Shown here piece after piece: positions 1-64,000 of a stretch of 64,000 nucleotides of DNA. This stretch comes from Polaromonas sp. (lineage in GTDB: Bacteria > Pseudomonadota > Gammaproteobacteria > Burkholderiales > Burkholderiaceae_C): NCBI GenBank assembly GCA_038902795.1, contig JBCKNJ010000001.1:24412-88411 (forward strand). The letters run 5' to 3'. Both the position numbers and the translations under genes were made by a program. How positions within the stretch are numbered: the stretch's first letter is position 1; the number at the start of each line of letters is the position of its first letter. The notes under the pieces were generated by a model that searched no databases, was not told the origin of the DNA, and saw only the letters and a program-made list of their open reading frames with translations.

Positions 1-495
1 ATGCTCAGTGCCGAAACAGCCGTAGGCAAGTACCCGCTGGAAACGGTCGAGGAGATGGCCAAGATCTGCCTCGAAGCCGAAAAAACCGAGTACAAGGAAA
101 TCGAATCGGACTTCAGCGGCAAGACCTTTGCCCGCATTGACCAGTCCATCGCCATGGGCGCGCTGTTCACTGCCAGCCACCTGGGGGCCAAGGCCATCGT
201 GGCGCTGACCGACAGCGGCTCCACCCCGTTGTGGATGAGCCGCCACGACATCCGCATTCCCATTTACGCGCTGACACCGCACCTGGCCACCCAGCGCAAG
301 ATGGCCATCTACCGCAACGTTCGCCCTTTGCTGATGGACACCAGCGTTGACCGCGACACCGCTCTGCGCCAGGCAGAAGGCCATTTGCTGAGTCGCCAGA
401 TTGTGCAGAGTGGCGACGTGTACGCGATTACCTGCGGCGAGCCGATGGGCGCGCCGGGTGGAACGAATATGCTCAAAATTTGCCGGGTAGAATAG
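1..495 (+). CDS. pyk: Pyruvate kinase, 3' part (cut by window edge; mirror of 49500..49994)
   Basis: [12 protein letters not shown] motif; identical to the C-terminus of the full copy at 49500..50933. Confidence 0.95.
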
Positions 496-568
496 GGCCC
501 CCACGCTCCACCGCTGCGCTGGTCGGTACAAGTTACCAACGGGTTACCAACTTTTCAAGGACACCATC

Positions 569-1633
569 ATGGCTCTTGTTTCAATGCGCGAGCTGCTGGA
601 TCATGCGGCAGTCAACGGCTACGGCATTCCGGCTTTTAATGTCAACAATCTTGAGCAGGTACAAGCCGTGATGGAAGCGGCCAAAGAAACCGGTGCCCCG
701 GTCATCCTGCAAGCCAGTGCCGGCGCACGTAAATATGCAGGCGAGGCCTTCATCAAGCACCTGTTACAGGCCGCGATTGAGATGTACCCGAGCATTCCGC
801 TGGTCATGCACCAGGACCACGGCCAAAACCCTGACGTGTGCCAGAGCGCTATCAATCTCGGCTTTTCGTCGGTGATGATGGACGGCTCTCTTGAAGGCGA
901 CGGTAAAACCATTGCCAGCTATGAGTACAACGTTGAGGTGACGAAAAAAGTATCCAGCATGGCGCACAAGCTGGGCGTAACGGTTGAAGGCGAACTCGGC
1001 TGCCTCGGCAGCCTGGAGACTATGAGGGGCGACAAGGAAGACGGCCACGGCACCGAGGCAACCATGACGCGTGAGCAACTGCTGACCGACCCCGAGCAGG
1101 CCGCTGATTTTGTCAAGCAGACGCAAATTGACGCACTGGCCATCGCCATTGGCACCAGCCACGGCGCATACAAGTTCACCCGCAAGCCCACTGGCGATAT
1201 TTTGGCGATTGACCTTATCAAGGAAATCCACCGGCGCATTCCGAGCACGCATCTGGTGATGCATGGCTCGTCGTCCGTACCGCAAGACATGCTGGACATC
1301 ATCCGCCAGTACGGTGGCCAAATGAAAGAAACTTACGGTGTACCGGTTGAAGAAATTCAAGAGGCCATCAAACACGGCGTGCGTAAGATCAACATCGACA
1401 CCGACGTCCGCCTGGCGATGACTGGCGCGGTGCGCAAGTTCCTCTTTGAAAATCCTGAAAAGTTTGACGCACGCGAATGGCTCAAACCAGCCCGTGAGGC
1501 CGCCAAAGCACTGTGCAAGCAGCGCTACATCGAGTTCGGCTGCGAAGGCCAGGGCGCGAAGATCAAGGGCGACACACTGCAAGTTGTAGCCGCCAAATAT
1601 GCCAGTGGTGAGCTGGCGCAAGTGGTGCATTAA
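569..1633 (+). CDS. fba: Fructose-bisphosphate aldolase class II
   Basis: [33 protein letters not shown] motifs; AAGGA RBS; follows pyk. Confidence 0.96.
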
Positions 1634-1693
1634 ACCCGTTGCTTGGGGTATTTTGACGCGATGGCCTCCATAGCCTCCATAGATTGAAATGCT

Positions 1694-2626
1694 ATGAGCA
1701 CCGCTTCAACCGATTCAACCCTTACAACGCTTCACACCTCCTCCATCACCAGCCTTGCACTGCTAGCCCGTGGCAAGGTGCGCGACAACTACGTCGTGGG
1801 CAACAACCGCCTGCTGATGGTTGCCAGCGACCGCCTGAGCGCGTTTGATGTCATCCTCGGCGAACCCATCCCCGGCAAGGGCGCACTGCTGACGCAGATG
1901 GCGTTGTTCTGGTTTGCCAGACTCGGCCATATCTGCCCCAATCACCTCACAGGCGAAGCGCCTGAAAGCGTGGTCACGCCAGCCGAAGTGCCGCAAGTCA
2001 CCCATCGCTCCATGCTGGTCAAGCGCCTCAAACCACTGCCCATTGAAGCCGTGGTGCGTGGCTACCTTGCTGGCAGTGGCTGGAAGGAATACCAGGACAG
2101 TCAGGCCGTCTGCGGCGTTGCATTGCCTGCCGGGTTGAAGAACGCCAGCAAGCTGCCAGAGCCCATCTTCACGCCCGCAGCCAAGGCCGCAGTCGGCGAG
2201 CACGACGAAAACATCAGCTACGAGCAGGTCGTGAAAGTAGTGGGCGCTGACTTGGCCGCGCAAATCAAAAAAATCAGCATTCAAATTTACCAAGAAGCCG
2301 CCGCGTTTGCGCTGACCAAAGGCATCATCATTGCCGATACCAAGTTCGAGTTTGGCCTCGATGAAAACGGCACACTCACGCTGATGGACGAGGTGCTAAC
2401 GCCTGACTCATCACGCTACTGGCCGATCGAAGGTTACGAAGCCGCTTTTGCAGCGGGCCTGAACCCGCCGAGCTACGACAAACAGTTTGTGCGCGACTGG
2501 CTGGAAGCCGTGCGCATCAACGGCAAACCCTGGGACAAAACCCCGCCATCACCGCATCTGCCAGCCGATGTGATTGCCAAGACTGCGGCTAAGTACCAGG
2601 AGGCTTTGACGCGGCTGACGGGTTGA
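1694..2626 (+). CDS. purC: SAICAR synthetase
   Basis: [43 protein letters not shown] motifs. Confidence 0.96.
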
Positions 2627-2639
2627 GCGGCTGCTTTGC

Positions 2640-3536
2640 CTAGCTCAAAATCACGCTGCTCAGTCGCCGCCTGTAGGTGGCAACCGTCGGGTCATCCGGT
2701 GTAATCTGCCCATCGGCGACTTTGGGTTTGGGTGTTTCCATGATGTCCAGCACGGCGATATAGGTTTTACGGGCGAGGTCATCGGCCCAGGCCTTGTCGC
2801 GCATCAGAATCTCCAGCAATTCATCCAGTGCGTCGATCCAACGCTGGGTTGCCAAAAACAGGCGGGCCTTGTCAAAACGGGCCTCAAAGTCACGTTTGTT
2901 AGCCGCAATTTTTGCATCAAACCGGGTTTGCGCTTCATCGTCATGGGCACTGACCGCCACAAAATCAATAGCATCCATCCAGCGCTTGAGCGAATCAAAT
3001 CTGCGCACTGCAGCCGTCTGCGCGATGATGGGCGCAAACGCGACCTTGGCATCATCCATACTGCCGTTCAACAGCAATTGCTTGACCAGCTCAAAACGTG
3101 CGCTCTCGCTGCTGGGGTCGTTGGCGACATCAGCTTGCAGCTTTTTAAGCGCGGCTTCTGGTGAGGTGTCCGCTTCTTCAAGCGGTTCTTCTTCCTCCGG
3201 TGGCTTGTCGGCAGGCGGCAGGTGCTGGTCCAGAAACTCCTTGACCTTGCCTTCAGGCAGCGCGCCGGTAAAACCATCAACTGGCTGGCCGTTCACCATC
3301 AGCATGCAGGTCGGAATGCTGCGCACGCCGAAAGCGGCAGCCAGCTGCTGCTCCTGGTCAGAGTCGATCTTGACCAGCTTGAAGCGCCCGCCATAGGCGA
3401 CTTCCACCTTCTCAAGAATCGGTCCGAGTGACTTGCAGGGCCCGCACCACGGTGCCCAGAAGTCAATCAGTACAGGGACGGTTTTGGAAGCCTCAATGAC
3501 TTCCTCTTCAAAATTGGCAATGGTGACATCGATCAT
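2640..3536 (-). CDS. ybbN: Thioredoxin-TPR co-chaperone (YbbN/CnoX family)
   Basis: DFWAPWCGPCK thioredoxin domain plus helical C-terminus ending YRRRLSSVILS; start moved to MIDVT at 3536. Confidence 0.88.
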   Translation of the reverse strand: MIDVTIANFEEEVIEASKTVPVLIDFWAPWCGPCKSLGPILEKVEVAYGGRFKLVKIDSDQEQQLAAAFGVRSIPTCMLMVNGQPVDGFTGALPEGKVKEFLDQHLPPADKPPEEEEPLEEADTSPEAALKKLQADVANDPSSESARFELVKQLLLNGSMDDAKVAFAPIIAQTAAVRRFDSLKRWMDAIDFVAVSAHDDEAQTRFDAKIAANKRDFEARFDKARLFLATQRWIDALDELLEILMRDKAWADDLARKTYIAVLDIMETPKPKVADGQITPDDPTVATYRRRLSSVILS

Positions 3537-3676
3537 GATTTTTGAAAAATAGGGATAGCAAAAAAAAATTAACCGAGGGGAGGGTAGCATGCCGTTCCCA
3601 GCCTCAAGCCCGGGCGCAGCACAGACCCCGTAAAATCGGGGGTTCAGCCTTTGCCTGCAACCCCCAAAGCCCAATC

Positions 3677-4207
3677 ATGCCCATAAAAAGCCTTCAGAAT
3701 ACGACCGACCGCAAAGTGCTGGTGGGTGTTGTCATGGGATCAAGCAGCGACTGGGAGACCATGCAGCACGCGGTTGACATCCTCACGCAATTCGGCGTGG
3801 CGCATGAGGCCAAAGTGGTGTCTGCGCACCGTATGCCCGACGAGCTTTTTGCCTACGCAGAACAAGCCCAGGCGCGCGGCCTGCAGGCCATCATTGCCGG
3901 GGCTAGTGGCGCGGCGCATTTGCCAGGCATGATAGCCGCCAAAACTAGGCTGCCCGTGTTGGGCGTGCCGGTAGTCAGCAAGCATTTGCAGGGTGTTGAC
4001 TCGCTGCACAGCATGGTGCAAATGCCTAAGGGTGTGCCTGTGGCTACGTTTGCGATTGGCCATGCAGGTGCCGCCAATGCCGCGCTCTTTGCAGTTGCCA
4101 TGCTGGCGTTGCATGATAAGGCGCTGGCCGATAAATTGCAGGCTTTCCGTGCGCAGCAAACTGCCGTTGCGCGGGCTATGACCTTGCCTCCAGCGCCCGC
4201 CGCATGA
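3677..4207 (+). CDS. purE: N5-CAIR mutase
   Basis: [37 protein letters not shown]; start moved to ATG 3677. Confidence 0.95.
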
Positions 4208-5388
4208 GCCGCGCGTTTGCCGTCGTTTTACCCGGCGCAACATTGGGCGTGATGGGCGGTGGCCAGCTGGGCCGTATGTTTGTACACGCCGCTCAGCGTT
4301 TGGGCTACAACACCTGCGTGCTCGACCCTGACGCGCAAAGTCCAGCGGGCCTGGTCAGCCACGAACATATTTATACCGACTATGACGACGCGCAAGGCCT
4401 GCGCAAACTGGCTGCGATAAGCGCCGCCATCACGACAGAATTTGAAAATGTGCCCGCAGCCGCACTGCAAACGCTCTCTGCAAGCCGCCCCGTTGCTCCC
4501 GGTGCTGCGGCGGTTGCCATTGCCCAAAACCGCATCGAAGAAAAATTGCACTTTGTGGCCAGTGGCGTGGTCTGCGCGCCCTATGCAGTGATTAAAACCG
4601 GGCAAGACCTAGAGGTGGTGCCGTCTGATTTGTTGCCCGGTATTTTGAAAACCGCGCGTATGGGCTATGACGGCAAAGGCCAGGTGCGCGTGAAAAATCT
4701 GGCGGAGTTGGCGCAGGCTTGGGGCTTTTTAAAGCAAGTGCCTTGCGTGCTTGAAAAGATGCTGCCGCTGAAGGCTGAGTTCTCGGTGATCGTGGCGCGC
4801 TCTTGGGGCGGCCAGATGGTGGGTTTTGCGCCGCAGCGTAATGTGCATGTCGATGGAATTCTGGCAGTGACTTACGCTTACGAGTCAAATATGCCTTTAG
4901 CCCAAGCAATACGGGCGCGAGCAGCTACTGAATCTATAGCAAACCAGATTGACTATGTGGGTGTGTTGTGTGTTGAGTTTTTTGTCGTGGATGACGGCAC
5001 TGCTGAAGGCGCGCTGGTCGTCAACGAAATGGCACCACGCCCGCACAACAGCGGCCACTACACCATGGACGCTTGCGACGTGTCGCAGTTTGACCTGCAG
5101 GTACATGCCATGGCGGGCTTACCTTTGCCGCAGCCGCGCCAGCATTCACCCGCCATCATGCTCAACCTGCTGGGTGACATCTGGTTTGGATCTGACGGTC
5201 AGGCGCGCACGCCTGACTGGCTGGCTGTGCTGGCTTTGCCCGGCGTACACCTGCACCTGTATGGCAAGACGGATGCACGGCCTGGCCGCAAGATGGGGCA
5301 CCTGAACATCACAGGTGTTGATGTTGCCTCGGTGCAAGCCACGGCGCGGCAAGCCGCAGATATTTTGGGCCTGCCCGGTCTCGAATAA
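4204..5388 (+). CDS. purK: N5-CAIR synthetase
   Basis: [35 protein letters not shown]; ATGA overlap with purE. Confidence 0.96.
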
Positions 5389-5389
5389 T

Positions 5390-5531
5390 GGGCGCTTCTA
5401 TAAATTCATTTTTCGGGCGAATTGCGTCGTTGGGCGGTACTCGCAATCCTCACGTACCTGAGTACGTTGCGGTTGCTGCGTTCCGTCCGCCTTGCACTTC
5501 ATCCCGAAAATCTGAATTTCTAGAAGTGCCC
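5390..5531. mobile_element. MITE-like element, family A (mirror 44464..44605)
   Basis: Terminal inverted repeats GGGCGCTTCTATAAATTC / GAATTTCTAGAAGTGCCC; near-identical inverted copy at 55741..55883; no coding capacity. Confidence 0.8.
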
Positions 5532-5549
5532 TAAAGCAGGTCAAGCACG

Positions 5550-6581
5550 ATGATTTTGCACGGCACTCCGTATTTGGATAAGCCAGCCATTCTTGCTGCC
5601 GCCCGCACCATCGTTGCTGGCGGGCTGGTCGGGTTTCCAACCGAGACTGTCTACGGCCTGGGTGCTGATGCTTCAAGTGATGCGGCTGTTGAGGCCATCT
5701 TCGTGGCAAAGGGCAGGCCTGCCGACCACCCGCTGATCGTTCATGTAGCCGATGCGCAGCAGGTCAATGATTACGCCAGCAGCGTGCCGCCCTATGCGGC
5801 CCGCCTGATAAAAGCCTTCTGGCCCGGCCCGCTAACCGTCATCCTGCCGCGCAAGTCAGGCGTGGCAAAGGCGGCAGCGGGTGGTCAGGATTCGATTGGC
5901 CTGCGCTGCCCATCGCACCCAGTGGCGCAGGCTTTTTTGAAGGCCTGCCTGGAATTGGGCGTGAGCGGCGTGGCTGGTCCCAGTGCCAACCGCTTTGGCC
6001 GCGTCAGCCCCACCAGGGCTAGCCATGTAGTCGATGAAATGGGCAGCCAGCTGCTGGTACTCGACGGCGGGCCGTGTGAGCTGGGCATTGAGTCCAGCAT
6101 TGTGGACTGCACACGCGCCCGGCCCGTGTTGCTGCGGCCCGGTGTGCTCACGCGCGCCCAGCTAGAGGCGGCCTGTAGCGAGACCGTGCTGGATAAAGAT
6201 GATACCGCCGCCATGGATGGTGCGTTACTTGAAGGCGTGGTGCCCAGAGCCTCCGGTACGCTTGAAGCACACTACGCGCCCAACGCCAAGGTGCGCCTGA
6301 TGGCGGCAGGCGCGATCCAGGCCGCGCTCGATTTGCTAGGCCCTGATGCGGCCAACATCGCTGTTTATGCCAGATCCATCATGCGTATCAAGTCCGGAAA
6401 AGTACTGTTCCGCCGTATGCCCGACGATGCGCTGGCGACTGCACAGCAGCTGTTTGCGGTGCTGCGCGACTTTGACGCGAAAGGCGTAAAACTGATCTGG
6501 ATTGAGCCGCCACCAGCAGGCGACGAATCGGGAGAGTGGGATGGCGTGCGGGATAGGCTGGGCCGGGCTGCGGCTGGCTAG
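5550..6581 (+). CDS. tsaC: L-threonylcarbamoyladenylate synthase (Sua5/TsaC family)
   Basis: FPTETVYGLGA, KGRPADHPLIVH, FWPGPLT, GPSANRFG, HYAP Sua5 linker. Confidence 0.93.
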   Translation: MILHGTPYLDKPAILAAARTIVAGGLVGFPTETVYGLGADASSDAAVEAIFVAKGRPADHPLIVHVADAQQVNDYASSVPPYAARLIKAFWPGPLTVILPRKSGVAKAAAGGQDSIGLRCPSHPVAQAFLKACLELGVSGVAGPSANRFGRVSPTRASHVVDEMGSQLLVLDGGPCELGIESSIVDCTRARPVLLRPGVLTRAQLEAACSETVLDKDDTAAMDGALLEGVVPRASGTLEAHYAPNAKVRLMAAGAIQAALDLLGPDAANIAVYARSIMRIKSGKVLFRRMPDDALATAQQLFAVLRDFDAKGVKLIWIEPPPAGDESGEWDGVRDRLGRAAAG

Positions 6582-6717
6582 TGCGGGTCGTCCCCAAGAG
6601 GCGCGAGGCCTGAGGGTTCTGTCGCATTAAGCGAATTTCCCAAAATTGACCCACTACCTGTAGCGTCTCAACCTTGCGAATACGCTATCCCTGGCGTGTC
6701 GCGAAAACAAAAAATAC

Positions 6718-6818
6718 GATTATTGGGGTCAGACACCAATTTCGCTGCGGTGCGACGCACCGCCCCCTGCGGGGCGAGCCGAAGGCTCAGCGAATTTGGG
6801 CTCTGACCCCAAAAACCG
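6718..6818. repeat. Palindromic GGGGTCAGA...TCTGACCCC element, family C (mirror 43177..43277)
   Basis: Core 6725..6810 folds into a long hairpin; close match to the copy at 11508..11610 in opposite orientation. Confidence 0.85.
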
Positions 6819-6824
6819 CCGTTG

Positions 6825-8162
6825 TTATGCGCCAGATTTCTTGTCGAGATTTTTCTGCTTGAGTTCATGGAGCTTCTCAGCAATCCTGATTTCCAGGCCC
6901 CGGTTAACCGGCCGATAAAACGTGGGTGCCTCCATACCTTGCGGAAAGTAGTTTTCACCGGCGGCAAAGCCACCCTCTTCGTTATGGGCGTAGCGGTAGT
7001 CCTTGCCGTAGTCGAGCGTCTTCATCAGCTTGGTAGGGGCGTTGCGCAGGTGCAGCGGTACTGGCCGTGTGCCGTCATTTTTGATAAACGCTTTGGCTTC
7101 GTTAAAGGCCTTGTAAAGCGCATTGGACTTGGGCGCGACCGCAAGGTAGACCACGCACTGTGCCAGCGCCAGTTCGCCCTCGGGTGAGCCGAGCCGCTCG
7201 TACACCTCGGCCGCATCGAGTGCCATGCGCAACGCGCGCGGGTCGGCCAGGCCAATGTCTTCACTGGCCATGCGTATCAAGCGGCGCGCCATGTATTTGG
7301 GCTCGGCACCGCCGTCGAGCATTCGCATGAACCAGTACAGCGCCGCATCCGGGTCAGAGCCACGCACGGATTTATGCAGGGCTGAAATGGTGTCGTAGAA
7401 AACTTCGCCTGCCTTGTCGTAGCGGCGCATACGTTCGCCCAGTACCTTGAGCAGCCAAGCATCAGTGACTTCAGTCACTAGCGTGCCGGATTTCTCATTG
7501 CCTGCGGCAACACCCAGAGATTCGAGCGTGTTGAGCAGGCGCCGTGCATCGCCATCGGCATAGGCAACAAGGCGCTCAACGGCCTCTGGCGCTATGCTTT
7601 CAATAGCTTGCAGCGACCGTCTTTCAAGCGCCACAGCCACTATTTTCTTTAACTCGTTTAGTTGCAGCGGTTGCAATACATAAACTGTGGCGCGCGACAG
7701 CAAGGCCGAATTGACTTCAAACGAAGGGTTTTCGGTTGTGGCGCCAATGAAGGTGAGTAGCCCGCTTTCGACATGCGGCAAAAACGCATCCTGCTGGCTT
7801 TTGTTGAAGCGGTGTACCTCGTCAACAAACACGATGGTGCGCTTGCCCGTGCCGACATCAAAACCATCGCCACCTTGAGCCGCCCCACGCCAGATACTGG
7901 CTTGCTCCACCGCCTCGCGGATTTCCTTGATGCCGCCCAGCACTGCCGAGATGGTGATGAAGTGCGCATCAAAACTGCTGGCCATCAGGCGGGCGATCGT
8001 GGTTTTGCCAACGCCGGGTGGCCCCCACAAGATGCAGCTGTGCGGCTGGCCGGACTCGAATGCAATGCGTAGCGGCATGCCTTCACCCAGCAAATGTTGC
8101 TGGCCGATCACCTCGCCTAAAGTTTGCGGGCGTAAGCGTTCTGCGAGGGGAATGGCAGCCAT
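6825..8162 (-). CDS. rarA: Replication-associated recombination protein A (MgsA/RarA AAA+ ATPase)
   Basis: PLAERLRP, GPPGVGKTT, FVDEVHRFNKSQQD, ISALHKSVRGSD, ASEDIGLAD; downstream of ftsK-lolA. Confidence 0.96.
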   Translation of the reverse strand: MAAIPLAERLRPQTLGEVIGQQHLLGEGMPLRIAFESGQPHSCILWGPPGVGKTTIARLMASSFDAHFITISAVLGGIKEIREAVEQASIWRGAAQGGDGFDVGTGKRTIVFVDEVHRFNKSQQDAFLPHVESGLLTFIGATTENPSFEVNSALLSRATVYVLQPLQLNELKKIVAVALERRSLQAIESIAPEAVERLVAYADGDARRLLNTLESLGVAAGNEKSGTLVTEVTDAWLLKVLGERMRRYDKAGEVFYDTISALHKSVRGSDPDAALYWFMRMLDGGAEPKYMARRLIRMASEDIGLADPRALRMALDAAEVYERLGSPEGELALAQCVVYLAVAPKSNALYKAFNEAKAFIKNDGTRPVPLHLRNAPTKLMKTLDYGKDYRYAHNEEGGFAAGENYFPQGMEAPTFYRPVNRGLEIRIAEKLHELKQKNLDKKSGA

Positions 8163-8168
8163 TAGTAG

Positions 8169-8267
8169 TCCGTTTCTACATCATTTCTAGATTAGGCGCG
8201 AAGCCGCAGGCAGTGCTGTAGCACGACAAGGCGAAGCAACAACATATAGGAATGATTTAGAAATGGA
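8169..8267. repeat. Palindromic intergenic element, family B (mirror 41728..41826)
   Basis: Arms TCCGTTTCTACATCAT / ATGATTTAGAAATGGA around core AGGCGCGAAGCCGCAGGCAGTGCTGTAGCACGACAAGGCGAAGCAAC shared with 12772 and 13444 copies. Confidence 0.82.
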
Positions 8268-8268
8268 A

Positions 8269-9081
8269 TTACTGCCGAATCACGTCACTGCCCACGGGCG
8301 GCTTGAATTGAAAACTGGCGGGGGCTAGCGTGGGGTTGACCTCAAACTGGTTGAAGGTCATCACAGAGCGCTGGCCAAAGCTGTCAAGGATTTCAAGTGC
8401 TGCCAGCTCGCTACCCTTGTCAGTTACTTTAAAACCCACGCTGATGTTTTGCAACTGCCCGTCTTTGGTTTTTGGTGTGGCCTGAACCCATTGCAAGCCG
8501 GTTTTTGCATCCGCCTTCTCAGCCTTCTCAGTTTTCTCAGGCAGGGACGCAAGATTGAAATCAGCCTGCAAGCCCTTGAGGTCAGCCGCAGCAGCAATCA
8601 CGGCGGCTGGCGTGCCGTTCAAAACCTGCGCCAACTTGCGCGAGGTGGTCTGGTTTAAGTCCGCGTCGTACAGCCACAGCGTTTGCCCGTCAGAAACAAT
8701 GGTTTGTTCAAACGGTTTTTTGTACACAAACTTGAATCGATTGGGGCGCAAAAATTCAAACGTACCGCTGGAGGTTTTGCTTTTTACCGCTTGCCCCTCT
8801 TTGGCCGGGCTGGTAACGACCTGGGTGAACACGGCGCGGCCTGATTTGGTGTTTTTGACAAAGTTTTCGAGGTTTTGAAGGCCATTTTGAGGTGCATTTA
8901 GGCCTGCAGGAGGGTTTTTGGGGTCAGAGTCCAAATTCATCGTGCCCTTGGCACGCCCTTCGGGTGCGATGCTTTGCAGCGTAATGAAATTGGCGTCTGA
9001 CCCCAATAACCCTCCTGAAATAATAGCAACTGAACTCGCTAAAACAAGTTTTAGCAAACGCTTAAAAAGCATATTCGTCAT
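8269..9081 (-). CDS. lolA: Outer-membrane lipoprotein carrier protein with in-frame repeat insertion near the N-terminus
   Basis: SSGTFEFLRPNRFKFVY, IVSDGQTLWLYDADLNQ, LEILDSFGQRS, FQFKPP; ftsK-lolA-rarA synteny; start may be 9072. Confidence 0.92.
   Translation of the reverse strand: MTNMLFKRLLKLVLASSVAIISGGLLGSDANFITLQSIAPEGRAKGTMNLDSDPKNPPAGLNAPQNGLQNLENFVKNTKSGRAVFTQVVTSPAKEGQAVKSKTSSGTFEFLRPNRFKFVYKKPFEQTIVSDGQTLWLYDADLNQTTSRKLAQVLNGTPAAVIAAAADLKGLQADFNLASLPEKTEKAEKADAKTGLQWVQATPKTKDGQLQNISVGFKVTDKGSELAALEILDSFGQRSVMTFNQFEVNPTLAPASFQFKPPVGSDVIRQ
8907..9017. repeat. Family C palindromic element inside lolA coding sequence (mirror 40978..41088)
   Basis: CAGGAGGGTTTTTGGGGTCAGA...TCTGACCCCAATAACCCTCCTG, 111 bp = 37 codons, no stop in the lolA frame. 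Confidence 0.88.
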
Positions 9082-9115
9082 AAATGTAGTGTGATGCGGC
9101 GTGTGGCCCTAGTCG

Positions 9116-11470
9116 TCATTCAGCTCGAGCAGGCACCAGAATGTCGCGCTGGCCGCTGCCTGACATGGCGCTTATCAGGCCGGCTTTTTCCATTTCTTCC
9201 AGCATGCGGGCCGAGCGGTTGTAGCCGATCTTGAGGTGACGCTGCACCAGTGAAATCGAAGCCTTACGGTTTTTCAGGACAATCTCGACCGCCTGGTCGT
9301 ACATCGGGTCTTTCTCATCGCCCGCACCACCTGATACGCTGAGGTCACCACCCCAGTCACCCCACTCAGCATCGACGCTACCGCCTTCAAGCACGCCGTC
9401 AATGTAATTGGGCTCGCCCTGGGACTTGAGGTAAGCCACCACGCGATGCACTTCGTCGTCGCTCACAAAAGCACCGTGTACCCGAATCGGAAAGCCCGTG
9501 CCGCTGGGCATGTAGAGCATGTCGCCCATGCCGAGCAGTGCCTCTGCGCCCATCTGGTCGAGGATGGTGCGGCTGTCGATTTTGCTGGAGACCTGGAATG
9601 AAATCCGCGTCGGAATGTTGGCCTTGATAAGACCGGTAATCACATCGACGCTGGGCCGCTGCGTGGCCAGCACCAGATGGATGCCGGCAGCCCTGGCTTT
9701 GTGCGCCAGGCGGGCTATCAGTACTTCAATTTTTTTACCCACCACCATCATCAGGTCGGCCAGCTCATCAATCACCACCACGATGTAGGGCAGGCGCTCC
9801 AACGGTTCGGGCTGCTCGGGCGTGAGGCTGAAAGGGTTGTAGATGAATTCACCTTTGGCCTTGGCAGCGTCAATCTTGACGTTGTAGCCCGCCAGGTTGC
9901 GCACGCCCAGCTTGCTCATCAGCTTGTAGCGCTTTTCCATCTCGGCAATGCACCAGTTCAGGCCGTTAGCGGCTTGCCGCATGTCGGTCACAACCGGGCA
10001 CAGCAAATGCGGAATGCCCTCATAGACACTCATCTCCAGCATCTTCGGGTCTATCAGCAACAGGCGTACATCACGCGCATCGGCCTTGTAAAGCAGGCTA
10101 AGTATCATCGCGTTGATGCCGACCGACTTGCCTGACCCGGTCGTGCCGGCCACCAAGCAGTGCGGCATCTTCGCGAGGTCGGCCACCACCGGCGCGCCGC
10201 TGATGTCCTTGCCTAGGCCGATGGTCAGCATGGACTTGGCTTCGTTGTAAACCTGTGAGCCCAGGATTTCGCTGAGCTTGATGGACTGGCGCTTGGCGTT
10301 GGGCAACTCCAGCGCCATGTAGTTTTTGCCGGGAATGGTTTCGATCACGCGAATCGACACCAGGCTCAGGGCGCGCGCCAGGTCCTTGGCCAGGCTGACG
10401 ATCTGCGAACCCTTCACGCCAACGGCAGGCTCGATTTCATAACGGGTAATGACAGGGCCGGGCGCTGCCGCCACGACGCGCACGTCAACGCCAAAGTCTT
10501 TCAGCTTTTTCTCGATTAGCCGCGATGTCATCTCCAGCGTCTCGGGGGCCACGCTCTCCTGCTTGAGCAGCGCGCCGTCGAGCAGGTCAACCTGCGGCAG
10601 CTTGGAGTCTGGCATTTCACTGAACAGCGGTTTTTGCCGTTCTTTGGCCACGCGATCGCTTTTGGGAACGTCAACCAGCGCGGGCTCAATCAACATCGGT
10701 TGCGGGTGCTGCTCTTCGATTTCAATGCGCTCGTCAATCAGGGTTGCTTCACGCTCGCGGGCTGCCAGTTTGCCGAGCGCCAGGTCTTGGGCGATCTCGC
10801 GTTTTTCGCGCCGTGAATCAATCAGGTTGGCTATCCATTCGCCAACCCGCTGGGATGTGTGCGCCCATGAAAAGCCAAACACGCTTGAGACGGCAATCAC
10901 GCCCAGGGCAATCAACACCAGGCCCGACCCCGCAAAGCCCAGCCATTTCACGCTGCTGCTGCCGACTAGATAGCCCAGCGCGCCCCCGGCAGCATCGGGC
11001 AGCCGGGATTCAAAACGGTAGAGGCGCGACCATTCAAGCGCACAGCTGGCCGCCAGCAATAGCAGCAGGCTCAGCCAAAACTTAATACGGCTTGAATGCA
11101 GAGGTGTGGCGGTTGCCAAGGTGTCTCCACGCAGCCAGTGGGCCAGTGATGCTAGCCACACCCGTGTGCCCGCCGCCAGCATCCACCAGACGGAGAACCC
11201 GAGGAAAAAATAACTCGCATCAGCCAGCCAGGCACCCAGTCGCCCGCCCCAATTGCGAGTTGCCCCTGGCAATAAACCCGCAGCCTGCGCGATGCCAGAG
11301 GTTGACCAGGCGGCATCCTGCTGCGAATAGCTGACCAGCGCAAGCAGCCAGAAAACCAGCCCAAGCAGGCCAAGAATCAGCCCGACTTCGTGGGCAAAGC
11401 GCTTGACACCACCCGGTACATCGGTGGCTTGGGAATGTCGGGCGCTAAGGGTGTCGAGTGAGTAAGTCAT
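9116..11470 (-). CDS. ftsK: DNA translocase FtsK
   Basis: N-terminal TM segments, [41 protein letters not shown], gamma domain [15 protein letters not shown]. Confidence 0.97.
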
Positions 11471-11507
11471 AAACCAGATCAGAGCTTACCGCAGTTGTAT
11501 TGCTAGC

Positions 11508-11610
11508 AGAGTTATTGGGGTCAGAGTCCAAATTCGCTGAGCCTTTGGCTCGCCCGCAGGGTGCGGTGCGATGCACCGCAGCGAAATTGGCGTCTGACCC
11601 CAATAACTCT
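11508..11610. repeat. Family C palindromic element between divergent ftsK and trxB (mirror 38385..38487)
   Basis: AGAGTTATTGGGGTCAGA...TCTGACCCCAATAACTCT. Confidence 0.85.
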
Positions 11611-11767
11611 ATCGAAGCTCCTTCTGACCTCACCAACGACAGGATTAAAGCGTATTCATACAATCGTGTTTCGCAATGTCAGCATATCCTGCACATTGAA
11701 AACAGTATCTCGTCACTTACCGCGACTGTAACCGAGTAGCAATGATTTGCCCAACCCGCTTTTTTAA

Positions 11768-12715
<948 letters not shown>

Positions 12716-12771
12716 ATTCGGCGATTTAATTCGGGCTTCAATGGGTAGTTTGCCGGGCTGCTGCAGCCTTG

Positions 12772-12872
12772 ATTCCGTTTCCAAATCATTCGTGTCTAGG
12801 CGTCGAGCCGCAGGCAGTGCTGTAGCACGGCAAGGCGAGACAACAACGACAGGGATGATTTAGAAATGGAAT
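12772..12872. repeat. Family B palindromic element (mirror 37123..37223)
   Basis: ATTCCGTTTCCAAATCAT...ATGATTTAGAAATGGAAT with the family core. Confidence 0.82.
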
Positions 12873-12973
12873 GACTTGGATTAACTTTGTTTTCAGGCTA
12901 TAATCAAAGGCTTGGCTCAAGCGTGAAAAAACGTTTGGGCATCCGATTTTTTAATTTTTTACGGAGAGTGCTC

Positions 12974-13210
12974 ATGGCACGCATCTGTCAGGTAACGGGC
13001 AAAGGCCCGATGGTTGGGAACAACGTTTCTCACGCCAACAACAAAACCAAGCGTCGGTTCATGCCTAATCTGCAGTACCGTCGTTTCTGGGTCGAGACAG
13101 AAAACCGCTGGGTGCGCTTACGCATCACCAGCGCTGGTCTGCGTTTGATCGACAAAAAAGGCATCGATGCGGTCTTGGTAGACCTGCGTGCCCGTGGCGA
13201 AGTAAATTAA
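12974..13210 (+). CDS. rpmB: 50S ribosomal protein L28
   Basis: [29 protein letters not shown]; GGAG RBS; start moved to 12974. Confidence 0.97.
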
Positions 13211-13276
13211 TTTTTTTGTGGGACTGACCACCAGCGCAAAGCGTCAAGCTCTGTCCCCAACTGACTAGGAAATATC

Positions 13277-13444
13277 ATGGCTAAAGGCGGACGCGAAAAA
13301 ATCAAGCTGGAATCAACTGCCGGCACGGGTCACTTCTACACGACCACCAAGAACAAAAAAACCACGCCTGACAAAATGCTGATCATGAAATTTGATCCTA
13401 AAGCACGCAAGCATGTGGAATACAAGGAAATCAAGCTGAAGTAA
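13277..13444 (+). CDS. rpmG: 50S ribosomal protein L33 (55 aa; absent from ORF track)
   Basis: Translated by hand: [55 protein letters not shown]; AGGA RBS; follows rpmB. Confidence 0.97.
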
Positions 13445-13548
13445 TTCCAATTCGCATTAGAAATGAGAACAAGGCGCGAAGCTGCTGACAGTGCTGTAGC
13501 ACGGCAAAGCGAAGCAACGCAGTTATCGTTTTTAATGCGGATTGGAAT
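13444..13548. repeat. Family B element with divergent arms (mirror 36447..36551)
   Basis: ATTCCAATTCGCATTAGAAATG...CGTTTTTAATGCGGATTGGAAT around the family core. Confidence 0.78.
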
Positions 13549-13580
13549 AATTTAGCTGTGACTTTGCAGCCTCAAGCTGC

Positions 13581-13620
13581 ACATTAAAAAACCCGCTCGA
13601 TAGCGGGTTTTTTTTAATGT
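13581..13620. terminator. Bidirectional intrinsic terminator between rpmG and desaturase (mirror 36375..36414)
   Basis: AAAAAACCCGCT-CGAT-AGCGGGTTTTTTTT between convergent genes. Confidence 0.9.
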
Positions 13621-13642
13621 CTGGTGCTTTCGTGCAAAGACT

Positions 13643-14845
13643 TTAGCTGCAGGCTGCCCGCCGCAGCTTCATCGAGAACTCACGCAACGCAGCAATACCG
13701 CTTGCTTCAGCCCGGTGGCACCAGGCTGCCAAATCAGTGGCCAGTTGCTCGCGCGATGCCGACCTCGACAGCCACATCTGGCGCAACTCTTCGCGCATGG
13801 TGACCATTTTGTCGAGTACCGGGTGCTCGGCACGGGCTTGCGCCAGCTTGGGGCGGGCAGCGTCAGGCACCTTGTCGTCGTCGCGGTGCAGCCAGCGGTT
13901 GGCAGCGCGCAACATCGACGCATCGCCCTTTTTGGCTTTTATCAACTCAATCTCGGCTTGTACGGCACGGCGCAATTCGCGCGCAAAACCGGCCATCACC
14001 TCGTAACGGTGGGCTATCAGCGCTTCGAGCGTCTTCTCGTCAGCTACAGGCTGGATGGTGCCAAGCCGAAGCTTTGGCGGCACCTTTTTCACCGTTGCCA
14101 GGCCAAGGCGCTCAAGCCCGCGAATATAAATCCAACCAATATCAAACTCATAGGGCTTGACCGAGAACTTGGCCGACGTGGGATAGGTGTGGTGATTGTT
14201 GTGCATCTCTTCGCCGCCAATCATGATGCCCCATGGCGAAATATTGGTGCTCGCATCAGGTGTCTCGAAATTACGATAACCCCAGTAGTGCCCAATGCCA
14301 TTGACGATGCCAGCCGCTGTAACCGGAATCCACATCATCTGCACAGCCCATACGGCCAGGCCAGCCGCACCAAACAGCGCCAGGTTGATGATCATCATCA
14401 GGCCCACGCCTTGCCAGCTATGGGGGGTGTATAGATTGCGCTCAATCCAGTCGCTTGGTGTGCCGTGACCGTATCTGGTCATGGTTTCTTTGTTTTTACT
14501 CTCGACACGGTACAGCTCGGCACCTTGCCAGAATACTTTTTTGATGCCGTAAGCCTGTGGGCTGTGCGGGTCTTCAGCGGTCTCGCATTTGGCGTGGTGT
14601 TTGCGGTGAATGGACACCCATTCTTTGGTGACCTGTCCGGTACCCAGCCACAACCAGAGCCGGAAAAAATGCGCGGGAATGGCATGCAGATCCATCGCAC
14701 GATGCGCCTGGTGGCGGTGCAGATAGATGGTCACGCTGGCAATCGTAATGTGCGTTGTCACCAGGGTGAAGAGCACAATTTGCCACCAGCTCGCTGCCAG
14801 CAAGCCATTGGCAAGCCAGTCAAGAGCTGCATCAAAAAACATCAT
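13643..14845 (-). CDS. desA: Acyl-CoA/fatty acid desaturase (DesA-like, delta-9 type)
   Basis: His boxes HRHQAH, HRKHH, HNNHH; AAGGA RBS before ATG 14845. Confidence 0.88.
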   Translation of the reverse strand: MMFFDAALDWLANGLLAASWWQIVLFTLVTTHITIASVTIYLHRHQAHRAMDLHAIPAHFFRLWLWLGTGQVTKEWVSIHRKHHAKCETAEDPHSPQAYGIKKVFWQGAELYRVESKNKETMTRYGHGTPSDWIERNLYTPHSWQGVGLMMIINLALFGAAGLAVWAVQMMWIPVTAAGIVNGIGHYWGYRNFETPDASTNISPWGIMIGGEEMHNNHHTYPTSAKFSVKPYEFDIGWIYIRGLERLGLATVKKVPPKLRLGTIQPVADEKTLEALIAHRYEVMAGFARELRRAVQAEIELIKAKKGDASMLRAANRWLHRDDDKVPDAARPKLAQARAEHPVLDKMVTMREELRQMWLSRSASREQLATDLAAWCHRAEASGIAALREFSMKLRRAACS

Positions 14846-14969
14846 AAAAGTCCTTTTATTAATCTGCCTCAAGCCGCCCGCCAAAATAGCGCCATGCAAC
14901 TGCGTTTGAATGTCGCCAATTGTAACCGAGTCAGTCTGAAAAACATAGCCCTGATAGGCCCTCAAAAAA

Positions 14970-16226
14970 TTACATCGACTTCTGCCAAATAGCGGCAAAA
15001 AACCCGTCGGTCTGATGCCGGTATGGCCATAGCCGCAGGTAGGGGCCACGGCACAGTTTATCAGCATGTTCCACCCCTAGATGGGTCAATATAGGCGCTG
15101 TTTCAAGCACGTTGAAGTCTTTATTTGCATTTGAAAAAGCTTCCGCTATGGCTTCATTTTCTTCACGTAAAACACTACAGGTGGCATAAACCAGTCGCCC
15201 GCCGGGCTTTAAAAGCCGCGCTGCGCTCTGCAAAATAGCCGTTTGCTTGGCCACCAGTTCGGCAATGGCCTTGGGGTTTTGCCGCCATTTCAGGTCCGGG
15301 TTGCGCCGCAGCGTACCCAAGCCGGAGCATGGCGCATCGACCAGCACCCGATCAATCTTGCCGGCCAGGCGTTTGATGCGGTCATCACGCTCATGCGCAA
15401 TCGCCACCGGGTGAACATTTGACAAACCGCTGCGCGCCAGCCGCGGTTTAAGCGCCTCCAGCCGATGGCCCGAGGTGTCAAACGCATACAGCCGCCCGGT
15501 GCTGCGCATACTGGCACCAAGGGCCAGCGTTTTGCCGCCAGCACCGGCGCAAAAATCAACCACCATCTCGCCGCGCTTGGCATCTACCAGCAGGGCCAGC
15601 AACTGCGAGCCCTCGTCCTGCACTTCAATCGCGCCGCGTGTGAAGGCATCGAGCTTGCCCAGCTGCGATTTATCGGCCAGCCGCAAGCCCCATGGCGAAT
15701 AAGGCGTAGCCACGGTTTTCAGCCCGGCTTTTTGCAGCTCTTTTTGAATATCGGCGCGCTTGTCTTTGAGCGTGTTGACGCGCATGTCTAGGCCAGCAGG
15801 TGCATTAAGGCTTTCAACCAATGGCCAAAAGTCGTCACCCAGTTGCGCCTTCAAAGGCTCAACCAGCCACTGCGGCAGGTTGTGGCGGTGCAGCTCCATC
15901 AAGTCGGCGGGTTTGACCTGATCGCAGCGGTTCAGCCAATCGATTTCCTGATCGGTCAAAGCCGCCATCAAGAAATCGCGCGGTGCAGTAAAACCCAAAA
16001 TCGTCAGACGGCGCTCAGGCGGGCCGCTGCCGTGCTGCGCCAGATAGGTGAAGAGATTTTTTTTGCGCAGTACAGCGTAAATGGTTTCAGCCAGCGTAGC
16101 ACGCTCACGCGGGCCGAGGCGAAACTCACGGAAATAGCGCGACAGAACCATGTCTGCCGGGTGGTCAAATTTAAGAACCAGCTTGAGAAGCTCGGAACAA
16201 CTATCTAGTAAGGCTTTAGGATGCAT
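14970..16226 (-). CDS. RsmB/NOP (Sun/Fmu) family RNA m5C methyltransferase
   Basis: QDEGSQL, DFCAGAGGKT, DAPCSGLG, VYATCS, TDGFF motifs; may be a paralog rather than RsmB itself. Confidence 0.9.
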   Translation of the reverse strand: MHPKALLDSCSELLKLVLKFDHPADMVLSRYFREFRLGPRERATLAETIYAVLRKKNLFTYLAQHGSGPPERRLTILGFTAPRDFLMAALTDQEIDWLNRCDQVKPADLMELHRHNLPQWLVEPLKAQLGDDFWPLVESLNAPAGLDMRVNTLKDKRADIQKELQKAGLKTVATPYSPWGLRLADKSQLGKLDAFTRGAIEVQDEGSQLLALLVDAKRGEMVVDFCAGAGGKTLALGASMRSTGRLYAFDTSGHRLEALKPRLARSGLSNVHPVAIAHERDDRIKRLAGKIDRVLVDAPCSGLGTLRRNPDLKWRQNPKAIAELVAKQTAILQSAARLLKPGGRLVYATCSVLREENEAIAEAFSNANKDFNVLETAPILTHLGVEHADKLCRGPYLRLWPYRHQTDGFFAAIWQKSM

Positions 16227-16256
16227 AGCCCCTTATTGTCCCACTGCGCTTCTTAT

Positions 16257-16410
16257 GGGCACTTCTATAAATTACCGTTCGCCCTGAGCTTGGCCTGTCC
16301 TGAGCTTGTCGAAGGGTCGAAGGGTCTGCTCGCTAAGTGGTTGTTTTTATTAGCTAAAGGCTTCGACAGGCTCAGCCCGAACGGGGTTTGGTGAATTTAT
16401 AGAAGTGCCC
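16257..16410. mobile_element. Family A MITE shell carrying a different REP-like core (mirror 33585..33738)
   Basis: GGGCACTTCTATAAATT...AATTTATAGAAGTGCCC ends; interior CCGTTCGCCCTGAGCTT..GTCGAAGGG / CTTCGACAGGCTCAGCCCGAACGG. Confidence 0.8.
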
Positions 16411-16422
16411 TATAGTGCAACT

Positions 16423-16537
16423 ACCGCAACACGACCGCAGCACAGGCGGTTCAGTCCAACATGGTTTATCTGCCGCGATTGACGTCTTTGCTTTGTGCTG
16501 GCTTTACGGCGCGGCGGATAAACGCTGATTGTTGGGC
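16423..16537 (+). repeat. Direct repeat X copy 1 containing an attC-like hairpin (mirror 33458..33572)
   Basis: GTCCAAC (16454) ... GTTGGGC (16531) with inner arms GTTTATCTGCCGCG / CGCGGCGGATAAAC; identical to 18488..18598. Confidence 0.75.
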
Positions 16538-16576
16538 ATCACAATAGATGAGCGGGTTCCATCAAAGGAGGACTAC

Positions 16577-17566
16577 ATGCGAAACATGAGAAGGCTTGTC
16601 CTGAGAAGGGTCGCATTGACCTTTGGATTAGTGCTGGCGTCTGGTCTGGCGACGCCGCAGGAAGCCAAACTTCCGCGTGTTGGGGTACTGCTCCTTGGAG
16701 GACCAGGGCCACGCTACGACGGATTGCGGCAAGATTTTGCCCAATTGGGGTATGTCGAGGGCCGAAATATCATACTCGAGCCTCGATTTGCCCGAGGCCA
16801 GTTCGACCGAGCGCCAGCACTTGCCGCTGAACTGGTCGCCCTCAATGTCGATGTCATCGTTGCGGTGGGCGCGATAGGGGTTGGGGCTGCTCAAAAAGCA
16901 ACCACGAAAATTCCCATTGTTTTTGCGGCGGTGCTCGATCCTGTCGCCCTTGGGTACGTCGCCACGTTGGAGCGGCCCGGTGGAAATATCACGGGCATCA
17001 TCAGCTTCGATCCACAGCAAGCTACCAAACAATTCGAAATCCTCACGGAGGTGATTCCGAACCTCTCGCGCGTTGCAATTCTGAGTGATCAAGACATTCC
17101 TCGTACAGACGGCTGGAATCCGCTAGAACGGGAAAACGACACGGCGGCACGAGCGCTCGGATTACGGCCTCAGTGGCTCAGAGTGAAGGCGCCTGTTCCA
17201 GATCTCGATGCAGCCTTCGCAGCGATGCAGAGCGAACGCGCAGAGGTTCTGCTGGTACTGGAGGTGCCTGTAAACATCTTAAACTTCAAGCCAATCGCTG
17301 AGCTGGCAGCCAAGCATCGCTTGCCCACCATGTTTCCCGGCGGTTGGGAGAATCAGGGCCTGATCACTTATGGAACGAGCATCAATGACGCAGTGCCGCG
17401 TATTCCAGAGTATGTGGACAAGATTCTGAAGGGCGCCAAACCGGGCGAACTGCCGATTTCCGTCGTGGCACGGCCGGAACTCATCGTCAATCTAAAGACG
17501 GCGCGGGACATCGGCATATCCATCCCGCCCGAGCTGACGAAGCGGGCCAGCCGAGTTATTCAGTGA
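16577..17566 (+). CDS. Orphan ABC transporter substrate-binding protein
   Basis: LGYVEGRNI, TKIPIVF, DPVALGYVATLERPGGNITG, YVDKILKGAKPGELP, VNLKTA; AAGGAGG RBS before ATG 16577; no permease or ATPase adjacent. Confidence 0.88.
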   Translation: MRNMRRLVLRRVALTFGLVLASGLATPQEAKLPRVGVLLLGGPGPRYDGLRQDFAQLGYVEGRNIILEPRFARGQFDRAPALAAELVALNVDVIVAVGAIGVGAAQKATTKIPIVFAAVLDPVALGYVATLERPGGNITGIISFDPQQATKQFEILTEVIPNLSRVAILSDQDIPRTDGWNPLERENDTAARALGLRPQWLRVKAPVPDLDAAFAAMQSERAEVLLVLEVPVNILNFKPIAELAAKHRLPTMFPGGWENQGLITYGTSINDAVPRIPEYVDKILKGAKPGELPISVVARPELIVNLKTARDIGISIPPELTKRASRVIQ

Positions 17567-17589
17567 CATCAACGGGCCGCAAAAAGCAC

Positions 17590-17677
17590 GGGGTCAGGTC
17601 TTGCAATCAAGCAGCAAGCAGATCGAAATGCCGAGATCGAGCGGACTGAGGGATGTGTGACTGCAAGACCTGCCCCC
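17590..17677. repeat. GGGGTCAGG...CCTG(A/C)CCCC element Y copy 1 (mirror 32318..32405)
   Basis: GGGGTCAGGTCTTGCAATCA...TGACTGCAAGACCTGCCCCC; one mismatch seen versus 18354..18441. Confidence 0.85.
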
Positions 17678-17886
17678 ACTTGCACTCATGCCCGTTGCGG
17701 ACTTTCGAAGTCGACGGAACTGGTTTACACTCTCGGCGACTGTCTGAGCGCAGCCGCAACGCAACGTCTCTTGCTTGGGCGACTATCGGCCCAACAGCGA
17801 TCTTGTCAACGAAGTCCAATTGCGCAAGGGCTATTGTCCGAAAAACAGTCGTTCCGAGGATGTCAACTTAATAGAGGAGAACGTCA

Positions 17887-18201
17887 ATGAAGTACATGAT
17901 TAGCTGGTTTGAACGCCCGCACGGTTCGGCTACGGAGTACGAGAATGCCCAGAAACGGATACTTGAAGTGTTCAGTCAATGGAAGCCGCCCGAGAATTTC
18001 AAGATCGAGTTGTTCGTAGTGCGAGTGGGCGAGTGGGGTGGGTACATGTTGGTGGACTGCGACGATCCGTTGGCCGTTCACAAGGCCTGCTCGACCCACG
18101 CTACTTTTGAATTCCAGGTGCGAACTGTGATTGCCGTCGAGGACGCTGTCCGGGTCGAACTCGAAGCGATTGCTTGGCGCGATGGACTGAAACGCAACTG
18201 A
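17887..18201 (+). CDS. Small protein, probably DUF3303 family
   Basis: GAGGAG RBS; MKYMISW...GEWGGYMLVDCDD pattern recalled for DUF3303; followed by a terminator. Confidence 0.72.
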   Translation: MKYMISWFERPHGSATEYENAQKRILEVFSQWKPPENFKIELFVVRVGEWGGYMLVDCDDPLAVHKACSTHATFEFQVRTVIAVEDAVRVELEAIAWRDGLKRN

Positions 18202-18274
18202 CATCCGAGAGGACCACATCGCATTCACCTCGTGTGAACCGGCGACACTATCGTTGCAGCATGCGGAGATCAAG

Positions 18275-18304
18275 AAACGGCACTCAGTTTGAGTGCCGTT
18301 TTTT
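18275..18304 (+). terminator. Intrinsic terminator after the DUF3303-like gene
   Basis: AAACGGCACTCA-GTT-TGAGTGCCGTTTTTT. Confidence 0.85.
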
Positions 18305-18353
18305 GTTTCATTTTTTTTGGTGCCTTCCCTCCTCCCTTGCTCTCAGGGTCACT

Positions 18354-18441
18354 GGGGTCAGGTCTTGCAATCAAGCAGCAAGCAGATCGAAATGCCGAGA
18401 TCGAGCGGACTGAGGGATGTGTGACTGCAAGACCTGACCCC
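18354..18441. repeat. Element Y copy 2 (mirror 31554..31641)
   Basis: Direct repeat of 17590..17677. Confidence 0.85.
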
Positions 18442-18487
18442 ACTTGACAGAGGTAGGGCGATTGAATCAAATCCCTCATAATGCAAA

Positions 18488-18602
18488 ACCGCAACACGAC
18501 CGCAGCACAGGCGGTTCAGTCCAACATGGTTTATCTGCCGCGATTGACGTCTTTGCTTTGTGCTGGCTTTACGGCGCGGCGGATAAACGCTGATTGTTAG
18601 GC
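18488..18602 (+). repeat. Direct repeat X copy 2 containing an attC-like hairpin (mirror 31393..31507)
   Basis: GTCCAAC (18519) ... GTTAGGC (18596); diverges from copy 1 immediately after GTT. Confidence 0.75.
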
Positions 18603-18742
18603 GTCCAGCAAGTACACTTACGAACGCACACTTCAAAGATTACCTGCGCTTCTTCAGTCGCGGTGTTCATTGGCGTAGTTGTCATTCCAGCTGTGCTCAC
18701 CGACCCATTTCCCGGTTATTGATTTGTGAAAGAATCTGATCT

Positions 18743-19582
18743 ATGACTTCCATACTGTCGCGTGTGTTGGCGGCACTTTCCCTTGCAGTTTTGCTGAACG
18801 CTGGTGTCGCATACGCGCAAGCAATTCCAGTTAACCCCACCTACAAGGGTTGGTTCGCGTCGTCAAACCCTACGATGACATTTCTTTTTGAAGCGGCCGA
18901 GGCCAAGGCTACGCTGGTGTTTATTCCCGGCGGGGAGGGTCACCGTGGCGTCAAGCCGGAGTGGACGGCCGATCATGGCTATTTCTCGTCTTACCATTTC
19001 AACGTGATGCTTCGCAGCCTGAGTGATCCCAAGGCCACTTCAGGGCAGTTCAACGTAGTTATTTTTGACAGCCCGGCAGATTTGCCGACCGCAAACCATT
19101 GGTCAGGGGCAAGGGCAAGCACTGATCACCTCTCCCGAGTGGAAGATGTGGTTCGCTATTACAAGGAAAAATTCGGCAAGCCCGTGTGGGTGATGGGCCA
19201 CAGCATGGGCAGCATCAGCATTACGGAGCTTTACAAACGCCTCCAAGACAAAAAGAGCGAAGATCTTGTCGCGGGGCTGATATGGAGCGGTGGCATAAAC
19301 GGCACCTTCTTCAATTACGAGACCACCAAATTGCCCGTCTTGGTTCTGCACCACGAGAACGACGGATGCATTGGAACCACGCCACGCAACGCCAAGAGAA
19401 TCCATACCAGGCTGAGCGAAGCTGGCAACACGGCCACCGAATTGGTTTTCATCAAGACCGGCACGCTGTCACCCGACAGCAACAACCCGTGTCGCTCGGG
19501 TTATCACATGTATTTCGGTGCGGGTGCTGATGTTGCCAAAGTGCTGGATCAATTCATGAGCAAACATCTGGTTCCGCGCTAG
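18743..19582 (+). CDS. Secreted alpha/beta hydrolase
   Basis: Signal peptide ending AYA; GHSMG nucleophile elbow; HHENDGC and GYH motifs as candidate Asp/His. Confidence 0.85.
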   Translation: MTSILSRVLAALSLAVLLNAGVAYAQAIPVNPTYKGWFASSNPTMTFLFEAAEAKATLVFIPGGEGHRGVKPEWTADHGYFSSYHFNVMLRSLSDPKATSGQFNVVIFDSPADLPTANHWSGARASTDHLSRVEDVVRYYKEKFGKPVWVMGHSMGSISITELYKRLQDKKSEDLVAGLIWSGGINGTFFNYETTKLPVLVLHHENDGCIGTTPRNAKRIHTRLSEAGNTATELVFIKTGTLSPDSNNPCRSGYHMYFGAGADVAKVLDQFMSKHLVPR

Positions 19583-19594
19583 TGCGCTGCCAAG

Positions 19595-19655
19595 GCTTGT
19601 TGGCGTTAGGAGGATCAAAGGGGTCAGGGTCGAATTAAATGCCTAACGAACAAGC
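19595..19655. repeat. Solo GGGGTCAG unit inside a short inverted repeat
   Basis: GCTTGTTGGCGTTAGG...GGGGTCAGGGTC...CCTAACGAACAAGC. Confidence 0.55.
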
Positions 19656-19746
19656 AACTGTCTTAAAAGTCAAGTATTTTCGACCTCCCGGGTGTGAAAA
19701 TTTTCGTTCCATGGTGTGCCTGTCGTGTCACCGATAATCGCGGGTT

Positions 19747-21372
19747 ATGCCCGAATCTCTTGCCCCCTCTGAAATCGCCAAACAAGTTAAACGCCGCCGC
19801 ACGTTTGCCATCATCTCCCACCCCGATGCGGGTAAAACCACGCTGACTGAAAAGCTGCTGCTGTTCTCGGGTGCGATTCAAATTGCCGGCAGCGTGAAAG
19901 CCCGCAAGGCGGCACGCCATGCCACCAGTGACTGGATGGAAATTGAAAAGCAGCGCGGCATATCGGTCGCCTCATCGGTCATGCAGATGGAATACCGTGA
20001 CTGCGTGATTAACCTGCTCGACACCCCCGGTCACCAGGATTTTTCTGAAGACACCTACCGCGTGCTGACCGCCGTTGATGCCGCGCTGATGGTGATTGAC
20101 GCGGCCAACGGTGTCGAGCCACAAACACGCCGCCTGCTGCAGGTCTGCCGCGCCCGCAACACGCCCATTCTGACCTTCGTCAACAAGATGGACCGCGAGG
20201 TGCAGGATCCGATGAGCCTGATGGACGAAATCGAGCGCGAACTCGGCATGACCGTCGTGCCCTTCACCTGGCCGGTCGGCATGGGCAAGCTGTTCCACGG
20301 CGTCTATGACCGGCGTGAAAAACGCATGCGCGTCTTCAGCCCCGGCGAAGACAAGGCCGGCGGCGAGGACGAAATTTTGGCGGGCCTGGACAACGCCGAA
20401 GCCGCCAAACGCTTCGGTGCCGAATTCACGCAGGCCCAGGGCGAGCTGGAACTGCTCAACGGCGCTTCACCCGAGTTCAACCGCGAGGACTTCCTCGCCG
20501 GCAAACAGACCCCGATGTTTTTCGGCTCGGCCATCAACAATTTTGGCGTGCAGGAAGTGCTCGACGCGCTGGTGGACCTGGCGCCGGCGCCAGCCGAACG
20601 CGCCGCCCTGCAGCGCGTGGTGCAGCCCGAGGAAAAGAAATTCTCCGGCGTGGTGTTCAAGATTCAGGCCAACATGGACCCGGCGCACCGCGACCGCATC
20701 GCGTTTTTGCGCGTGGTCAGCGGCGAGTTCACGCGCGGTATGCGGCTCAAGGTGGTGCGCAGCGGCAAGGAGCTGCGGCCCAACACCGTGGTGAGCTTTA
20801 TGAGCCAGCGCCGCGAACTGCTCGACACCGCTTTTGCCGGCGACATCATCGGCATCCCGAACCACGGCGTGCTGCAACTCGGCGACACGCTGACTGAAGG
20901 CGAGGCGCTGCAGTTCACCGGCCTGCCATTTTTTGCGCCAGAAATGTTTCGCGCGGTTGAAGTCGCCGATCCGCTGCGCAGCAAGCAACTGCGCGCCGGC
21001 CTGACGCAGCTTGGCGAAGAAGGTGCGATTCAGGTCTTTCGGCCTATCTCTGGTTCGTTATTGCTGCTAGGCGCAGTCGGGCAGTTGCAGTTTGAAGTCG
21101 TTGCCCACAGGCTGGAGCATGAGTACGGCGTGAAGGCGCGCATCATGGCCAGTAACTTCAACCTGGCGCGCTGGGTCACCTCTGAAGACCCGAACGAGTT
21201 GAAGAAATTCATCGATGCCAACGCGCACCGTGTGGCCTTAGATGCAGTCGATGCACCTACCCTGCTGGTCGATCACAGCGCCACCCTGCGTGCAGTCGAG
21301 CAGCAGTGGCCGAAAATCAAGTTCCACGCACTGCGCGAGCATGCCGGGCTTGTGTTTCAGTCAAAAATGTAA
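19747..21372 (+). CDS. prfC: Peptide chain release factor 3
   Basis: RRTFAIISHPDAGKTT, DWMEIEKQRGISV, DTPGHQDF, NKMDR, KIQANMDPAHRDR. Confidence 0.97.
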   Translation: MPESLAPSEIAKQVKRRRTFAIISHPDAGKTTLTEKLLLFSGAIQIAGSVKARKAARHATSDWMEIEKQRGISVASSVMQMEYRDCVINLLDTPGHQDFSEDTYRVLTAVDAALMVIDAANGVEPQTRRLLQVCRARNTPILTFVNKMDREVQDPMSLMDEIERELGMTVVPFTWPVGMGKLFHGVYDRREKRMRVFSPGEDKAGGEDEILAGLDNAEAAKRFGAEFTQAQGELELLNGASPEFNREDFLAGKQTPMFFGSAINNFGVQEVLDALVDLAPAPAERAALQRVVQPEEKKFSGVVFKIQANMDPAHRDRIAFLRVVSGEFTRGMRLKVVRSGKELRPNTVVSFMSQRRELLDTAFAGDIIGIPNHGVLQLGDTLTEGEALQFTGLPFFAPEMFRAVEVADPLRSKQLRAGLTQLGEEGAIQVFRPISGSLLLLGAVGQLQFEVVAHRLEHEYGVKARIMASNFNLARWVTSEDPNELKKFIDANAHRVALDAVDAPTLLVDHSATLRAVEQQWPKIKFHALREHAGLVFQSKM

Positions 21373-21388
21373 TTTTCTAGAAGTGCCC
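21371..21388. repeat. Solo family A terminal repeat between convergent prfC and lrp (mirror 28607..28624)
   Basis: AATTTTCTAGAAGTGCCC matches the family A right end. Confidence 0.65.
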
Positions 21389-21393
21389 AACAG

Positions 21394-21861
21394 CTACAAA
21401 ACAGGTAGCGGCAGTGCGGTCTTGTAGCGCACCTGCTTGAGCGCAAAGCTGGAGCGGATTTTTTCGATGCCCGGAATCGACGTGAGCTGCTCGAGGATGA
21501 ATTTCTCCAGTGCGGCGATGTCGGCGACGGCAACGCGAATCAGGTAGTCGCTGTCGCCGGTCATCAAATAACACTCCATCACCTCGTCATGCTCGGCAAT
21601 GCGCCGCTCAAACTCCGCCAGCGACTCCTTGTTTTGCGAACGCAGGCTGATCGAGATGAACACACTCAAGCCCAGGCCCAGCGCCGCCGCGTTAGCAATG
21701 GCGACGTAGCGGTCAATGACTTTGGCGGCCTCCAGCGCCTTGACCCGCACCAGACACGGCGAGGGGCTTAAATGCACACGCCGGGCCAACTCGACGTTGG
21801 ACAGCGAGCCATCACGCTGAAGTTCGGCAAGAATCTTTAAATCAAGGTTATCAAGTTTCAT
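21394..21861 (-). CDS. Lrp/AsnC family transcriptional regulator (MdeR-like context)
   Basis: LDLKILAELQRDG..SNVELA..V.LSPSPC HTH; ECYLMTGDSDYLIRV; divergent from the E1 gene. Confidence 0.93.
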   Translation of the reverse strand: MKLDNLDLKILAELQRDGSLSNVELARRVHLSPSPCLVRVKALEAAKVIDRYVAIANAAALGLGLSVFISISLRSQNKESLAEFERRIAEHDEVMECYLMTGDSDYLIRVAVADIAALEKFILEQLTSIPGIEKIRSSFALKQVRYKTALPLPVL

Positions 21862-21967
21862 AGTCCGTAAAATCTGTTATTTTCAGAATTTTATGCTGAA
21901 TATAAAAATAATAGCCACATATTAAAGCAGCACCTTTTGAGCTGGTTTGCGTAAAGTCGTAGCCATC

Positions 21968-24679
21968 ATGAATGATTCCACTGCCCACCACCACCTCGCC
22001 CATACAGCGCTTTCATCTGAAAATTTTGCTGATCCTGACCCGCAAGAAACCGCCGAATGGCGCGAGGCTTTTGTCGCGCTGGCGGCGGCGCAAGGCCCGG
22101 CCCGCGCGCGCTACCTACTTGATGAGCTGGCACGGCTGGCGCGCGAACAGCACATAGGCTGGAAACCCGAGCTTGCAACGCCCTACTTGAACACGATTGC
22201 GGTCGATCAGCAGCCGGTGTTCCCCGGCGATCTGGCGCTGGAAGAACGCCTGGCCTCGCTGATGCGCTGGAACGCACTGGCCATGGTGGTGCGTGCCAAT
22301 CAGGTCGAGACCGGCGGCTCGGCAGAACTCGGCGGCCACATCGCCAGCTATGCGAGTGCGGCAGACTTGTTTGAGACTGGTTTTAACCATTTCTTTCATG
22401 CCCGCGAAGGCACGGGGCAAGGCCAGCACCGAGGCGACCTGGTGTTCTTCCAGCCGCACAGCTCACCCGGCGTGTATGCGCGTGCTTACCTCGAAGGTCG
22501 GTTGCAAGAAAAAGACTTGGCCTGCTTTCGCCAGGAACTCACCGCCAAAGATGGCGCGCAAGGTTTGTGTAGCTACTGTCATCCGTATTTGATGCCCGAC
22601 TTCTGGCAGTTCCCCACCGGCTCCATGGGCATTGGCCCGATCAGCTCGATTTACCACGCGCGCTTCATGCGCTACCTCACGCATCGCAACTTGCTCGACT
22701 GCACGGGCCGCAAGGTGTGGGGCGTTTTTGGCGATGGCGAAATGGACGAGCCCGAATCCATGTGCGCCCTGACGCTGGCCGCGCGTGAAGGCCTGGACAA
22801 CCTGGTCTGGGTGGTCAACTGTAATTTGCAGCGGCTTGATGGCCCGGTACGCGGCAATGGCCGCATCATCGACGAGCTTGAAAAGCTGTTCGCAGGCGCA
22901 GGCTGGAACGTCATCAAGCTGATCTGGGGCAGCGACTGGGACGGCCTGTTTGCCCGCGACGTGAGTGGCGCATTGGCTAGAGCCTTTGCCAACACGGTCG
23001 ACGGCCAGATGCAGACCTTTGCCGCCAAGGACGGGCGCTTTAACCGCGACAACTTCTTCGGCCAAAACCCCGAGCTGGCGCGTCTGGCGCAAGGCATGAC
23101 CGACGAGCAAATTGACCGCCTCAAACGCGGTGGCCATGACTTGGTAAAAATCCACGCCGCCTACGCCGCAGCAGCAGCGCACAAAGGCCAGCCAACGGTG
23201 ATACTGGCGCACACCAAAAAAGGCTACGGCATGGGCAGTGCGGGCCAAGGCAAGATGACGACGCACTCGCAAAAAAAGTTTGCTGAGACTGATCTGATCG
23301 AATTCAGAAACCGCTTCAACCTGCCTTTGACAGACGAGCAGGCCAAGCAAATCGCCTTCTACAAGCCAGCGCCCGAGAGCCCCGAGATGCAGTACCTGCA
23401 CGCCAGACGCAAGGCCTTGGGCGGCTACCTGCCCAAGCGCGAAACCGTTGCTGAAGTCATCGCCATACCGGCGTTGCCCGCGTACGCTGGTTTTGCATTG
23501 CAGGCCAATGGCAAAGAGATGAGCACCACCATGGCCTTTGTGCGTATGCTGGGCGGGCTTTTGAAAGATGGCGCACTCGGCCCCAAAATCGTACCCATCG
23601 TGGCCGATGAAGCGCGCACCTTCGGCATGGCCAATTTGTTCAAGCAGGTCGGTATTTATTCCAGCGTTGGCCAGCGTTATGCACCCGAAGACATTGGCTC
23701 GTTGCTGAGTTACCGGGAAGCGCTTGATGGCCAGATTCTAGAAGAAGGCATCAGCGAGGCCGGCGCGTTGGCCAGCTGGACGGCCGCGGCCACCAGCTAC
23801 AGCGTGCATGGGTTGGCGATGCTGCCTTTCTATATGTTTTACTCGATGTTTGGCTTCCAGCGCGTCGGCGACCAGATCTGGGCCGCCGCTGACCAGCGTG
23901 CGCGTGGCTTTTTACTCGGTGCCACATCGGGCCGCACCACGCTGAGTGGCGAAGGCCTGCAGCACCAGGACGGCAGCAGCCACTTGACAGCCGCCACCAT
24001 TCCCAACTGCAAGGCCTACGACCCGGCGTTTGCCTGCGAGCTGGCCGTCATCATTGACCACGGTATGCGCGAAATGATGGTGGAGCAAAAAGACGTTTTT
24101 TACTACGTCACGATGATGAACGAGAACTACGCGCAGCCCGATTTGCAGGCCGGAAGCGAGCTTGAGATGATTCGAGGTTGCTATAAATTCAGTAGCTGGT
24201 CACGCCCATATTCATTGGATAACAGCCCAAAGAGCCCTAAAACAGCAGCAAAAACGGTTCAAAAAGTCACTTTAATGGGCTCTGGAGCGATTTTGACGGA
24301 AATCATCAAGGCCGCAGTGCAACTTGGCGAGCTGGGCATTGAAGCGAGCGTGTACAGCGTGACCAGCTGGAGCGAACTCGCACGCGATGGCGCAGCCTGC
24401 CAGCAGCGTGCATTGAACGGCGAAGCAAGCGACGAAGTAAGGAGCGACTCGTTCGTTCAAATGCAATTGAGCAGCAGCGAAGGCCCCATCATCGCGGCCA
24501 CCGACTATGTGCGCGCAGTGCCAGAAAGCATTCGCGCCTTTTTGCCGCCAGGGCGCAGCTACCTGACGCTGGGCACCGACGGCTTTGGCCGCAGCGACAC
24601 GCGGGCTGCGCTGCGCGATTTCTTCGGCGTGGATGCGGCAGCCATCGTTCGCGCGGCGCTGCATGCGCTGAAGGCCTGA
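21968..24679 (+). CDS. mdeB: Homodimeric 2-oxoacid dehydrogenase E1 (AceE paralog, MdeB-type)
   Basis: GGHIASYAS, QFPTGSMGIG, GDGEMDEPES ThDP motif, NCNLQRLDGP, GTDGFGRSD; no E2/E3 genes adjacent; divergent Lrp. Confidence 0.85.
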   Translation: MNDSTAHHHLAHTALSSENFADPDPQETAEWREAFVALAAAQGPARARYLLDELARLAREQHIGWKPELATPYLNTIAVDQQPVFPGDLALEERLASLMRWNALAMVVRANQVETGGSAELGGHIASYASAADLFETGFNHFFHAREGTGQGQHRGDLVFFQPHSSPGVYARAYLEGRLQEKDLACFRQELTAKDGAQGLCSYCHPYLMPDFWQFPTGSMGIGPISSIYHARFMRYLTHRNLLDCTGRKVWGVFGDGEMDEPESMCALTLAAREGLDNLVWVVNCNLQRLDGPVRGNGRIIDELEKLFAGAGWNVIKLIWGSDWDGLFARDVSGALARAFANTVDGQMQTFAAKDGRFNRDNFFGQNPELARLAQGMTDEQIDRLKRGGHDLVKIHAAYAAAAAHKGQPTVILAHTKKGYGMGSAGQGKMTTHSQKKFAETDLIEFRNRFNLPLTDEQAKQIAFYKPAPESPEMQYLHARRKALGGYLPKRETVAEVIAIPALPAYAGFALQANGKEMSTTMAFVRMLGGLLKDGALGPKIVPIVADEARTFGMANLFKQVGIYSSVGQRYAPEDIGSLLSYREALDGQILEEGISEAGALASWTAAATSYSVHGLAMLPFYMFYSMFGFQRVGDQIWAAADQRARGFLLGATSGRTTLSGEGLQHQDGSSHLTAATIPNCKAYDPAFACELAVIIDHGMREMMVEQKDVFYYVTMMNENYAQPDLQAGSELEMIRGCYKFSSWSRPYSLDNSPKSPKTAAKTVQKVTLMGSGAILTEIIKAAVQLGELGIEASVYSVTSWSELARDGAACQQRALNGEASDEVRSDSFVQMQLSSSEGPIIAATDYVRAVPESIRAFLPPGRSYLTLGTDGFGRSDTRAALRDFFGVDAAAIVRAALHALKA

Positions 24680-24863
24680 GCTGCCTCGCTCGTTCCGGCT
24701 CACGCTCGCGGGCCAGGGGTTTCTTCACACGACCGCTGCCGCTGGCGCGCAGGCGTCGTCGCCACCGCGAATGGCGCCGGAGTAGTAGACTCCGGTGTGG
24801 GGTCCCTGGCTCGAATCGCTCAGTGCCCGCCACCATTTGTACCGCTACGACACGCGCGGCTGC

Positions 24864-24938
24864 GGCCCAAGCAGCGGGTGCGCCGAGCGAGGCAAATGCA
24901 AACGCGGTGGATACCGCGGCAAGTTGAAAGGCTTTCAT
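24864..24938 (-). pseudogene. 5' fragment of a secreted-protein gene truncated by the fold-back junction
   Basis: AAGGAGAACAAA-ATG, then MKAFQLAAVSTAFAFASLGAPAAWA (signal-peptide-like); the junction falls in the Trp24 codon. Confidence 0.72.
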
Positions 24939-25127
24939 TTTGTTCTCCTTTAATTGATTGAAAAAACTACCTATCGAGGCCATCAGAACATCGGTCAGCG
25001 TTGGCAGTGGCTCCGGACCTGCCAGCCTAACGCCTCGTTCACCCCGCTGGAACAGGTGCACAGTCGCGACCAGACGGTGAATGACCACGGTCGTGAATGT
25101 CGCCACCGCTGCGACAGTAGCGTCGAT
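24868..25127. other. 260-bp unique spacer (loop) of the giant palindrome
   Basis: Complementarity i/49995-i breaks at 24868(C)/25127(T). Confidence 0.95.
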
Positions 25128-25315
25128 GGCCGCAGCCGCGCGTGTCGTAGCGGTACAAATGGTGGCGGGCACTGAGCGATTCGAGCCAGGGACCCCACAC
25201 CGGAGTCTACTACTCCGGCGCCATTCGCGGTGGCGACGACGCCTGCGCGCCAGCGGCAGCGGTCGTGTGAAGAAACCCCTGGCCCGCGAGCGTGAGCCGG
25301 AACGAGCGAGGCAGC

Positions 25316-28027
25316 TCAGGCCTTCAGCGCATGCAGCGCCGCGCGAACGATGGCTGCCGCATCCACGCCGAAGAAATCGCGCAGCGCAGCCCGCGTGTCG
25401 CTGCGGCCAAAGCCGTCGGTGCCCAGCGTCAGGTAGCTGCGCCCTGGCGGCAAAAAGGCGCGAATGCTTTCTGGCACTGCGCGCACATAGTCGGTGGCCG
25501 CGATGATGGGGCCTTCGCTGCTGCTCAATTGCATTTGAACGAACGAGTCGCTCCTTACTTCGTCGCTTGCTTCGCCGTTCAATGCACGCTGCTGGCAGGC
25601 TGCGCCATCGCGTGCGAGTTCGCTCCAGCTGGTCACGCTGTACACGCTCGCTTCAATGCCCAGCTCGCCAAGTTGCACTGCGGCCTTGATGATTTCCGTC
25701 AAAATCGCTCCAGAGCCCATTAAAGTGACTTTTTGAACCGTTTTTGCTGCTGTTTTAGGGCTCTTTGGGCTGTTATCCAATGAATATGGGCGTGACCAGC
25801 TACTGAATTTATAGCAACCTCGAATCATCTCAAGCTCGCTTCCGGCCTGCAAATCGGGCTGCGCGTAGTTCTCGTTCATCATCGTGACGTAGTAAAAAAC
25901 GTCTTTTTGCTCCACCATCATTTCGCGCATACCGTGGTCAATGATGACGGCCAGCTCGCAGGCAAACGCCGGGTCGTAGGCCTTGCAGTTGGGAATGGTG
26001 GCGGCTGTCAAGTGGCTGCTGCCGTCCTGGTGCTGCAGGCCTTCGCCACTCAGCGTGGTGCGGCCCGATGTGGCACCGAGTAAAAAGCCACGCGCACGCT
26101 GGTCAGCGGCGGCCCAGATCTGGTCGCCGACGCGCTGGAAGCCAAACATCGAGTAAAACATATAGAAAGGCAGCATCGCCAACCCATGCACGCTGTAGCT
26201 GGTGGCCGCGGCCGTCCAGCTGGCCAACGCGCCGGCCTCGCTGATGCCTTCTTCTAGAATCTGGCCATCAAGCGCTTCCCGGTAACTCAGCAACGAGCCA
26301 ATGTCTTCGGGTGCATAACGCTGGCCAACGCTGGAATAAATACCGACCTGCTTGAACAAATTGGCCATGCCGAAGGTGCGCGCTTCATCGGCCACGATGG
26401 GTACGATTTTGGGGCCGAGTGCGCCATCTTTCAAAAGCCCGCCCAGCATACGCACAAAGGCCATGGTGGTGCTCATCTCTTTGCCATTGGCCTGCAATGC
26501 AAAACCAGCGTACGCGGGCAACGCCGGTATGGCGATGACTTCAGCAACGGTTTCGCGCTTGGGCAGGTAGCCGCCCAAGGCCTTGCGTCTGGCGTGCAGG
26601 TACTGCATCTCGGGGCTCTCGGGCGCTGGCTTGTAGAAGGCGATTTGCTTGGCCTGCTCGTCTGTCAAAGGCAGGTTGAAGCGGTTTCTGAATTCGATCA
26701 GATCAGTCTCAGCAAACTTTTTTTGCGAGTGCGTCGTCATCTTGCCTTGGCCCGCACTGCCCATGCCGTAGCCTTTTTTGGTGTGCGCCAGTATCACCGT
26801 TGGCTGGCCTTTGTGCGCTGCTGCTGCGGCGTAGGCGGCGTGGATTTTTACCAAGTCATGGCCACCGCGTTTGAGGCGGTCAATTTGCTCGTCGGTCATG
26901 CCTTGCGCCAGACGCGCCAGCTCGGGGTTTTGGCCGAAGAAGTTGTCGCGGTTAAAGCGCCCGTCCTTGGCGGCAAAGGTCTGCATCTGGCCGTCGACCG
27001 TGTTGGCAAAGGCTCTAGCCAATGCGCCACTCACGTCGCGGGCAAACAGGCCGTCCCAGTCGCTGCCCCAGATCAGCTTGATGACGTTCCAGCCTGCGCC
27101 TGCGAACAGCTTTTCAAGCTCGTCGATGATGCGGCCATTGCCGCGTACCGGGCCATCAAGCCGCTGCAAATTACAGTTGACCACCCAGACCAGGTTGTCC
27201 AGGCCTTCACGCGCGGCCAGCGTCAGGGCGCACATGGATTCGGGCTCGTCCATTTCGCCATCGCCAAAAACGCCCCACACCTTGCGGCCCGTGCAGTCGA
27301 GCAAGTTGCGATGCGTGAGGTAGCGCATGAAGCGCGCGTGGTAAATCGAGCTGATCGGGCCAATGCCCATGGAGCCGGTGGGGAACTGCCAGAAGTCGGG
27401 CATCAAATACGGATGACAGTAGCTACACAAACCTTGCGCGCCATCTTTGGCGGTGAGTTCCTGGCGAAAGCAGGCCAAGTCTTTTTCTTGCAACCGACCT
27501 TCGAGGTAAGCACGCGCATACACGCCGGGTGAGCTGTGCGGCTGGAAGAACACCAGGTCGCCTCGGTGCTGGCCTTGCCCCGTGCCTTCGCGGGCATGAA
27601 AGAAATGGTTAAAACCAGTCTCAAACAAGTCTGCCGCACTCGCATAGCTGGCGATGTGGCCGCCGAGTTCTGCCGAGCCGCCGGTCTCGACCTGATTGGC
27701 ACGCACCACCATGGCCAGTGCGTTCCAGCGCATCAGCGAGGCCAGGCGTTCTTCCAGCGCCAGATCGCCGGGGAACACCGGCTGCTGATCGACCGCAATC
27801 GTGTTCAAGTAGGGCGTTGCAAGCTCGGGTTTCCAGCCTATGTGCTGTTCGCGCGCCAGCCGTGCCAGCTCATCAAGTAGGTAGCGCGCGCGGGCCGGGC
27901 CTTGCGCCGCCGCCAGCGCGACAAAAGCCTCGCGCCATTCGGCGGTTTCTTGCGGGTCAGGATCAGCAAAATTTTCAGATGAAAGCGCTGTATGGGCGAG
28001 GTGGTGGTGGGCAGTGGAATCATTCAT
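25316..28027 (-). CDS. mdeB: 2-oxoacid dehydrogenase E1, MdeB-type (mirror copy)
   Basis: Identical protein to 21968..24679. Confidence 0.85.
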   Translation of the reverse strand: MNDSTAHHHLAHTALSSENFADPDPQETAEWREAFVALAAAQGPARARYLLDELARLAREQHIGWKPELATPYLNTIAVDQQPVFPGDLALEERLASLMRWNALAMVVRANQVETGGSAELGGHIASYASAADLFETGFNHFFHAREGTGQGQHRGDLVFFQPHSSPGVYARAYLEGRLQEKDLACFRQELTAKDGAQGLCSYCHPYLMPDFWQFPTGSMGIGPISSIYHARFMRYLTHRNLLDCTGRKVWGVFGDGEMDEPESMCALTLAAREGLDNLVWVVNCNLQRLDGPVRGNGRIIDELEKLFAGAGWNVIKLIWGSDWDGLFARDVSGALARAFANTVDGQMQTFAAKDGRFNRDNFFGQNPELARLAQGMTDEQIDRLKRGGHDLVKIHAAYAAAAAHKGQPTVILAHTKKGYGMGSAGQGKMTTHSQKKFAETDLIEFRNRFNLPLTDEQAKQIAFYKPAPESPEMQYLHARRKALGGYLPKRETVAEVIAIPALPAYAGFALQANGKEMSTTMAFVRMLGGLLKDGALGPKIVPIVADEARTFGMANLFKQVGIYSSVGQRYAPEDIGSLLSYREALDGQILEEGISEAGALASWTAAATSYSVHGLAMLPFYMFYSMFGFQRVGDQIWAAADQRARGFLLGATSGRTTLSGEGLQHQDGSSHLTAATIPNCKAYDPAFACELAVIIDHGMREMMVEQKDVFYYVTMMNENYAQPDLQAGSELEMIRGCYKFSSWSRPYSLDNSPKSPKTAAKTVQKVTLMGSGAILTEIIKAAVQLGELGIEASVYSVTSWSELARDGAACQQRALNGEASDEVRSDSFVQMQLSSSEGPIIAATDYVRAVPESIRAFLPPGRSYLTLGTDGFGRSDTRAALRDFFGVDAAAIVRAALHALKA

Positions 28028-28133
28028 GATGGCTACGACTTTACGCAAACCAGCTCAAAAGGTGCTGCTTTAATATGTGGCTATTATTTTTATATTCAGC
28101 ATAAAATTCTGAAAATAACAGATTTTACGGACT

Positions 28134-28601
28134 ATGAAACTTGATAACCTTGATTTAAAGATTCTTGCCGAACTTCAGCGTGATGGCTCGCTGTCCAACG
28201 TCGAGTTGGCCCGGCGTGTGCATTTAAGCCCCTCGCCGTGTCTGGTGCGGGTCAAGGCGCTGGAGGCCGCCAAAGTCATTGACCGCTACGTCGCCATTGC
28301 TAACGCGGCGGCGCTGGGCCTGGGCTTGAGTGTGTTCATCTCGATCAGCCTGCGTTCGCAAAACAAGGAGTCGCTGGCGGAGTTTGAGCGGCGCATTGCC
28401 GAGCATGACGAGGTGATGGAGTGTTATTTGATGACCGGCGACAGCGACTACCTGATTCGCGTTGCCGTCGCCGACATCGCCGCACTGGAGAAATTCATCC
28501 TCGAGCAGCTCACGTCGATTCCGGGCATCGAAAAAATCCGCTCCAGCTTTGCGCTCAAGCAGGTGCGCTACAAGACCGCACTGCCGCTACCTGTTTTGTA
28601 G
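28134..28601 (+). CDS. Lrp/AsnC regulator (mirror copy)
   Basis: Identical protein to 21394..21861. Confidence 0.93.
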   Translation: MKLDNLDLKILAELQRDGSLSNVELARRVHLSPSPCLVRVKALEAAKVIDRYVAIANAAALGLGLSVFISISLRSQNKESLAEFERRIAEHDEVMECYLMTGDSDYLIRVAVADIAALEKFILEQLTSIPGIEKIRSSFALKQVRYKTALPLPVL

Positions 28602-28622
28602 CTGTTGGGCACTTCTAGAAAA

Positions 28623-30248
28623 TTACATTTTTGACTGAAACACAAGCCCGGCATGCTCGCGCAGTGCGTGGAACTTGATTTTCGGCCACTGCTGCTCGAC
28701 TGCACGCAGGGTGGCGCTGTGATCGACCAGCAGGGTAGGTGCATCGACTGCATCTAAGGCCACACGGTGCGCGTTGGCATCGATGAATTTCTTCAACTCG
28801 TTCGGGTCTTCAGAGGTGACCCAGCGCGCCAGGTTGAAGTTACTGGCCATGATGCGCGCCTTCACGCCGTACTCATGCTCCAGCCTGTGGGCAACGACTT
28901 CAAACTGCAACTGCCCGACTGCGCCTAGCAGCAATAACGAACCAGAGATAGGCCGAAAGACCTGAATCGCACCTTCTTCGCCAAGCTGCGTCAGGCCGGC
29001 GCGCAGTTGCTTGCTGCGCAGCGGATCGGCGACTTCAACCGCGCGAAACATTTCTGGCGCAAAAAATGGCAGGCCGGTGAACTGCAGCGCCTCGCCTTCA
29101 GTCAGCGTGTCGCCGAGTTGCAGCACGCCGTGGTTCGGGATGCCGATGATGTCGCCGGCAAAAGCGGTGTCGAGCAGTTCGCGGCGCTGGCTCATAAAGC
29201 TCACCACGGTGTTGGGCCGCAGCTCCTTGCCGCTGCGCACCACCTTGAGCCGCATACCGCGCGTGAACTCGCCGCTGACCACGCGCAAAAACGCGATGCG
29301 GTCGCGGTGCGCCGGGTCCATGTTGGCCTGAATCTTGAACACCACGCCGGAGAATTTCTTTTCCTCGGGCTGCACCACGCGCTGCAGGGCGGCGCGTTCG
29401 GCTGGCGCCGGCGCCAGGTCCACCAGCGCGTCGAGCACTTCCTGCACGCCAAAATTGTTGATGGCCGAGCCGAAAAACATCGGGGTCTGTTTGCCGGCGA
29501 GGAAGTCCTCGCGGTTGAACTCGGGTGAAGCGCCGTTGAGCAGTTCCAGCTCGCCCTGGGCCTGCGTGAATTCGGCACCGAAGCGTTTGGCGGCTTCGGC
29601 GTTGTCCAGGCCCGCCAAAATTTCGTCCTCGCCGCCGGCCTTGTCTTCGCCGGGGCTGAAGACGCGCATGCGTTTTTCACGCCGGTCATAGACGCCGTGG
29701 AACAGCTTGCCCATGCCGACCGGCCAGGTGAAGGGCACGACGGTCATGCCGAGTTCGCGCTCGATTTCGTCCATCAGGCTCATCGGATCCTGCACCTCGC
29801 GGTCCATCTTGTTGACGAAGGTCAGAATGGGCGTGTTGCGGGCGCGGCAGACCTGCAGCAGGCGGCGTGTTTGTGGCTCGACACCGTTGGCCGCGTCAAT
29901 CACCATCAGCGCGGCATCAACGGCGGTCAGCACGCGGTAGGTGTCTTCAGAAAAATCCTGGTGACCGGGGGTGTCGAGCAGGTTAATCACGCAGTCACGG
30001 TATTCCATCTGCATGACCGATGAGGCGACCGATATGCCGCGCTGCTTTTCAATTTCCATCCAGTCACTGGTGGCATGGCGTGCCGCCTTGCGGGCTTTCA
30101 CGCTGCCGGCAATTTGAATCGCACCCGAGAACAGCAGCAGCTTTTCAGTCAGCGTGGTTTTACCCGCATCGGGGTGGGAGATGATGGCAAACGTGCGGCG
30201 GCGTTTAACTTGTTTGGCGATTTCAGAGGGGGCAAGAGATTCGGGCAT
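28623..30248 (-). CDS. prfC: Peptide chain release factor 3 (mirror copy)
   Basis: Identical protein to 19747..21372. Confidence 0.97.
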   Translation of the reverse strand: MPESLAPSEIAKQVKRRRTFAIISHPDAGKTTLTEKLLLFSGAIQIAGSVKARKAARHATSDWMEIEKQRGISVASSVMQMEYRDCVINLLDTPGHQDFSEDTYRVLTAVDAALMVIDAANGVEPQTRRLLQVCRARNTPILTFVNKMDREVQDPMSLMDEIERELGMTVVPFTWPVGMGKLFHGVYDRREKRMRVFSPGEDKAGGEDEILAGLDNAEAAKRFGAEFTQAQGELELLNGASPEFNREDFLAGKQTPMFFGSAINNFGVQEVLDALVDLAPAPAERAALQRVVQPEEKKFSGVVFKIQANMDPAHRDRIAFLRVVSGEFTRGMRLKVVRSGKELRPNTVVSFMSQRRELLDTAFAGDIIGIPNHGVLQLGDTLTEGEALQFTGLPFFAPEMFRAVEVADPLRSKQLRAGLTQLGEEGAIQVFRPISGSLLLLGAVGQLQFEVVAHRLEHEYGVKARIMASNFNLARWVTSEDPNELKKFIDANAHRVALDAVDAPTLLVDHSATLRAVEQQWPKIKFHALREHAGLVFQSKM

Positions 30249-30412
30249 AACCCGCGATTATCGGTGACACGACAGGCACACCATGGAACGAAAATTTTCA
30301 CACCCGGGAGGTCGAAAATACTTGACTTTTAAGACAGTTGCTTGTTCGTTAGGCATTTAATTCGACCCTGACCCCTTTGATCCTCCTAACGCCAACAAGC
30401 CTTGGCAGCGCA

Positions 30413-31252
30413 CTAGCGCGGAACCAGATGTTTGCTCATGAATTGATCCAGCACTTTGGCAACATCAGCACCCGCACCGAAATACATGTGATAACCCGAG
30501 CGACACGGGTTGTTGCTGTCGGGTGACAGCGTGCCGGTCTTGATGAAAACCAATTCGGTGGCCGTGTTGCCAGCTTCGCTCAGCCTGGTATGGATTCTCT
30601 TGGCGTTGCGTGGCGTGGTTCCAATGCATCCGTCGTTCTCGTGGTGCAGAACCAAGACGGGCAATTTGGTGGTCTCGTAATTGAAGAAGGTGCCGTTTAT
30701 GCCACCGCTCCATATCAGCCCCGCGACAAGATCTTCGCTCTTTTTGTCTTGGAGGCGTTTGTAAAGCTCCGTAATGCTGATGCTGCCCATGCTGTGGCCC
30801 ATCACCCACACGGGCTTGCCGAATTTTTCCTTGTAATAGCGAACCACATCTTCCACTCGGGAGAGGTGATCAGTGCTTGCCCTTGCCCCTGACCAATGGT
30901 TTGCGGTCGGCAAATCTGCCGGGCTGTCAAAAATAACTACGTTGAACTGCCCTGAAGTGGCCTTGGGATCACTCAGGCTGCGAAGCATCACGTTGAAATG
31001 GTAAGACGAGAAATAGCCATGATCGGCCGTCCACTCCGGCTTGACGCCACGGTGACCCTCCCCGCCGGGAATAAACACCAGCGTAGCCTTGGCCTCGGCC
31101 GCTTCAAAAAGAAATGTCATCGTAGGGTTTGACGACGCGAACCAACCCTTGTAGGTGGGGTTAACTGGAATTGCTTGCGCGTATGCGACACCAGCGTTCA
31201 GCAAAACTGCAAGGGAAAGTGCCGCCAACACACGCGACAGTATGGAAGTCAT
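30413..31252 (-). CDS. Secreted alpha/beta hydrolase (mirror copy)
   Basis: Identical protein to 18743..19582. Confidence 0.85.
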   Translation of the reverse strand: MTSILSRVLAALSLAVLLNAGVAYAQAIPVNPTYKGWFASSNPTMTFLFEAAEAKATLVFIPGGEGHRGVKPEWTADHGYFSSYHFNVMLRSLSDPKATSGQFNVVIFDSPADLPTANHWSGARASTDHLSRVEDVVRYYKEKFGKPVWVMGHSMGSISITELYKRLQDKKSEDLVAGLIWSGGINGTFFNYETTKLPVLVLHHENDGCIGTTPRNAKRIHTRLSEAGNTATELVFIKTGTLSPDSNNPCRSGYHMYFGAGADVAKVLDQFMSKHLVPR

Positions 31253-31793
31253 AGATCAGATTCTTTCACAAATCAATAACCGGGAAATGGGTCGGTGAGC
31301 ACAGCTGGAATGACAACTACGCCAATGAACACCGCGACTGAAGAAGCGCAGGTAATCTTTGAAGTGTGCGTTCGTAAGTGTACTTGCTGGACGCCTAACA
31401 ATCAGCGTTTATCCGCCGCGCCGTAAAGCCAGCACAAAGCAAAGACGTCAATCGCGGCAGATAAACCATGTTGGACTGAACCGCCTGTGCTGCGGTCGTG
31501 TTGCGGTTTTGCATTATGAGGGATTTGATTCAATCGCCCTACCTCTGTCAAGTGGGGTCAGGTCTTGCAGTCACACATCCCTCAGTCCGCTCGATCTCGG
31601 CATTTCGATCTGCTTGCTGCTTGATTGCAAGACCTGACCCCAGTGACCCTGAGAGCAAGGGAGGAGGGAAGGCACCAAAAAAAATGAAACAAAAAACGGC
31701 ACTCAAACTGAGTGCCGTTTCTTGATCTCCGCATGCTGCAACGATAGTGTCGCCGGTTCACACGAGGTGAATGCGATGTGGTCCTCTCGGATG

Positions 31794-32108
31794 TCAGTTG
31801 CGTTTCAGTCCATCGCGCCAAGCAATCGCTTCGAGTTCGACCCGGACAGCGTCCTCGACGGCAATCACAGTTCGCACCTGGAATTCAAAAGTAGCGTGGG
31901 TCGAGCAGGCCTTGTGAACGGCCAACGGATCGTCGCAGTCCACCAACATGTACCCACCCCACTCGCCCACTCGCACTACGAACAACTCGATCTTGAAATT
32001 CTCGGGCGGCTTCCATTGACTGAACACTTCAAGTATCCGTTTCTGGGCATTCTCGTACTCCGTAGCCGAACCGTGCGGGCGTTCAAACCAGCTAATCATG
32101 TACTTCAT
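31794..32108 (-). CDS. DUF3303-like protein (mirror copy)
   Basis: Identical protein to 17887..18201. Confidence 0.72.
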   Translation of the reverse strand: MKYMISWFERPHGSATEYENAQKRILEVFSQWKPPENFKIELFVVRVGEWGGYMLVDCDDPLAVHKACSTHATFEFQVRTVIAVEDAVRVELEAIAWRDGLKRN

Positions 32109-32428
32109 TGACGTTCTCCTCTATTAAGTTGACATCCTCGGAACGACTGTTTTTCGGACAATAGCCCTTGCGCAATTGGACTTCGTTGACAAGATCGCTG
32201 TTGGGCCGATAGTCGCCCAAGCAAGAGACGTTGCGTTGCGGCTGCGCTCAGACAGTCGCCGAGAGTGTAAACCAGTTCCGTCGACTTCGAAAGTCCGCAA
32301 CGGGCATGAGTGCAAGTGGGGGCAGGTCTTGCAGTCACACATCCCTCAGTCCGCTCGATCTCGGCATTTCGATCTGCTTGCTGCTTGATTGCAAGACCTG
32401 ACCCCGTGCTTTTTGCGGCCCGTTGATG

Positions 32429-33418
32429 TCACTGAATAACTCGGCTGGCCCGCTTCGTCAGCTCGGGCGGGATGGATATGCCGATGTCCCGCGCCGTCTT
32501 TAGATTGACGATGAGTTCCGGCCGTGCCACGACGGAAATCGGCAGTTCGCCCGGTTTGGCGCCCTTCAGAATCTTGTCCACATACTCTGGAATACGCGGC
32601 ACTGCGTCATTGATGCTCGTTCCATAAGTGATCAGGCCCTGATTCTCCCAACCGCCGGGAAACATGGTGGGCAAGCGATGCTTGGCTGCCAGCTCAGCGA
32701 TTGGCTTGAAGTTTAAGATGTTTACAGGCACCTCCAGTACCAGCAGAACCTCTGCGCGTTCGCTCTGCATCGCTGCGAAGGCTGCATCGAGATCTGGAAC
32801 AGGCGCCTTCACTCTGAGCCACTGAGGCCGTAATCCGAGCGCTCGTGCCGCCGTGTCGTTTTCCCGTTCTAGCGGATTCCAGCCGTCTGTACGAGGAATG
32901 TCTTGATCACTCAGAATTGCAACGCGCGAGAGGTTCGGAATCACCTCCGTGAGGATTTCGAATTGTTTGGTAGCTTGCTGTGGATCGAAGCTGATGATGC
33001 CCGTGATATTTCCACCGGGCCGCTCCAACGTGGCGACGTACCCAAGGGCGACAGGATCGAGCACCGCCGCAAAAACAATGGGAATTTTCGTGGTTGCTTT
33101 TTGAGCAGCCCCAACCCCTATCGCGCCCACCGCAACGATGACATCGACATTGAGGGCGACCAGTTCAGCGGCAAGTGCTGGCGCTCGGTCGAACTGGCCT
33201 CGGGCAAATCGAGGCTCGAGTATGATATTTCGGCCCTCGACATACCCCAATTGGGCAAAATCTTGCCGCAATCCGTCGTAGCGTGGCCCTGGTCCTCCAA
33301 GGAGCAGTACCCCAACACGCGGAAGTTTGGCTTCCTGCGGCGTCGCCAGACCAGACGCCAGCACTAATCCAAAGGTCAATGCGACCCTTCTCAGGACAAG
33401 CCTTCTCATGTTTCGCAT
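32429..33418 (-). CDS. ABC substrate-binding protein (mirror copy)
   Basis: Identical protein to 16577..17566. Confidence 0.88.
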   Translation of the reverse strand: MRNMRRLVLRRVALTFGLVLASGLATPQEAKLPRVGVLLLGGPGPRYDGLRQDFAQLGYVEGRNIILEPRFARGQFDRAPALAAELVALNVDVIVAVGAIGVGAAQKATTKIPIVFAAVLDPVALGYVATLERPGGNITGIISFDPQQATKQFEILTEVIPNLSRVAILSDQDIPRTDGWNPLERENDTAARALGLRPQWLRVKAPVPDLDAAFAAMQSERAEVLLVLEVPVNILNFKPIAELAAKHRLPTMFPGGWENQGLITYGTSINDAVPRIPEYVDKILKGAKPGELPISVVARPELIVNLKTARDIGISIPPELTKRASRVIQ

Positions 33419-33768
33419 GTAGTCCTCCTTTGATGGAACCCGCTCATCTATTGTGATGCCCAACAATCAGCGTTTATCCGCCGCGCCGTAAAGCCAGCAC
33501 AAAGCAAAGACGTCAATCGCGGCAGATAAACCATGTTGGACTGAACCGCCTGTGCTGCGGTCGTGTTGCGGTAGTTGCACTATAGGGCACTTCTATAAAT
33601 TCACCAAACCCCGTTCGGGCTGAGCCTGTCGAAGCCTTTAGCTAATAAAAACAACCACTTAGCGAGCAGACCCTTCGACCCTTCGACAAGCTCAGGACAG
33701 GCCAAGCTCAGGGCGAACGGTAATTTATAGAAGTGCCCATAAGAAGCGCAGTGGGACAATAAGGGGCT

Positions 33769-35025
33769 ATGCATCCTAAAGCCTTACTAGATAGTTGTTC
33801 CGAGCTTCTCAAGCTGGTTCTTAAATTTGACCACCCGGCAGACATGGTTCTGTCGCGCTATTTCCGTGAGTTTCGCCTCGGCCCGCGTGAGCGTGCTACG
33901 CTGGCTGAAACCATTTACGCTGTACTGCGCAAAAAAAATCTCTTCACCTATCTGGCGCAGCACGGCAGCGGCCCGCCTGAGCGCCGTCTGACGATTTTGG
34001 GTTTTACTGCACCGCGCGATTTCTTGATGGCGGCTTTGACCGATCAGGAAATCGATTGGCTGAACCGCTGCGATCAGGTCAAACCCGCCGACTTGATGGA
34101 GCTGCACCGCCACAACCTGCCGCAGTGGCTGGTTGAGCCTTTGAAGGCGCAACTGGGTGACGACTTTTGGCCATTGGTTGAAAGCCTTAATGCACCTGCT
34201 GGCCTAGACATGCGCGTCAACACGCTCAAAGACAAGCGCGCCGATATTCAAAAAGAGCTGCAAAAAGCCGGGCTGAAAACCGTGGCTACGCCTTATTCGC
34301 CATGGGGCTTGCGGCTGGCCGATAAATCGCAGCTGGGCAAGCTCGATGCCTTCACACGCGGCGCGATTGAAGTGCAGGACGAGGGCTCGCAGTTGCTGGC
34401 CCTGCTGGTAGATGCCAAGCGCGGCGAGATGGTGGTTGATTTTTGCGCCGGTGCTGGCGGCAAAACGCTGGCCCTTGGTGCCAGTATGCGCAGCACCGGG
34501 CGGCTGTATGCGTTTGACACCTCGGGCCATCGGCTGGAGGCGCTTAAACCGCGGCTGGCGCGCAGCGGTTTGTCAAATGTTCACCCGGTGGCGATTGCGC
34601 ATGAGCGTGATGACCGCATCAAACGCCTGGCCGGCAAGATTGATCGGGTGCTGGTCGATGCGCCATGCTCCGGCTTGGGTACGCTGCGGCGCAACCCGGA
34701 CCTGAAATGGCGGCAAAACCCCAAGGCCATTGCCGAACTGGTGGCCAAGCAAACGGCTATTTTGCAGAGCGCAGCGCGGCTTTTAAAGCCCGGCGGGCGA
34801 CTGGTTTATGCCACCTGTAGTGTTTTACGTGAAGAAAATGAAGCCATAGCGGAAGCTTTTTCAAATGCAAATAAAGACTTCAACGTGCTTGAAACAGCGC
34901 CTATATTGACCCATCTAGGGGTGGAACATGCTGATAAACTGTGCCGTGGCCCCTACCTGCGGCTATGGCCATACCGGCATCAGACCGACGGGTTTTTTGC
35001 CGCTATTTGGCAGAAGTCGATGTAA
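33769..35025 (+). CDS. RsmB/NOP family methyltransferase (mirror copy)
   Basis: Identical protein to 14970..16226. Confidence 0.9.
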   Translation: MHPKALLDSCSELLKLVLKFDHPADMVLSRYFREFRLGPRERATLAETIYAVLRKKNLFTYLAQHGSGPPERRLTILGFTAPRDFLMAALTDQEIDWLNRCDQVKPADLMELHRHNLPQWLVEPLKAQLGDDFWPLVESLNAPAGLDMRVNTLKDKRADIQKELQKAGLKTVATPYSPWGLRLADKSQLGKLDAFTRGAIEVQDEGSQLLALLVDAKRGEMVVDFCAGAGGKTLALGASMRSTGRLYAFDTSGHRLEALKPRLARSGLSNVHPVAIAHERDDRIKRLAGKIDRVLVDAPCSGLGTLRRNPDLKWRQNPKAIAELVAKQTAILQSAARLLKPGGRLVYATCSVLREENEAIAEAFSNANKDFNVLETAPILTHLGVEHADKLCRGPYLRLWPYRHQTDGFFAAIWQKSM

Positions 35026-35149
35026 TTTTTTGAGGGCCTATCAGGGCTATGTTTTTCAGACTGACTCGGTTACAATTGGCGACATTCAAACGCAGTTGCA
35101 TGGCGCTATTTTGGCGGGCGGCTTGAGGCAGATTAATAAAAGGACTTTT

Positions 35150-36352
35150 ATGATGTTTTTTGATGCAGCTCTTGACTGGCTTGCCAATGGCTTGCTGGCA
35201 GCGAGCTGGTGGCAAATTGTGCTCTTCACCCTGGTGACAACGCACATTACGATTGCCAGCGTGACCATCTATCTGCACCGCCACCAGGCGCATCGTGCGA
35301 TGGATCTGCATGCCATTCCCGCGCATTTTTTCCGGCTCTGGTTGTGGCTGGGTACCGGACAGGTCACCAAAGAATGGGTGTCCATTCACCGCAAACACCA
35401 CGCCAAATGCGAGACCGCTGAAGACCCGCACAGCCCACAGGCTTACGGCATCAAAAAAGTATTCTGGCAAGGTGCCGAGCTGTACCGTGTCGAGAGTAAA
35501 AACAAAGAAACCATGACCAGATACGGTCACGGCACACCAAGCGACTGGATTGAGCGCAATCTATACACCCCCCATAGCTGGCAAGGCGTGGGCCTGATGA
35601 TGATCATCAACCTGGCGCTGTTTGGTGCGGCTGGCCTGGCCGTATGGGCTGTGCAGATGATGTGGATTCCGGTTACAGCGGCTGGCATCGTCAATGGCAT
35701 TGGGCACTACTGGGGTTATCGTAATTTCGAGACACCTGATGCGAGCACCAATATTTCGCCATGGGGCATCATGATTGGCGGCGAAGAGATGCACAACAAT
35801 CACCACACCTATCCCACGTCGGCCAAGTTCTCGGTCAAGCCCTATGAGTTTGATATTGGTTGGATTTATATTCGCGGGCTTGAGCGCCTTGGCCTGGCAA
35901 CGGTGAAAAAGGTGCCGCCAAAGCTTCGGCTTGGCACCATCCAGCCTGTAGCTGACGAGAAGACGCTCGAAGCGCTGATAGCCCACCGTTACGAGGTGAT
36001 GGCCGGTTTTGCGCGCGAATTGCGCCGTGCCGTACAAGCCGAGATTGAGTTGATAAAAGCCAAAAAGGGCGATGCGTCGATGTTGCGCGCTGCCAACCGC
36101 TGGCTGCACCGCGACGACGACAAGGTGCCTGACGCTGCCCGCCCCAAGCTGGCGCAAGCCCGTGCCGAGCACCCGGTACTCGACAAAATGGTCACCATGC
36201 GCGAAGAGTTGCGCCAGATGTGGCTGTCGAGGTCGGCATCGCGCGAGCAACTGGCCACTGATTTGGCAGCCTGGTGCCACCGGGCTGAAGCAAGCGGTAT
36301 TGCTGCGTTGCGTGAGTTCTCGATGAAGCTGCGGCGGGCAGCCTGCAGCTAA
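35150..36352 (+). CDS. desA: Fatty acid desaturase (mirror copy)
   Basis: Identical protein to 13643..14845. Confidence 0.88.
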   Translation: MMFFDAALDWLANGLLAASWWQIVLFTLVTTHITIASVTIYLHRHQAHRAMDLHAIPAHFFRLWLWLGTGQVTKEWVSIHRKHHAKCETAEDPHSPQAYGIKKVFWQGAELYRVESKNKETMTRYGHGTPSDWIERNLYTPHSWQGVGLMMIINLALFGAAGLAVWAVQMMWIPVTAAGIVNGIGHYWGYRNFETPDASTNISPWGIMIGGEEMHNNHHTYPTSAKFSVKPYEFDIGWIYIRGLERLGLATVKKVPPKLRLGTIQPVADEKTLEALIAHRYEVMAGFARELRRAVQAEIELIKAKKGDASMLRAANRWLHRDDDKVPDAARPKLAQARAEHPVLDKMVTMREELRQMWLSRSASREQLATDLAAWCHRAEASGIAALREFSMKLRRAACS

Positions 36353-36550
36353 AGTCTTTGCACGAAAGCACCAGACATTAAAAAAAACCCGCTATCGAGC
36401 GGGTTTTTTAATGTGCAGCTTGAGGCTGCAAAGTCACAGCTAAATTATTCCAATCCGCATTAAAAACGATAACTGCGTTGCTTCGCTTTGCCGTGCTACA
36501 GCACTGTCAGCAGCTTCGCGCCTTGTTCTCATTTCTAATGCGAATTGGAA

Positions 36551-36718
36551 TTACTTCAGCTTGATTTCCTTGTATTCCACATGCTTGCGTGCTTTAGGAT
36601 CAAATTTCATGATCAGCATTTTGTCAGGCGTGGTTTTTTTGTTCTTGGTGGTCGTGTAGAAGTGACCCGTGCCGGCAGTTGATTCCAGCTTGATTTTTTC
36701 GCGTCCGCCTTTAGCCAT
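36551..36718 (-). CDS. rpmG: 50S ribosomal protein L33 (mirror copy)
   Basis: Reverse complement of 13277..13444. Confidence 0.96.
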
Positions 36719-36784
36719 GATATTTCCTAGTCAGTTGGGGACAGAGCTTGACGCTTTGCGCTGGTGGTCAGTCCCACAAAAAAA

Positions 36785-37021
36785 TTAATTTACTTCGCCA
36801 CGGGCACGCAGGTCTACCAAGACCGCATCGATGCCTTTTTTGTCGATCAAACGCAGACCAGCGCTGGTGATGCGTAAGCGCACCCAGCGGTTTTCTGTCT
36901 CGACCCAGAAACGACGGTACTGCAGATTAGGCATGAACCGACGCTTGGTTTTGTTGTTGGCGTGAGAAACGTTGTTCCCAACCATCGGGCCTTTGCCCGT
37001 TACCTGACAGATGCGTGCCAT
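36785..37021 (-). CDS. rpmB: 50S ribosomal protein L28 (mirror copy)
   Basis: Identical protein to 12974..13210. Confidence 0.97.
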
Positions 37022-37279
37022 GAGCACTCTCCGTAAAAAATTAAAAAATCGGATGCCCAAACGTTTTTTCACGCTTGAGCCAAGCCTTTGATTATAGCCT
37101 GAAAACAAAGTTAATCCAAGTCATTCCATTTCTAAATCATCCCTGTCGTTGTTGTCTCGCCTTGCCGTGCTACAGCACTGCCTGCGGCTCGACGCCTAGA
37201 CACGAATGATTTGGAAACGGAATCAAGGCTGCAGCAGCCCGGCAAACTACCCATTGAAGCCCGAATTAAATCGCCGAAT

Positions 37280-38227
<948 letters not shown>

Positions 38228-38524
38228 TTAAAAAAGCGGGTTGGGCAAATCATTGCTACTCGGTTACAGTCGCGGTAAGTGACGAGATACTGTTTTCAAT
38301 GTGCAGGATATGCTGACATTGCGAAACACGATTGTATGAATACGCTTTAATCCTGTCGTTGGTGAGGTCAGAAGGAGCTTCGATAGAGTTATTGGGGTCA
38401 GACGCCAATTTCGCTGCGGTGCATCGCACCGCACCCTGCGGGCGAGCCAAAGGCTCAGCGAATTTGGACTCTGACCCCAATAACTCTGCTAGCAATACAA
38501 CTGCGGTAAGCTCTGATCTGGTTT

Positions 38525-40879
38525 ATGACTTACTCACTCGACACCCTTAGCGCCCGACATTCCCAAGCCACCGATGTACCGGGTGGTGTCAAGCGCTTTG
38601 CCCACGAAGTCGGGCTGATTCTTGGCCTGCTTGGGCTGGTTTTCTGGCTGCTTGCGCTGGTCAGCTATTCGCAGCAGGATGCCGCCTGGTCAACCTCTGG
38701 CATCGCGCAGGCTGCGGGTTTATTGCCAGGGGCAACTCGCAATTGGGGCGGGCGACTGGGTGCCTGGCTGGCTGATGCGAGTTATTTTTTCCTCGGGTTC
38801 TCCGTCTGGTGGATGCTGGCGGCGGGCACACGGGTGTGGCTAGCATCACTGGCCCACTGGCTGCGTGGAGACACCTTGGCAACCGCCACACCTCTGCATT
38901 CAAGCCGTATTAAGTTTTGGCTGAGCCTGCTGCTATTGCTGGCGGCCAGCTGTGCGCTTGAATGGTCGCGCCTCTACCGTTTTGAATCCCGGCTGCCCGA
39001 TGCTGCCGGGGGCGCGCTGGGCTATCTAGTCGGCAGCAGCAGCGTGAAATGGCTGGGCTTTGCGGGGTCGGGCCTGGTGTTGATTGCCCTGGGCGTGATT
39101 GCCGTCTCAAGCGTGTTTGGCTTTTCATGGGCGCACACATCCCAGCGGGTTGGCGAATGGATAGCCAACCTGATTGATTCACGGCGCGAAAAACGCGAGA
39201 TCGCCCAAGACCTGGCGCTCGGCAAACTGGCAGCCCGCGAGCGTGAAGCAACCCTGATTGACGAGCGCATTGAAATCGAAGAGCAGCACCCGCAACCGAT
39301 GTTGATTGAGCCCGCGCTGGTTGACGTTCCCAAAAGCGATCGCGTGGCCAAAGAACGGCAAAAACCGCTGTTCAGTGAAATGCCAGACTCCAAGCTGCCG
39401 CAGGTTGACCTGCTCGACGGCGCGCTGCTCAAGCAGGAGAGCGTGGCCCCCGAGACGCTGGAGATGACATCGCGGCTAATCGAGAAAAAGCTGAAAGACT
39501 TTGGCGTTGACGTGCGCGTCGTGGCGGCAGCGCCCGGCCCTGTCATTACCCGTTATGAAATCGAGCCTGCCGTTGGCGTGAAGGGTTCGCAGATCGTCAG
39601 CCTGGCCAAGGACCTGGCGCGCGCCCTGAGCCTGGTGTCGATTCGCGTGATCGAAACCATTCCCGGCAAAAACTACATGGCGCTGGAGTTGCCCAACGCC
39701 AAGCGCCAGTCCATCAAGCTCAGCGAAATCCTGGGCTCACAGGTTTACAACGAAGCCAAGTCCATGCTGACCATCGGCCTAGGCAAGGACATCAGCGGCG
39801 CGCCGGTGGTGGCCGACCTCGCGAAGATGCCGCACTGCTTGGTGGCCGGCACGACCGGGTCAGGCAAGTCGGTCGGCATCAACGCGATGATACTTAGCCT
39901 GCTTTACAAGGCCGATGCGCGTGATGTACGCCTGTTGCTGATAGACCCGAAGATGCTGGAGATGAGTGTCTATGAGGGCATTCCGCATTTGCTGTGCCCG
40001 GTTGTGACCGACATGCGGCAAGCCGCTAACGGCCTGAACTGGTGCATTGCCGAGATGGAAAAGCGCTACAAGCTGATGAGCAAGCTGGGCGTGCGCAACC
40101 TGGCGGGCTACAACGTCAAGATTGACGCTGCCAAGGCCAAAGGTGAATTCATCTACAACCCTTTCAGCCTCACGCCCGAGCAGCCCGAACCGTTGGAGCG
40201 CCTGCCCTACATCGTGGTGGTGATTGATGAGCTGGCCGACCTGATGATGGTGGTGGGTAAAAAAATTGAAGTACTGATAGCCCGCCTGGCGCACAAAGCC
40301 AGGGCTGCCGGCATCCATCTGGTGCTGGCCACGCAGCGGCCCAGCGTCGATGTGATTACCGGTCTTATCAAGGCCAACATTCCGACGCGGATTTCATTCC
40401 AGGTCTCCAGCAAAATCGACAGCCGCACCATCCTCGACCAGATGGGCGCAGAGGCACTGCTCGGCATGGGCGACATGCTCTACATGCCCAGCGGCACGGG
40501 CTTTCCGATTCGGGTACACGGTGCTTTTGTGAGCGACGACGAAGTGCATCGCGTGGTGGCTTACCTCAAGTCCCAGGGCGAGCCCAATTACATTGACGGC
40601 GTGCTTGAAGGCGGTAGCGTCGATGCTGAGTGGGGTGACTGGGGTGGTGACCTCAGCGTATCAGGTGGTGCGGGCGATGAGAAAGACCCGATGTACGACC
40701 AGGCGGTCGAGATTGTCCTGAAAAACCGTAAGGCTTCGATTTCACTGGTGCAGCGTCACCTCAAGATCGGCTACAACCGCTCGGCCCGCATGCTGGAAGA
40801 AATGGAAAAAGCCGGCCTGATAAGCGCCATGTCAGGCAGCGGCCAGCGCGACATTCTGGTGCCTGCTCGAGCTGAATGA
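38525..40879 (+). CDS. ftsK: DNA translocase FtsK (mirror copy)
   Basis: Identical protein to 9116..11470. Confidence 0.97.
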
Positions 40880-40913
40880 CGACTAGGGCCACACGCCGCA
40901 TCACACTACATTT

Positions 40914-41726
40914 ATGACGAATATGCTTTTTAAGCGTTTGCTAAAACTTGTTTTAGCGAGTTCAGTTGCTATTATTTCAGGAGGGTTATTGGGGTCAGAC
41001 GCCAATTTCATTACGCTGCAAAGCATCGCACCCGAAGGGCGTGCCAAGGGCACGATGAATTTGGACTCTGACCCCAAAAACCCTCCTGCAGGCCTAAATG
41101 CACCTCAAAATGGCCTTCAAAACCTCGAAAACTTTGTCAAAAACACCAAATCAGGCCGCGCCGTGTTCACCCAGGTCGTTACCAGCCCGGCCAAAGAGGG
41201 GCAAGCGGTAAAAAGCAAAACCTCCAGCGGTACGTTTGAATTTTTGCGCCCCAATCGATTCAAGTTTGTGTACAAAAAACCGTTTGAACAAACCATTGTT
41301 TCTGACGGGCAAACGCTGTGGCTGTACGACGCGGACTTAAACCAGACCACCTCGCGCAAGTTGGCGCAGGTTTTGAACGGCACGCCAGCCGCCGTGATTG
41401 CTGCTGCGGCTGACCTCAAGGGCTTGCAGGCTGATTTCAATCTTGCGTCCCTGCCTGAGAAAACTGAGAAGGCTGAGAAGGCGGATGCAAAAACCGGCTT
41501 GCAATGGGTTCAGGCCACACCAAAAACCAAAGACGGGCAGTTGCAAAACATCAGCGTGGGTTTTAAAGTAACTGACAAGGGTAGCGAGCTGGCAGCACTT
41601 GAAATCCTTGACAGCTTTGGCCAGCGCTCTGTGATGACCTTCAACCAGTTTGAGGTCAACCCCACGCTAGCCCCCGCCAGTTTTCAATTCAAGCCGCCCG
41701 TGGGCAGTGACGTGATTCGGCAGTAA
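40914..41726 (+). CDS. lolA: LolA with repeat insertion (mirror copy)
   Basis: Identical protein to 8269..9081. Confidence 0.92.
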   Translation: MTNMLFKRLLKLVLASSVAIISGGLLGSDANFITLQSIAPEGRAKGTMNLDSDPKNPPAGLNAPQNGLQNLENFVKNTKSGRAVFTQVVTSPAKEGQAVKSKTSSGTFEFLRPNRFKFVYKKPFEQTIVSDGQTLWLYDADLNQTTSRKLAQVLNGTPAAVIAAAADLKGLQADFNLASLPEKTEKAEKADAKTGLQWVQATPKTKDGQLQNISVGFKVTDKGSELAALEILDSFGQRSVMTFNQFEVNPTLAPASFQFKPPVGSDVIRQ

Positions 41727-41832
41727 TTCCATTTCTAAATCATTCCTATATGTTGTTGCTTCGCCTTGTCGTGCTACAGCACTGCCTGCGGCTTCGCGCC
41801 TAATCTAGAAATGATGTAGAAACGGACTACTA

Positions 41833-43170
41833 ATGGCTGCCATTCCCCTCGCAGAACGCTTACGCCCGCAAACTTTAGGCGAGGTGATCGGCCAGCAACA
41901 TTTGCTGGGTGAAGGCATGCCGCTACGCATTGCATTCGAGTCCGGCCAGCCGCACAGCTGCATCTTGTGGGGGCCACCCGGCGTTGGCAAAACCACGATC
42001 GCCCGCCTGATGGCCAGCAGTTTTGATGCGCACTTCATCACCATCTCGGCAGTGCTGGGCGGCATCAAGGAAATCCGCGAGGCGGTGGAGCAAGCCAGTA
42101 TCTGGCGTGGGGCGGCTCAAGGTGGCGATGGTTTTGATGTCGGCACGGGCAAGCGCACCATCGTGTTTGTTGACGAGGTACACCGCTTCAACAAAAGCCA
42201 GCAGGATGCGTTTTTGCCGCATGTCGAAAGCGGGCTACTCACCTTCATTGGCGCCACAACCGAAAACCCTTCGTTTGAAGTCAATTCGGCCTTGCTGTCG
42301 CGCGCCACAGTTTATGTATTGCAACCGCTGCAACTAAACGAGTTAAAGAAAATAGTGGCTGTGGCGCTTGAAAGACGGTCGCTGCAAGCTATTGAAAGCA
42401 TAGCGCCAGAGGCCGTTGAGCGCCTTGTTGCCTATGCCGATGGCGATGCACGGCGCCTGCTCAACACGCTCGAATCTCTGGGTGTTGCCGCAGGCAATGA
42501 GAAATCCGGCACGCTAGTGACTGAAGTCACTGATGCTTGGCTGCTCAAGGTACTGGGCGAACGTATGCGCCGCTACGACAAGGCAGGCGAAGTTTTCTAC
42601 GACACCATTTCAGCCCTGCATAAATCCGTGCGTGGCTCTGACCCGGATGCGGCGCTGTACTGGTTCATGCGAATGCTCGACGGCGGTGCCGAGCCCAAAT
42701 ACATGGCGCGCCGCTTGATACGCATGGCCAGTGAAGACATTGGCCTGGCCGACCCGCGCGCGTTGCGCATGGCACTCGATGCGGCCGAGGTGTACGAGCG
42801 GCTCGGCTCACCCGAGGGCGAACTGGCGCTGGCACAGTGCGTGGTCTACCTTGCGGTCGCGCCCAAGTCCAATGCGCTTTACAAGGCCTTTAACGAAGCC
42901 AAAGCGTTTATCAAAAATGACGGCACACGGCCAGTACCGCTGCACCTGCGCAACGCCCCTACCAAGCTGATGAAGACGCTCGACTACGGCAAGGACTACC
43001 GCTACGCCCATAACGAAGAGGGTGGCTTTGCCGCCGGTGAAAACTACTTTCCGCAAGGTATGGAGGCACCCACGTTTTATCGGCCGGTTAACCGGGGCCT
43101 GGAAATCAGGATTGCTGAGAAGCTCCATGAACTCAAGCAGAAAAATCTCGACAAGAAATCTGGCGCATAA
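41833..43170 (+). CDS. rarA: RarA/MgsA (mirror copy)
   Basis: Identical protein to 6825..8162. Confidence 0.96.
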   Translation: MAAIPLAERLRPQTLGEVIGQQHLLGEGMPLRIAFESGQPHSCILWGPPGVGKTTIARLMASSFDAHFITISAVLGGIKEIREAVEQASIWRGAAQGGDGFDVGTGKRTIVFVDEVHRFNKSQQDAFLPHVESGLLTFIGATTENPSFEVNSALLSRATVYVLQPLQLNELKKIVAVALERRSLQAIESIAPEAVERLVAYADGDARRLLNTLESLGVAAGNEKSGTLVTEVTDAWLLKVLGERMRRYDKAGEVFYDTISALHKSVRGSDPDAALYWFMRMLDGGAEPKYMARRLIRMASEDIGLADPRALRMALDAAEVYERLGSPEGELALAQCVVYLAVAPKSNALYKAFNEAKAFIKNDGTRPVPLHLRNAPTKLMKTLDYGKDYRYAHNEEGGFAAGENYFPQGMEAPTFYRPVNRGLEIRIAEKLHELKQKNLDKKSGA

Positions 43171-43413
43171 CAACGGCGGTTTTTGGGGTCAGAGCCCAAA
43201 TTCGCTGAGCCTTCGGCTCGCCCCGCAGGGGGCGGTGCGTCGCACCGCAGCGAAATTGGTGTCTGACCCCAATAATCGTATTTTTTGTTTTCGCGACACG
43301 CCAGGGATAGCGTATTCGCAAGGTTGAGACGCTACAGGTAGTGGGTCAATTTTGGGAAATTCGCTTAATGCGACAGAACCCTCAGGCCTCGCGCCTCTTG
43401 GGGACGACCCGCA

Positions 43414-44445
43414 CTAGCCAGCCGCAGCCCGGCCCAGCCTATCCCGCACGCCATCCCACTCTCCCGATTCGTCGCCTGCTGGTGGCGGCTCAATCCAGAT
43501 CAGTTTTACGCCTTTCGCGTCAAAGTCGCGCAGCACCGCAAACAGCTGCTGTGCAGTCGCCAGCGCATCGTCGGGCATACGGCGGAACAGTACTTTTCCG
43601 GACTTGATACGCATGATGGATCTGGCATAAACAGCGATGTTGGCCGCATCAGGGCCTAGCAAATCGAGCGCGGCCTGGATCGCGCCTGCCGCCATCAGGC
43701 GCACCTTGGCGTTGGGCGCGTAGTGTGCTTCAAGCGTACCGGAGGCTCTGGGCACCACGCCTTCAAGTAACGCACCATCCATGGCGGCGGTATCATCTTT
43801 ATCCAGCACGGTCTCGCTACAGGCCGCCTCTAGCTGGGCGCGCGTGAGCACACCGGGCCGCAGCAACACGGGCCGGGCGCGTGTGCAGTCCACAATGCTG
43901 GACTCAATGCCCAGCTCACACGGCCCGCCGTCGAGTACCAGCAGCTGGCTGCCCATTTCATCGACTACATGGCTAGCCCTGGTGGGGCTGACGCGGCCAA
44001 AGCGGTTGGCACTGGGACCAGCCACGCCGCTCACGCCCAATTCCAGGCAGGCCTTCAAAAAAGCCTGCGCCACTGGGTGCGATGGGCAGCGCAGGCCAAT
44101 CGAATCCTGACCACCCGCTGCCGCCTTTGCCACGCCTGACTTGCGCGGCAGGATGACGGTTAGCGGGCCGGGCCAGAAGGCTTTTATCAGGCGGGCCGCA
44201 TAGGGCGGCACGCTGCTGGCGTAATCATTGACCTGCTGCGCATCGGCTACATGAACGATCAGCGGGTGGTCGGCAGGCCTGCCCTTTGCCACGAAGATGG
44301 CCTCAACAGCCGCATCACTTGAAGCATCAGCACCCAGGCCGTAGACAGTCTCGGTTGGAAACCCGACCAGCCCGCCAGCAACGATGGTGCGGGCGGCAGC
44401 AAGAATGGCTGGCTTATCCAAATACGGAGTGCCGTGCAAAATCAT
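43414..44445 (-). CDS. tsaC: Sua5/TsaC (mirror copy)
   Basis: Identical protein to 5550..6581. Confidence 0.93.
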   Translation of the reverse strand: MILHGTPYLDKPAILAAARTIVAGGLVGFPTETVYGLGADASSDAAVEAIFVAKGRPADHPLIVHVADAQQVNDYASSVPPYAARLIKAFWPGPLTVILPRKSGVAKAAAGGQDSIGLRCPSHPVAQAFLKACLELGVSGVAGPSANRFGRVSPTRASHVVDEMGSQLLVLDGGPCELGIESSIVDCTRARPVLLRPGVLTRAQLEAACSETVLDKDDTAAMDGALLEGVVPRASGTLEAHYAPNAKVRLMAAGAIQAALDLLGPDAANIAVYARSIMRIKSGKVLFRRMPDDALATAQQLFAVLRDFDAKGVKLIWIEPPPAGDESGEWDGVRDRLGRAAAG

Positions 44446-44606
44446 CGTGCTTGACCTGCTTTAGGGCACTTCTAGAAATTCAGATTTTCGGGATGAAGTG
44501 CAAGGCGGACGGAACGCAGCAACCGCAACGTACTCAGGTACGTGAGGATTGCGAGTACCGCCCAACGACGCAATTCGCCCGAAAAATGAATTTATAGAAG
44601 CGCCCA

Positions 44607-45791
44607 TTATTCGAGACCGGGCAGGCCCAAAATATCTGCGGCTTGCCGCGCCGTGGCTTGCACCGAGGCAACATCAACACCTGTGATGTTCAGGTGCCCC
44701 ATCTTGCGGCCAGGCCGTGCATCCGTCTTGCCATACAGGTGCAGGTGTACGCCGGGCAAAGCCAGCACAGCCAGCCAGTCAGGCGTGCGCGCCTGACCGT
44801 CAGATCCAAACCAGATGTCACCCAGCAGGTTGAGCATGATGGCGGGTGAATGCTGGCGCGGCTGCGGCAAAGGTAAGCCCGCCATGGCATGTACCTGCAG
44901 GTCAAACTGCGACACGTCGCAAGCGTCCATGGTGTAGTGGCCGCTGTTGTGCGGGCGTGGTGCCATTTCGTTGACGACCAGCGCGCCTTCAGCAGTGCCG
45001 TCATCCACGACAAAAAACTCAACACACAACACACCCACATAGTCAATCTGGTTTGCTATAGATTCAGTAGCTGCTCGCGCCCGTATTGCTTGGGCTAAAG
45101 GCATATTTGACTCGTAAGCGTAAGTCACTGCCAGAATTCCATCGACATGCACATTACGCTGCGGCGCAAAACCCACCATCTGGCCGCCCCAAGAGCGCGC
45201 CACGATCACCGAGAACTCAGCCTTCAGCGGCAGCATCTTTTCAAGCACGCAAGGCACTTGCTTTAAAAAGCCCCAAGCCTGCGCCAACTCCGCCAGATTT
45301 TTCACGCGCACCTGGCCTTTGCCGTCATAGCCCATACGCGCGGTTTTCAAAATACCGGGCAACAAATCAGACGGCACCACCTCTAGGTCTTGCCCGGTTT
45401 TAATCACTGCATAGGGCGCGCAGACCACGCCACTGGCCACAAAGTGCAATTTTTCTTCGATGCGGTTTTGGGCAATGGCAACCGCCGCAGCACCGGGAGC
45501 AACGGGGCGGCTTGCAGAGAGCGTTTGCAGTGCGGCTGCGGGCACATTTTCAAATTCTGTCGTGATGGCGGCGCTTATCGCAGCCAGTTTGCGCAGGCCT
45601 TGCGCGTCGTCATAGTCGGTATAAATATGTTCGTGGCTGACCAGGCCCGCTGGACTTTGCGCGTCAGGGTCGAGCACGCAGGTGTTGTAGCCCAAACGCT
45701 GAGCGGCGTGTACAAACATACGGCCCAGCTGGCCACCGCCCATCACGCCCAATGTTGCGCCGGGTAAAACGACGGCAAACGCGCGGCTCAT
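44607..45791 (-). CDS. purK: N5-CAIR synthetase (mirror copy)
   Basis: Identical protein to 4204..5388. Confidence 0.96.
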
Positions 45792-46318
45792 GCGGCGGGC
45801 GCTGGAGGCAAGGTCATAGCCCGCGCAACGGCAGTTTGCTGCGCACGGAAAGCCTGCAATTTATCGGCCAGCGCCTTATCATGCAACGCCAGCATGGCAA
45901 CTGCAAAGAGCGCGGCATTGGCGGCACCTGCATGGCCAATCGCAAACGTAGCCACAGGCACACCCTTAGGCATTTGCACCATGCTGTGCAGCGAGTCAAC
46001 ACCCTGCAAATGCTTGCTGACTACCGGCACGCCCAACACGGGCAGCCTAGTTTTGGCGGCTATCATGCCTGGCAAATGCGCCGCGCCACTAGCCCCGGCA
46101 ATGATGGCCTGCAGGCCGCGCGCCTGGGCTTGTTCTGCGTAGGCAAAAAGCTCGTCGGGCATACGGTGCGCAGACACCACTTTGGCCTCATGCGCCACGC
46201 CGAATTGCGTGAGGATGTCAACCGCGTGCTGCATGGTCTCCCAGTCGCTGCTTGATCCCATGACAACACCCACCAGCACTTTGCGGTCGGTCGTATTCTG
46301 AAGGCTTTTTATGGGCAT
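45788..46318 (-). CDS. purE: N5-CAIR mutase (mirror copy)
   Basis: Identical protein to 3677..4207. Confidence 0.95.
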
Positions 46319-46458
46319 GATTGGGCTTTGGGGGTTGCAGGCAAAGGCTGAACCCCCGATTTTACGGGGTCTGTGCTGCGCCCGGGCTTGAGGCTGGGAA
46401 CGGCATGCTACCCTCCCCTCGGTTAATTTTTTTTTGCTATCCCTATTTTTCAAAAATC

Positions 46459-47355
46459 ATGATCGATGTCACCATTGCCAATTTTGAAGAGGAAGTCATT
46501 GAGGCTTCCAAAACCGTCCCTGTACTGATTGACTTCTGGGCACCGTGGTGCGGGCCCTGCAAGTCACTCGGACCGATTCTTGAGAAGGTGGAAGTCGCCT
46601 ATGGCGGGCGCTTCAAGCTGGTCAAGATCGACTCTGACCAGGAGCAGCAGCTGGCTGCCGCTTTCGGCGTGCGCAGCATTCCGACCTGCATGCTGATGGT
46701 GAACGGCCAGCCAGTTGATGGTTTTACCGGCGCGCTGCCTGAAGGCAAGGTCAAGGAGTTTCTGGACCAGCACCTGCCGCCTGCCGACAAGCCACCGGAG
46801 GAAGAAGAACCGCTTGAAGAAGCGGACACCTCACCAGAAGCCGCGCTTAAAAAGCTGCAAGCTGATGTCGCCAACGACCCCAGCAGCGAGAGCGCACGTT
46901 TTGAGCTGGTCAAGCAATTGCTGTTGAACGGCAGTATGGATGATGCCAAGGTCGCGTTTGCGCCCATCATCGCGCAGACGGCTGCAGTGCGCAGATTTGA
47001 TTCGCTCAAGCGCTGGATGGATGCTATTGATTTTGTGGCGGTCAGTGCCCATGACGATGAAGCGCAAACCCGGTTTGATGCAAAAATTGCGGCTAACAAA
47101 CGTGACTTTGAGGCCCGTTTTGACAAGGCCCGCCTGTTTTTGGCAACCCAGCGTTGGATCGACGCACTGGATGAATTGCTGGAGATTCTGATGCGCGACA
47201 AGGCCTGGGCCGATGACCTCGCCCGTAAAACCTATATCGCCGTGCTGGACATCATGGAAACACCCAAACCCAAAGTCGCCGATGGGCAGATTACACCGGA
47301 TGACCCGACGGTTGCCACCTACAGGCGGCGACTGAGCAGCGTGATTTTGAGCTAG
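46459..47355 (+). CDS. ybbN: YbbN/CnoX family co-chaperone (mirror copy)
   Basis: Identical protein to 2640..3536. Confidence 0.88.
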   Translation: MIDVTIANFEEEVIEASKTVPVLIDFWAPWCGPCKSLGPILEKVEVAYGGRFKLVKIDSDQEQQLAAAFGVRSIPTCMLMVNGQPVDGFTGALPEGKVKEFLDQHLPPADKPPEEEEPLEEADTSPEAALKKLQADVANDPSSESARFELVKQLLLNGSMDDAKVAFAPIIAQTAAVRRFDSLKRWMDAIDFVAVSAHDDEAQTRFDAKIAANKRDFEARFDKARLFLATQRWIDALDELLEILMRDKAWADDLARKTYIAVLDIMETPKPKVADGQITPDDPTVATYRRRLSSVILS

Positions 47356-47368
47356 GCAAAGCAGCCGC

Positions 47369-48301
47369 TCAACCCGTCAGCCGCGTCAAAGCCTCCTGGT
47401 ACTTAGCCGCAGTCTTGGCAATCACATCGGCTGGCAGATGCGGTGATGGCGGGGTTTTGTCCCAGGGTTTGCCGTTGATGCGCACGGCTTCCAGCCAGTC
47501 GCGCACAAACTGTTTGTCGTAGCTCGGCGGGTTCAGGCCCGCTGCAAAAGCGGCTTCGTAACCTTCGATCGGCCAGTAGCGTGATGAGTCAGGCGTTAGC
47601 ACCTCGTCCATCAGCGTGAGTGTGCCGTTTTCATCGAGGCCAAACTCGAACTTGGTATCGGCAATGATGATGCCTTTGGTCAGCGCAAACGCGGCGGCTT
47701 CTTGGTAAATTTGAATGCTGATTTTTTTGATTTGCGCGGCCAAGTCAGCGCCCACTACTTTCACGACCTGCTCGTAGCTGATGTTTTCGTCGTGCTCGCC
47801 GACTGCGGCCTTGGCTGCGGGCGTGAAGATGGGCTCTGGCAGCTTGCTGGCGTTCTTCAACCCGGCAGGCAATGCAACGCCGCAGACGGCCTGACTGTCC
47901 TGGTATTCCTTCCAGCCACTGCCAGCAAGGTAGCCACGCACCACGGCTTCAATGGGCAGTGGTTTGAGGCGCTTGACCAGCATGGAGCGATGGGTGACTT
48001 GCGGCACTTCGGCTGGCGTGACCACGCTTTCAGGCGCTTCGCCTGTGAGGTGATTGGGGCAGATATGGCCGAGTCTGGCAAACCAGAACAACGCCATCTG
48101 CGTCAGCAGTGCGCCCTTGCCGGGGATGGGTTCGCCGAGGATGACATCAAACGCGCTCAGGCGGTCGCTGGCAACCATCAGCAGGCGGTTGTTGCCCACG
48201 ACGTAGTTGTCGCGCACCTTGCCACGGGCTAGCAGTGCAAGGCTGGTGATGGAGGAGGTGTGAAGCGTTGTAAGGGTTGAATCGGTTGAAGCGGTGCTCA
48301 T
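47369..48301 (-). CDS. purC: SAICAR synthetase (mirror copy)
   Basis: Identical protein to 1694..2626. Confidence 0.96.
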
Positions 48302-48361
48302 AGCATTTCAATCTATGGAGGCTATGGAGGCCATCGCGTCAAAATACCCCAAGCAACGGGT

Positions 48362-49426
48362 TTAATGCACCACTTGCGCCAGCTCACCACTGGCATATTT
48401 GGCGGCTACAACTTGCAGTGTGTCGCCCTTGATCTTCGCGCCCTGGCCTTCGCAGCCGAACTCGATGTAGCGCTGCTTGCACAGTGCTTTGGCGGCCTCA
48501 CGGGCTGGTTTGAGCCATTCGCGTGCGTCAAACTTTTCAGGATTTTCAAAGAGGAACTTGCGCACCGCGCCAGTCATCGCCAGGCGGACGTCGGTGTCGA
48601 TGTTGATCTTACGCACGCCGTGTTTGATGGCCTCTTGAATTTCTTCAACCGGTACACCGTAAGTTTCTTTCATTTGGCCACCGTACTGGCGGATGATGTC
48701 CAGCATGTCTTGCGGTACGGACGACGAGCCATGCATCACCAGATGCGTGCTCGGAATGCGCCGGTGGATTTCCTTGATAAGGTCAATCGCCAAAATATCG
48801 CCAGTGGGCTTGCGGGTGAACTTGTATGCGCCGTGGCTGGTGCCAATGGCGATGGCCAGTGCGTCAATTTGCGTCTGCTTGACAAAATCAGCGGCCTGCT
48901 CGGGGTCGGTCAGCAGTTGCTCACGCGTCATGGTTGCCTCGGTGCCGTGGCCGTCTTCCTTGTCGCCCCTCATAGTCTCCAGGCTGCCGAGGCAGCCGAG
49001 TTCGCCTTCAACCGTTACGCCCAGCTTGTGCGCCATGCTGGATACTTTTTTCGTCACCTCAACGTTGTACTCATAGCTGGCAATGGTTTTACCGTCGCCT
49101 TCAAGAGAGCCGTCCATCATCACCGACGAAAAGCCGAGATTGATAGCGCTCTGGCACACGTCAGGGTTTTGGCCGTGGTCCTGGTGCATGACCAGCGGAA
49201 TGCTCGGGTACATCTCAATCGCGGCCTGTAACAGGTGCTTGATGAAGGCCTCGCCTGCATATTTACGTGCGCCGGCACTGGCTTGCAGGATGACCGGGGC
49301 ACCGGTTTCTTTGGCCGCTTCCATCACGGCTTGTACCTGCTCAAGATTGTTGACATTAAAAGCCGGAATGCCGTAGCCGTTGACTGCCGCATGATCCAGC
49401 AGCTCGCGCATTGAAACAAGAGCCAT
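48362..49426 (-). CDS. fba: Fructose-bisphosphate aldolase class II (mirror copy)
   Basis: Identical protein to 569..1633. Confidence 0.96.
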
Positions 49427-49499
49427 GATGGTGTCCTTGAAAAGTTGGTAACCCGTTGGTAACTTGTACCGACCAGCGCAGCGGTGGAGCGTGGGGGCC

Positions 49500-50933
49500 C
49501 TATTCTACCCGGCAAATTTTGAGCATATTCGTTCCACCCGGCGCGCCCATCGGCTCGCCGCAGGTAATCGCGTACACGTCGCCACTCTGCACAATCTGGC
49601 GACTCAGCAAATGGCCTTCTGCCTGGCGCAGAGCGGTGTCGCGGTCAACGCTGGTGTCCATCAGCAAAGGGCGAACGTTGCGGTAGATGGCCATCTTGCG
49701 CTGGGTGGCCAGGTGCGGTGTCAGCGCGTAAATGGGAATGCGGATGTCGTGGCGGCTCATCCACAACGGGGTGGAGCCGCTGTCGGTCAGCGCCACGATG
49801 GCCTTGGCCCCCAGGTGGCTGGCAGTGAACAGCGCGCCCATGGCGATGGACTGGTCAATGCGGGCAAAGGTCTTGCCGCTGAAGTCCGATTCGATTTCCT
49901 TGTACTCGGTTTTTTCGGCTTCGAGGCAGATCTTGGCCATCTCCTCGACCGTTTCCAGCGGGTACTTGCCTACGGCTGTTTCGGCACTGAGCATCACGGC
50001 ATCGGTGCCATCGAGCACCGCGTTGGCCACATCACTGACCTCGGCGCGCGTGGGCACCGGGTTCAAAATCATGCTTTCCATCATCTGCGTGGCGGTGATG
50101 ACAAACTTATCTTGTGCACGCGCCATTTTGATCATGCGTTTTTGCAGCGCTGGAACGGCCGCGTAGCCAACTTCAACCGCCAGGTCGCCACGCGCCACCA
50201 TGATGCCGTCGCTGACACGCAAAATTTCTTCAAGATTGGGAATCGCCTCGGCGCGTTCTATCTTGGCTATCAGCCCCGGCTTGTGTTTGTACTGGCTTCC
50301 TGCCACATTGCAAAGCTGGCGCGCCATTTCCATGTCGGTCGCATTTTTCGGAAAGCTCACCGCCACGTAGTCAGCCTGAAAACTCATCGCGGTCTTGATG
50401 TCTTCCATATCCTTGGCCGTCAGCGCAGGCGCGGTCAGGCCACCGCCCTGCTTGTTGATACCCTTGTTGTTTGACAGCACGCCGCCCAGCTTGACGGTGG
50501 TGATGACCTCTTCGCCCAGAACGGCATCGACCGTCAGCACAATCAGACCATCGTTGAGCAACAGCACATCACCGGCCTTCACATCGCGCGGCAACTTTTT
50601 ATAGTCAAGCCCGACACCTTTGATGTCACCTGGCTCAGTACGCGATGCGTCGAGTACAAATTTTTCGCCCCGCACCAATTGCACTTTGCCTTCGGCGAAT
50701 TTGCCGACGCGGATTTTCGGACCTTGCAGGTCAGCCATGATGGCCACTTCGCGCCCGGCACGCTGCGAGGCTTCGCGCACCACCGCTGCCAGGTTGATGT
50801 GGTCTTGCGCCTTGCCGTGGCTGAAGTTCAGACGAACCACGTTCACGCCAGCGCGAATCATTTTCTCTAACAGGGCCGGGTCGCTGGAAGCGGGGCCGAG
50901 GGTGGCAACAATTTTGGTGGCGCGACGTGGCAT
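49500..50933 (-). CDS. pyk: Pyruvate kinase (complete)
   Basis: [49 protein letters not shown]; GGAG RBS before ATG 50933. Confidence 0.97.
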
Positions 50934-50975
50934 GCAAAGTCTCCGTTGTGTTTGTCTGTTGATTTTCACACGGAA

Positions 50976-51003
50976 GAGAATTGGGATCTGACCCTAATTG
51001 TTC
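50976..51003. repeat. Mini family C hairpin between dioxygenase gene and pyk
   Basis: GAGAATTGGGATCTGACCCTAATTGTTC. Confidence 0.65.
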
Positions 51004-51007
51004 ACGT

Positions 51008-51661
51008 TCAGGCGTCGACCACGATGGGAAAGCTGGCCCGCAGGCCGTCGCTGCCTGGCGTAAACGGCACGGTCAGGGCCGCCCGGTCGGCCTCGTTCAG
51101 CCTGCGCCACAGAAAGTCGCGCGGATTGCCGGGGTCATCCGCGACATACAACTGGGTGGTCAGCAGCTCGTGCTGGCCCAGCCTGACCTTGACGTGAATA
51201 TGCGGCGTGCGGCTGCCGTACGCGGCCGGACGTATGGTGCGAAAGCGGTAGCGGCCGTCGGCGCCCACCGTCACGCGGCCAAAGCCCTGGAAGCGGCGGT
51301 CCGCCTTGTTGCCGTCACCGGGGTGGTGGTAGTAGCCGGCGTGATCGCATTGCCAGATCTCCACCTGGGCGCCGGCCAGGGGCTTGCCGACCAGGTCGCT
51401 CACGCTGCCTTCGACCCAGGCGCTTTGCCCTTGCGGATAACTCAGCGCGCCGTTGCGCAGCAAATCATGGTCACTGTCCTGGGGCAAGGCCACCGGGTAA
51501 AACGGGCCTTCGGTTTGCGCCGGTGTGGCGCGGCGGCCAGCGGCCGGCTGGGCGCGCGAACCGAACCACAGTGCGGGTGCGGCAACCAGGGCGGCTGTCA
51601 TGGTGCGGCGGCGGAACAGCCCGGGGGCCGTTGGGAAGGAAGAGGGCGGTGCAGGGTGCAT
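51008..51661 (-). CDS. Intradiol ring-cleavage dioxygenase-like protein with probable Tat signal
   Basis: QTEGPFYP, VEIWQCDHAGYY, TIRPAAYGSRTPHIH, LTTQLY; RRR + hydrophobic leader; GGAG RBS before ATG 51661. Confidence 0.88.
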   Translation of the reverse strand: MHPAPPSSFPTAPGLFRRRTMTAALVAAPALWFGSRAQPAAGRRATPAQTEGPFYPVALPQDSDHDLLRNGALSYPQGQSAWVEGSVSDLVGKPLAGAQVEIWQCDHAGYYHHPGDGNKADRRFQGFGRVTVGADGRYRFRTIRPAAYGSRTPHIHVKVRLGQHELLTTQLYVADDPGNPRDFLWRRLNEADRAALTVPFTPGSDGLRASFPIVVDA

Positions 51662-51690
51662 GAGTGGTCTCCGTTGGTTTTCATAAAAAG

Positions 51691-51711
51691 AATTGGGGTC
51701 AGACTCCAATT
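51691..51711. repeat. Mini family C hairpin between pgk and dioxygenase gene
   Basis: AATTGGGGTCAGACTCCAATT. Confidence 0.65.
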
Positions 51712-51738
51712 GGATCGCTAAATTAATGGCGTTTTGAT

Positions 51739-52932
51739 TTAACCCGCAGCGCGTTTTTGCAAAATTTCAAAGGCTGGCAAGGTCTTGCCCTCCAGCACTT
51801 CGAGAAAAGCGCCGCCACCCGTCGATATGTAATCGACCTGCTTTTCAATGCCGTATTTGGCAATCGCTGCAACGGTGTCGCCACCGCCCGCAATTGAAAA
51901 CGCACTGCTCGCCGCGATGGCGCGGGCAATGCCCTCGGTGCCGTGCGAGAAGGCTTCAAACTCGAACACACCGACTGGGCCGTTCCAGACAATCGTGCCA
52001 GCGGCCATCAGCTGCGCTGCGAGTTGCGCGGTGGTTTTGGGGCCGATGTCGAGGATGAGGTCGTCATCAGCTACATCGGTTGCGGCTTTGGTAGTAGCCA
52101 CAGCATCAGCCGCAAAAGTTTTGGCGGTGACAACATCAACCGGGATGGGTACTGCCGCGCCACGCGCCTTCATCGCCGCAATCACCGCTGTGGCCTCGGG
52201 CAGCAAATCACGTTCGGCCAGGCTTTTGCCGATGTTCAAACCCGCTGCCAGCATGAAGGTGTTGGCAATGCCGCCACCCACAATCAGCTGGTCAACATTG
52301 CCAGCCAGGGCTTTCAGTATCGTCAGCTTGGTAGACACCTTGCTGCCGGCCACAATCGCCACCAGCGGGCGGCGCGGGTGGCTCAAGGCTTTTGAAATCG
52401 CGTCCATCTCGGCAGTCAGCAGCGGCCCGGCACTGGCGACTTTGGCGAACTGCGCAATGCCATAGGTTGAGGCTTCGGCGCGGTGCGCGATGCCAAACGC
52501 ATCATGCACAAAAATATCACATAGCGCCGCCAATTTACGCGCCAGCACCGCGTCGTTTTTCTTCTCGCCCTTGTTGATACGGCAGTTCTCTAACAGCACG
52601 ACATCGCCGGGTTTGACATCCACGCCATCGACCCAGTTTGAGCGCAGCGGCACGTCACGCTGCATCAATTCAGACAGGCGCTTGGCGACGGGTGCCAGTG
52701 AATCTTCAGGTTTGAACTGCTCTTCAACAGGCCGTCCAAGATGGGACGTGACCATGACCGCTGCGCCCACATCAAGCGCCATCTGTATGCAGGGAATCGA
52801 GGCGCGGATGCGCGTGTCTTCGGTGATGTTGCCTTGCTCGTCTTGCGGCACATTGAGGTCGGCGCGAATAAAAACGCGCTTGCCAGCCACTTGGCCACTG
52901 GCGCACAAATCAGAAAAGCGGATGAAGTTCAT
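51739..52932 (-). CDS. pgk: Phosphoglycerate kinase
   Basis: [45 protein letters not shown]. Confidence 0.97.
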
Positions 52933-53012
52933 GAGAGGGTGGATGCGTTAAATCACGCAGGCTAAAAGCACAAATTGTAGGTGGCGGGTTTTATCAAGCC
53001 GGGGCAACACAT

Positions 53013-53348
53013 CTACCAGCCAAGGCTCAGGTGCAGCGGCAAGTACACAGTCATACCCGCAATGATGGTGCCGAGCACACCCTTGCGCCAGTAAAACCAA
53101 AGCACGCCTGTAGCCACGGCAAACAGCCGTGCGTCTTTCCAGCTGTCAATCAGATGGCCCTGGGTCATCACGATTTCAGGGATGATGACTGCCGACAGCG
53201 CGGCAATCGGGGCATAGTGCAGGCCGCGCTGCGCCCAGGCGGGCAGCTTCCAGGGTTTGCTGGAGATGTAAAAAAAAGAGCGCGTGATGACCGTAACGCA
53301 GGCCATGCCGATGATGGTGGCGATAGTCCACAAGTCGGTGCCGTTCAT
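53013..53348 (-). CDS. azlD: AzlD-domain branched-chain amino acid exporter small subunit
   Basis: 111-aa membrane protein, LP.W..RGLHYAPIAAL; overlaps azlC stop. Confidence 0.8.
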   Translation of the reverse strand: MNGTDLWTIATIIGMACVTVITRSFFYISSKPWKLPAWAQRGLHYAPIAALSAVIIPEIVMTQGHLIDSWKDARLFAVATGVLWFYWRKGVLGTIIAGMTVYLPLHLSLGW

Positions 53349-54073
53349 GGCTGCGCTCTCGGTCTGGGCTTTTCAAGCAACAAGCACAGCGCAACCGCAG
53401 AAGCGATGGCGACCAGGATATTAAGCTGGAGTGGCAGCGCAAAAGCCGCGACTGCGGCAGCACCCGCTACGCCACCAGACACCATGCGCAGGTGCGTCGT
53501 TGCCAGCGAACAAAGTATGCCGACCAGCGCCAGAATGCCGGCAAAACCAAGACCCCATGACAGCGGGATCGAGTTGGCAAGCGCAATACCGACCAGGCCC
53601 ATGCCCACCCATGACGCCCAGTTGAGCACGCCATTGCCCAGAGCGTAAGCCTCTTGCGCCTGCCGCGTGGCATCGTCTTCACTTGGGTGCGGAAAGCGCG
53701 TTGTAAACAACACATAGCTCAGATCCATCATCAGGTAGCCGCCCAAAAGCCGCCGCCACAAAGGCAGGTGCATGACATAGGGCCGTATGTGGGCACTAAA
53801 AACAACAAAGCGCAGGTTGACGCAAAACGCGGTTGCCAGAATCACCCACATGGGCGCGCCGGCAGCAATCAGCGGCATGGCAGCCAGTTGCGAGCTGCCG
53901 GCAAAAACCAGTACTGCCATGAGCGTGGCTTCAAGCGTACTCAAGCCCGACTTGACCATGGCCACGCCCGTCATCAAGCCCCAGGCCGCAATGCCTGGCG
54001 AGACCTGGGCACCGTCAAACATGCCACGGCGAAACTCAGGGTGCTTGAAGAGGGCGCGCACGGGCAACTTCAA
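53345..54073 (-). CDS. azlC: AzlC family permease
   Basis: [15 protein letters not shown] motifs; multi-TM. Confidence 0.87.
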
Positions 54074-55074
54074 TCGTTTTTTGCAGAACCGCCAGCAGGC
54101 GCAGCAGCGCCAAACATCATGCCGGGCCGCAGCGTAAAGCCGCGCAAAAAGTCGGCGACATTCATCGCCTTGCCGCCTGATTTTTGAAGCTGCGTCAGCC
54201 TAATAATCCCACTGCCGGTTGCAATGTCAACACCGGCTGCGCTGGCCGCCAGCACCTGGCCAGGGCTTGACGCCATCGGTGCAGCTTGCAGCAGTGCAGT
54301 CGCTTCGTGCAGCTTGATGACCGCATCGCCCAGCGTGCTGCTGGCTATGGGGAAGGGCTTGAAAGCCCGTATGCGCCTGGCAATGACTGCGGCGGTTTGT
54401 GACCAGTCGATGGGGGCTTCATGTTTTTCGATTTTGTGGGCGTAGGTGATGCCCTCAAGCGCTTGCGGCTGGGGGCGCAAACCGCTTTCACCCCCACGGG
54501 CCGCCAGCTCCAGCGCTTCAACAATCAAACGCCCGCCGAGTGCAGCTACTTTGTCATGCAGCGATTCTGTGGAATCTGTTGCATCAATGGCCAAGCGTTC
54601 CACCAGCAGCATGTCGCCCGTGTCCAGCCCTGCGTCCATCTGCATGATGGTGATGCCGGTCTGCGCATCGCCCGCTTCAATGGCCCGGTGAATCGGCGCT
54701 GCACCACGCCAGCGTGGCAACAAAGAAGCATGAATATTGAGGCAACCTTTTTCAGGTAAATCCAATACCCACTGCGGCAAGATCAAACCGTAAGCCGCAA
54801 CCACCATCACATCAGCCCGCGCAGCCTCCATTGCTGTTTTTGCAGCCGCAGCGTCTTCAGGGTATTTACCATCGAGGCGCAGGCTTCGTGGTTGGGCGAC
54901 AAGCACGCCATGGCTTTGCGCCCACTGCTTGACGCTGGATGCCTGTAGCTTCATGCCGCGCCCGGCAGGCCGGTCGGGTTGGGTCAATACCAACGCGATT
55001 TCAAACCCTGCGGCGTGCAGGCGCTCTAGCGCAACGCGGGCAAACTCGGGCGTACCCGCAAAAATGACGCGCAT
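54070..55074 (-). CDS. fmt: Methionyl-tRNA formyltransferase
   Basis: [43 protein letters not shown]. Confidence 0.97.
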
Positions 55075-55613
55075 CAGGTTAGTCTGGCCCTAGTCTTGGT
55101 CAGCTTTTCTTGGTCAGCTTTTTGCTCCTTGATCATTTTGGTCTTGATGCGGTTGCGTTTGAGGGGTGAGAGGTACTGCACAAACACCTTGCCCATCAAA
55201 TGGTCCATCTCATGCTGGATGCATGCGGCCAGCAGGCCCTTGGCATCATGGGTTTGCAGTTTGCCGTCCCGGTCCAGCGCTTGCACCTTCACCGCGCTGG
55301 AACGCTCCACCCCATCGTAAATACCGGGCACCGACAGACAGCCCTCGTCGTTAATCTGCGTCTCTGGGCTGGCCCAGGTGATTTCGGGATTAATCAGCAC
55401 CAGCAGCTGGTCGCGCTCCTGGCTCACGTCAATCACGATCAGGCGCTCATGCACATCCACCTGCGTTGCCGCCAGGCCTATGCCCTCGGCTTCGTACATG
55501 GTGTACAACATGTCATCGACCAGGGTTTGCAGGCGCGCATTAACCGCCGAAACGGGCTTGGCCACGGTGTGGAGGCGCGGGTCGGGGTAGCGAAGAATGG
55601 GCAGTAAGTTCAT
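55074..55613 (-). CDS. def: Peptide deformylase
   Basis: [20 protein letters not shown] motifs. Confidence 0.97.
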
Positions 55614-55740
55614 AAGTTGAGCCAGCAGGTGTCGCTATTTTCGCAAATTTTCAGGACTTTTCCGGATGCAAGGGCTTATCGAGGTGCATTTTCGTTGCTT
55701 AATCAAAGGTCTAGGTAGAAAATCGCCAGTAAATTATCAA

Positions 55741-55883
55741 GGGCACTTCTAGAAATTCAGATTTTCAGGATGAAGTGCTAGGCGGACGGAACGCAGCAAC
55801 CGGAACGTACTTCAGGTACGTGAGGATTGCGAGTACCGCCCAACGACGCAATTCGCCTGAAAAATGAATTTATAGAGGTGCCC
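55741..55883. mobile_element. Family A MITE with 7-bp flanking direct repeat
   Basis: GGGCACTTCTAGAAATTC...GAATTTATAGAGGTGCCC flanked on both sides by TTATCAA (55734..55740 and 55884..55890). Confidence 0.85.
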
Positions 55884-55919
55884 TTATCAAGATACAACAA
55901 GCCTAAAAAGACCCTCAAA

Positions 55920-57176
55920 ATGCAAATTATTTCTGCTCGAACGTCTGCTCAGTTGAGTGTAATATCAATAGCTGCGGGGTTTTTTGCCGCAACGCTGGCG
56001 GCAACACTCGGCACGGCATTTGACGCACATGCGCAAAACTTCCCCATCACTGCCAACCAAAGAGCCATTGCAAACCAGGTCGCACAAACCGGCATTCCGG
56101 TAAAAGACCTGCTGCCCAACGCACCCGACAGCTACGTCGTCAAGCGTGGCGACACCCTGTGGGCGATATCTAGCATGTTCCTCAAAAGCCCCTGGCACTG
56201 GCCCGAGCTGTGGGGCATGAACCTGCAAGACATTAAAAACCCGCACCGCATCTACCCCGGCCAGCAGCTTTACCTCGACAAATCCAATGGTCGGGCCACC
56301 TTGCGTTCCCGCCAGGCCGCCGCTGGCGACGGCCCGCCCACCGATACGGTCATCGTATCGCCCCGGATCCGTTCTGGAACACTCGCAGACGCGTCCATAC
56401 CGACGCTGGCATCCCATGTGATTGAGCCATTCCTGAACGAAGCCATCATCGTGGACGAAGCCGAATTCTTACGCGCGCCGCGCATCGTGGCGACGCAGGA
56501 AGGGCGCGTCCTGTTAAGCCGCGGCGACAGGGCTTACGCGCGCGGGCTATCCGGCAGCGCAAGCAGTGGCAAAGCCCTAAGCGATGCAAAAGGCGAGCCG
56601 TTCAAATACCGTATATTTCGCAACGCCACCCCCCTGAAAGACCCCACCACGCGCGCCATACTGGGTTATGAAGCCCAGTATGTCGGCAGGGCCGAACTGG
56701 TACGCGGCGAGTCAGTCCAGCAAGTCACCGCCAGAGACGGAAAAATAACCACCGAGATCGTGCCCGCCACGATTGACATTGTGTCGGCCAAGGAAGAAAT
56801 GCGTGTCGGTGACCGCCTGGTGGCCGAACCCGCCGCCATCTCGCAAAGTTACGTTCCTCGCGCACCCACGCTGCCCATTTCAGGCCAGATTGTGTCGGTG
56901 TACGGCAGCGCCGTCACTTACGCCGCAGAAAACCAGGTGGTAGTGGTTAACCGGGGCAGCAAGGACGGCCTGGAACGCGGCCACGTCATGGTCATTCTGA
57001 AAGACGGCCAGGTGCTGAATGACCGTACCGATTCAGCCCGCACGCAAATCAAGCTGCCGAACGAACGCAACGGCTTGCTGATGGTGTTTCGCACCTTTGA
57101 GAGTCTGTCTTACGCACTGGTTTTACAAATCACCGATGGCGTGAAGGTCGGCGACCGCTTCACCAACCCCAACTGA
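55920..57176 (+). CDS. LysM peptidoglycan-binding protein (TsaP-like)
   Basis: YVVKRGDTLWAIS..FLKSPW.WPELW..N..IKNPHRIYPGQ; def-divergent, upstream of dprA; start moved to ATG 55920 because the ORF-track start lies in the MITE. Confidence 0.9.
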   Translation: MQIISARTSAQLSVISIAAGFFAATLAATLGTAFDAHAQNFPITANQRAIANQVAQTGIPVKDLLPNAPDSYVVKRGDTLWAISSMFLKSPWHWPELWGMNLQDIKNPHRIYPGQQLYLDKSNGRATLRSRQAAAGDGPPTDTVIVSPRIRSGTLADASIPTLASHVIEPFLNEAIIVDEAEFLRAPRIVATQEGRVLLSRGDRAYARGLSGSASSGKALSDAKGEPFKYRIFRNATPLKDPTTRAILGYEAQYVGRAELVRGESVQQVTARDGKITTEIVPATIDIVSAKEEMRVGDRLVAEPAAISQSYVPRAPTLPISGQIVSVYGSAVTYAAENQVVVVNRGSKDGLERGHVMVILKDGQVLNDRTDSARTQIKLPNERNGLLMVFRTFESLSYALVLQITDGVKVGDRFTNPN

Positions 57177-57192
57177 CACGGCGCCAAGCACC

Positions 57193-58371
57193 TTGGAGTC
57201 TGCTGAACTAAAGGCGTGGCTGCGGCTGACGCTGTCCCCCGGTATTGGCAACGCTACAGCCCGCAAACTGCTGGCCACGTTTGGCTCTGTACAAGCGATT
57301 TTTGAGCAGAGCGCGGCCACCTTGAAAGAGCTGGGCAGCGCCAAACTCAGCAACGCAATTGCGCTGCAACCACCCAGTCTTGATGAGTTGCTAAAAACCA
57401 CCCAGAACTGGCTGGCCGCAGGCGACGACCGCCACATCGCTGTACTGGGCGATGCTAGGTACCCGCTGGAGCTGCTCAATATCGAAGACCCTCCTTTGAT
57501 GCTGTATATGCTGGGAGTCCTTGCAAATCGAGCGCAATCAGCTACTGATTCAATAGCAAAATCAGTCACATCATTTACCCAAGGGCAACTGCTGCTGGCC
57601 ATCGTCGGTAGCCGCAACCCAACACCGCAGGGTGAGGTCAGTGCCCGGCAATTTGCCAAAGCGTTTGCCGAGGCAGGCGTTTGCGTGGTGTCGGGCATGG
57701 CGCTGGGCGTAGACGGCGCAGCGCACGAGGGCGCATTACAAGGTGGCGGCACAACCATTGCCGTGGTGGGCACAGGCCTGGATCGCGTGTACCCCAAAAA
57801 ACACCTAGCCCTGGCGCACCGCATCGCGCAGCAGGGCCTCATCATCAGCGAATTCCCATTGGGCACAGCGCCACTGACTGCCAACTTTCCCACGCGCAAC
57901 CGCATTATTGCGGGCTTGTCGCAAGGCGTGCTGGTGGTCGAGGCTGCGTTAAAGTCCGGCTCGCTCATCACAGCGCGGCTGGCCAACGAGCAGGGCAAAG
58001 ACGTGTTTGCCATACCCGGCTCCATCCACTCGCCGCAATCACGCGGCTGCCATGCACTTATCAAGCAGGGGGCCAAGCTGGTGGAAACCGCGCAGGACGT
58101 ACTTGAAGAGTTGAGAATTTCAGTTGCAGCGCCGTCATGGAGTGACGCTGCGCACGATGCGGAAGGTGACGACAGTGAAGAAGGCGACAGCCCCAGCGCC
58201 GACAAAGCATTTTTGTCAGCGCTGGGTTTTGATGTGGTCAGCCTGGACGCACTGCAAGCCCGCACCGGCATGGCAACACCCGCACTGCAAGCCCAACTGC
58301 TGGAGCTGGAGCTTGATGGCCATGTGATGCGCTTGCCGGGTGGGCTGTTTCAGCGGGTTTCGCGTACCTAG
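57193..58371 (+). CDS. dprA: DNA-processing protein A
   Basis: AIVGSRN, VVSGMALGVD, NFPTRNRIIAGLS, VVEAALKSGSLITA, VFAIPGSI; TTG start. Confidence 0.95.
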   Translation: MESAELKAWLRLTLSPGIGNATARKLLATFGSVQAIFEQSAATLKELGSAKLSNAIALQPPSLDELLKTTQNWLAAGDDRHIAVLGDARYPLELLNIEDPPLMLYMLGVLANRAQSATDSIAKSVTSFTQGQLLLAIVGSRNPTPQGEVSARQFAKAFAEAGVCVVSGMALGVDGAAHEGALQGGGTTIAVVGTGLDRVYPKKHLALAHRIAQQGLIISEFPLGTAPLTANFPTRNRIIAGLSQGVLVVEAALKSGSLITARLANEQGKDVFAIPGSIHSPQSRGCHALIKQGAKLVETAQDVLEELRISVAAPSWSDAAHDAEGDDSEEGDSPSADKAFLSALGFDVVSLDALQARTGMATPALQAQLLELELDGHVMRLPGGLFQRVSRT

Positions 58372-58387
58372 CAGCCTGTCCGACAGG

Positions 58388-61300
58388 CTACGCCGCCAAT
58401 TTGGCCTCAGGTTTTTCATAGCGCGCCAGCGCTTCAGCCCACTCCAAGCGCGCAGCCCGCAGATTGCGCGCCTTGACGTGGCCGTAGCCTTTGATCATTT
58501 CAGGAATGCGCGCCACCTCGACTGCAGCGGCGTGATTGTGGGCAGTCAGGTTTGTGAGCAGTCTGTCGATGCTGGCCTTGTACTCGCCTATCAGCGCACG
58601 CTCCATGCGGCGCTCATCGCTGCGGCCAAATACATCGAACGCTGTGCCGCGCAGGCCTTTTAGTTTGGCCAGCACTTTAAAGCCGGTCAACATCCACGGG
58701 CCAAACTTTTGTTTTTGCAGCTCACCTTTGTCGTTTTTCTTGGCAATCAACGGCGGTGCCAGGTGGTAGTTGAGCTTGAAGTCACCTTCAAACATGGCGT
58801 TGACATGGTTTAAAAACGCTGCGTCGGTGTGCAGACGCGCGACTTCGTACTCGTCTTTGTAGGCCATGAGTTTGAACAGGTAGCGGGCGACGTTTTGCGT
58901 GAGCAGCGTTTTGCCCAAAACACTTTCAAGCTGCTCGACCTTTCGGACAAAGGCTTGGTACTCGCTGGCATACGCAGCGTTTTGATAGGCGACTAGAAAC
59001 TCAACCCGTTTAGCCACCAGTTCGTCAACGCCCTGACGGGCAGCAGGCATGGCAATGACCTGGCTTGGTGTAACCAGTTTTTGCATCGCTGGCAAATCAT
59101 GCGCAGCACGCCGCCCCCATGCGAAGGCGGTTTTGTTCTGCTCGATGGCCACGGCGTTCAGTTCAATCGCGCGCATCAGGGCCTCCAGCCCCAGCGGTAC
59201 CCAGCCCTTTTGCCATGCATAGCCGAGCAGCATGGGATTGGCATAAATGCTGTCGCCCATGAGTTTGGTGGCGGCGGTGTCTGCATCAAAAGCACCGACA
59301 CCGCCAGCACCCACAGTCTTGGCAATTTCAGCCTGACAGGCGCTGCCGGGGTTTTGCCATGCGCCGTCAAGAACGAACGATGCCGTGGGCGCGCTGTGGG
59401 AGTTCAGCGCCACATGGGTGCGCCCAAGCTGCATACGTACCAGGGTTTCTTTATTGGCGCTGACTATGGGGTCGCAACCAATGATGAGGTCGGCACTCGC
59501 CGTACCAACGCGGGTCGTGCAGATCTGGCCAGGCTGCGCGCTGATGAGCACATGGCTCCAGGTACTGCCCCCTTTTTGCGCCAGGCCTGCCGCGTCCTGC
59601 GTGACGATGCCCTTGCCTTCGATGTGCGCCGCCATGCCCAGCAGCTGGCCTATGGTGATGACACCCGTGCCGCCTACGCCTGCGACGACGATGCCCCACA
59701 CAGGGTGGTCTTTGTCGAGCATCGGAATAGCCGGATCGGGTATCTCGCCCAGCTCAAACGGATTGAATTTTTTATCTGCCTTTGACTTCTGCTTCTTGAG
59801 CTGCCCGCCTTCAACCGTCACAAAGCTGGGGCAAAAACCTTTCACACATGAAACGTCCTTATTGCAGCTGCTCTGGTTGATCTGGCGCTTGCGGCCAAAT
59901 TCAGTCTCCAGCGGCTCAATGCTCATGCAGTTGGACTGCACGCTGCAGTCACCGCAACCTTCGCACACCAGCTCGTTAATGACAACACGCACCGCCGGAT
60001 CTACCAGCGTGCCGCGCTTGCGGCGGCGGCGCTTTTCAGCCGCGCAGACCTGGTCGTAAATGATGACGCTGGTACCTTTGATCTCGCGAAACTGGCGCTG
60101 TATGGCATCGAGCTCATCACGGTGATGCACGCTCACACCTTCGGCCAGTTTCACAGCCTCATATTTTTCAGGTTCATCGGTTACAACCACAATTTTTGTC
60201 GCCCCCTCGGCCCGTACCGATTGCGAAATCTGCACGACTGAATGCCCCTCGGGCCGCTCGCCAATCGGCTGGCCACCTGTCATGGCGACGGCATCGTTGT
60301 ACAGAATTTTGTAGGTGATGTTGACACCCGCTGCAATGGATTGGCGAATCGCCAGCAGCCCGCTGTGAAAGTAGGTGCCATCACCGAGGTTGGCAAACAT
60401 GTGGGTGTCAGTGGTGAAGGGTTGCTGGCCCACCCAGAGCACGCCCTCGCCGCCCATTTGCGTGAAGCCCATGGTGCTTCTATCCATCCACAGCGCCATG
60501 TAGTGGCAACCAATACCGGCCATAGCGCGTGAACCTTCAGGCACTTTGGTTGATGTGTTGTGCGGGCAGCCCGAGCAATACCACGCCGTGCGGTCGCTGT
60601 TAACCACCAGCGTGGCGAGTGATTGTTCTTTGGCTTGCAGCACCGCCAGGCGCGCGTCGATGCGGGCCATCATGTCGCTATCCAGCCCCAGCTTTTTAAC
60701 CCGCGCTGCAATCGCTTTGGCGATCAATGCGGGCGACAAATCAGCGTTGGCGCGTAGCAATGTGTTGGCTGACGGATTCGGCATGCTCCACTCGCCACCC
60801 TGGTGGTTGCCGGAATCATCAAACTTGCCGACGATGTTAGGCCGCACATCAGCGCGCCAGTTGTACAGCTCTTCTTTCAGCTGGTATTCAATCACCTGAC
60901 GCTTTTCTTCAACCACCAAAATTTCTTGCAGGCCAGTCGCAAATTCGCGCGTCAGCTGCGCCTCCAGCGGCCACACCACAGCCACCTTGTGCAGACGAAT
61001 GCCCAGCTGTTGGCAAGTCGCATCGTCAAGCCCCAAGTCCATCAAGGCCTGGCGCGTATCGTTGTAGGCCTTACCGCTGGCGATCAGGCCAAAACGATCA
61101 CGTGATGGATCAGCCTTGTTTTCAATCACGTTGTAGTTCAGCCGGTTGGCACGGATGTAGGCCAGTGCTGCATACCATTTGTAGTCAAACAAACGCTGCT
61201 CTTGCTCCAGCGGCGCATCGGGCCAGCGAATGTGCAGGCCACCCGGCGGCATTGCAAAATCAGTCGGGATGTTGATCTGCACGCGCTCAGGGTCAATCAT

Positions 61301-61972
61301 GGCGCTGGCGGATGACTCGACGATTTCTTGAATCGTCTTCATGCCCGCCCACACGCCGGCGTAGCGGCTCATGGCAAAGGCGTGCAAACCCAAGTCAAGA
61401 ATTTCCTGCACGCTGGCCGGAAAGAAAACCGGCAGGCCACAGGCCTTGAAAATATGGTCGCTTTGGTGTGCGGCGGTTGAGCTTTTGGCGATGTGGTCGT
61501 CACCGGCAATCGCAATCACGCCACCCCAGGGCGTGGTACCGGCCATGTTGGCGTGCTTGAACACATCTGACGTGCGGTCCACGCCCGGCCCCTTGCCGTA
61601 CCAGATGCCGAACACGCCATCGAACTTGTTGCTGCCCGGTGGCGCAAAGCCGAGTTGCTGCGTGCCCCAGAGCGCGGTGGCGGCCAGCTCTTCATTCACA
61701 CCCGGTTGAAAAACAATGTTGCGCTGTTTTAAATACTTGGCCGCCTTCCACAAAGCTTGGTCATAGCCACCGAGTGGTGAGCCGCGATAGCCCGAAATAA
61801 AACCCGCCGTGTTTTTGCCTTGTTGCCGATCGCGCAACTGCTGCAACATCGGCAGCTTGACGAGGGCTTGCACGCCGCTCATGAAGGCATGGCCGTAGTC
61901 AAGACTGTATTTGTCGTCCAGCGTGACGGTCTCAAGCGCTTTGCGAATGTGTTCGGGCAATGGGGCGTTCAT
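58388..61972 (-). CDS. Fused indolepyruvate:ferredoxin oxidoreductase family protein
   Basis: SGYRGSPLGG, WYGKGPGVDR, YCSGCPHN, GDGTYFHSG, CEGCGDC ferredoxin motif, GVGGTGV, AYKDEYEVARL; start moved to MNAPL 61972. Confidence 0.93.
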   Translation of the reverse strand: MNAPLPEHIRKALETVTLDDKYSLDYGHAFMSGVQALVKLPMLQQLRDRQQGKNTAGFISGYRGSPLGGYDQALWKAAKYLKQRNIVFQPGVNEELAATALWGTQQLGFAPPGSNKFDGVFGIWYGKGPGVDRTSDVFKHANMAGTTPWGGVIAIAGDDHIAKSSTAAHQSDHIFKACGLPVFFPASVQEILDLGLHAFAMSRYAGVWAGMKTIQEIVESSASAMIDPERVQINIPTDFAMPPGGLHIRWPDAPLEQEQRLFDYKWYAALAYIRANRLNYNVIENKADPSRDRFGLIASGKAYNDTRQALMDLGLDDATCQQLGIRLHKVAVVWPLEAQLTREFATGLQEILVVEEKRQVIEYQLKEELYNWRADVRPNIVGKFDDSGNHQGGEWSMPNPSANTLLRANADLSPALIAKAIAARVKKLGLDSDMMARIDARLAVLQAKEQSLATLVVNSDRTAWYCSGCPHNTSTKVPEGSRAMAGIGCHYMALWMDRSTMGFTQMGGEGVLWVGQQPFTTDTHMFANLGDGTYFHSGLLAIRQSIAAGVNITYKILYNDAVAMTGGQPIGERPEGHSVVQISQSVRAEGATKIVVVTDEPEKYEAVKLAEGVSVHHRDELDAIQRQFREIKGTSVIIYDQVCAAEKRRRRKRGTLVDPAVRVVINELVCEGCGDCSVQSNCMSIEPLETEFGRKRQINQSSCNKDVSCVKGFCPSFVTVEGGQLKKQKSKADKKFNPFELGEIPDPAIPMLDKDHPVWGIVVAGVGGTGVITIGQLLGMAAHIEGKGIVTQDAAGLAQKGGSTWSHVLISAQPGQICTTRVGTASADLIIGCDPIVSANKETLVRMQLGRTHVALNSHSAPTASFVLDGAWQNPGSACQAEIAKTVGAGGVGAFDADTAATKLMGDSIYANPMLLGYAWQKGWVPLGLEALMRAIELNAVAIEQNKTAFAWGRRAAHDLPAMQKLVTPSQVIAMPAARQGVDELVAKRVEFLVAYQNAAYASEYQAFVRKVEQLESVLGKTLLTQNVARYLFKLMAYKDEYEVARLHTDAAFLNHVNAMFEGDFKLNYHLAPPLIAKKNDKGELQKQKFGPWMLTGFKVLAKLKGLRGTAFDVFGRSDERRMERALIGEYKASIDRLLTNLTAHNHAAAVEVARIPEMIKGYGHVKARNLRAARLEWAEALARYEKPEAKLAA

Positions 61973-62048
61973 GGTTTTGTCTCTTCTCGTTAGATTGTCT
62001 TCAAGCAAAGTGTATGCATTAAAGCGAGATAAGTCTTTGCGCAAGCCC

Positions 62049-63452
62049 TCAAGCCCTCACCTCAAACATCGTCCCCATGCCACCCGCATGGTGTTCAAGC
62101 ACGTGGCAGTGGATCAGCCAGCGGCCCGGATTGTCTGCCACGAAGGCGATTTCGATGCGGTCTTGCGGCGCCATGAGCACAGTGTCGCGCCAGGGGCGCT
62201 CGGGCAGGGCCTCTCCATTGCGCGAGAGCACGCAAAAGTGGTGGCCGTGCAGGTGCATGGGGTGCCACCAGGCGGTGCGGTTGTCGAACACCATGCGCAC
62301 GGTTTGGCCCAGCCTGACGCTGAACTCGGGCGGGTGGCCCGCGTGGTGCGTCATGTGAGCATGCCCGTTGATCGTCCACACCGGGTCGGCTTCACGCGCG
62401 CCGGCCTGCTGGCGCACGCGACGCGCAGCGCGCGCCGCAGGCGGATCTTCTGGCCAGCCAAAGCGGTTCATCATGCCGCCGCCCATCACAAGTTCTTGCT
62501 GTGAGGCATTGGCGAGTACCGGTTCAGGCAGGGGCTCGCGGTGGGCAGGCATTGGGGCGGGGCGCGGCGTAGCCACGTCGCGCCCGTTCACAGCGAAGGT
62601 GCCCAGCACGCGTTGACCTCGGCCAAAGTGGTCTAGTAAAGCGTGGCTGCCCGCACGGCTGGCGTCCACCACGATGTCGGCGCGCATGCCCGGTCCTAGC
62701 AGCAACGGGCCTTCCCATAGCACGGCGCTGTCTGCGGGTACGCCATCGCGCGCAATCAGCCAGGCCGGCAGACCCGGCAACTCCAGCGCAAAAATGCGCG
62801 CATTGGCCGCGTTGATGAGGCGCAGGCGCAGGCGCTGCCCGGTCTGCAACGGCAGGGCCGGGGCGAGCTGGCCGTTCACGGTAAGGTGCTGCCCCAGGCG
62901 CCCGGCATGTGAAACATCACGGAAGTTGTAGAAGTCTTCGGCGATGCGGCCGTCCGGGCCCAGACGCCAGTCGTCGATGAGCCAGACCACGTCGGCGTCC
63001 ACGGGCGGTGGCGCATCGTCTTCCACCACCAGCGCACCCGCCAGGCCGCGATCCACCTGTTCGGGCGTACCCAGGTGCGGGTGGTACCAGAAGGTGCCCG
63101 CATCAGGCAGCGCAAAGCGGTAGCGAAAGCGCTCGCCAGGGGCCACGGGCACCTGCGTAATGTGCGGCACACCGTCCATGGCATTGGGCAGGCGCATGCC
63201 ATGCCAGTGGATGGTGCTCGGGTCGGGCAGACGGTTGAGAAACTCAAGATCCAGCACCTCGCCGCGCTTGTAGCGCAGCACCGGCCCGGGCACCTGGGCG
63301 TTATAGGCCCACACAGACAAGGCCGCCTGCCCGGCAATGGCCAGGCTGGCCGGTGCGGCGCTCAGTTCGCGCAGCGCTGCACTACCCGTCAGCGTGGGCA
63401 AGGCCAGCGCAGAGATGCTGGCCAGTCCTTGCAGTAGTTCACGGCGTTTCAT
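62049..63452 (-). CDS. Multicopper oxidase with Tat signal
   Basis: HWHG, WYHPH, HPMHLHGH, HCHVLEHHAGGM copper motifs; KRRELL leader; start could be 63476. Confidence 0.93.
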   Translation of the reverse strand: MKRRELLQGLASISALALPTLTGSAALRELSAAPASLAIAGQAALSVWAYNAQVPGPVLRYKRGEVLDLEFLNRLPDPSTIHWHGMRLPNAMDGVPHITQVPVAPGERFRYRFALPDAGTFWYHPHLGTPEQVDRGLAGALVVEDDAPPPVDADVVWLIDDWRLGPDGRIAEDFYNFRDVSHAGRLGQHLTVNGQLAPALPLQTGQRLRLRLINAANARIFALELPGLPAWLIARDGVPADSAVLWEGPLLLGPGMRADIVVDASRAGSHALLDHFGRGQRVLGTFAVNGRDVATPRPAPMPAHREPLPEPVLANASQQELVMGGGMMNRFGWPEDPPAARAARRVRQQAGAREADPVWTINGHAHMTHHAGHPPEFSVRLGQTVRMVFDNRTAWWHPMHLHGHHFCVLSRNGEALPERPWRDTVLMAPQDRIEIAFVADNPGRWLIHCHVLEHHAGGMGTMFEVRA

Positions 63453-63604
63453 GGGGTGTTTATCTGGTGCAGTCATCGACGATACGCGCCCTCTGAAGTG
63501 AGTCACGCTTCACCATCAGCCTCATTGTGCAGGGTCATGGCAGCACGTCAACCCTTATTCCACGAGCGCATGCAGGTTTATAGCGATGGGCGAAAGAATC
63601 TTGC

Positions 63605-63633
63605 GAGTTATTGGGGTCAGACACCAATAACTC
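63605..63633. repeat. Mini family C hairpin downstream of mltA
   Basis: GAGTTATTGGGGTCAGACACCAATAACTC. Confidence 0.7.
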
Positions 63634-63636
63634 TGC

Positions 63637-64000
63637 TCACTTGGGCCACAGCACCCACAGGCGTAGCGGCTGATTAACTTTGGCGGCAAACTCGCCGGCT
63701 TCAAAACCCGTGCCGGCAAAATAATCAGCCCTCACAGCACCGACGATGGCAATCCCCGTGTCCTGTGCAAACACCAGCTTTTGGAGGTTGGCCGCAGCCC
63801 CGCGCGAAGCCAGCCAGACCGGCGTGCCGTAGGGAATGCTGTCAGGATCTACGGCAATCGAGCGGCCTGGCGTTAGCGCCACACCTTGCGCCCCTTTGGG
63901 GCCAAAGGCGGCATCCAGATCATTGAGTGCTTCTTCTTTAAAAAAGATGTAGCGCGGGTTGCTCCACAGCAGTTGCGGCACACGCTGCGGGTTTTGTGCG
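63637..64000 (-). CDS. mltA: Membrane-bound lytic murein transglycosylase A, 3' part (cut by window edge)
   Basis: NPRYIFF, GAQGVALTPGRSIAVD, AQDTG.AI.G..RAD 3D domain. Confidence 0.9.
   Translation of the reverse strand, partial: AQNPQRVPQLLWSNPRYIFFKEEALNDLDAAFGPKGAQGVALTPGRSIAVDPDSIPYGTPVWLASRGAAANLQKLVFAQDTGIAIVGAVRADYFAGTGFEAGEFAAKVNQPLRLWVLWPK

Follow-up and report, generated by a model that had tools for sequence, protein, structure and literature searches.

An in-frame palindromic repeat in Polaromonas lolA probably replaced an older repeat hairpin together with the predicted signal peptidase I site

The 64,000-nt stretch of Polaromonas DNA analyzed here, referred to below as the window, includes a gene for the lipoprotein chaperone LolA in which a 107-nt palindromic repeat is translated between the hydrophobic region of the signal peptide and the mature domain. 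We consider it fairly probable that this repeat, moved by a Y1 transposase, replaced an older hairpin located within the signal codons of lolA, removing the predicted signal peptidase I site while the reading frame was kept. The relevant features of the window are the following:

8269 to 9081, minus strand: lolA ORF, 270 amino acids, starting at the ATG at 9081 (or 9072) and stop-free
9016 to 9081, minus strand: signal peptide n- and h-regions, M1-S22, the retained part of the ancestral allele, which aligns with L001, P0002, P0012 and others
9016 to 9030, minus strand: left remnant of an older GCTA-N9-TAGC repeat, encoding VAIIS (match of the repeat HMM to the empty allele)
8909 to 9015, minus strand: palindromic inverted-repeat dimer of 107 nt with GGGGWSAS-type ends, translated as G23-P58 and replacing about 29 nt of the empty allele
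8920 to 9004, minus strand: core of the element (85 nt), from whose interior 72 nt are absent in the collapsed alleles of relatives
8892 to 8908, minus strand: right remnant of the older repeat, encoding AGLNA (right limit approximate)
8272 to 8883, minus strand: mature LolA domain, intact (TIGR00547, dN/dS and Foldseek)
9116 to 11470, minus strand: ftsK-like gene directly upstream of lolA, used as a synteny marker (name read from the translation)
6716 to 6816, plus strand: intergenic copy of the same repeat family as the lolA element
11508 to 11610, minus strand: intergenic copy of the same repeat family as the lolA element

The gene product was identified as LolA by two profiles, PF03548 (residues 77-260, 115 bits against a cut-off of 23.6) and TIGR00547 (residues 67-270, 175 bits against a cut-off of 112), and by its predicted fold, for which the best Foldseek match was the solved LolA structure 8orn (TM 0.86 by target length, E 4e-17). 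In the AlphaFold model residues 16-52 have low confidence and the barrel is intact; the repeat-encoded insert is predicted to be unstructured. On the minus strand lolA is found between the ftsK-like gene and a rarA-like gene, both flanking names being read from translations. The most hydrophobic 11-mer of the protein consists of residues 12-22, and because the n- and h-regions align with those of relatives the translation start lies upstream of the element; a start downstream of it, the alternative raised in the earlier note, was not upheld. LolA is assumed to be essential in Polaromonas. A scan of the window for promoters and terminators gave matches at chance level. Between nucleotides 9082 and 9120 there is a 4-nt deletion common to the window's genome (G000) and G141, and the ATG that overlaps the upstream stop is out of the lolA frame, while in L001 and L137 it is in frame. 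Another repeat family is found just 3′ of lolA (8193-8243), and at L137:1430-1540 the repeat downstream of lolA has its centre swapped for a further copy of the element.

The contig that includes the window (G000 contig C1) is a perfect palindrome with arms of 49,278 nt, represented in the window by nucleotides 1-24867 and 25128-49994. This palindrome is almost surely an artefact of amplification or assembly, and therefore the duplicated genes in the window are not real paralogues. An apparent second lolA near 40914-41726, with an element copy near 40980, was rejected as its mirror image. No further lolA was found by tblastn of G000, which is 73% complete; the compared genomes are 60-76% complete, so that a second lolA may have been missed.

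The lolA element extends from nucleotide 9015 to 8909 and has an 85-nt core, GGGGTCAGA..TCTGACCCC. Both arms carry GGGGTCAG, and the ends conform to GGGGWSAS, the motif described for the terminal inverted repeats around TIRYT transposases (PMC3733652, PMC6006769). The element folds as a long hairpin (z −7.0) as stable as which none of 200 shuffled sequences was found. It belongs to an abundant family, with 65 non-duplicate copies in G000 that have a core of 84-86 nt; in 58 of the 87 motif pairs the span is exactly 85 nt, the arrangement of an inverted doublet with conserved spacing. A strict pattern identified 61 copies in G000, 34 in G141, 134 in G142, 63 in G143 and 24 in G061, and its reversed control none. 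The copies at 6718 and 11508 were correctly assigned to the same family in the earlier note, which had also recognized that the element lies in frame and without a stop within lolA; the number of codons occupied is 36 and not the 37 originally counted. The open frame alone is unremarkable, because 39% of the six reading frames are open across the 65 copies. The lolA copy is one nucleotide apart from five other genomic copies over an 89-nt core, and 100% identical over 106 nt to one copy in G141. There was no Rfam match within 8100-9200. The tetranucleotide GTAG (or GTGG) at the foot of the hairpin, a canonical feature of REP sequences (PMC8266576), is absent from the ends of the element, which thus does not have the character of a canonical REP or REPIN, and comparison by eye with five published BRE sequences revealed no similarity that would place it among the BRE.

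A gene matching PF01797, located beside a gltB-like gene, is flanked on both sides by near-identical element-like inverted repeats in three of five genomes (G015, G017 and G018), and on one side only in G061 and in G000, where the contig end cuts the gene (75 bits against a cut-off of 80 for NF047646). By this association, a resident Y1 (RAYT/TIRYT) transposase is the likely mobilizer of the element. A second Y1 transposase gene (G000:C2:27508-28407, L116) is accompanied by inverted repeats of a different family with GGGGTCAGGTCTTG ends, dimers of which are also found in the window at 17590-18446 and 31549-32405.

Of the 80 genome loci compared, the closest is L001 of G061, which has a mature domain 93% identical to that of the window and carries an empty lolA allele that reads VAIISVAGHAQEQGATGLN, although the repeat family is present elsewhere in that genome. 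Alignment with this and other LolA sequences, as had been proposed, defined the empty site. Ten codons of L001 correspond to 36 codons of the window, so that about 29 nt were exchanged for 107 nt, a net gain of 78 nt or 26 codons; the replaced nucleotides encode the ancestral predicted cleavage region VAGHA/QEQG. The ancestral loss could be about 29 or 38 nt, because the other close empty alleles (P0002, P0121 and sequencing run X3) are 9 nt longer than L001. The insert was absent from all 70 loci whose N-terminus was compared, of the 80 lolA loci of relatives. The refuting condition of the earlier note, the same peptide in relatives that lack the repeat family, does not hold: the nearest empty-site relative has the repeat family and not the peptide. 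The view of an in-frame element stands, while that of a simple insertion has to be given up in favor of a replacement.

The segment lost from lolA is the stem-loop of the older GCTA-N9-TAGC repeat. This motif, first suspected from the degenerate remnant that abuts the element, is real: it has 92 matches, while spacers of 7, 8, 10 and 11 give 5, 7, 10 and 6, respectively. An HMM built from 50 genomic copies matches the empty lolA allele (E 3.1e-10), which bears out the idea of a repeat nested within a repeat within a gene, and it also matches 26 of 75 lolA 5′ regions of relatives belonging to several Comamonadaceae genera, as compared with none of 150 control stretches. The otherwise rare codon ATA accounts for 37 of 126 Ile codons in the lolA 5′ regions and for 3 of 187 in the mature part. 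We infer that the older repeat moved into lolA and not the reverse. It may be related to the ATAGCT(N)22CAAAAG motif pair of PMC5217627.

Replacement of host DNA, rather than insertion with duplication, is the rule for this element. Sixty sites from G141-G143 were compared with G000, of which 44 lacked an ortholog on both sides and 6 had diverged flanks; the 10 that could be scored included 7 empty, 2 shared and 1 collapsed, and the losses of host DNA at the empty sites were 22, 25, 43, 50, 54, 56 and 233 nt. A comparison with G061 started from 21 sites (6 without an ortholog on both sides, 1 skipped) and left 14 that could be aligned, 6 of them with a net gain of just 62-80 nt and 1 shared but inverted. 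At the latter (G000:C45:7761-7866 against L119 of G061) the copy is found in opposite orientations in the two genomes. Remnants of four other repeat families, recognized by patterns picked after the data had been viewed, adjoin 15 of the 65 copies, as compared with 57 tags in 3000 random sites. The size of the element, about 100 nt, its terminal inverted repeats, its high copy number and its polymorphic sites could also describe a classical MITE mobilized by a transposase of the cut-and-paste type, the missing host bases being later, unrelated deletions. We give this explanation hardly any credence, because neither lolA nor any of the 7 scorable empty sites has a target-site duplication and all of them have lost host DNA, the ends match the repeats around a Y1 transposase, and another Y1 gene is matched by a second repeat family.

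Cleavage sites were scored with the Gram-negative matrix from the supplement of PMC2638155 (positions −10 to +5, approximated background), which gives a crude score; a matrix trained on LolA homologs, being circular, was used for the register only. The empty L001 allele scored 9.4 bits at AGHA/QE, and 109 partly redundant empty homologs had a median of 10.4 bits and a 5th percentile of 6.4. In the full allele the n- and h-regions are present and the best cleavage site reached 4.3 bits, a value lower than that of any of the 109 empty homologs and matched by 9 of 434 windows of the mature domain; the site in the ancestral register, GLLG/SD, scored 4.0. The two collapsed alleles described below scored 9.9 bits at GLLA/SD (G141, above 46 of the 109 empty homologs) and 13.7 bits at GLLA/AD (L137, with Ala, above 92 of the 109), both in the ancestral register. 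In Gram-negative peptides the commonest residue is Leu at −2, Ala at both −1 and +1, and Asp at +2, while Leu at −3 (5.9%) is uncommon and Gly occurs at −1 in 2.9% (PMC2638155). SDA/N was rejected as the main site of the full allele, as Asp at −2 was found in 0% of 307 Gram-negative peptides. From the scores of 9.4, 4.3, 9.9 and 13.7 bits, the full copy is therefore predicted to spoil the site and its remnant to rebuild one in the old register.

The full allele might alternatively not be cleaved at all, LolA being then tethered to the inner membrane with the repeat peptide as a flexible spacer. This would agree with the low best score relative to empty homologs and mature-domain windows, with the Asp at −2 that disfavors SDA/N and with an insert predicted to be unstructured, but LolA is described as a soluble shuttle between the membranes and an uncleaved, tethered LolB is reported to be toxic in E. 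coli (PMC13733947), and Gly at −1 and Leu at −3 are found in real substrates. A tethered LolA is in our opinion decidedly improbable.

Among the best 120 of 7146 matches in a protein search, together with 19 cluster members, there was one other full-insert protein, P0001; also among the matches listed was a five-member cluster, P0003, that reads AIISGGLLAADPKNPPAVLN. The DNA of the P0003 type, represented by L137, retains the two element ends and the two junctions but not 72 nt of the interior, and it can be considered a collapsed allele with a Ser to Ala change (GGLLA/ADPKNPP). The allele of G141, AIISGGLLASDPKNPPAGLN, is the collapsed intermediate (GGLLA/SDPKNPP), with junctions identical to those of the window. 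There is a series with the same junctions that consists of empty, full, collapsed, and collapsed with Ser to Ala alleles, in which the Ser to Ala change is a single event. The junctions are shared by three lineages with both flanks (G000, G141 and L137) and by one with the right flank only (G142). In the freshwater run X3 a 270-nt contig identical to L137 across the site (depth 36.6) is found beside an empty allele (depth 96.2), X3 and L137 being perhaps not independent samples. G142 has a full element on the lolA mature domain with the right junction as in the window; on the left the flank comes from another locus, and the ftsK-like gene of this genome stops at a contig end, the left junction being probably a misjoin at the repeat.

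Among 204 genomes of the genus the left junction was found in G000 and G141 only; in three others that matched it with one mismatch the match proved to be to unrelated copies of the older repeat and was discarded. In JGI metagenome contigs the exact left junction of the full-length allele was not found, and a protein-level search with the right junction returned a single match, a collapsed allele. No independent record of the complete full allele with both flanks was obtained from the JGI contigs, the contigs of sequencing runs or the 204 genomes, and no RNA data set was among the runs listed for the sequence. The full allele could thus be thought of as a damaged gene at an evolutionary dead end, or as an artefact of assembly at the repeat, and it is true that the contig is itself an artefactual palindrome, that a misjoin probably occurred at the same repeat in G142, and that no run or contig outside G000 bridges both full-length junctions. 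Nevertheless the synteny is correct on either side, independent collapsed alleles share the exact two junctions and both ends of the element, and the mature domain of G000 is intact with dN/dS of 0.06-0.16 to relatives, for which reasons we hold damage or artefact to be quite improbable. The earlier suggestion of a damaged allele is supported inasmuch as the full allele has a poor cleavage score, but the persistence of the junction across diverged lineages and the purifying selection on the mature domain speak against it.

Collapse is a general decay route of the element, seen as 88 matches in five genomes. No type of collapse is more frequent in this subfamily than the junction that gives Ala (18 other matches as compared with 3 of the alternative, among the 88), so its presence in lolA is no evidence of selection. 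The mature domains of the four insertion alleles differ by dS of 0.14-0.26 with dN/dS of 0.06-0.16, and the repeat-derived junction therefore looks long-lived; differences between the flanks begin 5-15 nt from the junctions. This argues for an old, tolerated event, within the limits set by recombination among these genomes. In trees of the mature domain, both protein and nucleotide, the insertion alleles were not grouped and the weak support did not settle their order. Note that lolA of G140, which was uninformative for the allele series, has a different 5′ end, resembling that of more distant Polaromonas, which suggests recombinational swapping of the signal peptide; in G140:C14:25287-28263 (L170, L172) about 2.3 kb with three unrelated ORFs are found between the ftsK-like gene and lolA.

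Copies of the element are crossed by 18 other long ORFs, 7 of which have Pfam matches, and in 4 of the 18 the frame is the same as in lolA, so that it is translated in frame in several unrelated genes. These are tpiA, rsmA and a gene for an SbmA/BacA-like ABC protein, in which it is C-terminal, and a MoCF_biosynth gene, in which it is internal; all except the SbmA/BacA-like gene were compared with relatives. In tpiA (G000:C21:9979-10833, L246) the element replaced a stop-containing hairpin of the same older repeat and adds 36 residues; with G140, G141 and G143 among the genomes compared to G000, three genomes carry it in full and one in part, and four lack it. In the MoCF_biosynth gene, read as CinA-like (G000:C45:8745-9788, L244), it took the place of a BRE-like repeat; the loop has no repeat in G140-G143, the BRE-like repeat in G061, the BRE-like repeat plus half an element in G178, and the full element in G000. 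It extends the C-terminus of rsmA (G000:C32:16845-17765, L247) in G000 only among 9 genomes, and that of the SbmA/BacA-like protein (G000:C22:1614-3584, L249). From one genome to another the tpiA copies have 0-1 differences in 103 nt, as compared with a divergence of 4% in their flanks; this homogeneity suggests that resident copies are rewritten, and it is compatible with either order of the full and collapsed stages at lolA. The rsmA region is 99% identical in three genomes as compared with 93-96% elsewhere, and these genomes appear to recombine.

The order of the alleles could accordingly be the reverse of the one we favor. The full copy in G000 has no private mutation despite its diverged flanks, and the 4-nt upstream deletion is shared with the collapsed G141 and not with the collapsed L137, so re-expansion fits these two facts as well as persistence does. 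The ancestor of G000 would then have been collapsed and well cleaved, its short hairpin having been recently refilled by gene conversion or transposase-mediated replacement, and the window allele would be a recent, mildly deleterious relapse. In line with such a history, the G000 copy is identical to a family variant found elsewhere, although the mature domain of G000 differs by a dS of 0.14-0.17 from those of the collapsed alleles. Both collapsed alleles have precisely the same hybrid junction, which is rare elsewhere (3 of the 87 other matches) and so suggests that the collapse occurred once. There is also one other site at which G142 has a full copy and G000 a collapsed one, and at one of the shared sites the copy is inverted. 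Near-consensus full copies are however shared across genomes at tpiA too, so that homogeneity needs no collapsed stage, the apparent recombination in the rsmA region blurs the tree argument, and a full copy is present in G142 as well. We regard the reversed order as unlikely.

Under the favored reading, that of a replacement that preceded the collapse, a non-autonomous palindromic repeat, likely mobilized by a Y1 (RAYT/TIRYT) transposase, would have replaced the hairpin of the older repeat in lolA, removing the predicted signal peptidase I site and keeping the frame, and this would have happened once, in the common ancestor of the insertion-bearing lineages. The product of the full allele would still be exported by virtue of its intact n- and h-regions. 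Its cleavage would be inefficient and probably occur after G27, so that an unstructured tail encoded by the repeat would be left on the protein. The usual decay of the element, an in-frame loss of 72 nt, would put Ala at −1 in the ancestral register and thereby rebuild from repeat DNA a site of normal strength, which the later Ser to Ala change at +1 may have improved further. Full copies at fixed sites would stay close to the consensus of the family, being rewritten from copies elsewhere. A broader reading, which we advance tentatively, is that the export signal of LolA, an essential chaperone, was built twice from selfish palindromes, initially from the old Comamonadaceae repeat, which would provide the h/c-region of the LolA signal peptide throughout the family, and then from a younger Y1-mobilized replacer that targets other hairpins and whose collapsed remnant, with a selected substitution, serves as the signal peptidase site. 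If this is true, the natural alleles would preserve each stage in turn, from insertion through damage and collapse to compensation.

The closest known relatives of the element are the TIR repeats of TIRtrons (Y1 subclass 2.1, RAYT group 1), with which it shares GGGGWSAS ends and the organization as inverted dimers (PMC3733652, PMC6006769), as well as a moderately abundant genomic family and the same ends around a Y1 gene; target replacement, nesting, a collapse series and an intragenic copy in a signal peptide are found here and not in the available part of their description. Rickettsia palindromic elements and intragenic REPs are likewise palindromes in frame in housekeeping genes, N- and C-termini included (PMC3733652, PMC10969869, PMC3184786). 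Those are described as additions in loops, linkers or termini that are presumed neutral, whereas the lolA element takes away a predicted processing site, for which its own remnant is predicted to provide a substitute. With REPINs it has in common an inverted doublet with a spacer as the mobile unit, the RAYT association, and decay by deletion between the two arms (PMC3116915), but REPINs are described in that source as extragenic, while the lolA element is intragenic and lacks the GTAG-tagged hairpin at its ends. BRE are also repeats of about 90 nt, found in Polaromonas and its kin and sometimes wholly intragenic (PMC3110155); their sequence is different, and a BRE-like repeat was the target of the element in the CinA-like gene. 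Signal-peptide turnover in Enterobacterales shares the remodelling by indels and point changes toward Ala-x-Ala (PMC5952966). Transposable elements were sought near changed N-termini in that survey and none was found, in contrast to lolA, where a repeat is the cause of the change. Our literature search, with few subscription journals covered, found no repeat that forms a bacterial signal peptidase site; in the literature searched, in-frame palindromes and decay by interior deletion are known, and a predicted cleavage site built from a repeat would be new.

Gene callers cut P0122 and P0129 at the repeat, masking the signal peptide. Comparison of filled with empty sites shows that the element spreads by replacing host hairpins, which is a clue to the movement of RAYT-associated repeats. 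In-frame palindromes are usually seen as tolerated passengers, while the lolA repeat removes a predicted site that its decay product is predicted to replace. As the four natural alleles can be compared in one export assay, the origin of functional protein sequence from repeats becomes directly testable.

What the first reader, a model, noticed from the sequence alone, without database searches (positions are those of the whole stretch)
16423..19655. Integrase-less array of attC-like sites heading accessory genes between the methylase gene and prfC
Seen: two copies of a 111-bp identical repeat (16423..16533, 18488..18598), each holding an 84-bp hairpin RYYYAAC...GTTRRRY. The copies diverge immediately after GTT (GTTGGGC vs GTTAGGC), and each is followed by a co-oriented accessory gene (SBP; alpha/beta hydrolase). 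Reverse complements of the two core sites occur downstream of those genes (GCCCAAC 17789, GCCTAAC 19641). Established: integron cassettes recombine at G|TT and a cassette's inverse core site complements its leading core site; attC clusters without integrase (CALINs) exist. Caveats: spacer geometry (3 and 7 nt) is non-canonical, and the downstream sites could belong to other hairpins. Inference: a decayed or atypical cassette-capture system, interleaved with GGGGTCAG elements; best candidate for an undescribed gene-acquisition system here.
Basis: partly seen in the sequence, partly recalled or inferred. Interest (0 to 1): 0.72.

Follow-up and report, generated by a model that had tools for sequence, protein, structure and literature searches.

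The report
Orphan transposon ends framing integron cassettes
The repeated hairpin is the left-behind tip of a two-gene rolling-circle jumping element that sits at the gene-cassette junctions of integrons; dozens of such tips head different genes in this bacterial lineage, most likely as relics, though they may still act as docking points for new genes.

Summary
The 111-bp repeat X and its GTT boundary are real, but X is not the attC of a new capture system. It is the 3' end of a 2.6-kb IS91-family element carrying a tyrosine recombinase. A 95.5% identical copy lies just below an IS91 transposase in a relative, and intact elements end in X homologs, one exactly between two class 1 integron cassettes.

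G000 holds 7 orphan copies and five relatives 55 matches, against 2 left ends; 58 of 66 ends head a co-oriented gene. The SBP gene is a likely cassette. GCCCAAC at 17789 is probably unrelated. GCCTAAC at 19641 starts a second repeat W: an IS110 right end plus a tail like that of a second IS91 family, facing backwards. The genome has two IntI genes elsewhere.

The rsmB-prfC interval is nearly empty in other genus members; three close genomes share the W|prfC junction with different cargo.

Best reading: a wrecked cassette island, cargo likely swapped by homologous recombination. Open: orphan ends as live docking sites (about 0.3). This scan found the intact element family eight times on other DNA.

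The parts
14970..16226 (-). rsmB-family methyltransferase, left core-genome flank
   Evidence: Pfam PF01189; lies within 1.5 kb upstream of prfC in 27 of 28 other genus loci
16257..16410 (.). MITE-like element with 17-bp terminal inverted repeats; abuts and truncates the IS91 end
   Evidence: coordinates; many TIR copies in G000; in G140 a MITE with the same kind of TIR sits inside the uncut end
16411..16533 (+). Orphan 3' end no. 1 of the IS91+recombinase element (family A); X = 16423-16533, terminal inverted repeat 16446-16460, hairpin 16454-16533, G|TT at 16531-16533
   Evidence: 95.5% identical to the end about 245 bp below an IS91 transposase in G141:C38; aligns with ends of four intact elements
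16577..17566 (+). ABC substrate-binding protein gene; likely integron cassette starting at G|TTGGGC
   Evidence: PF04392; soil-run contigs match from 16531 and 16533, one with an attC-like 3' arm in place of X
17590..17677 (.). GGGGTCAG inverted-repeat (REP-like) element, copy 1; holds a 13-nt piece that is part of a canonical attC arm in G140
17789..17795 (+). GCCCAAC; probably part of the DUF3303 upstream module, not the SBP inverse core
17887..18201 (+). DUF3303 gene
   Evidence: PF11746
18354..18441 (.). GGGGTCAG inverted-repeat element, copy 2 (99% identical to copy 1)
18447..18598 (+). Orphan 3' end no. 2 of family A (154 bp kept); X = 18488-18598, G|TT at 18596-18598
18743..19582 (+). 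Alpha/beta hydrolase gene; cassette status unproven
   Evidence: PF12697; homologs at 34-48% in 8 of 203 genus genomes; the 7 whose flanks were printed show no cassette context by eye
19595..19640 (.). Left arm of a hairpin that pairs with the start of W, plus half of a GGGGTCAG repeat
19641..19654 (-). Start of repeat W: RYYYAAC plus a 7-nt tail (CT-TRTTC on the minus strand) like the right-end tail of a second IS91+recombinase family (B), facing backwards
19655..19722 (-). IS110-family right end with the last codons of its transposase; truncated
   Evidence: longer copies continue into PF02371/NF033542 sequence
19747..21372 (+). prfC (release factor 3), right core-genome flank
   Evidence: Pfam RF3_C; same W|prfC junction in G139 and G140
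25128..49994 (-). Exact mirror copy of window 1-24867; likely amplification or assembly artefact

Best explanation
X is the orphaned 3' end of a two-gene IS91-family element (tyrosine recombinase plus HUH transposase) that sits at G|TT junctions of integron cassettes, and the locus is likely a decayed cassette island whose cargo was likely exchanged by homologous recombination between the many dispersed X and W remnants. Shown: the identity of X, the IS110 identity of W, the GTT boundary, and different cargo between the same flanks in three genomes. Inferred: the intact element is copied as a single-stranded circle whose joined ends would fold into an attC-like stem, and is inserted like a cassette at attI or attC. 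A related family B inserts backwards at a cassette's inverse core, and an IS110 then lands in that tail at a CT core. Deletions, many at MITE or REP ends, remove the element bodies and spare the tips next to useful genes. The 110-150-bp X and 80-bp W remnants then act as homology arms. Cassettes themselves would have been made and moved by IntI, present in trans.
For: X homologs lie about 250-300 bp below 'site-specific integrase + IS91 family transposase' on plasmids NZ_AP018145 and NZ_MN657148 (PF00589+PF13495, PF04986+PF14319, NF033538). In NZ_AP018145 the 2584-bp element starts at the G|TT of the aac(6')-IIa attC and aadA4 starts after its own G|TT. Same layout in G030:C19 and G050:C46. 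A 95.5% copy lies below an IS91 transposase in G141:C38. Of 7 left-end flanks, 1 is an attC and 4 resemble the G000 attI sites by eye; in G139:C13 a 5'-truncated intI abuts an X end. 50 of 52 X copies stop short of the transposase, at variable points, 11 of them at a MITE end. W runs into an IS110 transposase C-terminus; 23 of 27 W face a gene end; family B ends have the same tail and 6 of 10 face a gene end. rsmB lies next to prfC in 27 of 28 other loci; G139 and G140 share the W|prfC junction with other cargo. Joined ends of 3 intact elements fold with z -3.2 to -5.7.
Against: Right ends outnumber left ends 55 to 2 in five relatives and 7 to 0 in G000, more than unbiased deletion would give. 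The same truncated left junction recurs with different genes after GTT (5 rows in G177, 3 rows across G139 and G142), which a live site would also explain. No full-length IS110 and no IS110 left end was found, so the target of W (family B end, or a free hairpin as at G000:C50) is not settled. No recombination was observed, and no recombinant tract inside W could be read. G000 is 73% complete.
Confidence: 0.63

Rival explanations
1. Same identity for X, but the orphan ends are still working docking sites: IntI in trans, or the element's recombinase, inserts cassettes at X's G|TT, so the element seeds dispersed integrase-less platforms; X and the backward tail of W may form a frame in which cassettes are swapped site-specifically.
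For: Right-to-left end excess of 55 to 2; identical truncation points with different cassettes; two frames on G177:C190 with the same long left part hold different cassettes exactly from GTT to AAC, core and inverse core matching 10 of 11 and 11 of 11; 18 of 28 W have X within 3 kb upstream, and 9 of the other 10 had under 3 kb to look at; the 3' arm is less variable (2.2% stem, 0.6% spacer) than loop and leader (5.8% each) in 48 copies; IntI inserts cassettes at plain GWT sites (10.1101/2022.09.11.507474, passages).
Against: Homologous recombination within X and W gives the same pattern. Conservation near GTT may be inherited from the active element and is inflated by local alignment. The 3/7 spacer geometry is not canonical attC. 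No promoter was scored in the G141 end and both window copies are cut below the CATAAT seen upstream in longer copies. W keeps only 7 nt of its hairpin. No family A recombinase or transposase was found in G000.
Confidence: 0.28
2. One reading: X is an atypical attC of an undescribed, integrase-free capture system, with GCCCAAC 17789 and GCCTAAC 19641 closing two cassettes.
For: GTT boundary and RRRY consensus; hairpin; free hairpins related to X do follow gene ends at G000:C50 and a REP end at G139:C85.
Against: X is continuous with an IS91 transposase; IntI is present; 17789 is not at the SBP cassette end; 19641 is fused to an IS110 end.
Confidence: 0.05
3. A local tandem duplication or an amplification chimera made the repeat.
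For: The window carries a 24.9-kb exact mirror, so this assembly has artefacts.
Against: X occurs on 5 contigs of G000, in 5 of 5 close relatives, in metagenome contigs and on finished plasmids.
Confidence: 0.03
4. X is the left end of the same IS110 as W, fused to the remainder of an attC (my first hypothesis).
For: W, an IS110 fragment and X are joined at G000:C4 and in two metagenome contigs.
Against: Sequence upstream of X leads into an IS91 transposase, and X homologs end intact IS91 elements.
Confidence: 0.01

Closest known systems
IS91-family elements with an upstream tyrosine recombinase (ISShvi3 and kin; the ISfinder grouping is recalled, not from a call)
   Same: Recombinase then IS91 transposase, about 2.6 kb. 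[quoted passage not shown]
   Different: Here only orphan 3' tips remain, in tens of copies. I did not compare sequences with ISShvi3; its supplementary figure S2 was not seen.
Canonical IS91, IS801, IS1294 and ISCR1
   Same: HUH transposase family; target next to the right end; bottom-strand ssDNA circle is the functional intermediate (PMC13181058, passages). ISCR1 ends drive downstream genes (PMC6218425, abstract only).
   Different: Their targets are tetranucleotides (CTTG, GTTC); here the flank is GTT followed by RRRY, the ends are 15-bp inverted repeats around an attC-like stem, and a recombinase gene is carried.
CALIN / SALIN and attG insertions
   Same: Cassettes away from intI; insertion at G|TT (10.1101/2022.09.11.507474, passages). 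G000:C76 is a CALIN headed by X.
   Different: No intact attC remains in the window; the repeated unit is an IS end that precedes the gene.
IS1111-attC group (ISKpn4, ISPst6)
   Same: IS110-superfamily elements at cassette recombination sites (PMC11187229, passages). Degenerate footprints at array ends are recalled from Tetu and Holmes 2008, which I could not read.
   Different: W's transposase stop lies about 15 bp from the end, so there is no long downstream non-coding region; it is IS110-type (52% to a 315-aa IS110), and it sits in an IS91-like tail, not shown in a canonical attC.

Membership tests
attC site (for X) | RYYYAAC ... GTTRRRY boxes on a hairpin | tested here: met
attC site (for X) | 5-nt and about 6-nt spacers with an extra base in L'' (canonical geometry, from knowledge; seen in G000:C76) | tested here: not met
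   3 and 7 nt, no bulge in the 5' arm
attC site (for X) | lies downstream of its cassette gene | tested here: not met
   upstream sequence is IS91 3' region in the copies examined; exceptions are the free hairpins at G000:C50 and G139:C85
attC site (for X) | recombined by IntI; scored by the IntegronFinder model | not testable with these tools
   Rfam search gave only 3 chance miRNA hits; no attC model or assay on hand
IS91 + tyrosine recombinase element (for X) | IS91 transposase upstream of the end | tested here: met
   G141:C38, G030:C19, G050:C46, two plasmids; absent beside the window copies
IS91 + tyrosine recombinase element (for X) | recombinase gene upstream of the transposase, not an IntI | tested here: met
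   PF00589+PF13495; 136.5 bits on TIGR02249 against a cut-off of 265; tested on the NZ_MN657148 copy
IS91 + tyrosine recombinase element (for X) | left end complementary to the right-end repeat | tested here: met
   4 of 4 intact elements (for three of them); no left end found in G000
IS91 + tyrosine recombinase element (for X) | same group as ISShvi3 / ISAzo26 by sequence | not tested
   no reference sequences fetched
Integron gene cassette (SBP gene) | begins at G|TTRRRY and occurs behind other att sites | tested here: met
   contigs in two soil runs begin matching at 16531 and 16533, one behind an attC-like arm; single contigs each
Integron gene cassette (SBP gene) | own inverse core and attC after the gene | tested here: inconclusive
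   none left in the window; contigs diverge at 17566-17583
Integron gene cassette (hydrolase gene) | core and inverse core match; found as cassette elsewhere | tested here: inconclusive
   GTTAGGC matches but is the commonest core (17 of 46); homologs not in cassettes
CALIN | two or more attC sites, no intI nearby | tested here: not met
   no canonical attC in the window in a home-made scan; no PF00589 match on C1
IS110 family (for W) | PF02371 transposase C-terminus | tested here: met
IS110 family (for W) | DEDD domain, upstream non-coding RNA, left end | tested here: inconclusive
   no full-length copy among 13 genome and 12 metagenome hits
IS1111-attC group (for W) | long non-coding region downstream of tnp | tested here: not met
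   stop codon about 15 bp from the end (criterion from PMC11187229)

The most novel reading that the evidence does not exclude
A cassette-mimicking IS91 element seeds the chromosome with its own attC-like end, and these orphan ends go on working as dispersed, integrase-free docking sites. Paired with the backward tail of a sister element they form a frame in which whole cassettes are swapped from GTT to AAC, giving a ten-site distributed integron built from transposon tips.
Probability: 0.28. Interest if true: 0.75.

Novelty: new variant of a known kind. Interest (0 to 1): 0.5.

Why it matters
It explains a class of 'attC-like sites with odd spacers' as transposon ends, which matters for anyone counting CALINs and SALINs. 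It shows three layers of parasites on one recombination site: a forward IS91+recombinase element, a backward sister family and an IS110. If the orphan ends still take up cassettes, it offers a testable route by which cassette arrays arise far from intI. An intact relative already sits inside a class 1 integron on a clinical E. coli plasmid, so the family is not only environmental.

Tried and rejected
Rfam: 3 chance hits. X as IS110 left end: rejected. Full-length IS110: not found in G000, 5 relatives (their other IS110s do not carry this end), 401 order genomes, plasmids, 13 genome and 12 metagenome pattern hits (5 of the 12 carry this end, 7 are another IS110). X motif in viral contigs: 0 hits; 9 hits of the free-hairpin motif looked like chance. 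X motif across the class: 2 of 400 other genomes. Core versus inverse-core match over the first 4 variable bases gave no signal (34 of 56, shuffle 33.7, p 0.51); only the 8-base test did (67 of 112, shuffle 54.6, p 0.0014; 14 pairs, not independent). Promoter scan of the G141 end: 0 sites. SBP DNA: not found in plasmids or 300 order genomes searched. No RNA holder listed. The hydrolase gene had no cover in the runs laid. Contig joints from the end of X to the start of W in 3 of 4 runs of one study have sides under 30 nt and unknown letters between; not used as evidence of an empty site. intI was not found upstream of the left end in the 4 left-end loci tested. Paper searches for a description of orphan ends or of this element's mechanism gave only the ISShvi3 remark; most subscription journals and TnPedia are not covered. 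Rows dropped: 1 of 67 A ends and 2 of 12 B ends had under 300 nt downstream; one B hit (G000:C31) is probably a false pattern match.
Full report
Observation. The two 111-bp copies, the hairpin and the GTT boundary are as described. The window's first 24.9 kb are mirrored exactly, so only one pair counts. X is not local: G000 has 7 distinct copies on 5 contigs and five close relatives give 55 matches. Related records are titled Polaromonas sp.. G000 encodes two integron integrases with attI-like sites and canonical attC sites elsewhere.

The GTT boundary is general. Among 46 distinct X ends the next four bases are A or G in 41, G in 36, G in 33 and C in 31. Of 66 ends with enough sequence (distant homologs included), 58 are followed by a co-oriented ORF, 1 by a converging one and 7 by neither. 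At G000:C76, X heads a complete cassette with matching core and inverse core, a canonical attC and a second cassette.

What X is. Distant searches placed X homologs just below a recombinase plus IS91 transposase pair on two finished plasmids. In NZ_AP018145 the element runs from the G|TT of one cassette's attC to the G|TT that opens aadA4. Three intact elements measure 2584-2589 bp and a fourth is cut by a contig end at 2489; all start with a 15-bp repeat complementary to the one in X. A copy 95.5% identical to the window's X lies about 245 bp below an IS91 transposase in G141:C38. Joined in silico, the ends fold into a long stem, with lower energy on the bottom strand in 3 of 3 though not always a lower z; the bottom strand is the functional circle of IS91 (PMC13181058, passages). 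One stem position shows T-A, C-G, A-T and T-G pairs across homologs, with two mismatched rows. Of 7 left-end flanks one is an attC and four resemble attI by eye. So family A behaves like a cassette; its own mechanism is inferred, not shown.

X copies are orphans. 50 of 52 stop before the transposase, keeping 38-332 bp (two of the short ones end at contig edges), 11 of them cut at a MITE end as in window copy 1. Left ends are rare: 2 in the five relatives, none in G000. G000, 73% complete, showed no family A genes beyond one weak 22-residue Y2 match.

What lies at 19641. GCCTAAC begins a second repeat, W, found in 7 of 204 genus genomes. Longer copies run into the C-terminus of an IS110 transposase on the minus strand. 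All 27 distinct copies start at an AAC, nearly all RYYYAAC-GAAYAAG, and 23 face a gene end; metagenome hits found without the flank in the pattern show the same flank in 5 of 5 copies of this IS110, two of them one sequence. The 7-nt tail equals the right-end tail of a second IS91+recombinase family, B, which faces a gene end in 6 of 10 cases. The IS110 left end was never seen, so a free hairpin of the C50 type remains a possible target.

The cargo. The SBP gene is a likely cassette: soil-run contigs match it from 16531 and 16533, one behind an attC-like arm, and stop at 17566-17583. That puts GCCCAAC 17789 outside it. The hydrolase gene is unproven as a cassette. In 14 X-W pairs the core matches the inverse core beyond chance over 8 bases but not over 4; 18 of 28 W have X within 3 kb upstream.

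The locus. rsmB lies next to prfC in 27 of 28 other genus loci. G140 has the same rsmB (97%) and prfC (94%) flanks and the same W|prfC junction, with two X copies and wholly different genes; G139 shares the junction with a third gene before W. On G177:C190 two frames with the same long left part hold different cassettes from GTT to AAC.

Mechanism. The simplest account is insertion of family A, family B and IS110 at cassette junctions, erosion by deletion, and cargo exchange by homologous recombination between the remnants (0.63). The strong excess of right ends and the reuse of identical truncation points leave open that orphan ends are live sites (0.28); IntI is known to use plain GWT sites (10.1101/2022.09.11.507474, passages). 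Against that: non-canonical geometry, no scored promoter, and a 7-nt stump on the W side. The identity of X is above 0.9 under both readings.

Comparison. Closest are the recombinase-carrying IS91 elements such as ISShvi3, noted beside an attC in Shewanella (PMC9229058, passages; supplement not seen). X fails attC membership on geometry and position, and W fails IS1111-attC membership on its short 3' end (PMC11187229, passages). Papers seen only as abstract or outline: PMC6218425, PMC12901181. Eight paper searches found no account of dispersed orphan ends. The scan's own notes describe the intact family on eight other genomes and returned nothing for this sequence, this genome or orphan ends.

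Verdict. Real feature, partly right reading. New variant of a known kind; interest 0.5.

Noticed in passing
window 1-24867 and 25128-49994: Exact 24,867-bp inverted duplication with a 260-nt spacer; likely an amplification or assembly artefact.
   Followed up: partly
L022 720-1727 and L023 739-1740 (G000:C28, C45): Two integron integrases, 72% identical, each with an attI-like site (5-nt spacer) and a first cassette.
   Followed up: partly
G000:C50 about 11970-12060; L160 (G139:C85): Free hairpins with 7/7 spacers whose 5' arm equals the backward family B tail and whose 3' arm is family A-like; they could be deletion hybrids through a shared 9-mer.
   Followed up: partly
L147, L148, L152; G000:C3, C4, C8: Second IS91+recombinase family (B), about 31% identical in its proteins to family A, with a short hairpin end; 25 end matches in five relatives.
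   Followed up: partly
G000:C82 2584-2728, C42, L160, L161: IS91 ends are joined to GGGGTCAG repeats at a GTT; G000 has two Y1 (PF01797) transposases.
   Followed up: partly
L004 296-594 (G008:C113): About 300-bp mini-element with both family A ends and no genes.
   Followed up: no
G000:C4 28669-28966; L101, L107: W, an IS110 fragment and X fused into one spacer, found with different genes on both sides.
   Followed up: partly
L007, L009, L015, L016: TTGACT-like and TACAAT boxes point toward GTT in distant X homologs; seen by eye only.
   Followed up: no
L123 3506-6089 (NZ_AP018145): Intact family A element between aac(6')-IIa and aadA4 in a class 1 integron of a clinical E. coli plasmid.
   Followed up: partly
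window 16227-16256 versus L204-L228: Most relatives appear to carry a short ORF ending just before prfC; it seems lost here.
   Followed up: no
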